From Macrostomum lignano (taxonomy: Eukaryota): a DNA stretch of 64,000 nucleotides. Shown here piece by piece: positions 1 through 64,000 of this stretch. The stretch's first letter is position 1; every line of letters starts with the position of its first letter. The position numbers and the translations under genes were made by a program. The stretch lies in the NCBI GenBank assembly GCA_002269645.1, contig NIVC01001830.1:124001-188000 (forward strand), read 5' to 3'. Under the pieces are notes generated by a model, which searched no databases, was not told where the DNA came from, and was given only the letters and a program-made list of their open reading frames with translations.

Positions 1-70
1 CAGTCTGAGGGCAGTTCAGTCTGAGGGCAGTTCAGTCTGAGGGCAGTTCAGTCTGAGGGCAGTTCAGTCT
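1..70. repeat. 16-bp tandem repeat (CAGTCTGAGGGCAGTT), truncated by window start
   Basis: About 4.4 perfect copies read directly. Confidence 0.9.
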
Positions 71-1397
71 AGTCTATAAGGTTTCACAGGATTTAGGATC
101 CTAGACATGGCAGTGTATCTGACAGTACGAGTAATTCACGGTTTCTGTTATCACTCTATTTGTAGAATTCACTGCTCACGCCCAGCAGATCTCCAGGAGA
201 CCAGTATTCTCCTCGCATACCGATGGCTGGCAGCACTGAGTCACCGCCCCCGAACTACCAGGAGGCTGAGGGAGGGGGAGCTTGGAGAACAATGGCGGCA
301 AAGACACGGCAGAATGAGCAGGCAGTAAAGGGATTATATGGGAGATACAACACTGAGAGGAGGTGGTCTGAATGCGAGATGAGCTCACCCTGCTTCTCTC
401 TTGCTTTTCTTTGCGTCGCTTTAGCCAGCCTGGGAAAATGAGGAGCAGCACCATGGAGCTGCCGCAGCTGCATCCAGCAGCAGCCCAGCCTCTCCTCTTC
501 ATCCTCCGTCTACGGGCCGAGCTTACCCAACCCCCCCCCCTAAGCGATTTCCCAGCGGGCGGTCTCTATCTTCTCCCAGTTTCCTTTCCCCTCCCCATTC
601 GCATGCACTACTCCAGGCTGTGGAAGACGGTGGATGGGAGGGGGGAGGGATAATTCTCCCCTCAACACCCAGCGCTCGCAAGCTGAGCCACTGGCCACTG
701 AACCATCTCTCTAGTTTGCCAGTAGGGACGATTCGTCTTTCGACTATTAGCAGGTCTCCTTCCCAGCAGCCGCCCCCCCCTCTTGAGTTGAAAAACACAA
801 CTTGTTGATCTTGGCGCCGCCAGAGGAAGTGTTTAAGAGCTGCAAAAGTACAAAGAATAGAAAAACAGGGTGAAAATTCGGTTGGATTGATCAAATCAAG
901 TCGTCAAGGAGTCCAGTAAAGCTTTCTCACTCTTTCCTCGCTTCCTTGGACACTCTTCTGTCTGGCTCTTTCTCAGAACGGTTCATTTAGAAGACTAGGA
1001 GACGGTTATTCTGGTTGTTAATACTTTTTTAGGCTATAAATATATGCAACTACATGTGTATATATTTAGCTAGCGTTGTCAAAGCAGTATGCTGCTGTTG
1101 CATGGAACAGCGCTAGATAGTGGACATAAGCATAGAGAAAGAAGCATATTATAAAGTCAAGACTGACAGAAACGGATTGAGATTGTAAAGTTGTCACTGC
1201 GGCGGCTCGAGAGGCATCATAATTGTCATCTTTTTGTCGAAAGCAAGATTTATTCAAGATCGTAGCGAGAGCAGACAATTGTCAAACAGGTTTTCTGCTC
1301 CGCCAGGTCGAATCGTTGGAGCGATATCGAGTTTTTGGTGCCAAGTTCCATTGAGTTCTCATTGACAACCGGCAATTTTATTGGACAGACTCTGGTC

Positions 1398-2909
1398 TCA
1401 CAGAGCAGACTGCAGCATCAAACCGCTCGGCAACAGAAGGTTGAAAGCAGCAAACAATATCGAACTGTGGAGTCTGTCACCCCTGGCCGAGGGCTTCTTG
1501 TTGAAGGACTTCGAAGACGAAGCGGTGGCGGCTAGCAGATGCCCTCGGGCATCCTGTTCGTTGTCGTGTTCATGCTCGTGACCTCCGTGACTGTCGTGTG
1601 AGTGCACCGAGGCCCGGCTCATGCTCGCGCAGCTGGACTCGAGCAGGTACTCCTGCTCGGGATCGAACCAGCGACCGCACCGGCAGCTGTATTGGGCGCC
1701 GAAGCTGCGCCAGCTCAGAGAGGCGCCATCGCTGTCGCGCCACTTCCAGCCATCGCGGCACCGGCTTAGCGCCGTCAATTCAAAGTACTTCGCCCGATGC
1801 GCGTGACCGAAGCGCCAGCCGTACAGCAGGTGCTGCTCGAAGCCCGGCGGTCCCCGGCAGATCCCGGTGATGGCCGCGCCGGTCACCTTGACTCGCGTGA
1901 AATTGTACAGCTCGCAGCCGCACTGCAGCGGATTGTCGTAGAGGTTCACGCTGCTGGAGTCCCAGCGGCAGGGGTCGGTCGACTCAATGGTTGGGTGGCT
2001 GAGAAAGCCGAGGTGCCGGATGTTGTTTTGCTGCAGCGTCAGCGTCAGTGGCAGGCGCAGGCGGGCGAACGCGAAGTCTCCAATCCTTTCGATTTTGTTG
2101 CTGTCGAAATTGAGGGTCAGCCTGCGGCGCCCGCTGAAAGGGAAGCTCAGGCCGAGGAAGCTGACGGCGTCCAGCTCCTTGAGGCTGTTCCGCGCCATGT
2201 GCAGCGCGTCGAGCGACTGCAGCGGAGCCAGGAAGTCAACCGGCAGGGCGGTCAATCCGAGTCCGTTGAGCCGCAGGGTGTGGAGGCAGCTGGCCAGCGG
2301 CCGCAGCAGGTTTGGATTTTCCCTCACGACAGCTTCCGGGTTGTCGCTTAGATCGAGCGTCTCCAGGCCGCGCGTGTCGGCAAACAGCTGGTCCGGCAGG
2401 TGGCCCAGACTGTTGAAGGTCAGGTCCAGGTGCCGCAGACTCCGCCCGGGGCCGGACAGAGCGCGCGGATCAAGGCGACTGGCGTTGACATCTTTGAGCG
2501 ACAGGGCGGCGAGACTGACGAAGCTGCTCAGGTGCGCTCGGGTGACGGTCGGCAGTCGCGACCTGGCCAGATTCAGGTCTTGAACGAACGGCAGGAAGCG
2601 GGCGAATTCCCGGTCGGCGGAGAGCGCCAGGATCTCGTTGGAGTTGAGGCCGCGGCCGCGGCCGCAGTCAAGGGTCAGGCTGAGATCGACTCGCTCGCAC
2701 AGGGCGGCGCTGGCGTTGCTGCCGCAGGCGCCGATGACGGCAACCTCGCGGCAGGTGACGGAGCAGAGGCCCGCCGAGACAGCGCCGAGCTTCCTGGAGC
2801 CGTCGCAGGAGGCGACAGTTGCGGTGGTGGCGGCCGCAGTTTCCAGGGCCAAAGCCGCCGAGGGCAGCAGGAAACGGAGGACTATTGGGAGGGTCCAACT
2901 GAGAGACAT
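1398..2909 (-). CDS. Intronless secreted/GPI-anchored leucine-rich-repeat protein, 503 aa
   Basis: Hydrophobic N-terminal signal (MSLSWTLPIVLRFLLPSAALA). Repeated LxxLxLxxN motifs (LRHLDLTFNSL, LETLDLSDNP, LHTLRLNGLGL, LDALHMARNSL, LTLQQNNI). LRRCT-type NPLQCGC...C. Polar spacer then hydrophobic C-terminus (SILFAAFNLLLPSGLMLQSAL) with no cytoplasmic tail. Confidence 0.85.
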   Translation of the reverse strand: MSLSWTLPIVLRFLLPSAALALETAAATTATVASCDGSRKLGAVSAGLCSVTCREVAVIGACGSNASAALCERVDLSLTLDCGRGRGLNSNEILALSADREFARFLPFVQDLNLARSRLPTVTRAHLSSFVSLAALSLKDVNASRLDPRALSGPGRSLRHLDLTFNSLGHLPDQLFADTRGLETLDLSDNPEAVVRENPNLLRPLASCLHTLRLNGLGLTALPVDFLAPLQSLDALHMARNSLKELDAVSFLGLSFPFSGRRRLTLNFDSNKIERIGDFAFARLRLPLTLTLQQNNIRHLGFLSHPTIESTDPCRWDSSSVNLYDNPLQCGCELYNFTRVKVTGAAITGICRGPPGFEQHLLYGWRFGHAHRAKYFELTALSRCRDGWKWRDSDGASLSWRSFGAQYSCRCGRWFDPEQEYLLESSCASMSRASVHSHDSHGGHEHEHDNEQDARGHLLAATASSSKSFNKKPSARGDRLHSSILFAAFNLLLPSGLMLQSAL

Positions 2910-3706
2910 TGTCTTCTGCAGCAGAAGGGACCCGGGGCTGTTAAGACAGAAACGAGTGGCCTGTGTCTTAAGTACTCAAGAGCTGCTCATTTGCATGGGG
3001 TGAGTCCAAGGCTATCAGCGATTGGCTGAGCAAGGACTGATTTGGACGGATGACGAAGAGAGAACGTTTGCATCAGCTGACTCCTACTAATTTTTATGCG
3101 TTTTCACTACTTGTGAGTAGCAATCGAAATGTTTTTGACTTAAATTTAGCTAACGATTCCGTTTAACCCGTCTCGGAAAAGTTCTAGACATGTGATTCCA
3201 GTACGATGCTCGAATGCATGCTCGGATGTATGAGGCTCTCATGATGCTCGCAGGCCCATGCAGTACTTGTGAAAGTTATTGAAAAACGATAAAGATTGCG
3301 CTCGTATAATGCAAGTACGGTGCCTATTGGACACCATAAATAATGAAATGGGCGTCGAGATGAAGCCCAATTTGGTTACTTTAGAATATCCATATTTACG
3401 CTCGATCGAATTACATAAAAGTAGGTATTGAGGGCGGAAATAGAATATATCTGGGATTATAAAATTAGAGAAACATATTGTAACTGAATTACATCCAGGA
3501 CAATCTTTTAAAATGTATACACGTGGACGACAACAGGAAAGCCAGCTTATGACCAATTATGACATCCAGGTCCAGCTCTACAATTAAAAATAAGCAAATA
3601 ATCGATGCTTTAATTGAATGTTTGCAGAAAAAATATCGTTGAAAAAGTTTCAAAAAGAGTTTCTACTTCAATCGATGGTGATTTGGATCTTTTTGAGCTG
3701 CCGCGG

Positions 3707-4711
3707 CTACCCGCAGAGCTGGTCCAGCTGCTGGAACTCAACCGTGCTTAGCGCAGTCTTGGCGATGGCGTAGCAGATCAGGCGGCCTTTCAGCCGAAAC
3801 CTACTGTCAGAGTGGTAGCCCAGCCTGAGACAGCCGGGTGAGCTGTACATCCCGAAGGCGTTGCTCGCCCGGACGCGCATCGAAGACCCGTTAAAGTAAA
3901 AGTTGTTCAGGGAGTTTCCGTTGAACACAACGCCAACCGAGAACTGCATCGGAGAGTCGTTGGCCAGAGGGGCTGGTTCGATGTCCGCCCGACCCCACTG
4001 CTTGAAACTGTTGGCTATAAACCGATGCCGAACCATGGGAAAACCGTTTCTTTCGCCTAGAGCTCCAGCTTCATATCCCCATTGGCAGTTATAAAAGTGA
4101 TGATAGTTTTTCCCGTAGTGACTGAACCACAGATCGGTAGCAGTCAGTCGTCTGAATACTTTTGCATAAAATGAGAAATTCGCAGGTGTCTCGAGAAAAG
4201 ACGAGATCAAGGTGCCGCCGCGGGTGTCCACCTCGATGTAATCATTCCTAGAGCCAAACAGGTGGGCCCCGTCAGCGTCGTGGACGACATCTCCGTGAGG
4301 CGTCGCGTCGAAGCTACCCGGACTGACGAGGTTGGCGAAGCCCCGCCTGAAGTCGAACAGCACGACCAGCTTGGACTTCACGTCCCGCCTCACGTGACTC
4401 ACGCATGGATCGGCGCTCTGAGCCTCGGACCGGTTGAAGAGGCCGGCCAGCTGGTTGGAGTCGCCAAGGTAGCAGACTCCGTTGGAGCGGTGCAGCACCG
4501 AGCAGCTGGCGTTGGCTGCGCAGGCCGACAAGCAGGCGCCAGCGTCTTGTGCGCCAGACAACCAGCTTAGCTGAGCGAGGCTTGCATTGCTGGGGCACAC
4601 CGTCCGCTTGTCGAAGGTGACGTTCTGCTTCACGATTCGAGTTCTGGCCTCCCCGCTGGCGGTACAAAGCCACAGCAGCAGCAGCGGCATGGGAGCGGCT
4701 CGGGCTTGCAT
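3707..4711 (-). CDS. Secreted PAN/apple-like + LamG/ConA-like protein, paralog 1 (start at 4711 or 4690)
   Basis: Signal peptide MPLLLLWLCTASGEA. C-x3-C-x5-C-x9-C cluster (CLSACAANASCSVLHRSNGVC). LVVLFDFRRG...HLFGSRNDYIEV...NFSFYAKV resembles the start of LamG_3-type domains. Aligns over its full length with three neighbours. Confidence 0.8.
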   Translation of the reverse strand: MQARAAPMPLLLLWLCTASGEARTRIVKQNVTFDKRTVCPSNASLAQLSWLSGAQDAGACLSACAANASCSVLHRSNGVCYLGDSNQLAGLFNRSEAQSADPCVSHVRRDVKSKLVVLFDFRRGFANLVSPGSFDATPHGDVVHDADGAHLFGSRNDYIEVDTRGGTLISSFLETPANFSFYAKVFRRLTATDLWFSHYGKNYHHFYNCQWGYEAGALGERNGFPMVRHRFIANSFKQWGRADIEPAPLANDSPMQFSVGVVFNGNSLNNFYFNGSSMRVRASNAFGMYSSPGCLRLGYHSDSRFRLKGRLICYAIAKTALSTVEFQQLDQLCG

Positions 4712-6136
4712 ATCGCGACTGGCTGGTTTGTTGAAAGGCGCTCGCAGAGTTGGACTTCTGTGTCCGCAGTTCCCGCGCCTCGCCAGGGCTAAATAGAATT
4801 CCAGAGGGCCTTGGGACGGACCAATCAGGAACGAGGCTGTCTTTGGCTTATCGTTCTTTGTGGCAAAGCGACTCGGTTTGTACAATCCAGCGGAGTTTTG
4901 TTGTTGTGGGCGTTTCTATAGCTACACAACTTGCTTTCTGGTTTCTGCTATCAGGCAGAGACTAGCTACTAGGAGAAGAATGTTTTAGGCCTGCTTTGTA
5001 ATGAACTATGTACCTTTTGAAATAGGGAAGCTTAAATACTATGTCTGTACAAATTCTAAGACACCAATGAGACATGCGCCTGTCAACAATTGATTCCGTT
5101 GGGAGACATTGGGACAAGCAGGTTTGACACGTCTTGTTGGTATGACTTAAAATGATTCGAAATGAATTTGAAATTATTTGAATGGCTGAAATATTCGTCT
5201 ACGAGCTACTATGAAATAGCCGTTGTTTTCGGTAGCGCTTCGAAGTGGTCCTTGGAGCATGGTGAGTAGACTGAGTAAGTTGGGCACTTCCACTCCACTT
5301 TTTTTACGAACCAAGGACACGTACATGCCTTCTTAGAGAAAAAACCGTCAAGATGTCATGCCAGGTTAACCCTCTTAACGCGCTTGCCTATTCAACCGAT
5401 TACTTCGCACTTCGCACCGAGTAGCTGAGCTTAAACAGTTTTTTTCACTTCAGCTGCACTCGACACGACTTGCCAAACTTGCTAGCATAGTAGCTTTCTC
5501 TCAACTACCATCCTGGTGCTAACAGAAGGCATTGAAGCCCCTTCCATAACCCACTGAGCCGATCTCGTAGGTAGGCGATGGCTTGACCAGAAAATCGATG
5601 AGTTTCCATAGAAACTTCTACTTAAAGACTGAGCATTGTTGCCAGGTAAGAAGCAAAGCCTGCGACTACCTCAAGACTAAGAGTAAGGGATCTGGGGCCC
5701 CGGCACCGATGGCGCCATAGGCAGGCTCAACTGACTGAGTCTACATGTAAGAACACTTTGCGTCGCTCAACAAGCTTCATTCTCAAGCTAGCAGTCGCAC
5801 CCGCCCATTGTTGAACAGCCTCACGGAATCCTTTAGAGGCTTCAAGCAACGTCAAGGTTATAAACGGAAGAGTTTATTCTACCTACATGTCGGGTAGACA
5901 CGCATCCAGAGATTCAGCCGCATTTCCGCTGCGCTACCCACCCCCTCCCTCCCTGTTCGGCTGTCCATCAGCCTCGTTAAAAGTACACGCCTATATTAGA
6001 CCCTCTAGACATTGGAGCACTGGTTGATTCATTTGAAGTTGGTGGGAGAATGGCTTGAGAACACTTTTATGAAGAGCTTTACGCAAACTCGCATCAAGTT
6101 TGCCACAGGCAAGCACTACTCAAGTAACATATATAT

Positions 6137-6935
6137 AGGACGCTACACTCGAAATCTAAGGTAAATGTTTTGAAGGCAACTTGTCGCCGAAAAATACACT
6201 ACAGAGATAGGAGGTTTTAATTTTTTCAGCACAAAAATTGTTATTGCTTTTGATAGGAGGCAGATCCAGTGTTCATCTTTTGATATGTTGTGCCTTTCTT
6301 ATTTCCCTATCGATATTCATGAAGCTTTTCGTTCAGAAATAGTTTTAAAGGCAGGTTTCACCGGAAAAATACACTACGGAGATAGGAAATTTCACGATTT
6401 TCAACACTAAAACAGTGATTGGGTCTCTTAACAGTGTAAGAGAAAGTCCTAATCACACTATTTTGTGCCTCACATGCTGCTCTAACGACGCATTAATCGA
6501 TTTTTCATGTTAAATTGGTCTGTCACTTAAAAAACGTTTAAAATAATGACAAGACCAATTTAACATGAAAAATCGATTAATGCGTCGTTAGAGCAGCATG
6601 TGAGGCACAAAATAGTGTGATTAGGACTTTCTCTTACACTGTTAAGAGACCCAATCACTGTTTTAGTGTTGAAAATCGTGAAATTTCCTATCTCCGTAGT
6701 GTATTTTTCCGGTGAAACCTGCCTTTAAACTATTTCTGAACGAAAAGCTTCATGAATATCGATAGAGCAATAAGAAAGGCACAACATATCAAAAGATGAA
6801 CACTGGATCTGCCTCCTATCAAAAGCAATAACAATTTTTGTGCGGAAAGAATTAAAACCTCCTATCTCTGTAGTGTATTTTTCGGGGACAAGTTGCCTTC
6901 AAAACATTTACCATAGATTTCGAGTGTTGCGTCCT
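6137..6935. mobile_element. ~800 bp near-perfect palindrome (foldback/MITE-like; arms ~385 bp, spacer ~30 bp)
   Basis: 6137-6520 is the reverse complement of 6553-6935. The inner ~170 bp of each arm look perfect; about 9 differences lie in the outer part. No clear TSD. Confidence 0.8.
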
Positions 6936-7662
6936 TCTACTAAGTTGTCCTTGGCCACAGGCCGAATAGGCCCTATAATGAAAGTAGCGCATCGGTGAAG
7001 GATCAGCTACTATGAGTAGAAATATAAGATCGTAGGAATTTTAACATAAAATTATCCAACGTGGGTTAAAAAATTCGATACAAGTGCAGGAGCCAAAAGG
7101 TGATCATAATTTTGAACTTAGTTGACAACAAGAGGGAGTGGAAATTCTGCCAAGCCAAGAACTTTTTGAGAGGAAACGCAGGAGCTTCCTTCGTCTTCTT
7201 TTTCGATATTTTACAAGCTTTGATTTAATAACAAGTTCAATAATTTTCTCAAAAAACCATGTAATACTTCCTGTAGCACTCGACATTGGTGTCGGTAGGG
7301 GCAAGAAACAAATCCAAGTCCATGTCATGTTTGATATTTACTTTTAAAATAGATGGTGAAATCTGTTGTTAAACTTTAAACTATTTATTTTCATGATTTT
7401 CAAGTCTAAAATTACTGATCTGTTCATAAATTCGAATTATTTAGCTTAGTTGCAAGTAGTGGTGAAAGAGTTTTACGTTCATTTTTAGTCGTAAATATTG
7501 TTTAGAAAAATATGCCTCTTTTTGCTCTGCCTCGTGTCTGAAAGTCTAACTTTAGAATAACTGACCTTGGTACATCTGTTCAGGTACATGTAATAATGTT
7601 TTATTCTTGGAGTCTGAACTATTTATCAACCGAGGACGTCACAGTCTGCTGCCAGCAGCTCT

Positions 7663-8646
7663 CTACCACGGGCACAGCTGCTCAAGCTGGAGGAACTCAG
7701 CGGTGCTCAGAGCGGCCTTGGCGATCACATAGCAGATCATGCGACCTTTCAAAGTGCGAGCAGAATTCAGATTATAGCCCAGACGGAGAAGCCGAGGCTC
7801 GGTGTACGATCCCCAGCCGAGATCCGACTCGGTTGCCAGCTCAGAGCCGTTGAAGTAGAAATTGTTCAGCGTCTTGCCGTGGAACACGGCTCCGAGCGAG
7901 ATGGCCTGAGTCAAACCGATTGTCGCAATCTGGGCAGACTGGCGGGTCTCAGCACTCTCAAGGTGGGACGAGCCGCTCAGAGACAGGAACTTGTGCTGCA
8001 CCCAAGCACGTCGGTCGCGATCTCCGAAGTACAGCAGCTTTACTGAACCATCCAACACGGAGTTATGGAAACAGTGGTAGCTGGTCTCGTACTGGTCCTG
8101 ACGAACGACCTTGGCGAAGAATGAAAAGTTGCTCGGATGGTCCAGGTAAGTAGAGATCAAGGACCCGCTCATGGTGTCCACCTCAATGTAGTCAGCGACA
8201 GCGCCCGGAAAGTGAGCTCCCTGAGCGTCCCTGGTCACCGCTCCGCGAGGCGTGGCATCGAAGGTTCCCGGGCTGGCGAGATTGCTGAAGCCCTGCCGGA
8301 AGTCGAAGGCCAGTACAATCTTCGACATGAGGCTGCCGACCTTCTCGAAGCTCACGCACGGATCGGCACTCGGCGGCGATGTCAGAGTAAAGAGGCTGGT
8401 CCGCTGCTCGCTGGTGCCGAAGTAGCAGGTGCCGCCTGTGCGGTGCAGTACAGAGCAGTTGGGGCTGGTGGCGCACTGCACCTGGCAGGTCCTCGGATCC
8501 TGAGCGCCCTCCAGCTTGTCGAGCTGAGGCAGGCTGGCAGTGCCGGGACACACGGCCAGCTGCCTGAACGAGACTCGCTGGTTGAATCCGGTGGCCACCG
8601 CTGCGCAGAGGCAGAGGAGAGCCAGAATGCTTGAGCAGAGCTGCAT
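7663..8646 (-). CDS. Secreted PAN/apple-like + LamG/ConA-like protein, paralog 2, 327 aa
   Basis: Signal peptide MQLCSSILALLCLCAAVATG; same Cys pattern and domain motifs as paralog 1; intact intronless ORF; AATAAA on the minus strand at 7600-7605. Confidence 0.85.
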   Translation of the reverse strand: MQLCSSILALLCLCAAVATGFNQRVSFRQLAVCPGTASLPQLDKLEGAQDPRTCQVQCATSPNCSVLHRTGGTCYFGTSEQRTSLFTLTSPPSADPCVSFEKVGSLMSKIVLAFDFRQGFSNLASPGTFDATPRGAVTRDAQGAHFPGAVADYIEVDTMSGSLISTYLDHPSNFSFFAKVVRQDQYETSYHCFHNSVLDGSVKLLYFGDRDRRAWVQHKFLSLSGSSHLESAETRQSAQIATIGLTQAISLGAVFHGKTLNNFYFNGSELATESDLGWGSYTEPRLLRLGYNLNSARTLKGRMICYVIAKAALSTAEFLQLEQLCPW

Positions 8647-9660
8647 GGCTTGCAGAAGTTAGGCAGGTGAGGAAACTGCGGAGGAGTTGCACTAAATACT
8701 AAGCAGTTTCAAGCGCATTTACAAGTTTGCCAACAAATTTTCTCCCTTTCGCTTTTCCGCATCTTCAAGCGGAACTGGCTAGGCAGGCATTGTCTATTGT
8801 CCCAGCGGGGTCCCATGCAGACTGGGGAGGGCATTGTTCGCTTCTGCAGTGGTGCTGCATTGGCTTTGAGCATGACTTCATAAATTATTCATGTCCTTCT
8901 TTCTACAAAGAACTCTCCAGCACCACCTTGTTGAAGAGGCCACTTTGAAGATAGTAAAAGATTCTATAGACAGAGGAGGTTCTCCAGCATTGTCAAAGTA
9001 TCGCGGAGTGAAGTGAGGAGAAACTCAACAATGAGGACCAGGGAGTCCTAGGGAGAAAATCTGAAGCAGGCAGGCCCGCTTGTTTTCAAGGACTACTAGA
9101 CTTGCTTTTTTAATTTTGTTTCAACTCTTTGCCGTGAAAATTTGCATATTCGCAAATAAGCAACCATTTCAGAAGTGTGCCACAGTGTTGCAAAAACATA
9201 TTTCGTAACTATTAGAAGTTTATAAAAATAAATCCGGAAATTTTAACGATGAGAAATTTCAAATTCTGAATTTTTCTAAGAAAATAATAGTTGCTGGAAG
9301 CATGTACCGTTTTAATTAGCTGAGGTGAGCCCGTCAATATGTCTATCGTGAGGCATTGCTATTATATAAAAGTTAAAAAAATTTGAGTTTGAATGAGCTG
9401 TAAACAGGAAAATTACTGCTTTCAGCCTGGTTATTGTTTTGACCTTACCGGCAATTCTCTATAATTAGGTAGGGTGCTTCTAGGTTGCTGGCAATGGAAT
9501 TATTCATTAATGTGCTTGCGTGCAGAAAAATCTCTTTGGAATTTTGGCAACGAAATACGTTACTTCAAGTAGCCTTTGATGTTCTGACTACGTTTATTGT
9601 AAAGTTTACTTCTCTCGTACTCAAAGACAGACAGAAAGCAAGAAAATTTAAAGCATGAAA

Positions 9661-11045
9661 ATACATCAGAGGCGATTCCGTCCATCTCACACCAGAGGCG
9701 ATTCCATCCATCTGACATCAGAGAGGCGATTCCGTCCATCTGACATCAGAGAGGCGATTCCGTCCATCTGACATCAGAGAGGCGATTCCATCCATCTGAC
9801 ATCAGAGGCGATTCCATCCATCTTACATCAGAGGCGATTCCGTCCATCTGACATCAGAGAGGCGATTCCGTCCATCTGACATCAGAGAGGCGATTCCGTC
9901 CATCTGACATCAGAGAGGCGATTCCATCCATCTGACATCAGAGGCGATTCCATCCATCTTACATCAGAGGCGATTCCGTCCATCTGACATCAGAGAGGCG
10001 ATTCCGTCCATCTGACATCAGAGAGGCGATTCCGTCCATCTGACATCAGAGAGCGATTCCATCCATCTGACATCAGAGAGGCGATTCCATCCATCTGACA
10101 TCAGAGGCGATTCCGTCCATCTGACATCAGAGGCGATTCCATCCATCTCACATCAGAGGCGATTCCGTCCATCTGACATCAGAGGCGATTCCATCCATCT
10201 GACATCAGAGGCGATTCCATCCATCTGACATCAGAGGCGATTCCATCCATCTGACATCAGAGGCGATTCCGTCCATCTGACATCAGAGGCGATTCCGTCC
10301 ATCTGACATCAGAGGCGATTCCATCCATCTCACACCAGAGGCGATTCCATCCATCTCACATCAGAGGCGATTCCATCCATCTCACACCAGAGGCGATTCC
10401 ATCCATCTGACATCAGAGAGGCGATTCCATCCATCTGACATCAGAGGCGATTCCGTCCATCTGACATCAGAGAGGCGATTCCATCCATCTGACATCAGAG
10501 GCGATTCCGTCCATCTGACATCAGAGGCGATTCCATCCATCTCACATCAGAGGCGATTCCGTCCATCTGACATCAGAGGCGATTCCATCCATCTGACATC
10601 AGAGGCGATTCCATCCATCTGACATCAGAGGCGATTCCGTCCATCTGACATCAGAGGCGATTCCATCCATCTGACATCAGAGGCGATTCCGTCCATCTGA
10701 CATCAGAGGCGATTCCATCCATCTCACATCAGAGGCGATTCCGTCCATCTGACATCAGAGGCGATTCCATCCATCTGACATCAGAGGCGATTCCATCCAT
10801 CTGACATCAGAGGCGATTCCATCCATCTGACATCAGAGGCGATTCCGTCCATCTGACATCAGAGAGGCGATTCCGTCCATCTGACATCAGAGGCGATTCC
10901 GTCCATCTGACATCAGAGGCGATTCCGTCCATCTGACATCAGAGGCGATTCCGTCCATCTGACATCAGAGGCGATTCCGTCCATCTGACATCAGAGGCGA
11001 TTCCGTCCATCTGACATCAGAGGCGATTCCGTCCATCTGACATCC
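9661..11045. repeat. 26/28-bp minisatellite (GAGGCGATTCCRTCCATCTGACATCA +/- GA)
   Basis: About 50 head-to-tail copies without unique spacers. Confidence 0.95.
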
Positions 11046-11330
11046 GAGGACGAGGCGCAGTCGGTCCAGCACGTGGGACTTCTCTGTTAAATTCAAGTTG
11101 CAGGCACCGAAGAACCGGGTTCAGGCCCCAGATGATGTCCGCCTATATGGATGACTTACTGCCATTCAGAGGGACATTAGCCATAGAATCTTATCGTGGA
11201 ATGGGGCAACCAGCCAGATTTGGCAGCTCAATTGAAATTGAAATTGAAGGAATGAAAACTGGAAGGCAGAAGCACACGGTGAATCTTTGCGTAATGAATT
11301 CTACACTCGCAGTATTGTGTCTGGTTTTTA

Positions 11331-11640
11331 TAATAATAAGTAATAATAATTGACTACCACCTGCACCAATGGGCAGATGTGCAACCGACAGCCCAGCCGC
11401 AGCCATTGCGCTGCGCATCTGAGGCTGCGTACGGCTGTACAGTCCAAGGACTGGGGGGGTCGCCAAACACATTCAATTACCCCAGCTAATGCTGACACCC
11501 ATTTCACAGCTGGGTGAACTGAAGCAATGCAGAGTTAAGTGTCTTGCTCAAGGACGAAAACTGTTCCAGTGGATTAAGAATCGAACCTCCGACCTCTCAG
11601 TCGTGAGTCTCACACTCTGAGCACTAGGCTACAACCATCC
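11331..11640 (-). mobile_element. tRNA-derived SINE with CORE-like central domain and (ATT)n tail
   Basis: Minus strand reads an A-box-like TAGCCTAGTG, then B box GGTTCGATTC, then CCTTGAGCAAGACACTTAACTC...CAGCTGTGAAATGGG (resembles the CORE/MIR domain). A second copy lies at 41485-41695. Confidence 0.7.
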
Positions 11641-11976
11641 TTTCTTCTAGAATAATGGGCTCAGTTTTGCTCCAGCAGACTTTTGTCTGATCGCTTCCGT
11701 TTGCTACCGTTTTGCTGACAATGCCTATTGTTGTATTGCACAGACAATGAGCCGTTTCGCTAATGGATCGGAAAAAAACTTTTCCGCCATTTTCCAGCAT
11801 TGTCTCCAAACATGTGGTTATATAGCGCTTCTATTTTAGAAGAAATCCAGCATGTAGTCTAACTCGTAAAAAGGCAAATTTGATTGACATCACGCCAAAG
11901 TATGAGAGTAGCTCGGTACTCTACCGGCGGTGACATTGCTTATCCCGATACCCATGTCAATGTTACCTCGTTTATC

Positions 11977-12342
11977 GGGGGGCCGTAGCCCAGCGGTAGC
12001 GCAGCTGCTCTGGTGTGCCAGCGACCCAGGCTCGATTCCAAGTGCAGCCACATTAATTTGGGGCTGAATTGTAATCTCGGCTTGGCTCTGCTCGTGCAAT
12101 TAACGGCCTTGAGAGCCAACCCCCCAAGGCGCAGTGAAGTGTACATGCCTAACGATAATATAAAGTTAGGGCCGCTGTACACTCCTGTGTGAGTGTGTGC
12201 CTGCGTACGTATCCGCGCGCTTGTATGCCTGCTCAGGGGAGTCGGCGGAATGGGCAGTAATGCCTCTCGCCGGTTGTGTGCCTATGTCGCTTAAAGTGCG
12301 CCAGGGTGCACACAACCCCCCTGCCTCTAATAAAAATAAAAT
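11977..12342 (+). mobile_element. Second tRNA-derived SINE-like element with A-rich tail
   Basis: GGGGGCCGTAGCCCAGCGGTAG (A box)...GGCTCGATTCC (B-box-like); cloverleaf degraded; ends AATAAAAATAAAATA. Confidence 0.6.
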
Positions 12343-12753
12343 ACCTCGTTTATCTCATCATCAAAAAATTTTGAAATTACTTTCGGCCTTGAGTTATTTC
12401 TTGGACCCTGCATCAAGAAACCAAGTCAAATACACATTCTAACTGTTTTTTTACCTTCAAAAAGATGACAACTTTGTCTTTATATTGCTTTGTTATAATG
12501 CATGATAGCTTACTTTTTTAAACATTGAAGTGACGCCAACAGAACTGTTCTTGTTTTAATCTTTGCTTAACAACAGGCAAAAAGAGGTTCTAAGGGATGC
12601 GCTAGCACAAAAACAAATAAACAAAGTCCTACACTGCAGATCGTTTGTCCTATCTAATCTAGTTATTTTTCTGGATGTAGCTCCGTAGTTCAAAGTAAAA
12701 GTTTTTAAACCTCTTGTCAACCGAGGACGTCACAGTCTGCTGCCAGCAGCTCT

Positions 12754-13743
12754 TTACCACGGGCACAGCTGCTCAAGCTGGAGGAACTCAGCGGTGCTCA
12801 GAGCGGTCTTGGCGATCATGTAGCAGATCATGCGACCTTTCAAGGTGTGACTTGGATTCGAATGATAGCCCAGACGGAGAAGCCGAGGCTCGGTGTACGA
12901 TCCCCAGCCGAGATCTGACTGGGTTGCCAAGTCAGAGCCGTTGAAGTAGAAATTGTTCAGCGTCTTGCCGTGGAACACGGCTCCGAGCGAGATGGCCTGG
13001 GTCGAACCGACTGGCACAATCTGGGCAGACTGGCGGTTCTCAGCACTCTCAAAGTGGGATGAGCCGCTCAGAGACAGGAACTTGTGCTGCACCCAAGCAC
13101 GCCAGTCGCGGTCTCCAAAGTACAGCAGTTGTTCCGAATTATCCAACACGGAGTTATGGAAACAGTGGTAGCTGGTCTCGTACTGGTCCTGACGAACCAC
13201 CTTGGCGAAGAATGAAAAGTTGCTGGGATGGTCCAGGTAAGTGGAGATCAAGGACCCGCTCATTGTGTCCACCTCGATGTAATCGGCGACAGCGCCCGGA
13301 AAGTGAGCTCCCTGAGCGTCCCTGGTCACCGCTCCGCGAGGCGTGGCATCGAAGGTTCCGGGGCTGGCGAGATTGCTGAAGCCCTGCCGGAAGTCGAAGG
13401 CCAGTACAATCTTCGACATGATGCTGTCGACCTTCTCGAAGCTCACGCACGGATCGGCGCCCGGCGGTGATGTCAGAGTAAAGAGGCTGGTCCGCTGCTC
13501 GCTGGTGCCGAAGTAGCAGGTGCCGCCTGTGCGGTGCAGCACAGAGCAGTTGGGGCTGGTGGCGCACTGCACCTGGCAGGTCCTCGGATCCTGAGCGCCC
13601 TCCAGCTTGTCGAGCTGAGGCAGGCTGGCGGTGCTGGGACACACGGCCAGCTGCCTGAACGAGACTCGCTGGTTGAAGCCGGTGGCCACCGCTGCGCAGA
13701 GGCAGAGGAGAGCCAGAATGCTTGAGGAGAGCTGGTGCTGCAT
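12754..13743 (-). CDS. Secreted PAN/apple-like + LamG/ConA-like protein, paralog 3, 329 aa
   Basis: 24 substitutions plus a 2-aa indel versus paralog 2; intact ORF with signal peptide. Confidence 0.85.
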   Translation of the reverse strand: MQHQLSSSILALLCLCAAVATGFNQRVSFRQLAVCPSTASLPQLDKLEGAQDPRTCQVQCATSPNCSVLHRTGGTCYFGTSEQRTSLFTLTSPPGADPCVSFEKVDSIMSKIVLAFDFRQGFSNLASPGTFDATPRGAVTRDAQGAHFPGAVADYIEVDTMSGSLISTYLDHPSNFSFFAKVVRQDQYETSYHCFHNSVLDNSEQLLYFGDRDWRAWVQHKFLSLSGSSHFESAENRQSAQIVPVGSTQAISLGAVFHGKTLNNFYFNGSDLATQSDLGWGSYTEPRLLRLGYHSNPSHTLKGRMICYMIAKTALSTAEFLQLEQLCPW

Positions 13744-13788
13744 GGCTTGCAGAAGTTAGGCAGGTGGGGAAGCTGTTGCTGAGTCCCC

Positions 13789-13796
13789 TTTTTATA
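13789..13796 (-). promoter_or_regulatory. Candidate TATA box (TATAAAAA) of paralog 3
   Basis: 46-53 nt upstream of the ATG. Paralog 2 has TATTTAG at the equivalent spacing (8692-8698). Confidence 0.5.
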
Positions 13797-14422
13797 TTAA
13801 AAAACTCAACTCAACCACCCCATCCTACTTGTCTATCTTTGGCTCTTAAGGCATGAAAAATGCCAAACTGATGCTGTCTTTTAGGCTGAACTTTTCCTTA
13901 ATTCCCGAAGAGTAAAGATAAGGTTGAAAGATAAAATTTCGCAGAAGGCTCACGTGCTGTTTCAGCATCTGATCTAGCAGTGCTGAGAGGGAATCTGATC
14001 TAGCAGTGCTGAGTGGGAATCTGATCTATCGTTGCCGATATGGAATCTGATTTAACAGTGCAGAGATTCCACTGACTGAAGAAGCTGAGCAGAAGTAAAA
14101 TCAGTCAAGACTCAGAAAATCCACAGCCAGTTCAGCGCCTAAGCTTGTGTCAATTCATCCCCAATACTCCCGTTTTAGCTAGCTGGATGTATTCACAAGC
14201 AGCTGCAGCTGCAGCCTGTGTTCTCTTTGGATACCTTTGCTGCTGCTGAGAATGCAGTCATACCAAAACTTTTCAAGGCAAACGCTGGCGTTTTAAAGTG
14301 AGCAGTGTTTTTAAGTTTTTAAAGCTCTGTAACTTTTCTTAAAACTCTACCGGAAGCTTTGTAAGCAAACTTTCTGCAATCAGAATTCGTAGACCCAACT
14401 CTAGCTTGGCATCTAATCAGCC

Positions 14423-19197
<4,775 letters not shown>

Positions 19198-19671
19198 TAA
19201 GTTAAATCCACATAAATTAAAAAGGCAATTCGGAAGACAGTTGATAAACATTGTTCCAACAAGAACCAGTGCTTATTGCACATAAGTACGAGTCGTACAT
19301 TGCAATTGTTGGTACGAAGTACCAGTATATTGTTTTTCAGGAGCGATAAAAAAGTACACAATATAGTTTTAGTCAAAAAGGCGAAAAATAAAAATACGCT
19401 CGTAGTTACGAGCTAGTTTCAGATTTTTTATCACAGATTAACTCAAGTTTTAAAAAATTGTTTCAATCAACTTCATTCTTTCTGGATCCGAAAAAATCGC
19501 ATCATACTACTCAAAAAGTAGCTTTAAAAGAAAAATTTTGTTTGCTGCAAAAGTGACGCTATTGCGGTGTTTTACTCGTATATTTTTTAAATAAAAGTTC
19601 TTCGATAGCTGCAAAATGAATTAAGTTTCAATTTTCTTTCTGGCTTTTCTTAGACATTTAAAAACCACCTT

Positions 19672-20628
19672 CTAGGAGCAGATCTGCTCCAGCTGCTTCA
19701 ACTCAGCGGTGCTCAGGGCAGCCTTGGCGATGGCGTAGCAGATGATGCGGCCCTTGAGGCCGGCGCTCGCATCCTTGTTGAAGCCGAGTCGCAGGCACTT
19801 AGGCGTATCGTAGGTTCCCCAATTCATGGCATCTTTAGTCGCCAGGTACGTGCCGTTGAAATGGAAATTGCTCAGAGTCTTGCCGTTGAAAACAGCTCCG
19901 AGAGAGATGGCCAGAGGCGCGCTGCCTGTGGCAATTTTGGCCGACTGTCGAGTCTCGGCGGTGCCCGCGCTCAGGAACTGGTGCTGAACCCAGGCCTTCT
20001 CCCCGCGATCGCCGAAGTACGCCATTTTCGATGAAGCTGCGTTCACGCAATCGTAGAAGCAGTGGTAAGAGGCTTGGTAGTATGTCTCTCTGACTACCAT
20101 GGCGTAGAAGGTAAAGTTGTTGGGATGGTCCAGGTAGTCAGCAGCCAGGGATCCGCTGCGCGTGTCCACTTCGATGTAGTCGGCAGCCGTTCCGGCAAAG
20201 TGGGCGCCCAGGCTGTCCCTGGTGACGCCTCCGTGGGGTGCGGCATCGAAGGTGCCCGGACTGACCAGGTTGGTGTAGCCCTGCCGGAAGTCGAACAACA
20301 CCACCAGCTTGGACCGGGCGCTCTTAGCGAAGCTCTCGCATGGATCGGAGTTCGGCGACACGGTCAGGGTGAAGAGGCTGCCCCGCTGCTCAGCGGTGCC
20401 GAAGTAGCAGGTGCCGCCAGAGCGGTACAGCACGAAGCAGGTGGGTTCGATGGCGCACTCAACGAAGCAGGTCCTCGGATCCTGAGCGCCCTGCAGCTTG
20501 GCGAGTTCCGCCAGTTTGTCAGTCGCCGGACAGATGTCCAGCTTGGAGAAAGAACTTTTGCTCGACATGGAGGCGGTCGCGACTGTTGAGCAGCAGACGC
20601 CGAGAGACAGCAACAGAAAGAGCCACAT
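19672..20628 (-). CDS. Secreted PAN/apple-like + LamG/ConA-like protein, paralog 4, 318 aa
   Basis: Start placed at MWLFLLLSLGVCC (signal peptide); aligns over its full length with paralogs 1-3. Confidence 0.85.
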   Translation of the reverse strand: MWLFLLLSLGVCCSTVATASMSSKSSFSKLDICPATDKLAELAKLQGAQDPRTCFVECAIEPTCFVLYRSGGTCYFGTAEQRGSLFTLTVSPNSDPCESFAKSARSKLVVLFDFRQGYTNLVSPGTFDAAPHGGVTRDSLGAHFAGTAADYIEVDTRSGSLAADYLDHPNNFTFYAMVVRETYYQASYHCFYDCVNAASSKMAYFGDRGEKAWVQHQFLSAGTAETRQSAKIATGSAPLAISLGAVFNGKTLSNFHFNGTYLATKDAMNWGTYDTPKCLRLGFNKDASAGLKGRIICYAIAKAALSTAELKQLEQICS

Positions 20629-21075
20629 TTCAGAGCGCCGACTTTGGGCCAAGCAGCGTGTGTGTTGGGAAAAATTAAATTGGAAAAAAAACTTGGAATT
20701 CATAAAACATCCGAAGATAAATGCTTCTCGGGGCGCCACTGTGGCGGCTTTTTTTAATGATTGGAAATTTCTGTCCGTTGAACTTTTTTAACAGCCTCTA
20801 TAAGCCCCCTGTGACGCACCAGACCAGCAACCCCAGCTGACAGAATGGCAGAATGCCTCTTCAATCATTTAGTAGCCCCAGCCATGATGCAGCGGAATGG
20901 TGATGCTGCAAAGAATTTATCCCATTCTATTAGGAATTTAATTGAGTGGAATTTTCCAGAGTAGCAGGCGAAGCGGATTGAGGCCATTGATAAGAATGAG
21001 GATGAGCAAAATGGTGGGAAATTCCATCAACGTTTGAATGTTTATTTCTGATAGTTGATCACCATCTAATATGGT

Positions 21076-21972
21076 CTGGGATCTGGGATCTGGGATCGGG
21101 ATCTGGGATCGGGATCTGGGATCGGGATCTGGGATCGGGATCTGGGATCGGGATCTGGGATCGGGATCTGGGATCGGGATCTGGGATCGGGATCTGGGAT
21201 CGGGATCTGGGATCGGGATTTGGGATCGGGATCTGGGATCGGGATCTGGGATCGGGATCTGGGATCGGGATCTGGGATCGGGATCTGGGATCGGGATCTG
21301 GGATCGGGATCTGGGATCGGGATCTGGGATCGGGATCTGGGATCGGGATCTGGGATCGGGATCTGGGATCGGGATCTGGGATCGGGATCTGGGATCGGGA
21401 TCTGGGATCGGGATCTGGGATCGGGATCTGGGATCGGGATCTGGGATCGGGATCTGGGATCGGGATCTGGGATCGGGATCTGGGATCGGGATCTGGGATC
21501 GGGATCTGGGATCGGGATCTGGGATCGGGATCTGGGATCGGGATCTGGGATCGGGATCTGGGATCGGGATCTGGGATCGGGATCTGGGATCGGGATCTGG
21601 GATCGGGATCTGGGATCGGGATCTGGGATCGGGATCTGGGATCGGGATCTGGGATCGGGATCTGGGATCGGGATCTGGGATCGGGATCTGGGATCGGGAT
21701 CTGGGATCGGGATCTGGGATCGGGATCTGGGATCGGGATCTGGGATCGGGATCTGGGATCGGGATCTGGGATCGGGATCTGGGATCGGGATCTGGGATCG
21801 GGATCTGGGATCGGGATCTGGGATCGGGATCTGGGATCGGGATCTGGGATCGGGATCTGGGATCGGGATCTGGGATCGGGATCTGGGATCGGGATCTGGG
21901 ATCGGGATCTGGGATCGGGATCTGGGATCGGGATCTGGGATCGGGATCTGGGATCGGGATCTGGGATCGGGA
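21076..21972. repeat. 13-bp tandem repeat GGGATCTGGGATC (6+7 subunits), ~69 copies
   Basis: Read directly; explains the repetitive ORFs on both strands. Confidence 0.97.
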
Positions 21973-22816
21973 GCTTTAAATTTCTGAAGAAATACACGTC
22001 TGAACAAAAAACGACTTCAACATTCTACTATGAGTAGTGTGCCAGTGACATGATAATAGCTTGATGACAATGCACATGGGAGCAGTCTGACTACCGTCAC
22101 ATGGCGTCGTGCTCCATCAAGATAAGCAGCGCAGTTGCCGACAATACCATGAGATGAATGCAGAAAACTCTCAGTGGCCAGCAGCATGTCAGAAGCAGCT
22201 GCTGCTGGCGGTACTGCGGCAGAGCGGTATAAATTATTGATTGAGTTGGCTCCAGTCATAAAACATCTCACAGATCCCTTCAGTGAGTAGTTCCGCTTGG
22301 TACCAGCTGGCTTGCCCAGTTTACAGCGCAGTAAAGTAAGTCATTTCCTTGACTCTGGTTAGGTAAAAAAATTCTTAATAGAATTTTTATGGAAGCTTAA
22401 TTAGTTTATTAGTGAGAAGCAGATGGGCATGGGTTGTGTCTGATCCGGAGCCCCTAGTTCGGTCCAGACAAATGATCCTTCCTTGCAGCACATCCCCTCT
22501 CTTGTCTACCCGGCTAACTCCCGAGGCACTGAAGAAGCTTCCAGGATATGAAAAAAGCTGAAATTCTGGCGAAAGCGCCGCTGCTACCCAATCGAAACCC
22601 CCTCCCTGTGTACAAGCTAGTGCCTTTGAACATCAAGGAGAAAAATAAATAGGGCCGGCCCACCTAGTCAAAAAGAGCGGCGCCAAGAGGGGAGAAAAAT
22701 CCCCCTGTTGTCTGCGTGTTGCACTTTTTGTGCGTCTGTGCAAGACGATTGGATTTACTTGACTTTGTTGTTCGAACCCCTGAACTGCAGGCAGTCACGC
22801 GCGGCTTCGTCAGGAA

Positions 22817-22895
22817 ATGTTTGTCAAAGCACTTCTGATTGCGACATGCTTTTCAGCTTTGATTTTAACTGGAGAGTCTTCTGCGAGCTTGATGG
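22817..22895 (+). CDS. Three-Ig-domain protein, exon 1 (signal peptide MFVKALLIATCFSALILTGESSASLM)
   Basis: ATG at 22817; donor G|GTGAGA, phase 1, matches the next exon. Confidence 0.75.
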
Positions 22896-23769
22896 GTGAG
22901 ACAGACACACAGGTGATTGCACTGTGGTGACTGAGATGACTTGATGGGTGAGACAGACACACAGGTGATTGCACTGTGGTGACTGAGATGACTTGATGGG
23001 TGAGACAGACACACAGGTGATTGCACTGTGGTGACTGAGATGACTTGATGGGTGAGACAGACACACAGGTGATTGCACTGTGGTGACTGAGATGACTTGA
23101 TGGGTGAGACAGACACACAGGTGATTGCACTGTGGTGACTGAGATGACTTGATGGGTGAGACAGACACACAGGTGATTGCACTGTGGTGACTGAGATGAC
23201 TTGATGGGTGAGACAGACACACAGGTGATTGCACTGTGGTGACTGAGATGACTTGATGGGTGAGACAGACACACAAGTGATTGCACTGTGGTGACTGAGA
23301 TGACTTGATGGGTGAGACAGACACACAAGTGATTGCACTGTGGTGACTGAGATGACTTGATGGGTGAGACAGACACACAGGTGATTGCACTGTGGTGACT
23401 GAGATGACTTGATGGGTGAGACAGACACACAGGTGATTGCACTGTGGTGACTGAGATGACTTGATGGGTGAGACAGACACACAGGTGATTGCACTGTGGT
23501 GACTGAGATGACTTGATGGGTGAGACAGACACACAGGTGATTGCATTGTGGTGACTGAGATGACTTGATGGGTGAGACAGACACACAGGTGATTGCACTG
23601 TGGTGACTGAGATGACTTGATGGGTGAGACAGACACACAGGTGATTGCACTGTGGTGACTGAGATGACTTGATGGGTGAGACAGACACACAAGTGATTGC
23701 ATTGTGGTGACTGAGATGACTTGATGGGTGAGACAGACACACAGGTGATTGCACTGTGGTGACTGAGAC
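22888..23769. repeat. 52-bp minisatellite, ~17 copies, intron 1 of the Ig gene
   Basis: Period 52 (22891 to 22943); each unit contains the exon 1 donor junction. Confidence 0.95.
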
Positions 23770-23789
23770 ACCTGGCTTTCTCACTGCAG

Positions 23790-23956
23790 ACAGCAGCCTC
23801 CTGGGCATCAGTCTGCAGCAGATTCAAGCCCGGTCGCCCTACAAGTACGTCCGAGAAGTCGTTGTCGCTGCTGAAGGCGAGACAAAGGCCATCACCTGTT
23901 CGTTTGATAATCTGTTTACAACAGGGAAGCATTGGAAGAAGACCTTCTATTCACCA
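23790..23956 (+). CDS. Ig protein exon 2
   Basis: Acceptor CTTTCTCACTGCAG|, phase 1; encodes VVVAAEGETKAITC (Ig A'/B strands); donor CCA|GTGAGT, phase 0. Confidence 0.75.
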
Positions 23957-23995
23957 GTGAGTTACTCTATCTGCTTTAGCACCTAGCTAATTGAG

Positions 23996-25287
23996 TATAG
24001 ATGTCTCAGTATCCTAGCTCACTGCTGAGAATAGATGTCTCAGTAACCTAGCTAATTTCTGAGAATAGATGTCTCAGTATCCTAGCTAATTTCTGAGAAT
24101 AGATGTCTCAGTATCCTAGCTAATTTCTGAGAATAGATGTCTCAGTATCCTAGCTAATTTCTGAGAATAGATGTCTCAGTATCCTACCTCATTGCTGAGA
24201 ATAGATGTCTCAGTATCCTAGCTAATTTCTGAGAATAGATGTCTCAGTATCCTAGCTCACTGATGAGAATAGATGTCTCAGTTTCCTAGCTCACTGCTGA
24301 GAATAGATGTCTCAGTATCCTACCTCATTGCTGAGAATAGATGTCTCAGTATCCTACCTCATTGCTGAGAATAGATGTCTCAGTATCCTACCTCACTGCT
24401 AAGAATGGATGTCTCAGTATCCTACCTCATTGCTGAGAATAGATGTCTCAGTATCCTAGCTAATTTCTGAGAATAGATGTCTCAGTATCCTAGCTAATTT
24501 CTGAGAATAGATGTCTCAGTATCCTAGCTAATTTCTGAGAATAGATGTCTCAGTATCCTACCTCATTGCTGAGAATAGATGTCTCAGTATCCTAGCTAAT
24601 TTCTGAGAATAGATGTCTCAGTATCCTAGCTCACTGATGAGAATAGATGTCTCAGTATCCTGGCTCACTGCTGAGAATAGATGTCTCAGTATCCTAGCTC
24701 ACTGATGAGAATAGATGTCTCAGTATCCTGGCTCACTGATGAGAATAGATGTCTCAGTATCCTGGCTCACTGATGAGAATAGATGTCTCAGTATCCTAGC
24801 TCACTGATGAGAATAGATGTCTCAGTATCCTGGCTCACTGATGAGAATAGACGTCTCAGTATCCTGGCTCACTGATGAGAATAGATGTCTCAGTATCCTG
24901 GCTCACTGATGAGAATAGATGTCTCAGTATCCTAGCTCACTGATGAGAATAGATGTCTCAGTATCCTAGCTCACTGATGAGAATAGATGTCTCAGTATCC
25001 TGGCTCACTGATGAGAATAGATGTCTCAGTATCCTAGCTCACTGATGAGAATAGATGTCTCAGTATCCTAGCTCACTGATGAGAATAGATGTCTCAGTAT
25101 CCTAGCTCACTGATGAGAATAGATGTCTCAGTATCCTGGCTCACTGATGAGAATAGATGTCTCAGTATCCTAGCTCACTGATGAGAATAGATGTCTCAGT
25201 ATCCTAGCTCACTGATGAGAATAGATGTCTCAGTATCCTAGCTCACTGATGAGAATAGATGTCTCAGTATCCTAGCTCACTGCTGAG
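23996..25287. repeat. 34-bp minisatellite (GAGAATAGATGTCTCAGTATCCTAGCTCACTGAT and variants), ~38 copies, intron 2
   Basis: Read directly; some units hold a CTGAGA/TCTCAG inverted pair. Confidence 0.95.
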
Positions 25288-25568
25288 CAGACGCCTCCGC
25301 CAACCCAACCAGGTGGTCTGGTTCTCCTACTCGCCGAACGCATCGTCGAAGGCGCAGCCGGCCAGGGAGGAGCCAGTCGCCGACGGCACTGTGCTGCGAT
25401 TTGATGGTGGCAACGTGTTTGCCTACAAGCTGCTGAACCCCATGTCTGTGGCCCCGAGCAGCATCCTGGTGCTGGAGAACCTGCCGCGGCAGCTCACTGA
25501 CACTTATTTCATCTGCAAGACCAACCTGCATCCCGCTAGCGTGCAGGCCTTCTACCTGAAAGTTGTCA
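25268..25568 (+). CDS. Ig protein exon 3 (second half of Ig1)
   Basis: Encodes NQVVWF...ILVLENL...YFICKTN...FYLKVV; donor A|GTGAGT, phase 1. The 5' boundary is inferred from phase (CAG at 25265-25267, in the last repeat unit) and is less certain. Confidence 0.65.
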
Positions 25569-25655
25569 GTGAGTCATGGAAGTGTTGAGTGCTTTTTTGA
25601 TTGATGAATATCTGGTGAGCTGCAGTGGCTATCATAGGAAACTAACCTGAAGTTA

Positions 25656-26790
25656 AGGGAAGGGGAGGGAAGGCAGGGGAGGGAAGACTGAGGAGGGAAG
25701 GCAGGGGAGGGAAGGCAGGGGAGGGAAGGCAGGGGAGGGAAGACTGGGGAGGGAAGGCAGGGGAGGGAAGGCAGGGGAGGGAAGGCAGGGGAGGGAAGAC
25801 TGGGGAGGGAAGACTGGGGAGGGAAGACTGGGGAGGGAAGACTGGGGAGGGAAGGCAGGGGAGGGAAGACTGGGGAGGGAAGGCAGGGGAGGGAAGACTG
25901 GGGAGGGAAGAGGGAAGGCAGGGGAGGGAAGGCAGGGGAGGGAAGACTGGGGAGGGAAGGCAGGGGAGGGAAGACTGGGGAGGGAAGGCAGGGGAGGGAA
26001 GGCAGGGGAGGGAAGGCAGGGGAGGGAAGGCAGGGGAGGGAAGGCAGGGGAGGGAAGGCAGGGGAGGGAAGACTGGGGAGGGAAGGCAGGGGAGGGAAGA
26101 CTGGGGAGGGAAGGCAGAGGAGGGAAGGCAGGGGAGTGAAGACTGGGGAGGGAAGGCAGGGGAGGGAAGGCAGGGGAGGGAAGGCAGGGGAGGGAAGACG
26201 GGAGGGAAGACTGGGGAGGGAAGGCAGGGGAGGGAAGGCAGGGGAGGGAAGGCAGGGGAGGGAAGACTGGGGAGGGAAGGCAGGGGAGGGAAGGCAGGGG
26301 AGGGAAGGCAGGGGAGGGAAGACTGGGGAGGGAAGGCAGGGGAGGGAAGGCAGGGGAGGGAAGACTGGGGAGGGAAGGCAGGGGAGGGAAGACTGGGGAG
26401 GGAAGACTGGGGAGGGAAGACTGGGGAGGGAAGGCAGGGGAGGGAAGACTGGGGAGGGAAGGCAGGGGAGGGAAGGCAGGGGAGGGAAGACTGGGGAGGG
26501 AAGGCAGGGGAGGGAAGACTGGGGAGGGAAGGCAGAGGAGGGAAGGCAGGGGAGTGAAGACTGGGGAGGGAAGGCAGGGGGGGAAGGCAGGGGAGGGAAG
26601 GCAGGGGAGGGAAGACTGGGGAGGGAAGGCAGGGGAGGGAAGGCAGGGGAGGGAAGGCAGGGGAGGGAAGGCAGGGGAGGGAAGGCAGGGGAGGGAAGAC
26701 TGGGGAGGGAAGGCAGGGGAGGGAAGGCAGGGGAGGGAAGACGGGAGGGAAGACTGGGGAGGGAAGGCAGGGGAGGGAAGACTGGGGAGG
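25656..26790. repeat. 14-bp purine-rich satellite (GGGGAGGGAAGGCA/GACT), left part
   Basis: Read directly; interrupted by the LTR element and resumes at 31311. Confidence 0.95.
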
Positions 26791-27231
26791 TGTGAAAACT
26801 CCACTTCGGGGGTAAGACCCCCCAAGGCAGAGAGCTTGTATTTAATATAGCTGGCCAACAATAAAGGTTGTCTGACAAAGCGTCAGCCAATCACACGCGC
26901 GCTTGCAGGTGTACACCTGCACTGTACATTACACTAAGCGGAGCAACTGAGCAGACCCACGCTACCACATCCCTCCCCATCTACATGGGGATCAGGGATC
27001 GCAAGAGAATACATTAGAGCAACACATTTCAGTGAGGAACAATAACTCGAAACTTAATAACTTAATAATAAATAATAATTAACAAGCACCAAAACTACGC
27101 AAACGCCTGATAGGAAAGCAACGACACAACAGAATAAAGGAAAATAAACCATAACCATAACAAAGTTCAAAATCCAAAATTAAACGTGCGAACTCAACAG
27201 TCAATCAAAACAGTCTCTTTCACAGATGACG

Positions 27232-28290
27232 TCACCCGTAGCTCAGGCGCTCCGGGGGACGTCGAACTCGCGACGATCGGCGCAGAGACCCGTCGATCTC
27301 AGGGTCTCCAGGAGCAGCCAGGTTTGGCGGCTCGTCCACGGCCGGCATCGCAGCTTTCGGCTCAGGCGCGGCCTTGGCGTCGGTAGCACCGTCTGTCACG
27401 CCAGCTCCGGTAGGCCGCGGCTGCTCAGGACCACCGCGGACATGGTCAACGTGCCGCCGCACCACTCGGTCGTCGCCATCGAAGCCGCACAGTTAGGAGG
27501 CCGGACCGGCGGCACCGACAACTCGCGCCGGCTTCCACCGACCTCCGTTGGCTCCAAAGTCTCTGGCGAGTACAGCGTCGTCAGTCTCGAAGGTCCGGAA
27601 CCGAGCTTTGCAGTCGTGGTGCTCTTTTTGCTGACCTTGCTTACGCTGTACTCTTGCTCCCAGGTCTGGCCGAGCTCGATCCAGCAACGTGCACAGGCGC
27701 CGTCCCATCAGGAGTTCGCAGGGAGCCACACCAGTTGTCGCATGCGGAGTGACCCGGTAGCTCAGCAGGAACCGGGCGACCTTATACTCCAAGGAGCCTT
27801 CGCGCTGCTTCTCCAGGGACCGCTTCAGCGTCTGGACAGCTCGTTCCGCCAGGCCGTTGGACGCCGGATGGTAGGGAGCAATGCGCACGTGCTGAATGTC
27901 GTTCCTCCGCAGAAAGTCGGACATCTCCTCGCTGACCAAGTTGGGCCCATTGTCCGACACCAGCACATCTGGCAACCCGTGTGTCGCGAAGCTGGAGCGG
28001 AGTTTCTGGATGGTGACAGCTAAGGTCGCTGACGTCACCACATGCACATCCAGCCACTTTGAATGGGCATCGACGACAACCAGCAGCATCTTGCCAGACA
28101 CCGGACCCGCATAGTCGATATGCACTCGAGACCACGGTCGGTCAGGCCACGGCCACGACAACATTGGCGAAGGCGCCGGGGCGTTCTGCAACTCCTGACA
28201 GTCAGAGCAGGCCTTGGCCAGGTTTTCAATCTCCGAGTCTAATCCTGGCCACCAGAAATAACCTCGGGCTAGCGTCTTCATGCGTGACCC
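27232..28290 (-). pseudogene. Integrase region of the LTR element (frameshifted from pol, premature stop)
   Basis: HQGH...CSDC zinc finger and the DDE core (HIDYAGP, VSDNG, NGLAER) are present. Frameshift near 28282. In-frame TAA at 27493-27495 before the RRSSRVRRPPERL terminus. Confidence 0.85.
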
Positions 28291-31099
28291 CCGCATGACC
28301 TTGATGCAGCACCTGGAGCAGTGCAGCTCGCGCTCCGACCGGGACCACCACTCGAGCGCCCCACAGGAGGCAGCCGTCTTGCGCACCGAGCTCAACCGCT
28401 CTCTTGGAGTATGGCAGCAGATCGTCACTGACCCGCTCTGGCCAGCCGATTTGCGTGAAGTGCAGAGCTCGGGCTAGTGTGGGGTCCCTTCGAGTCAGGC
28501 CGCGTATCTGAGCTGCCGTGACAGGTCCATCGTCCAGGTGGTCCATCAGCATGACCAGCTCTGCCAGCTTCGGGACTGTCGGGAGCTTCGGCTTGTCGGG
28601 CAGCGGCAGGCGACTCAGGGCATTGGCGCACAGCAGTGAGGCTCCGGCTCGGTGAACCATGCGGTAGTTATAGCCAGACAGCAGCAGAGCCCACCTCTGA
28701 ATTCTTCCAGATGCCAGGGCCGGCACGGCCTTGTTCTCAGAAAGCAATCCAAGCAGAGGTTTGTGGTCACCCACCAGCAGAAATGGGCGGCCGAACAGGT
28801 ACGCGTTGAACTTCTTGACCGCAAACACTACAGCGAGGGCTTCCTTCTCGAGCTGCGAATAGTTTTTCTCAGCGTCGTGCAACGTACGCGAGGCAAAGGC
28901 CACAGGCCGGACAGCGCCCGTTCTGAGCGGTGTTCTGAGCAGCGCCCCAGTTCCAGCGGTGTTGCTCGCGCAGCAGCAGGTGCAGCGGTGTTGCTCGCGC
29001 AGCAGCAGGTGCAGCGGTGCCAGGACTTGAGACAAATTAGGTAGGAACTTGCCATAGTAGTTCACCATGCCTAGGAAGCTGCGCAGCTGAGTTGCGTCCT
29101 TGGGAGCTGGAGCGCTGACAATCGCCTCGACCTTGTCTTTGATCGGGTGCAGGCCGTCGGCATCGATGCGGTGACCGAGATAACTGACGCTCGTCTGCAT
29201 GAACTGGCACTTCTCCAGCTTGCACCGGAGGCCGCTCTGGCTCAGCTTCTCCAGAACCTGCTCCAGGGAGTTCAGATGACTGCTGTCGTCCTTTCCGGTG
29301 ATGATGAGGTCATCGATGAAGCAGGCGGTGCTGGTGATTCCTTGCAGCAAGCAGTCCATCCGGCGCTGAAAAATCCCGACCGCTGGCGAGACACCGAAGG
29401 GCAGCCGAGTGTACCGAAGCAGCCCTTTGTGCGTATTGATCGTGCAGACTTCCTGGGAAGCCTCATCGAGTGGCAGCTGCATGTACGCCTGCGACAAGCC
29501 GAGCTTAGTGAAGAGCCGCCCACCAGTCAGCTTCGCGAACAGCTCTTCGATCCGCGGCAGAGGATACGAGTCGGGCTCCACGTTCGGGTTGACGGTTTGC
29601 TTGAAGTCGGCGCAGACCCTCACAGATCCGTCGGACTTGAGCACTGGAACCACCGGCGATGCGTACTCGGAGTGCTGCACGGGCACCAGGATTCCTTGTT
29701 CGATCTCGCGGTTCAGTTGGCTCTCCACCTTGTCCTTCACACCAAAGGGGAGATTCCTGGCCTTCATAAAGCGAGGTTGAGCATCGGGTTTCATATTCAA
29801 ACTCACTGGTGGTCCGTTGTACTTTCCTAGCTCAGGCGAAAAAACATCGCTGTACTTGTCGAGCAGCTGCTGCATTCTGGGCGACACCTCCGGAGAAGCC
29901 GCCATTTGCTTGATTGATCTCCAGTCGAGCCGCAACTCGGACAGCCAGTCTCTTCCGAGCAGGTCGGATCCGCAGCCGGCGACCACAAGGAGGCTGAGTG
30001 ACTTGGGCGGTGCTTCAGCAGCTTCCACAGCAACGCAGATGCAGCCTTCGATTGGCACTTTCTCACCGGAGTATGTTCGCAGCTGCATGGACGCAGGCTG
30101 CAGTGCTGGCTGGGAGTTGAGCACGGTCCTGTAGGTCTTCGAGGATACCAGGGACACGGAGGCTCCGGTGTCCACTTCCATGACAACAGGTCGGCCATTG
30201 ATGCGCACCGTCGTTGTAATCGGCGGCACCTTCGACACTCGCTTGCCGGACAGTTGGTACAGTGAGTGGGCCGTTTCCTCCTCGCAGCTGTCTTTTTCCT
30301 CGCCGTCCTGCAACTGCAGAGCCTCTCTTCTATCGTCCTTCGACTGGGATTTGCAGGCAGCCGCAGTGTGGCCGGTCTTTGAGCACTTGTAGCACTTCTG
30401 GGTGGCGAACGGGCACTTATTAGCGAGATGCTTCGTTGACAGGCACCTGAAGCACCTCCTTGTCGAAGATGACTTCTGCTGTTGCTTGACAATGCTGACG
30501 GACTCCTGACTGACTAGATCTGGCTTACTCGCTCCCGACACCAGCTGGCAGCCCTTGGCAGCGGACTCGTGGGCCAGGGCCAGCTTCAATGCCTTCGCTA
30601 GAGTGAGATCGGGCTCCGCCAGCAGCCGCCGCTGAGCGCCGTCGTTGTTGATTCCCAGCACCAGCCTGTCGCGAAGCATCGAAGTCAGGCTGTCGCCGAA
30701 CTTGCAGTCGCGAGCCAGGTCTCGGAGGTCTGCGACAAAGTCAGCGACGCCCTCACCTTCCCTGCGATTTCTGGTGTAGAATCGGTAACGATGGACGATC
30801 TCGGACTCCTCAGGCTCGAAATGGCTCTTCAGTGCCCCACAAATTTCGGTGTAGCTCTTGGCTGATGGCTGTGCAGGAGACAGAAGACTGAAGGCCAGAT
30901 GGAAGACTTTCTTGCCGCATGAACTCAGCAGAATTGCTCGCTTTTTCGCTTCCTCAGTGACGTCATTGGCAACAAAATAGGAGGAAATTGGGGAGGGAAG
31001 ATTGGGGAGGTATTGTTCTAACCTTGCTTGGTACATATGCCACGGCTCAGAGCCTTCTTCGTATGGGCCGACAAGCCCTAGTGCACTTGCACTACTCAT
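28226..31099 (-). CDS. Gag-PR-RT-RNase H polyprotein ORF of the LTR element (defective)
   Basis: Two CX2CX4HX4C knuckles, protease VDTGA, RT FIDD. RT motif reads KLGLSQAY instead of KLDLS.AY; the RNase H DAS motif is missing. Confidence 0.9.
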   Translation of the reverse strand: MSSASALGLVGPYEEGSEPWHMYQARLEQYLPNLPSPISSYFVANDVTEEAKKRAILLSSCGKKVFHLAFSLLSPAQPSAKSYTEICGALKSHFEPEESEIVHRYRFYTRNRREGEGVADFVADLRDLARDCKFGDSLTSMLRDRLVLGINNDGAQRRLLAEPDLTLAKALKLALAHESAAKGCQLVSGASKPDLVSQESVSIVKQQQKSSSTRRCFRCLSTKHLANKCPFATQKCYKCSKTGHTAAACKSQSKDDRREALQLQDGEEKDSCEEETAHSLYQLSGKRVSKVPPITTTVRINGRPVVMEVDTGASVSLVSSKTYRTVLNSQPALQPASMQLRTYSGEKVPIEGCICVAVEAAEAPPKSLSLLVVAGCGSDLLGRDWLSELRLDWRSIKQMAASPEVSPRMQQLLDKYSDVFSPELGKYNGPPVSLNMKPDAQPRFMKARNLPFGVKDKVESQLNREIEQGILVPVQHSEYASPVVPVLKSDGSVRVCADFKQTVNPNVEPDSYPLPRIEELFAKLTGGRLFTKLGLSQAYMQLPLDEASQEVCTINTHKGLLRYTRLPFGVSPAVGIFQRRMDCLLQGITSTACFIDDLIITGKDDSSHLNSLEQVLEKLSQSGLRCKLEKCQFMQTSVSYLGHRIDADGLHPIKDKVEAIVSAPAPKDATQLRSFLGMVNYYGKFLPNLSQVLAPLHLLLREQHRCTCCCASNTAGTGALLRTPLRTGAVRPVAFASRTLHDAEKNYSQLEKEALAVVFAVKKFNAYLFGRPFLLVGDHKPLLGLLSENKAVPALASGRIQRWALLLSGYNYRMVHRAGASLLCANALSRLPLPDKPKLPTVPKLAELVMLMDHLDDGPVTAAQIRGLTRRDPTLARALHFTQIGWPERVSDDLLPYSKRAVELGAQDGCLLWGARVVVPVGARAALLQVLHQGHAGVTHEDASPRLFLVARIRLGD

Positions 31100-31310
31100 T
31101 TGCGCAGGATCGTTTCAGTCTCGTCGCCACTGTGAAAACTCCACTTCGGGGGTAAGACCCCCCCAAGGCAGAGAGCTTGTATTTAATATAGCTGGCCAAC
31201 AATAAAGGTTGTCTGACAAAGCGTCAGCCAATCACACGCGCGCGTGCAGGTGTACACCTGCACTGTACATTACACTAAGCGGAGCAACTGAGCAGACCCA
31301 CGCTACCACA

Positions 31311-31970
31311 GGAGGGAAGACTGTGGAGGGAAGGCAGGGGAGGGAAGGCAGGGGAGGGAAGGCAGGGGAGGGAAGACTGGGGAGGGAAGGCAGGGGAGGG
31401 AAGGCAGGGGAGGGAAGGCAGGGGAGGGAAGGCAGGGGAGGGAAGGCAGGGGAGGGAAGGCAGGGGAGGGAAGGCAGGGGAGGGAAGACTGGGGAGGGAA
31501 GGAAAGAGGGAAGACAGGGGAGGGAAGGCAGGGGAGGAAAGACAGGGGAGGGAAGACTGGGGAGGGAAGGCAAGGGAGGGAAGACTGGGGAGGGAAGACT
31601 GGGGAGGGAAGACTGGGGAGGGAAGGCAGGGGAGGGAAGGTAGGGGAGGGAAGGTAGGGGAGGGAAGGCAGCTTGTCGCAGGGGAGGGAAGGCAGGGGAG
31701 GGAAGGCAGGGGAGGGAAGGCAGGGGAGGGAAGACTGGGGAGGGAAGACTGGGGAGGGAAGGCAGGGGAGGGAAGGCAGGGGAGGGAAGGTAGGGGAGGG
31801 AAGGTAGGGGAGGGAAGGCAGCTTGTCGCAGGGGAGGGAAGGCAGGGGAGGGAAGGCAGGGGAGGGAAGGCAGGGGAGGGAAGACTGGGGAGGGAAGACT
31901 GGGGAGGGAAGGCAGGGGAGGGAAGGCAGGGGAGGGAAGGCAGGGGAGGGAAGGCAGGGGAGGGAAGACA
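31311..31970. repeat. 14-bp purine-rich satellite, right part
   Basis: Same unit as 25656-26790. Confidence 0.95.
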
Positions 31971-32037
31971 GGAGTCTCAAATCTAGATAAAAGCAGGTTC
32001 TTCTCAATCTAAATGGATACCTCGTTCTCCCCCGCAG

Positions 32038-32240
32038 AGCCTGTACTTTTCTCGCCCAGCAGCAGCAGTGGCGGCGGGCGAGTGGCGGTGCAGCTGGGCG
32101 GCCGGGCGACCCTGGACTGTAGCGGCGGTGGCGGAGGCGGCGGCGAAGGTAACGTCAGGAATTTCCCGCCCACCTCGGTGCACTGGAGCCGCCGGCTGGA
32201 GGATGAAAGCCAGCCTGCCCGACCATCGGTGCTGGCATGG
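32038..32240 (+). CDS. Ig protein exon 4 (first half of Ig2)
   Basis: Acceptor CTCGTTCTCCCCCGCAG|, phase 1; encodes VQLGGRATLDC...PPTSVHW; donor TGG|GTGGGT, phase 0. Confidence 0.75.
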
Positions 32241-32495
32241 GTGGGTGTTCCAGCGGCATAGGGGTGTGCTGTCGTGAGTTCGGTGTGAGTGGGATTCTGG
32301 GATTCAGAATTTTGGGAGATATGGGGTTTGGGGAGATTTCGAGTTTTGGGAGATTTGGAGTTTGGGGATATTTGGAGTTTAGGGATATTTGGAGTTTGGG
32401 GAGATTTTGAGTTTGGGGGGATTTGGAGTTCGGGAGATTTGGAGTTTTTGGAGAAATTTTGATTAAAATTCTTTCAAACTTATTTACTCTCGTAG

Positions 32496-32625
32496 GGGTC
32501 CGCATACGAACTAAACAACGTCACCATGGAAACGGCTCGGTATATTTTCACCTGCCACGTTAACAATCAATTGGATCCAGAATGGACTGCCAGCTTCCGG
32601 CTTGACCTCATCAATGCTACGATGC
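32496..32625 (+). CDS. Ig protein exon 5 (second half of Ig2; absent from the ORF track)
   Basis: Acceptor TTTACTCTCGTAG|, phase 0; encodes GSAYELNNVTMETARYIFTCHVNNQLDPEWTASFRLDLINATM; donor C|GTAAGG, phase 1. Confidence 0.8.
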
Positions 32626-32700
32626 GTAAGGGAGCAATGGAAAAGAAATAGTCTATTGAAAGTAGTATTTAAAGCACTAGCAGATTTCACTGAATAATCT

Positions 32701-33056
32701 TCCGCTGTCGCTTCCGCTGTCGCTTCCACTGTCGCTTCCGCTGTCGCTTCCGCTGTCGCTTCCGCTGTCGCTTCCGCTGTCGCTTCCGCTGTCGCTTCCG
32801 CTGTCGCTTCCGCTGTCGCTTCCGCTGTCGCTTCCGCTGTCGCTTCCGCTGTCGCTTCCGCTGTCGCTTCCGCTGTCGCTTCCGCTGTCGCTTCCGCTGT
32901 CGCTTCCGCTGTCGCTTCCGCTGTCGCTTCCGCTGTCGCTTCCGCTGTCGCTTCCGCTGTCGCTTCCGCTGTCGCTTCCGCTGTCGCTTCCGCTGTCGCT
33001 TCCGCTGTCGCTTCCGCTGTCGCTTCCGCTGTCGCTTCCGCTGTCGCTTCCGCTGT
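32701..33056. repeat. 12-bp tandem repeat TCCGCTGTCGCT, ~30 copies, intron 5
   Basis: Read directly. Confidence 0.95.
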
Positions 33057-33086
33057 CAATCGAAATTTTGTCCCAATCACCCGCAG

Positions 33087-33271
33087 CTCCGCCAGGCCCC
33101 ATCACCGCCACCTACAACGGCATCCGCTCAGCTTTGAGGGCCGACAATCCACGGGCGACACCCCGTGACGGCGAGAGCTTCACCCTGGCCTGTAGTTCGC
33201 GAGGCGAGAGCCTCCGTTTCACCTGGCTGCGCAACGGCACCCAGCTGATGCCTTTTGCCGACCCCAATCTT
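33087..33271 (+). CDS. Ig protein exon 6 (first half of Ig3)
   Basis: Acceptor CCCGCAG|, phase 1; encodes [24 protein letters not shown]; donor CTT|GTGAGC, phase 0. Confidence 0.8.
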
Positions 33272-33287
33272 GTGAGCACCGAGTTTG

Positions 33288-34051
33288 GAGACACTGGATA
33301 AAGACACTGGATAGAGACACTGGATAGAGACACTGGATAGAGACACTGGATAGACACTGGATAGAGACACTGGATAGAGACACTGGATAGAGACACTGGA
33401 TAGAGACACTGGATAGAGACACTGGATAGAGACACTGGATAGAGACACTGGATAGAGACACTGGATAGAGACACTGGATAGAGACACTGGATAGAGACAC
33501 TGGATAGAGACACTGGATAGAGACACTGGATAGAGACACTGGATAGAGACACTGGATAGAGACACTGGATAGAGACACTGGATAGAGACACTGGATAGAG
33601 ACACTGGATAGAGACACTGGATAGAGACACTGGATAGAGACACTGGATAGAGACACTGGATAGAGACACTGGATAGAGACACTGGATAGAGACACTGGAT
33701 AGAGACACTGGATAGAGACACTGGATAGAGACACTGGATAGAGACACTGGATAGAGACACTGGATAGAGACACTGGATAGAGACACTGGATAGAGACACT
33801 GGATAGAGACACTGGATAGAGACACTGGATAGAGACACTGGATAGAGACACTGGATAGAGACACTGGATAGAGACACTGGATAGAGACACTGGATAGAGA
33901 CACTGGATAGAGACACTGGATAGAGACACTGGATAGAGACACTGGATAGAGACACTGGATAGAGACACTGGATAGAGACACTGGATAGAGACACTGGATA
34001 GAGACACTGGATAGAGACACTGGATAGAGACACTGGATAGAGACACTGGAT
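33288..34051. repeat. 13-bp tandem repeat GAGACACTGGATA, ~58 copies, intron 6
   Basis: Read directly. Confidence 0.95.
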
Positions 34052-34098
34052 CTCCTGCCTAGCCATGCATTAAATCACCCAAACCACTCCATCCACAG

Positions 34099-34237
34099 TT
34101 CCTGTACAGCAGCGCCGTTGGTTCTCTGCACATTTCCGATCTGCTCATACGAAGTTTTCGCCCCAGCAACCGCGGCCTGTACCAGTGCGTGGCCAGCAAT
34201 GTGGCTGGTCGAAGCGGCTTTGTCTTCAATCTGACTG
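34099..34237 (+). CDS. Ig protein exon 7 (second half of Ig3, I-set-like; absent from the ORF track)
   Basis: Acceptor CCATCCACAG|, phase 0; encodes LLIRSFRPSNRGLYQCVASNVAGRSGFVFNLT; donor G|GTGAGC, phase 1. Confidence 0.85.
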
Positions 34238-34254
34238 GTGAGCGTTGACCCCCC

Positions 34255-34605
34255 AACTCAAGATTGGGTAGATGATGTAGAGAGGCTGTGCATTGAGGAT
34301 CTAGGTTCTCCAGCTCAAGATTGAGTAGTTGATGCAGAGAGGCTGTGCATTGAGGATCTGGGATCTCCAGCTCAAGGCTGTGAAGGTTGAGTAGATGATG
34401 CAGAGAGTCCAGCTCAAGATTGAGTAGATGATGCGGAGAGGCTGTGCATTGAGGATCTGGGATCTCCAGCTCAAGATTGAGTAGATGATGCAGAGAGGCT
34501 GTGCATTGAGGATCTGGGATCTCCAGCTCAAGATTGAGTAGATGATGCAGAGAGGCTGTGCATTGAGGATCTGGGATCTCCAGCTCAAGATTGAGTAGTT
34601 GATGC
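34255..34605. repeat. 57-bp minisatellite, ~6 copies, intron 7
   Basis: Period 57 (34441 to 34498). Confidence 0.9.
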
Positions 34606-34740
34606 ACCAAATTGCACAAATTTGGCCTAGAGGAAGGGGCTTTTCATGCGATTTACAGCCTTGAGGGCCAAGACCCAAAGCACAAAAGTAACTTCTAGTG
34701 GTCCTTGGTCGGGACTCAGATCCAGTGAAGTTTTGAAGAG

Positions 34741-35060
34741 ATGGCCTAGACGGCACTTCAGGCGGCTCATCGACGACGGATCGCGACCGGCTGGGGACTC
34801 TGACAACACCGGGCGGTCCCGGCGGCGTCGGGACGGGCGGCGGCACGTGGCGACCGACCATGGCTGGCCAGCAGCAGCAGCAGCTGGGCTCCGGCTGGGG
34901 CGCCGGCAGCGGCGACGACGAGTGGGGGGACGCCGATTTCGGATCCGGTGACGGCCGGCCGGAAGCGCCGGCGACCACCGGTGCGGCGCCGCCCTCAACG
35001 AGGAGGCGACGACGAGCTGGGCGACACAGCTTGAAGATCAAGCGGCTGATGCTGCCGTAG
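34741..35060 (+). CDS. Probable last exon of the Ig protein (G/Q/R-rich low-complexity tail)
   Basis: Phase-1 acceptors at 34740 or 34749; open GC-rich frame ending RRRRRAGRHSLKIKRLMLP*. The spliced total of 1524 nt is divisible by 3, but the acceptor is weak. Confidence 0.5.
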
Positions 35061-35180
35061 ACTGGCTGACTGGGCATTGAGCACGGATGAGCAGATGCTG
35101 GACTCTGAACTCGTGCTGTGTGTGAATTGCCGAGAACTCAATTGGGATAAGGAGAGTCGAAGGGAAAGGTGGAGAGTGGG

Positions 35181-35355
35181 GAGATAGACAGGTGGATTAA
35201 TGAGCGATGGATTTGAGATAGACAGGTGGATTAATGAGCGATGGATTTGAGATAGACAGGTGGATTAATCCGATGGATTTGAGATAGACAGGTGGATTAA
35301 TCCGATGGATTTGAGATAGACAGGGGGATTAATGAGCGATAGACAGGTGGATTAA
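35181..35355. repeat. ~32-34-bp tandem repeat (GAGATAGACAGGTGGATTAAT...), ~5 copies
   Basis: Read directly. Confidence 0.85.
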
Positions 35356-35814
35356 GAATCTGAGGTATTGACAAAGGATAATAAAATACTTGAAAACCTG
35401 TGTAACATTGCATTCTCGTGCAAGTTTGCAATACTGATGGCGAGTCCCAGCAAGTCCCAGCGATTCAACCATGAACTTCGATTCCTGAAAAGACGCGTCA
35501 CAAAAAATATACTATGCTCACTACTTATCAGCAATTGTGTTAGTAGTATAAAATCTACTCGGGCAGAATTAAAACTCTGGCTAATAATTATTTTGAGGCT
35601 TGCTCCGCTCAGAGTCACACGGCAGGCAGCCTCTCATTGGCTGGGAGGTGGGGAGCTTCACACGGATCTCTTACCCCCCCCCGTTGCCCCTCTGCTGTTG
35701 TACAGCAGCCGACTCCCTCCATTCAAGCTGTTCCAATAAGGGAGAGCTCGACAAGCCTCCACCTCCTCAGCCACCTACCTATTATTAGCTGGGACTGAAG
35801 TCTAGCGACAACAG

Positions 35815-35851
<37 letters not shown>

Positions 35852-35984
35852 CAGATTTTTATCAGAAACACAGGTGACTCTGTAATGCTTCATCAAATTA
35901 CCAGAACTGAGAGCATTCACTGATCGAGAAGCCAGTATAGCAGTTATAATATTCAATAATTGTGCTAATTAGATTGCGGTAGCA

Positions 35985-36459
35985 ATGCCCAACGGCAAAG
36001 GCCTGTGCCGCAGGGCCAAGGTTGACCGGCTGTGGCGAGTCTGGTACGCGCTGCTCATCCTGGCTGTACACGGCTTCCTGCTGCACGCCAGCTTCCAGCG
36101 CTACTCCGCCTTCAGGAGCCGGGCTCTGCGCGAGCAATGGCCCATGGGCCCCATGAATTTCCACCTGGCCGGGGCCATCGCTGCCGCCCTGATGCTGCCG
36201 CTGTTCATGTACTCGGCCTTCCTGAAGACTGACAACTTCGCCGAGGACGGCGTGCAGGTCGGGCGCGATCGCGACAGCCTCCGCGTGGCCGCCGTTGATG
36301 TGGCCGAAGGCGTCGTCGGCTGTGGCGCCTGCCTATCGCGACTACTGCGCCACTTTGTGCCGTACACCAGCGCGCTGCACCTGCTGATGTCGCTCTGTCT
36401 GCTGCTGCCGATGCCGGTGCTGGAGGCTGAGGAGATTCACCGGGAGCAGCTGGCGAAAG
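35985..36459 (+). CDS. tinc: Tincar-like multi-pass membrane protein, exon 1
   Basis: CRRAKVDRLWRVWY...DNFAEDG...LHLLMSLCLLLP match my recollection of the tincar-family N-terminus; donor G|GTGAGG, phase 1. Confidence 0.75.
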
Positions 36460-36476
36460 GTGAGGCGTGACTTCTA

Positions 36477-37209
36477 TCTGATAGAGTGCCATTTTGTCTG
36501 AAAGAGTGCCATTTTGTTCTAACAGAGTGCCATTTTGTTCTGATAGAGTGCCACTTTTGTCTGACAGAGTGCCACTTTTTGTCTGACAGAGTGCCACTTT
36601 TTGTCTGACAGAGTGCCACTTTTGTCTGATAGTGTGCCACTTTTGTCTGACAGAATGCCACTTTTGTCTGATAGAGTGCCACTTTTGTCTGATAGAGTGC
36701 CACTTTTGTCTGATAGAGTGCCAATTTTGTCTGATAGAGTGCCACTTTTGTCTGATAGAGTGCCACTTTTGTCTGATAGAGTGCCAATTTTGTCTGATAG
36801 AGTGCCACTTTTGTCTGATAGTGTGCCACTTTTGTCTGATAGAGTGCCACTTTTGTCTGATAGAGTGCCACTTTTGTCTGACAGGCCACTTTTGTCTGAT
36901 AGAGTGCCACTTTTGTCTGATAGAGTGCCACTTTTGTCTGATAGTGTGCCACTTTTGTCTGACAGAGTGGCACTTTTTGTCTGACAGAGTGCCACTTTTG
37001 TCTGATAGAGTGCCACTTTTGTCTGATAGAGTGCCACTTTTGTCTGATAGTGTGCCACTTTTGTCTGACAGAGTGCCACTTTTGTCTGATAGTGTGCCAC
37101 TTTTGTCTGACAGAGTGCCACTTTTTGTCTGACAGAATGCCACTTTTGTCTGATAGAGTGCCACTTTTGTCTGATAGAGTGCCAATTTTGTCTGATAGAG
37201 TGCCAATTT
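36477..37209. repeat. 21-bp minisatellite CTGATAGAGTGCCACTTTTGT, tincar intron 1
   Basis: About 34 copies. Confidence 0.95.
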
Positions 37210-39409
37210 TAGAAGGCTTGGTTCTGCAAGCCTTCATGATGAACGATTCTGTTATGTCGTTGGTTGCCCAAAATTAGCCGAGTGCCTACAGGTGCCAGAA
37301 TTGCAAAGAAATTCCCAACCAATGAAGAAATTAAACCATTCACATCGTTGATAAGCTTAAAAGGCTACATGTATTTATAAAAAAATCATTCCCATGAAAA
37401 GTTACTTCCATGCAGGACACGCAGCAGTTGTCAGACTTTGTCACCAAATTAGGCGGGACTAAACGTGTCCCTGTTTTCTGATCCATTAAGCAAAATAATA
37501 TTGTAGGAGCACGGGGACTTAAAATAACAGAAATGGCATTTTAGTGGGGGTATTTAGCTTCCTCTGTGTGCTATGGCAGATGCATTGGGGGGCTGGGAGA
37601 TGGGAACATTTCAGCTATAGCATTGATCAGGAACCTGTCTGTCTACCTGACTGACTGACTGACTGGCTGAGAGAGAACACTGGTGCAGTCTCTGCAGAAA
37701 AGGGAGAGTTTCTTTGGCTATCAACGGCATGGATTTTGAGCAGCTGGATGGCTGAGCTCTCGGTGACAGGGCCAGGGTCTGATGGTGATGCAGCGGAGAC
37801 TGACTGACTGCTTCACTGACGGTCTGACTGACAAGCCCGAGTTTATCAAGTGGATTGAGAAGCGGTCGCTTGTTACCTTCCTATATGCTTTCCTCTTCAT
37901 CACAACTGGAATTCACTCTCTACTCTCTCTTACCGTGCAAAAAGTGTTGCGTAATTAATTGAATTGTTATGCCTACCCAGCCCTCAGAACAGAGAGTTTG
38001 ACTCAGCATTCTCCCCTGAGACTGAGCGCTGCAGCGACTGTAATACATGGGCGCTGCTTAGTCAAGTCTGTTGGGTCAGGGGGTCACCGGCAGTCGGGTT
38101 GGCAACAGAGCCAGCTTAGGTCAATAGCACCGAATGCTGAAGCGCTGTGTGACCTGCACCGTGCGGTGAAAAAAAAATGATTACCTTCCACCCATGCCTA
38201 CACCTCGATGACTCACAGCCAGCCAACACTGAAAATGAATGAAAGAATCCGAAACAGTAAAATGCGTGCAGTGAATTTCATAGTCGGCGACAAACATATT
38301 GTCGTTCGGTTTAGATAAGTTTTGGCCTTATCTGTAGCTAAATGACTGAAATCGAACAGCTTATGCATGTGGGTGATAGTAGAAAAAGGCTACAAGAGTA
38401 GGGCATTTGCGCCGCAGTGACTCCGAGATCGAGAGAGGGGGGGGGGGTAGGGAGGGAATGTGTGAGAAATTCAACTTTTTTGCCATACTAAAACTTGAGC
38501 ATAGCCTGACTGACTGCCTACAACTCGCAGTTATGGTAACTACTGTCACGCCTAAGTGTGTTTGTTTATTTTACTTTCTAGCCGTCATAAACACAGATTT
38601 AATAATATAATAGCCAGATGCTGAGTATTTAGTAACTTTAGTAATCTGTTTCTATTCAGAGATGAAGCGGATCACCGAGGCACTGAGAGGGATTAACGCA
38701 AATTATTAATGAGGCCCAACTCCATAAGGCATCGAGTGTGTGCATGAGTATGTCTCCATAAAATCTCACACCTAGACCTAACTCTGTTATTTACCTAACG
38801 ACCGCCATATCGCTTCAGAAACTAACGCGATTCGTCATCGGTTTCTATAAATTACACACCTGCACTGCCTGTGCTTCTCTGTCTGTCTCGATCCTCATCA
38901 ATTGCAGCCTCCCGAACCCCTGTGGCTATATAGGACAGTAGCTTGAGCAGGCCGGAAGCTTCTCAATAGAAATAAAGATACTCACCTATAGTTGACTCAA
39001 AAGCCTGCAGGGCCCGGCAATGGCAGGCAGAGATCGGGGCGTACAGCGACAGAGGATCGTTGGAGAAGGGGAGGTCATTGTGGCCAAGGCTGAGACACGC
39101 CCGAGTGCGGGGCGGTGAGATTACGCAATCGATTGAGACACGGAGCACCAGCGGGCAGAGCCAGTCGGGATGATCTGAGTGGGCCAAGGATTAGGGATGT
39201 GATCCCGTTTGCCGATTCCGGCGCCTCCGGGGGTCGGGGGGGGGGGGTTGAAATTAATGACGGGCAGCCGCCGCGGTTTATGCGCAGTCACCGCTCGTGC
39301 AGCTCTTGGTTTGCTGGTGGGCCGCTCTTTGTTCCCCCCCATTCCGAGGGATAACTTTTACTTTGCAGGGAAGTTATCCCCTCCTAGGGACTGCTGTTGT
39401 TGTAGCTAA

Positions 39410-39681
39410 TGCAGGTCCAGCCAGTCCCAGATATAGTTTGCATAGCTCGCATTATCTGGCCGGCCTCATCGGCAAATTAATGCATTTGTGACCCTGTCTG
39501 CAGGTCCAGCCAGTCCCAGATATGGTTTGCATAGCTCGCATTATCTGGCCGGCCTCATCGGCAAATTAATGCATTTGTGACCCTGTCTGCAGGTCCAGCC
39601 AGTCCCAGATATGGTTTGCATAGCTCGCATTATCTAGCCGGCCTCATCGGCAAATTAATGCATTTGTGACCCTGTCTGCAC
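39410..39681. repeat. 89-bp unit, three tandem copies
   Basis: Units start at 39411, 39500 and 39589. Confidence 0.9.
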
Positions 39682-41201
39682 CTCGGTCTCTGTTGCCCAG
39701 AACAGGAGGCCAGCTGGCTGTCTGCTGGGCTGTGCAAAGAGAAGCGTGAAGTCGTAAAAGCGTAATGGCCAGTCATGACCCAGCTTCGAGTCAAGGGAGT
39801 TAGTCAGCCTAGTTTTTTTTGGGTGGAGTCGCTTCTGAGTAGCTATCGAGTTTGACTATAGAATCGCTTGGATTTCTAATAAAGTATAGCTTTCGATACA
39901 TATCGGCAGCCCGGCTGTAATTTCTTGATCTTGATTGCTCTCAATCCTTCATCTTCTCTAGGCGGGATGAAATTCCAGCCTCTATAATGCAGGAAATTTG
40001 CACGGCAGAGAGATAATAATGGACCAGCAGGTCATTCCCAGTATAAATTTTATGAAGGTAAAGAGATAGGCTAGTAAGGGTTGAACCAGCTCAAGTTTTT
40101 ACGGCATACAGCCATATGCTTCACTATACGGAGTTCAACCGGAACAGCCCAGCAGCCCAGGGGACGGACGGTCCGCGGCAAACAACTGCTCAACCAAGAC
40201 TTTACTGGACAGAAGGGACTCCACAGCTTTCAGTTGCTCTGTCCCCTCCCCACCCCCATTCTCTTCCTCTATTGAGACTCTGCTTTTAATATTCAAAAAA
40301 GAAAGTGAAAACTCCAGGCCAAGCCAGTCAGAGTTGTGGGAAGAAGTTTAGGGGGGGGGGTGGGAAGAGCCAAGCCAAACAGGTAGTCACGCTCGATGGC
40401 GTCTTTTTGGGGATTCTAATTTAATGGGGGATAATACTCGTAGCTTGAATTTTGGAGGCGGAACAATGGAGCTTGACGGGCAGCGCTGGGCCCGGGAGGA
40501 TGACGCGATGGGGGGGGAGGCGACTCCCATCATAAAACTCCCAGCACACCAACTTCCAACTCTGGAAACTTTCAATTCTTTGAATTCTTTTGGCGCTCTA
40601 CAAATTTGAAATTCAGCCAGCCAGGCACGCGGCTGTGCGGAACCCCCGGCAGTTGGGGGGCCTGGGGGATCTTAAAACTGTCAGCAGCCCTGGGGAGGGA
40701 ATGCCGGCCGGCGCATTCCGTTGATTGTTGCTAAGCTAAGCTTGCTAAACCCGTGGGGGGGGGGGGCGGCGGAGCTTCGGGGAGGGATGAATCCCATCAC
40801 TGTCAGGACCGGAGGCCGTGGTGATAAGCGGCGCTTCATCGGAGTCTGGCGGCCATGGAGAAGAAAGAGACGCGGGCTTCCCCCTCAACCTCTGGGAATC
40901 AGCGGCGGGGATCAGTCAGCAATGGCGGGGATTAAGCATCACTAAAGCGAGGTTATTGGGGTTATCCCTCCCCTCCTCTCATCATCCCAGACGGTCTTAT
41001 AGAAATCGAGTGGAAGGGGGCATTTAGCAGATCTAAGGCGCTGGTATTGCCTCTCCTACCATTCCTATCTCGTACCTGGCTGCAGATTCAGACTTATCCT
41101 GCCGCGACAAAGACCGCGCGCTTGCCTACCGAACCAGTGATGGAATGTCTGAGCGAATGCTTCAGAGGGCGGATTTGATTTACTCTTACCCACGAGTCAA
41201 T

Positions 41202-41394
41202 GGGCCGTATGCAGAAAGCCTAGTCCAGACTAGCTAGTCCGGACTTGGGTAGTTCAGTCTATAGTCTATGGTCTAGCTAGCCTAGTTCTGCTATAGTAGA
41301 CTGGTCTAACTTTGTGTTTCTGCATACCAAATTCAAGTCTAGACTAGCTTTTCAAGACCGGACTACCCTAGACAGAGCTTTCTGCATACGGCCC
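41202..41394. mobile_element. 193-bp MITE, 18-bp perfect TIR GGGCCGTATGCAGAAAGC, 3-bp TSD AAT (PIF/Harbinger-like)
   Basis: TIRs and AAT on both flanks (41199-41201, 41395-41397) read directly; the superfamily is inferred from the 3-bp TSD. Confidence 0.8.
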
Positions 41395-41484
41395 AATATG
41401 TCATTCTACTAAACTTCAGTTGACCAAATTTTTAATTATTTCACCAATCAGCAAGTAGATGCTGCGGTTACATTTAGATCCTTT

Positions 41485-41695
41485 AATAATAATAATAATA
41501 ATTGATTACACCTGCTCCAATATGGGCAGATGTGCAACCGACAGCGGTCAAAGCACTGGGGGGTCGCCACACACACACCCTCAATTACCACAGCTAATGC
41601 TGGCTCCCATTTTACAGCAGAGCTAAGTATCTCGCTCAAGGACACAAATTATTCCAGTGGCATCGGGAATCGAACCCCTAGGCTACTAGGTCTTG
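41485..41695 (-). mobile_element. Second, internally deleted copy of the CORE-like SINE
   Basis: Shares the (AAT)n tail, GGGCAGATGTGCAACCGACAGC, GCTAATGCTG, GCTCAAGGAC and GAATCGAACC with 11331-11640. Confidence 0.75.
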
Positions 41696-41741
41696 TGAAA
41701 CTCCCCAAAACCTACATGTAGACCAAATCTCAACTCCGCAG

Positions 41742-42106
41742 ACCAAATCTGGCGGACTGACTTGGACTTTGTGATTCAACCGACGGCCACAGCCACTCAC
41801 CCGGTCTCCACCGAGGTCTTCAACCTGCTGCTGGCTCTGGCTATTCTCACCGTCCGCTACCCGTCAGTGTTCTGGTTCTCCAACCGAGTGTTCTCCCTGC
41901 TGTTCTCCGTGGTCGTATGCGCCTCCGGCCTGCACACTTTCCTCGCCTACGAAGCCACATCCGTGCTGTACAAGGCCGCGACAGTTGGCTCAACTGAGTC
42001 CGTCGTGCTCAAAATTCCACCGGCTGCGACGCTAGCGCTGGACTCCGTTGGTTCCATGCTGCTGCTGCTGGCTAGTGGGGCCTTTTTCGAATTTGGCTAT
42101 GCTCAG
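41742..42106 (+). CDS. tinc: Tincar-like protein, exon 2
   Basis: Acceptor CTCCGCAG|, phase 1; encodes DQIWRTDLDF...VRYPSVFWFSNRVFSLLFS; donor CAG|GTGAGC, phase 0. Confidence 0.8.
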
Positions 42107-42287
42107 GTGAGCTGAGATGTCCCGTGTTTCATAAAATTTAGTTGCGTTCTGATAAGTGGCTAAGATTGACATGGGATCCACTTTGTGTCCCCTGAATGAG
42201 GAGTGGCGAGATGTAACTCATTGTCTATAAGCTTTCGGGTCAAATGGTTACCATGGATACACGCACCAATGCGTATCACCCACGCAG

Positions 42288-43631
42288 GTACTGAACAACT
42301 TGCGCAAGTACCGGCACTATCTGCAGCTGGAGGCGTCATCGTCGGGCAGCAGCGAGCGCTCCAATGGCAGCAGCGGCGCTGGAGTCGGCAGCATCGACGG
42401 CGCGGCCTGCTGTGCGAGCAATGCGAACCTCATCTTCGGATTGCTGCTCATGCTAGCGGCGGCGCTGTGCAAAGCCCCCGTGCTTTGGGACTGGCTCAGT
42501 CTCTACCACTCGCGCCAGGAGCCGATCCTGCTCGCTGCCGCGGTCTCCGCCGGTGCCTGCCTGCTGATATGGATCGCGGCCTGGCTGGCCCTCTGCTGCC
42601 GGCCCGTCTGGCAGTTCAACATCCGCCTCGAGCTGGAATTCCCGGAGAAGGTCTCCGCAGACTATCAGGGCCAGCGCCAGCAGCCGGGCCAGCCGTCGTC
42701 AGCCTCGATGCCCCAGGAGCGAAGATCGCCGCCCAGCTCGGCGGGATCCGACCTCAGCAAGAAGAGCAACCAGTACGTGTTCATGCACAGGGGCATCTCG
42801 AGCGATATGCAGCCGGTCTCGATGATACCCACCGTCTCAGAGCAGGTTGACAATGCCAGCGAGAGCTCCTACACCTGCGGCGGCGCCAACGGCACCCTGG
42901 ACAGGCAGGCAGGCCTGGTGAAGTACCAGGTGCGCAGGAACTCAGCCCAGTTGAGCTCCGCCGCCGCGAGCGGCAGCCTGAAGCGGAACGCCCTGCTCGC
43001 GCGCAGCCGCAGCGGCAACCGGGTGACCTTCAAGGACCGGCACGAGACCATACCGGGCTCGCCAGGCTCCAGCCAGAACACCTCCTCGGACAGCGGCATC
43101 GAGGCCAGCCGGCTGAATGGTCAGCAACAGCAGCAGCAGGGCTCGGTGGTGACGTCGCTGCAGATCGGCCTCAACGACGACTACGCCCGGGTGAACAAGC
43201 AGCCGCGGGCACCAAGCCGGCAGAGCAACTACGAGGACTACCCGATGCTCGGCTGCCTGTTCGGCAACCAATCGGACATGTCGGCTTCTGCCGGGGGCCC
43301 CGTCGAGTTCTACCAGCACCAACAGACCGACCCGTACGGCCGGCCGCTGCCCGGCGTGCCCGTCCTGCCGCCGCCGCCCGCCGGCTACGGCACCGGCGCC
43401 TCCGCGGCTGCCATGGGCGGCGATCCCTACGGTGTGCCCGACATCCTGCTGAGCCGCAGCCCCTTCGCCAGCCTCAGCAGGCAGCCGGCGGCAGCCAAGC
43501 AGGATCACTATGATTACTACGAGTTGCAGCAGCAGCAGCAGCAGCAGCACCTGAGATCCGGCTCCTACCCATCGCTGCCGCAGCCAATGCAGCCAGGTGA
43601 CCAACTTGAAGGCCTCTGCAGTCAGGTGTGA
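42288..43631 (+). CDS. tinc: Tincar-like protein, exon 3 (two TM segments, long cytoplasmic tail ending LCSQV)
   Basis: Acceptor CACGCAG|, phase 0; encodes APVLWDW...LLIWIAAWLALCCRPVWQF. The three exons total 2184 nt = 727 aa. Confidence 0.8.
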   Translation, partial: VLNNLRKYRHYLQLEASSSGSSERSNGSSGAGVGSIDGAACCASNANLIFGLLLMLAAALCKAPVLWDWLSLYHSRQEPILLAAAVSAGACLLIWIAAWLALCCRPVWQFNIRLELEFPEKVSADYQGQRQQPGQPSSASMPQERRSPPSSAGSDLSKKSNQYVFMHRGISSDMQPVSMIPTVSEQVDNASESSYTCGGANGTLDRQAGLVKYQVRRNSAQLSSAAASGSLKRNALLARSRSGNRVTFKDRHETIPGSPGSSQNTSSDSGIEASRLNGQQQQQQGSVVTSLQIGLNDDYARVNKQPRAPSRQSNYEDYPMLGCLFGNQSDMSASAGGPVEFYQHQQTDPYGRPLPGVPVLPPPPAGYGTGASAAAMGGDPYGVPDILLSRSPFASLSRQPAAAKQDHYDYYELQQQQQQQHLRSGSYPSLPQPMQPGDQLEGLCSQV

Positions 43632-45372
43632 CACGGGAGCTCGTCTTTCACGTCCAGCTTCTGTTCCAGCATCCACTCTCAAGCTGTACACAGCAATACT
43701 GCAGCATCCCCTATTCCTCATCCCATTCATTATCTTTCGCCTGTCTCTCCCCCCTTTTGACTCTGACAACTGTTCTCTCAAATTCCCCCTTTGACAAGCA
43801 AAGCTCAAACCTGACGGAACTCCTGCGCGTGAGCATCAATAAGCTTTGTAACTCGTAGTATTTTGCACAGACCCACGGCCTGTTTTCTAACAAACCAAGT
43901 ATTTCTGTGTGTTGCCGGCTTGCTTTCTTGATGATCTGATTTGGTACGCTGCGTCCACCAGATTTGGCAACTCCCTGAATCTGCTAAACCTAAGGGCGAT
44001 TGTAATAATTGTAATTTTTTTTGCCTTCTCACATTGTGCGCTTTTGTAATGCCAATTTTCTGTTTAAATCCTTCTTCTACTCGTTCGGTTTCTGAGCATC
44101 GAGCCAACTCTCTAGCTAGTTTTTGTAAATTTGCTTTCTTTATAGAAGTAATGATGAAAATACATGTTTCATATTTTCACAAGCAGGAACTTTTATTCCC
44201 ATGTCCCTCTGCGAATAACTCTGCCCCAGAAAAGCATGGGTTATTTGTGCCTGGCGATGCCTTCCAGCTCCCATTGTTGACACAGGTATAGCAGAGTGCC
44301 CGTCTCTCCTCTCATCCCTTCCTCATCTCGGCAAACTGGCAGTTGTGTGTTTTTACAACACTCCCAACAGGCAGGAGTTCATCTTCGCCCTGACGTCGGG
44401 AGCAAGGTAGGTTTGGTGTTGCTTCTGCAAGCCGGTAGAGTTTTTTTGAGTAGCTGGCTCTTGCCTTCGTTTTCGCAGTCATTAATTCTTCTCGCCTACA
44501 AATGAGGCAAACAGGGAAGGGGGGCACCTCCGGTTTCGAGTGGCGAAACGGCGAGGGCGAGTTGACGAGAGGAGGATGGCCAGCCAGGCAGGGCGAAATC
44601 TCTTATTCCAGAGTGCACTCTGAGCCTTTTCTATTCTAGTTCTACAATTTCCACCAATACTCGAGAGGAGAAAGCTTCAGATCTCGCTTGTAACACCTGA
44701 GCAACTGTTAGTGTCTCTACTTTCTCTCCTCTGCTCTCAACTCCCTCCGCGACTCCGGGCCGCGCGCTTCCAATATCAGTTGAGCATTGGGCACAAATCG
44801 ATAAAGCCAAAATCAGCTTGTTGAGCGGCTAGAGGAGTGCATTTGCTCTTTGTGTGCTCATGTGTGTCCCGCATAGTGCTCTCCCAATGCTCTCCCAATG
44901 CTCTCCCAAGGCTCAGGGGCAATCCAGGGCAACTACCGCATGGTCTGCCTTTGTCTGACGCAGCACTGCACAAAAGACTCCCTCATGAAAGAGAAAATGC
45001 CGAAGGCTGCAATACTTTTGCGGAAATTTCCTGACAAAAGTCTCCTAATTAGGCTGGTTAAACTTCTGCAGAGCTCGCGACTCTCTTAATTACCCTCACT
45101 CCGACGATTAATTAATGAACTCAGCAGTTGCAGGTGCTGTAAAAAAGTACGCGAGATTTTTTAGGCAAAAATTGAGAAATTTTGGACAACCTTGAATCCA
45201 TCTTAGCTCTGACCTCGTGTGCCAATCAAATTTTTATGATTCAGAACAATTGGAAAAAATATCTCAACTCTCAATTCTTCCCAATATTGACTACGCCTCT
45301 TCGTAATTGTTCTCTGCTCTCTCACCTATCTACTCTTCCGCATGCATCTTCGTATCATACGTCTGTTCTTTC

Positions 45373-45840
45373 ACATCTCTACTCTCACCTGTGCATTCTC
45401 TCTCATCTCTACTCTCACCTGTGCATTCTCGCCCATCTCTACTCTCACCTGTGTATTCTCCCTCATATCTACTCTCACCTGTGTATTCTCCCTCATATCT
45501 ACTCTCACCTGTGTATTCTCCCTCATCTCTACTCTCACCTGTGTATTCTCCCTCATCTCTACTCTCACCTGTGTATTCTCTCTCATCTCTACTCTCACCT
45601 GTGCATTCTCCCTCATCTATACTCTCACCTGTGTATTCTCCCTTATATTTACTCTCACCTGTGTATTCTCCTTCATCTCTACTTTCACCTGTGTATTCTT
45701 CCTCATCTCGACTCTCACCTGTGCATTCTCTCTCATCTCAACTCTCACCTGTGTATTCTCCATCATATCTACTCTCACCTGTGTATTCTCCCTCAAATCT
45801 ACTCTCACCTGTGCATTCTCCCTTACCCTCATCTCTACTC
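45373..45840. repeat. 30-bp minisatellite TCTACTCTCACCTGTGTATTCTCCCTCATM, ~15 copies
   Basis: Read directly. Confidence 0.95.
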
Positions 45841-46844
45841 CACTCAGCCAGGTTATCCGCTAAGCACCCAACGGCAGCAGCACTAATTGGTAGAGCATCT
45901 TAACTGGCTAGCACCAGTTTTACAACCTCAACCAGGTCCTGCACCGCTATATAGAATTAAAACCCATTGAAGCAGGGTTGTACACAAAATCCTGCTCATG
46001 CTTCGCTAGCCCATTGACTCACTCCGCTGCTGCACACTGCAGGCGGCGGGGCTGACGCAAAGGCCTCTACTGGTTGGCGGGCGGCCTCCGCGGGGTTGGA
46101 ACAAAGGCCTCATTAATAATTAATGAGCCCCATCGCTTGCTTTATGCGCGCAATGCGATTCAGGGCCTAAGAAAGGGTCGGATGGCCACCCACGTAACTC
46201 TGCTATCCAAAGCTTTATTCATCGGAAAGAAAAGGGTTCCTTCTTTTATTGAGCATCTTCATCAGAGTCCCCAGCATCACTCTCCCTCTCCATCTCTCCC
46301 TAATCAAGCTGTCGCTCTGAGTGCAGTCCTTCGTCGATGCTGAAGGATCTCGTCAGCTGCAACTACGGCTCAGGGGGAACAGCGCGGCCAAGTGTGAAGG
46401 CAGCTTTCTTGCATGGACACCCAAGTCTAACAAGGCCTCTCATTCAAAACAAGAAAAGCTTCTAAAAGACGAACAAAGGCAAGAAAAGCAAAGGCACTGC
46501 CAGTTGGGCTCGCGTGAAAAGAAAGAGAAAGAAGAGGGCCAGCCCAGCGCTTCTGCAGCAGCTGTTGGGTATCGGACTGAAGGCCTGCAGATCCTTCCCA
46601 GCCATTTCTAGGTGTCATTTATCAGCCAACTCCGACTCGAGGTCCAACGTTGAGCACTTGTGCTCAAAAACACCAAAATTGAATTTGTTAGGGGAGGAGC
46701 CCTGAGTTGAGATTTTCTGCTCACACGTTCTTATAGATTTATAAGCTTGTACAATTATTACCAGGCAAAATGAAACAAAAGCATAGCACAGACAGAAAGA
46801 CTGACAGACAGAAAGACAGACCGAAGGGGCGCACAGCAATAGAT

Positions 46845-46853
46845 AGATAGATG

Positions 46854-46940
<87 letters not shown>

Positions 46941-46941
46941 G

Positions 46942-46998
<57 letters not shown>
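46845..46998. repeat. (GATA)n microsatellite
   Basis: Read directly. Confidence 0.95.
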
Positions 46999-47607
46999 TA
47001 TTCGCATCGCTACCTGCCGTCTACACCTGCTTGGCATAGAAAGGCAATTTAATGGCAAAGCCACGTCAGCTCACCGGCTTTGTCTGAGCAGCTCTATTAG
47101 AAGCAACAACCGAAAGAGCATGACTCACTCCCTCTGTTTGTCTATGCCGCGGCAGACTATTGAATTTCATTGCCGAGGCTCGTGGCGCAATCGCACGCCG
47201 CCCCCACAGAGCGGCCCAGCCCGAGAGACCATGCAGTTTTAAGCTGTCTGAGCCGCCGCTTGTGGCATGCTTTTGCCGTTGAGTTTCCGAATCAGATGTC
47301 GCCCCGAAGGCTTTGCTTTTTTGGATTGAATTTCTAGCGCGAATGTTTTAATCCTTCTGGGCCCGTTTGTGCTTGCAGGCGTTTTTATGAAATAATTCAG
47401 GATCTATTGTTACCAGGAAATACTATTTTTTGGCGCACTCAACGGTTATAATCCAGGAATTTGCCTGGATTGCCTACTCTTCTTCAGCCGCATTTGACGG
47501 GATTATGACGAGATCAGTGATTGCTGCTAAGAAAAGCATTGAGGACCAGAGGTATGGCTGGTGGGGCTCACCGGTCGCCCAAGCTCTGAACTCTAAAAGT
47601 ATATGGC

Positions 47608-48097
47608 GCTGGCGCCAGCACCAGGGGCGCCAGCACCAGGGGCGCCAGCACCAGGGGCGCCAGCACCAGGGGCGCCAGCACCAGGGGCGCCAGCACCAGG
47701 GGCGCCAGCACCAGGGGCGCCAGCACCAGGGGCGCCAGCACCAGGGGCGCCAGCACCAGGGGCGCCAGCACCAGGGGCGCCAGCACCAGGGGCGCCAGCA
47801 CCAGGGGCGCCAGCACCAGGGGCGCCAGCACCAGGGGCGCCAGCACCAGGGGCGCCAGCACCAGGGGCGCCAGCACCAGGGGCGCCAGCACCAGGGGCGC
47901 CAGCACCAGGGGCGCCAGCACCAGGGGCGCCAGCACCAGGGGCGCCAGCACCAGGGGCGCCAGCACCAGGGGCGCCAGCACCAGGGGCGCCAGCACCAGG
48001 GGCGCCAGCACCAGGGGCGCCAGCACCAGGGGCGCCAGCACCAGGGGCGCCAGCACCAGGGGCGCCAGCACCAGGGGCGCCAGCACCAGGGGCGCCA
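47608..48097. repeat. 15-bp GC-rich tandem repeat GGCGCCAGCACCAGG, ~32 perfect copies
   Basis: Read directly. Confidence 0.95.
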
Positions 48098-51000
48098 ACC
48101 GCCTCATCCCTGGTACAGCCAGACAGGCGGGTTGCGCTGCAGTGTAGGAAATATTCACCCGTTTGTATTGAAAGCAAAATGCAGAAAATAAAGACAATAG
48201 GGAATCGTGAGTATCAGAAGCAGAGTGTGTGTCGATACAATGGGGCAATGCGATGAGTGGGATAACTCTAGGGAGCTGGGCTCGATGAGAAATGAATAGA
48301 ATCAGAATTGATTACGTGCTCTAGCTATTTTTCATTGCTTATATTCTCTGCTTCACGTAAGTGTTGGTTTCTATGGCAACAGGAAAGCGTATTTTCTGAA
48401 CTAGTGCAGTGATTTGGGAATTTTGAATCTTTAGAACGGGTGAATGAATCATAGTGGATTGGTTGGCATAGAAATGGTTGCACTGCAGAGGGTGGGCAGA
48501 GGACGCAGCTGACCCCCTTGAATTGAGATGGGGGCACTACCTTTCCAGGGGAGGTCAAGGAAACTATGGTAAGAAGAAAGATCTTGCCTGGAAAAGAACC
48601 ACTAGCCGTTGCGAGGTAAATTTGCACTTTGCATTTGCGTTGGTTTTGTTAACCTCACCTCAAGCAGCTACGGGGACGAGGCCAAGGCCGAACTCTTTCG
48701 CAGTTTGTTATCTCTGTTTTTTCCCGCAATAAGTGCCCCCCTTGGGAATGTTTGGGTCTGAGCCGGGAGAGGCCCGAAGTGACGCGGCCAGGAATGATCG
48801 ATTAGTCGTCGCGTCCAATTTGCCGCGCTTTTTCGCAACGCTACAGAAGAGGCAGCGGCCCAGTTAAATGAACTTCAGACGATCAAAAGCGGCGGAAAAT
48901 CTAAAAACATTCACGTCCTTGCTCGGCGGGGAGGGGATTTTTTCCCTCTAATTCGTAATTGGCGCAGAAGGATTTCTTCAGCAATATCATAGCGATTTGG
49001 CGGGCTTCGTAACGAAGCTCGCAGCAAATTATTAAATTACTCTCCAACGTAAATTACAGGTAGGATTGCTCGCGGGGCACACTTTTTGGACTCGGTCCAA
49101 CTAACAACGAACATGCAGACTAACATGTAAGCCTCGGGTACAATTCAAAGATGCCCAAAGTATTAATTAAAATTTCAAGTTTGTCCTTTGTGTTGAATTT
49201 AATCAGAACTGTCAGGACAAACAGGAAGTCTGCAGCCCTCGAATTCAAATTTCCGCCGGTGGAAGAGTGATCGAATGCCAAATACCATTTACACACAGGT
49301 AACCAGCCACTAATGTTTCATAGCACATCAAAGAGAATTATAATTAGTATGGTGTTTGCTAATATAATGTTTTCTGTACAACATAATGTGAATCTGTTTA
49401 AAGAGGTTTGTTTACCCCTAGCAATGCAAGCCTCTGGGCAGGGATTAGACATATAAGCCGATCTTTTCCCGACCGCTTCGTCCCATCCTCTCGTCCCTAT
49501 CCAGCGCTAATGGCCTCACACAAAATCTTTTTCTCCTCTGCCTGGTTTTTACCTCTACCTGAGTGACTCATAGGCGGTACGGCTTGTACAGGAGCAGTGG
49601 CAAGGTGCGCGGGGACAGATGCTCAACTGTACATCCGTCCGCCCACGAAGTAGTCGCATGGTATTCGGTAGGTCCAGACGTCTATTTCATTCGCCTTCTC
49701 CCCCTCTCTCTAATCCTTCTCTCTCCGCGAGCTCATTACTCGATACCCTCGGCCGATTGGGCGGGGTCACGAATTCTCTAGACCTGTAGCTGGACTCGTA
49801 GAGGCCGGGGCATTACTCACCCAGGACTCAGTTTCTGGGTATTGCTCTGCAGTCGGCATTGTTAGATACATTGCATTGCATTTATCGGTAGCCATACAGA
49901 AACACATTCAAGCGAGCAGGCGAGGCCTCGAGAGTTGAGATGCGCTGGAAGAAGTTAAACGAATTCCAGCCAAATGACTCATATGATAATTAAAGGGCCC
50001 GCGCTGCATTAAAATGCAAATGCTTTTTCAGAATGGAATGGCTACAACTGTAGGCCACAATGGTAGATTGAGGTGAACAGCAGGTCAAAGTGCTCGGACT
50101 GTGAATTATTGTCCACCGGAAAAGAAATTTCACTCGTAAAAAACGGTCTGAAAAGAAGCAGAGTTGATTGAAGGCTGCAACTGATCAAGAGGGGAGGAAG
50201 TCTTGGACCAGCTGCAGGCAGGACGCTGCTAAAGAAAAATAAATCTAAATAGGCATTCCATTCCGCAAGTTCAAGGGTTCTTTTGTTCGCTGAAGTCCCT
50301 CTGGCTTGAATTTTTTGTTAAGTTCGTCGCCCTAGAGGCTGGTATACGACGGGTGCAGTCTCTAACGTACCTTATTATGCAGCGAAGACTTGCTGGTTTT
50401 TATCAAATCTCGCCCTGCCAATCCACCTGGGAATTGATGTAGGCATGAAAAATTAACGAGCTCAATAGACTCGCCCTAGCAACCAGCCCTAGCAACCAAG
50501 GCTATGCTAACCTTCAAGGTTATACTCGCCAGGCACTTTTGCAGGTGGAATAGGAGATTGATTAAGTAAACAGAAAAGTGTAGGGCCTGTGGATTACTGC
50601 AGTTAGCGATCCGCAGTTGGGATTTTGGGAGGTTTTTAGGCTCTCAAATTTCCTTGTATTTCCAACGACGTAGGGAGCATGTACTCGTACTAGGCATACC
50701 TGACTTTAACATATTTTATTAAGTATTTAGGCTTTAGAAAGCTTTACAGACTTACAAAGCTGCTATCGTACTATGGTGGTCCTGCGAGTAGAAATGATTT
50801 TACCACCATTGTCTCCACCAAACACTCATTACCATCGAAGAACCTCTTAGAACCAGTGTCTGAGACCTCAGCCAGCAGGCAGTTGAGACAAAAGACCTAC
50901 CAGCTGGAGTCGCACCAGCAGGTCTCTGAGGTTGAACTTGCCGAGTCTTAGTTTGCATGCCTCTAAGAGTTTTAGACTGACCTGCTCGAGTACATCTACT

Positions 51001-51562
51001 CATCTGTCGCAAAATACATCAAAGCATTTCTTCGCAGCGCCTGGCATTGACTCATTGACTCATTGACTCAATTCAACACTGCTCAATTGAGTTGGCGGTA
51101 TCGTTCGCAAAATTGTATTAGTCATCAAGTTCTCATAAAGTGGCGCTATGTTTGTTATAAACCAGCATTGGACCGCTCCCTTCTATGCTCATATTGCGCC
51201 TCATTCTGATCCCGATCTGCAGCACCCCCTCCTCTTTTTTATTCCCACCCTCGTGCTTTTTTCCTGTGAAGAAGCTACCCCCGGCTCAGCTATGCGACTA
51301 TAGTCAGCCGGCACCCCGGAGGCTCACAAGTGCCTTCCTGCTCACAAGTGAGCAGCCAGGTCTTCCCTCTTGTCCCAACAATGGGTGTAGACGACATGCA
51401 GGACTGCTGCCTAGTTGTATTGAGAGCTCCAGCGAATCTAGACTTTTTATGCTAGATCTCTGTCAGCTTGTGAATTGCGTGAGCTGGTACCGCCCTTTAA
51501 CCGATTTTTTAGACTCCCCTTTGAGCAGATAGGATTCCCCTGTTTCTAATCCCGGGTAATTG

Positions 51563-51784
<222 letters not shown>

Positions 51785-52362
51785 AAATATAAAATATATC
51801 GAGGTCATATCGTTTGTGAAAAACGCCTCTCCAAGAATGTTGAATGACTCACAGTGCACACCAATCTGGAGTACTCTAGCACTGGCGGAAGCTTCAGAGG
51901 GAAGAGGCGGGTCAACCTGCTCCAGCCCGACTTCCCTCTGTTCCCCCGCCAGCTGGCCTAGCAGTGGCTTAATCACTTAATTTGCATTGGCTAATTGTTC
52001 AAAGCCCTAATCTAACCAACCCTTCATGCAGCAATTGTACAGACACAGTCCAGTGATCCGGGAGCGAGGGTCCATCTGATTACACTTTACGATTACGACA
52101 AAGACCGTCTGGGCCTGTAGTTGCGCTCCGTGGTTGAGTAGAGATGACTGATAGACCCGCTATGTTGCTCATATAGCTAGACTGGGTGTAATTATAATTG
52201 GAGGACCAACCCACGGTTTGAGCATGTAGCTTTCTATAGATTTACAGTGCTGCTCGTTGTTCAGTAGTGTTAATGATTGAGATGAATGAGATCATACTGC
52301 ACTCGTATAGATGGCTTTATTCAACTATATGATGGAAACGATGAATGCAGTCGCTGTGATGG

Positions 52363-52772
52363 TCTATCTATGGTCTATGGCTTGTCTATTGTCTGTGGCC
52401 TGTCTGTTATCTATGGTTTGTCTATCGCCTGTGGCCTGTCTATATGATCTATGGTTTGTCTATTGTCTGTGGCCTGTCTGTTATCTATGGTTTGTCTATC
52501 GCCTGTGGCCTGTCTATATGATCTATGGTTTGTCTATTGTCTGTGGCCTGTCTATGATCTACGAGCTATGGTTTGTCTATTGTCTGTGGCCTGTCTTGGC
52601 CTGTCTATGATCTATGGTTTGTCTATTGTCTGTGGCCTGTCTGTTATCTATGGTTTGTCTATCGCCTGTGGCCTGTCTATATGATCTGTGGTTTGTCTAT
52701 CGTCTGTGGCCCTGTCTATGTTCTATGGTTTGTCTATCGTCTGTGGCCTGTCTATGGTCTATGGTTTGTCTG
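52363..52772. repeat. ~36/38-bp alternating minisatellite (TCTATGGTTTGTCTAT...GTGGCCTGTCT)
   Basis: Read directly. Confidence 0.9.

Positions 52773-64000: not shown

Follow-up and report, generated by a model that had tools for sequence, protein, structure and literature searches.

Four tandem single-exon genes of Macrostomum lignano predicted to encode secreted proteins with an apple module and a jelly-roll domain

The window (the whole 64-kb stretch of Macrostomum lignano DNA analyzed here) contains exactly four homologous open reading frames (ORFs), all on the minus strand, according to both the ORF listing and tblastn (Table 1, g1 to g4). No fifth copy or fragment of the family was found in the 64 kb by tblastn. 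The original prediction described four same-strand genes between positions 3707 and 20628 encoding 318 to 334 amino acids (aa), and these coordinates and lengths agree with the ORF listing. The genes were also said to be intronless, with identical architecture and conserved cysteines. Indeed, each is one uninterrupted ORF that can be aligned with its paralogs over the full length, and the four proteins share 121 invariant columns, including eight cysteine positions (N-terminal C33, C54, C58, C64, C74, and C97 and C-terminal-domain C305/C325, g2 numbering). Pairwise protein identity ranges from 43 to 93%: g2 and g3 are 93% identical (dS, 0.118), g4 is about 59 to 62% identical to g2/g3, and g1 is the most divergent paralog (43 to 46% identity to the other three). 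The four genes are a tandem array of paralogs. The long introns noted for neighboring genes are likewise evident on the public contig, where the two adjacent gene calls take up 7.0 kb for 727 aa and 7.8 kb for 485 aa. An exon neighboring the array is 100% identical to BOX15_Mlig020687g1.

Table 1. Features of the four-gene array (window positions)
Feature	Position	Strand	Description
g1	3707-4711	-	single-exon CDS, 334 aa from first ATG; frame open to 4885
g1 protein ends			MQARAAPMPLLLL...QLCG*
g2	7663-8646	-	single-exon CDS, 327 aa
g2 signal-peptide-like N-terminus	8587-8646	-	aa 1-20, MQLCSSILALLCLCAAVATG, then FNQ; hydropathy; pLDDT < 50 in model
g2 PAN/apple module	8338-8571	-	aa 26-103; C-x20-C-x3-C-x5-C-x9-C-x22-C
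g2 ConA-like (Laminin_G_3-type) jelly roll	7666-8325	-	aa 108-327; C-terminal helix, conserved pair C305/C325
AATAAA of g2	7600-7605		58 nt past g2 stop
g2/g3 homology tract, g2 side	7623-8678	-	94.2% over 1062 bp; partner 12714-13775
g3	12754-13743	-	single-exon CDS, 329 aa
g4	19672-20628	-	single-exon CDS, 318 aa from signal-peptide-giving ATG; frame open to 20739

The array is under purifying selection. All pairs of g1 to g4 gave dN/dS values of 0.31 to 0.38 (bootstrap 95% intervals, 0.18 to 0.53) at dS values as high as 1.3 to 1.4, and with this crude pairwise method no paralog pair exceeded a dN/dS of 1 over a whole domain. In the older pairs, dN/dS of the PAN module (0.54 to 0.75) lies above the whole-gene values. 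Most of the divergence among the paralogs falls in the signal peptide and in a loop-rich stretch at aa 183 to 245. An AATAAA or ATTAAA hexamer occurs 58 to 194 nt past the stop codons of g1 to g3; for g4, the 300 nt after the stop contain no canonical poly(A) signal. No match to a spliced-leader-like sequence was found within the window.

These data bear on whether the ORFs are silent or dying copies (unexpressed duplicates or retrocopies) that are open only through youth. Such an origin would fit the lack of introns, the absence of any matching product from public protein sets, and the g2/g3 homology, which reaches no more than 40 nt beyond the exon and superficially resembles an RNA-mediated copy. 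However, the copies are old (dS of 0.8 to 1.4 for g4 and g1), yet 4/4 frames are intact with a dN/dS of about 0.35, and we regard this explanation as improbable. Other annotated members of the family, at unlinked loci, likewise consist of one exon; being intronless is thus characteristic of the family. The g2/g3 tract extends past the CDS by about 32 nt upstream and 40 nt downstream, beyond which the flanks are unrelated. Retroposition as the origin of this pair was judged unlikely, as the tract end bears no poly(A) remnant and the tract stops before the poly(A) signal. Local duplication may instead have enlarged the array, with g2 and g3 later homogenized or re-duplicated over the exon only. 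Third-position GC content (GC3) of the four genes is 0.73 to 0.78, compared with a flanking GC content of 0.31 to 0.46 and a GC3 of 0.85 to 0.87 in neighboring host exons. Horizontal transfer was rejected because the GC3 values resemble those of the host and because the family is old, with members dispersed within the M. lignano genome.

Hydropathy analysis bore out the predicted signal peptides. The N-termini of g2 to g4 are hydrophobic (maximum Kyte-Doolittle 19-residue window, 1.9 to 2.2) and are followed by small residues at -3/-1, while the h-region of g1 is shorter. No further hydrophobic segment was found by hydropathy outside the N-terminus, and an even number of cysteines and N-x-S/T sequons are conserved in the family proteins. 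The PAN/apple-like cysteine spacing that follows the signal peptide (Table 1) is present in 4/4 proteins. A profile built from 18 family sequences gave nine matches in the PDB, all of them PAN/apple and each individually marginal (E values of 2.6e-4 to 0.25), over profile positions 24 to 98. These comprised a fungal oxidase PAN_1 pair (E value of 2.6e-4), the apple domains of Toxoplasma MIC4, apple 4 of factor XI, the HGF N domain, and Sarcocystis SML-2. With g2 alone, phmmer retrieved only a chance match from the PDB and no PAN/apple structure. In the AlphaFold2 (AF2) model, the N-terminal module (pLDDT of 81 to 89) is formed by strands 26-34 and 43-46, helix 51-60, hairpin 66-77, and strand 98-103; in the whole-chain Foldseek ranking the larger jelly-roll domain prevails, and no domain-level PAN match was obtained. 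The PAN/apple call of the original prediction is upheld by the six-cysteine spacing, the exclusively PAN/apple profile matches, and the automatic UniProt name of the paralogs ("Apple domain-containing").

Disulfides tie the C-x3-C helix to the hairpin in the PAN module of plasminogen. The module of the window proteins has the cysteine spacing for this arrangement in common with known PAN/apple modules, together with a first and a last cysteine that would form the outer pair joining the module ends. Similarity to these modules (plasminogen/HGF N domain, factor XI, prekallikrein, MIC4, SML-2, and nematode PAN proteins) is at the profile level and marginal (best E value, 2.6e-4), and their extracellular binding role suggests, by analogy, a comparable role for the window proteins. 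In contrast to known PAN proteins, which carry kringles, proteases, or further apple repeats, the window proteins combine a single apple module with a jelly roll.

The C-terminal domain was originally described as LamG-like, with pentraxins as an alternative. AlphaFold and Foldseek indeed gave a ConA-like/LamG-type jelly roll, with about 14 predicted strands over aa 110 to 309 (mean pLDDT of 80.6 and pTM of 0.71 for an alignment of the four paralogs and 14 M. lignano relatives; the four paralogs alone gave a pLDDT of 36.8). Foldseek retrieved 183 PDB matches at E values of ≤1e-3, and the top matches (about 1e-6) were to the lectin-like domains of trypanosomal sialidases, the receptor-binding fragments of clostridial neurotoxins (jelly-roll half), and the sialic-acid-binding CBM40 (TM score of 0.65, normalized on the 183-aa target). 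The match probability for ConA-like lectin domains was 1.00. Sequence identity in the Foldseek matches was 9 to 16%, indicating generic fold similarity. A LamG-like assignment is also favored by a weak precomputed Pfam match (PF13385, Laminin_G_3) in one paralog (P0005, 23 to 26% identical to the window proteins) and by an hhalign match between the family jelly roll and the C-terminal repeat of XP_070535747.1 from the hemichordate Ptychodera flava (91.8%; E value of 7.5e-7; 196 columns; 19% identity). Another paralog (P0003) is auto-named "Lectin_legB domain-containing" in UniProt; most paralogs have no Pfam match. The pentraxin alternative fell away: the signature H-x-C-x-[ST]-W-x-[ST] is absent from 4/4 proteins by regular-expression search, and the family profile matched no pentraxin structure in the PDB. 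Nor did the profile match any PDB chain of classical LamG domains (PF00054/PF02210; laminin, neurexin, agrin, and SHBG) at E values of ≤10; the resemblance to these domains is confined to the fold.

With Laminin_G_3 and other ConA-like domains (trypanosomal sialidase lectin-like domain, CBM40, and LamG type), the window proteins share a jelly roll of about 200 aa and the motif order F-D-F...G-x-x-F-x-G...Y-I-E-V...F-S-F-x-A-x-V...F-Y-F-N-G...L-R-L-G...L-K-G-R-x-x-x-Y. They differ in an additional C-terminal helix with a conserved cysteine pair and have no sequence-level match to any solved ConA-like domain. Because the ConA-like superfamily includes glycosidases, and because sialidase chains and neurotoxin receptor-binding fragments are among the top Foldseek matches, the domain could conceivably be a glycoside hydrolase with catalytic activity, or else a module of the toxin type that binds receptors or forms pores. 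This is highly improbable. The matched parts are noncatalytic lectin-like jelly rolls at 9 to 16% identity, the GH16-type ExDxxE catalytic motif is missing from the proteins, PDB and NCBIfam searches gave no sequence match to an enzyme or toxin (the NCBIfam scan of the family returned nothing meaningful), and the protein has no further domain to carry such an activity.

The family was predicted to be expanded, possibly lineage specific, and without a name, and the database record agrees. An exhaustive HMMER profile search of 1.84 billion representative proteins retrieved 18 relatives. All named ones are from M. lignano, mostly annotated as "Apple domain-containing," except for the Ptychodera flava protein. 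No protein at least 50% identical to the four genes was found in a 15-billion-protein collection. Because relatives are so few, nearly all from M. lignano, and none at least 50% identical, there is no orthology to a known conserved protein. Judged from these sequence searches, the family, with four copies here, is small and almost restricted to Macrostomum. A word-index protein search returned nothing with g2 and a single paralog with the 18-sequence alignment. Close relatives were not found in JGI metagenome contigs, the 18-sequence alignment being too divergent for the metagenome-contig tool. Literature searches on the family, locus tags, and domain terms with Macrostomum found nothing relevant.

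The exact products of the four genes are not on record in public protein sets; since no protein at least 50% identical to them was found either, the genes appear to be unannotated in public M. lignano sets, which presumably rest on transcript evidence. The exact look-ups are silent on expression, because none of the family members is listed with Logan (read assemblies) as a source.

The M. lignano "Apple domain-containing proteins" (e.g., A0A267E973/PAA58135.1, A0A267DNP4/PAA50913.1, and UPI0007A151EB) share the two-domain architecture of the array proteins, their length (about 290 to 380 aa), their cysteine pattern, the mostly single-exon state, and a C-terminal "...LxGxxxCYxxxxxxLxxxEFxxLxxLC" motif. 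However, these uncharacterized paralogs are only 23 to 42% identical to the window proteins, and the members examined are solitary at their loci rather than arrayed. XP_070535747.1, the sole named relative outside Macrostomum, has a C-terminal repeat that resembles the family jelly roll and an N-terminal region that reads as putatively apple-like. Unlike the window proteins, it is 581 aa long, with an EGF module and two jelly rolls. As identity is only 19%, the likeness reflects common domain types rather than orthology.

We consider it reasonably probable (roughly 60%) that the array consists of four functional single-exon M. lignano genes for secreted two-module binders. In each predicted protein, a signal peptide that is cleaved off would be followed by a PAN/apple module of about 78 aa, knotted by disulfides, and then by a ConA-like beta-sandwich of about 220 aa. 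A C-terminal helix would close the sandwich, probably held in place by a disulfide between C305 and C325. After leaving the cell, it would work as a two-site binder, with the apple module and the jelly-roll rim loops each engaging a glycan or protein ligand, and would recognize, cross-link, or anchor extracellular material. A non-enzymatic role is suggested by the noncatalytic binding domains among the best structural matches and by the missing ExDxxE motif. An extracellular two-module binder of the lectin or adhesion type is the most likely function. PAN and ConA-like modules have protein ligands as often as glycan ligands, and the "lectin" label is therefore only putative. Since divergence among the paralogs is concentrated in the signal peptide and the loops at aa 183 to 245, the array is probably a source of proteins that differ in specificity. 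Possible settings for such binding are mucus or matrix, the surfaces of gametes or partners, and microbes.

Among these settings, a role in reproduction, with the products acting in seminal fluid, the female tract, or the egg coat and evolving under sexual selection, is unlikely on present evidence. Sexual selection would account for a genus-restricted, tandemly duplicated, and fairly fast-evolving family, and the proteins are predicted to be secreted, lineage restricted, and locally duplicated, with dN/dS values of 0.3 to 0.4 that reach 0.54 to 0.75 in the PAN module of older pairs. Many of the prostate-limited transcripts from a prostate screen may lack homologs. Many of these transcripts encode secreted proteins (PMC5977470), and fast evolution and turnover of Macrostomum reproduction-related genes are reported (PMC7336406, PMC8662610, and PMC10092323). 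However, nothing ties the genes of the array to any organ, no paralog pair has a dN/dS above 1 over a whole domain, and apple, lectin, and laminin annotations are absent from the prostate-screen paper and its Blast2GO table, as are PAN annotations from the table (PMC5977470).

About equally unlikely is that the proteins are humoral pattern-recognition or agglutinating immune lectins, or microbe-facing mucus components, for which the array would give diversified specificities. The two-module secreted design, the concentration of variability at aa 183 to 245, the sialic-acid-binding modules among the closest fold matches, and the apicomplexan micronemal apple domains among the profile matches are consistent with this role; the micronemal domains bind galactose. 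Against it, four copies here and about a dozen divergent family lineages genome-wide make a modest immune repertoire, and positive selection was not detected by the crude pairwise method. More broadly, and only tentatively, tandem diversification of these Macrostomum-restricted binders may serve fast-evolving recognition, either in the manipulation of partners or gametes during the sexual conflict of this hermaphrodite or as a flatworm-specific humoral immune lectin repertoire, with ligand specificity differing through the aa 183 to 245 loops and the apple module.

Tandem families of secreted proteins that are specific to one lineage are a common feature of invertebrate genomes, and both folds are well known; general concepts are thus unchanged. 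As a finding, the array is real but fairly unremarkable, and it represents a previously unstudied family whose members probably bind extracellular sugars or proteins. As the four genes are apparently absent from public annotation, describing them usefully corrects that annotation. With RNAi and transgenesis, M. lignano serves as a genetically tractable flatworm model for regeneration, bioadhesion, and sexual conflict, and this compact secreted family, nearly confined to the genus, provides candidates for lineage-specific recognition in reproduction, immunity, mucus, or adhesion.

An ORF listing of the window contains four long minus-strand ORFs between 3707 and 20739, here called g1 to g4 (see table), with start codons placed at the first ATG giving a hydrophobic N terminus. 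The coordinates and lengths (318 to 334 aa) originally predicted for four same-strand, intronless genes are matched by this listing and by tblastn, and tblastn with each protein retrieved no further copy or fragment within the 64-kb window. The proteins can be aligned over their full length without frame breaks, with g3, g4, and g1 being 93%, 62%, and 48% identical to g2, respectively. The end-to-end alignment has 121 invariant columns, in agreement with the identical architecture and conserved cysteines proposed from the sequence. Among the invariant positions are six cysteines within the first 100 residues, a C-terminal cysteine pair (C305 and C325, g2 numbering), and motifs including FDFRxG, DYIEVDT, NFxFxA, FxFNG, LRLG, and LKGRxICY. 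The predicted signal peptides are likewise recognizable by eye as n-h-c N termini in all four proteins, with small residues at -3/-1 (e.g., ...AAVATG/FNQ), and a hydropathy scan found no second hydrophobic segment.

Coordinates of the g1 to g4 genes and of other features within the window
Feature	Position	Strand	Details
g1	3707-4711	minus	334 aa
g2	7663-8646	minus	327 aa
g3	12754-13743	minus	329 aa
g4	19672-20628	minus	318 aa
Palindrome/foldback	6137-6935		802 bp
26-bp-unit array	9663-11049		
(AGTT)n microsatellite	14423-19204		4.8 kb, about 1195 copies
Ty3/gypsy-type gag-pol ORFs	27493-31099	minus	957 aa + overlapping 311-aa integrase ORF
14-bp minisatellite arrays	25661-26790, about 31209-32007		
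443-aa exon	42300-43631		
tRNA-Cys(GCA), single gene	53834-53906	plus	Rfam 71.3 bits; ARAGORN
Minisatellite arrays, examples	21075-21972, 22888-23768, 23992-25287, 32511-34066, 36205-37237, 45182-45903, 47430-48256, 54283-57128, 61855-62536		

In every pair of g1 to g4, dN/dS is 0.31 to 0.38 (Nei-Gojobori, pairwise; bootstrap 95% intervals span 0.18 to 0.53), with a dS of 0.12 for g2-g3, about 0.8 for g4, and 1.3 to 1.4 for g1. That the frames have stayed open while synonymous sites diverged this far, at an omega well below 1, shows that the protein is under selection. The GC3 of the four genes (0.73 to 0.78, versus an intergenic GC of 31 to 46%) is similar to that of neighboring host gene exons (0.85 to 0.87), which indicates a native codon signature. 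A poly(A) signal (AATAAA or ATTAAA) follows the stop codon at +93 in g1, +58 in g2, and +194 in g3; no canonical signal lies within 300 nt of the g4 stop. Taken together, the products of g1 to g4 are disulfide-rich, two-domain proteins of the secreted type that evolve under purifying selection, and it is improbable that the genes are silent instead of functional.

The N-terminal PAN/apple assignment of the original prediction is upheld by cysteine spacing and by profile matches. A pattern search found C-x20-C-x3-C-x5-C-x9-C-x22-C in 4/4 proteins. The inner C-x3-C...C...C corresponds to the PAN core of the plasminogen and HGF N domains; the outer cysteine pair is an apple-type addition. When an 18-sequence family profile was searched against all PDB sequences, nine matches were obtained at E ≤ 10, all of them (9/9) PAN/apple modules. 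The best, at E = 2.6e-4, were the PAN_1 pair of a Colletotrichum copper-radical oxidase, and the others included Toxoplasma MIC4 apple domains, factor XI apple 4, the HGF N domain, and Sarcocystis SML-2. The AlphaFold model of g2 places a helix (residues 51 to 60, with C54 and C58) against a hairpin (residues 66 to 77, with C64 and C74) at a pLDDT of 81 to 89.

AlphaFold confidence was low from the four sequences alone (pLDDT 36.8); with the 18-sequence alignment, the mean pLDDT was 80.6 and the pTM 0.71. The model has about 14 strands over residues 110 to 309 and then a helix (residues 315 to 324). The best of the 183 PDB matches that Foldseek retrieved at E ≤ 1e-3 (about 1e-6, probability 1.00) all involve concanavalin-A-like jelly rolls. 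These include the lectin-like C-terminal domain of trypanosomal sialidases/trans-sialidases, the jelly-roll half of the clostridial neurotoxin receptor-binding fragment, and the sialic-acid-binding CBM40 of NanJ (TM 0.65 on the 183-aa target). TM scores are about 0.45 when normalized on the full 327-aa query, which by our arithmetic corresponds to roughly 0.65 to 0.7 for the 220-aa domain. Because identity to these matches is only 9 to 16%, the similarity is at the level of fold and has no bearing on toxicity. A motif search of g1 to g4 found no GH16-type catalytic motif, and an enzyme or toxin-like activity is extremely improbable.

At the sequence level, the 18-sequence profile matched no solved ConA-like chain in the PDB. 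The M. lignano paralog P0005 has a weak precomputed Pfam match to PF13385 (Laminin_G_3), and another paralog, P0003, is auto-named Lectin_legB. An hhalign alignment of the family with the C-terminal repeat of a Ptychodera protein spanned 196 columns at a probability of 91.8% (E = 7.5e-7); this protein differs in having an additional EGF module. The domain is correctly labeled a Laminin_G_3-type ConA-like jelly roll. Of the LamG/pentraxin-like domain originally proposed, the LamG-like fold thus stands, whereas the pentraxin label is ruled out, as its signature is absent from all four proteins by motif search. A classical laminin or neurexin LamG label was also rejected, as the likeness is at fold level only.

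A fast word-index protein search returned no match to g2. Exhaustive HMMER searching of 1.84 billion representatives with a four-paralog profile retrieved 18 proteins at E ≤ 1e-3, eight of them at E ≤ 1e-10. All organism-named matches but one are from M. lignano; the auto-name is "Apple domain-containing protein" for most of them and "Lectin_legB domain-containing protein" for one, and there are also a few gene-model fusions or odd auto-names. Matches outside named M. lignano comprise two short metagenome contigs, one JGI fragment (PAN repeats only), and one Ptychodera flava protein. The two metagenome contigs, L005 (JGI 3300040801, 126-1307) and L006 (ENA ERZ23496033, 165-545), each encode the family architecture in one uninterrupted ORF, with two apple modules preceding the jelly roll in one of them; relatives therefore exist beyond the M. 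lignano reference, in environmental eukaryotes. Thus, no one-to-one ortholog was found among known conserved proteins, and the suggestion of a possibly lineage-specific family is supported by named relatives that all come from M. lignano except a single P. flava protein.

The nearest relative, UniParc UPI0007A151EB, is 37 to 42% identical to g1 to g4, and the next ones are 23 to 31% identical. As the library was clustered at 50% identity, it holds no counterpart of the four genes. Exact look-ups of all four products in public protein records also gave no match; hence, g1 to g4 look unannotated in public M. lignano protein sets. No family member lists Logan read assemblies as a source. The collection thus apparently contains no M. 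lignano RNA-seq, and absence of the products from it says nothing about expression.

Two other M. lignano relatives were inspected at their loci: P0005, present in two copies, and P0002, present in one, are both single-exon and solitary within ±10 kb. Intronlessness is therefore a family trait, and, judged from these two members, the four-gene array is special to the g1 to g4 subfamily. We note that only 3.7 kb separate g1 from the left edge of the window and that UPI0007A151EB is about as far from g2 to g4 as g1 is; thus, the array could extend past window position 1.

DNA self-comparison revealed a g2/g3 tract of 94.2% identity over 1062 bp (7623-8678 versus 12714-13775), consisting of the CDS extended by about 32 nt on its 5' side and 40 nt on its 3' side, and no detectable similarity of the flanks beyond it. 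At a dS of 0.12, neutral flanks of a simple DNA duplication would have kept about 88% identity; the unit that was copied or homogenized is therefore the exon alone. Upstream, the tract ends in both genes at a pyrimidine-rich, acceptor-like CAG about 30 nt before the ATG. Downstream, it ends before the poly(A) signal and lacks an A-tail, which disfavors retroposition and suggests either gene conversion confined to the exon or a very small duplication unit. For g2-g4 and g2-g1, the jelly-roll part has a dS two to three times that of the PAN-coding third (1.10 versus 0.39 and 1.56 versus 0.76, respectively), and dN/dS in the PAN-coding part (g2 nt 8338-8571) is higher (0.54 to 0.75). The low dS may reflect partial gene conversion or compositional constraint.

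The window is M. lignano DNA and represents another assembly, haplotype, or duplicated subgenome than the public contig that it matches: the 443-aa exon is 100% identical to BOX15_Mlig020687g1, and contig NIVC01001482.1 (GCA_002269645.1) matches the window from 22255 onward at 94 to 98.5% identity, differing mainly in minisatellite/tandem-repeat copy numbers. On this contig, two called neighbor genes encode 727 and 485 aa over spans of 7.0 and 7.8 kb, respectively, in line with the long introns noted for other genes of the region. The DNA between the genes of the array is filled with satellites. A pure (AGTT)n microsatellite (93% matches) takes up most of the spacer between g3 and g4, where the GC skew consequently rises as high as +0.93, and between g1 and g2 lies a palindrome that matches its reverse complement at 96.5% identity, with 85-bp sub-repeats inside. 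The Ty3/gypsy-type ORFs are nested in a 14-bp AGGGGAGGGAAGGC minisatellite; the 6.8 kb holding the retroelement and arrays (24743-31559) correspond to only about 0.4 kb in NIVC01001482.1, indicating a retroelement insertion and array expansion absent from that assembly or haplotype. Minisatellites with 13- to 52-bp units are extremely dense throughout the window and, on both strands, give rise to numerous long repeat ORFs that are spurious.

Known members of both fold classes are extracellular binding modules, and we assign a probability of about 0.6 to the g1 to g4 products being generic extracellular binders. They would be nonenzymatic binders of glycan or protein ligands, with the apple module and the jelly-roll rim engaging ligands such that extracellular material would be recognized or cross-linked; the paralogs probably differ in specificity. 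Protein divergence is greatest in the signal peptide and in residues 183 to 245, a loop-rich, indel-prone stretch with the lowest pLDDT of the jelly-roll domain, and the core strands (residues 108 to 182) are most conserved (omega of 0.16 to 0.23 in older pairs). A specifically reproductive role for such binders is unlikely; no annotation as apple, lectin, or laminin appears in the M. lignano prostate (seminal-fluid) screen (PMC5977470). A specifically immune role is equally doubtful.

Both domains are of already established kinds. We found no described family of compact secreted proteins with one apple and one Laminin_G_3-type jelly roll, nor papers in the searchable literature mentioning this one, which is in databases solely as uncharacterized M. 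lignano entries. The g1 to g4 genes, which are apparently unannotated, belong to a lineage-specific, tandemly arranged family of modular, lectin-like secreted proteins, for which mucus or matrix, reproduction, and immunity are candidate settings.
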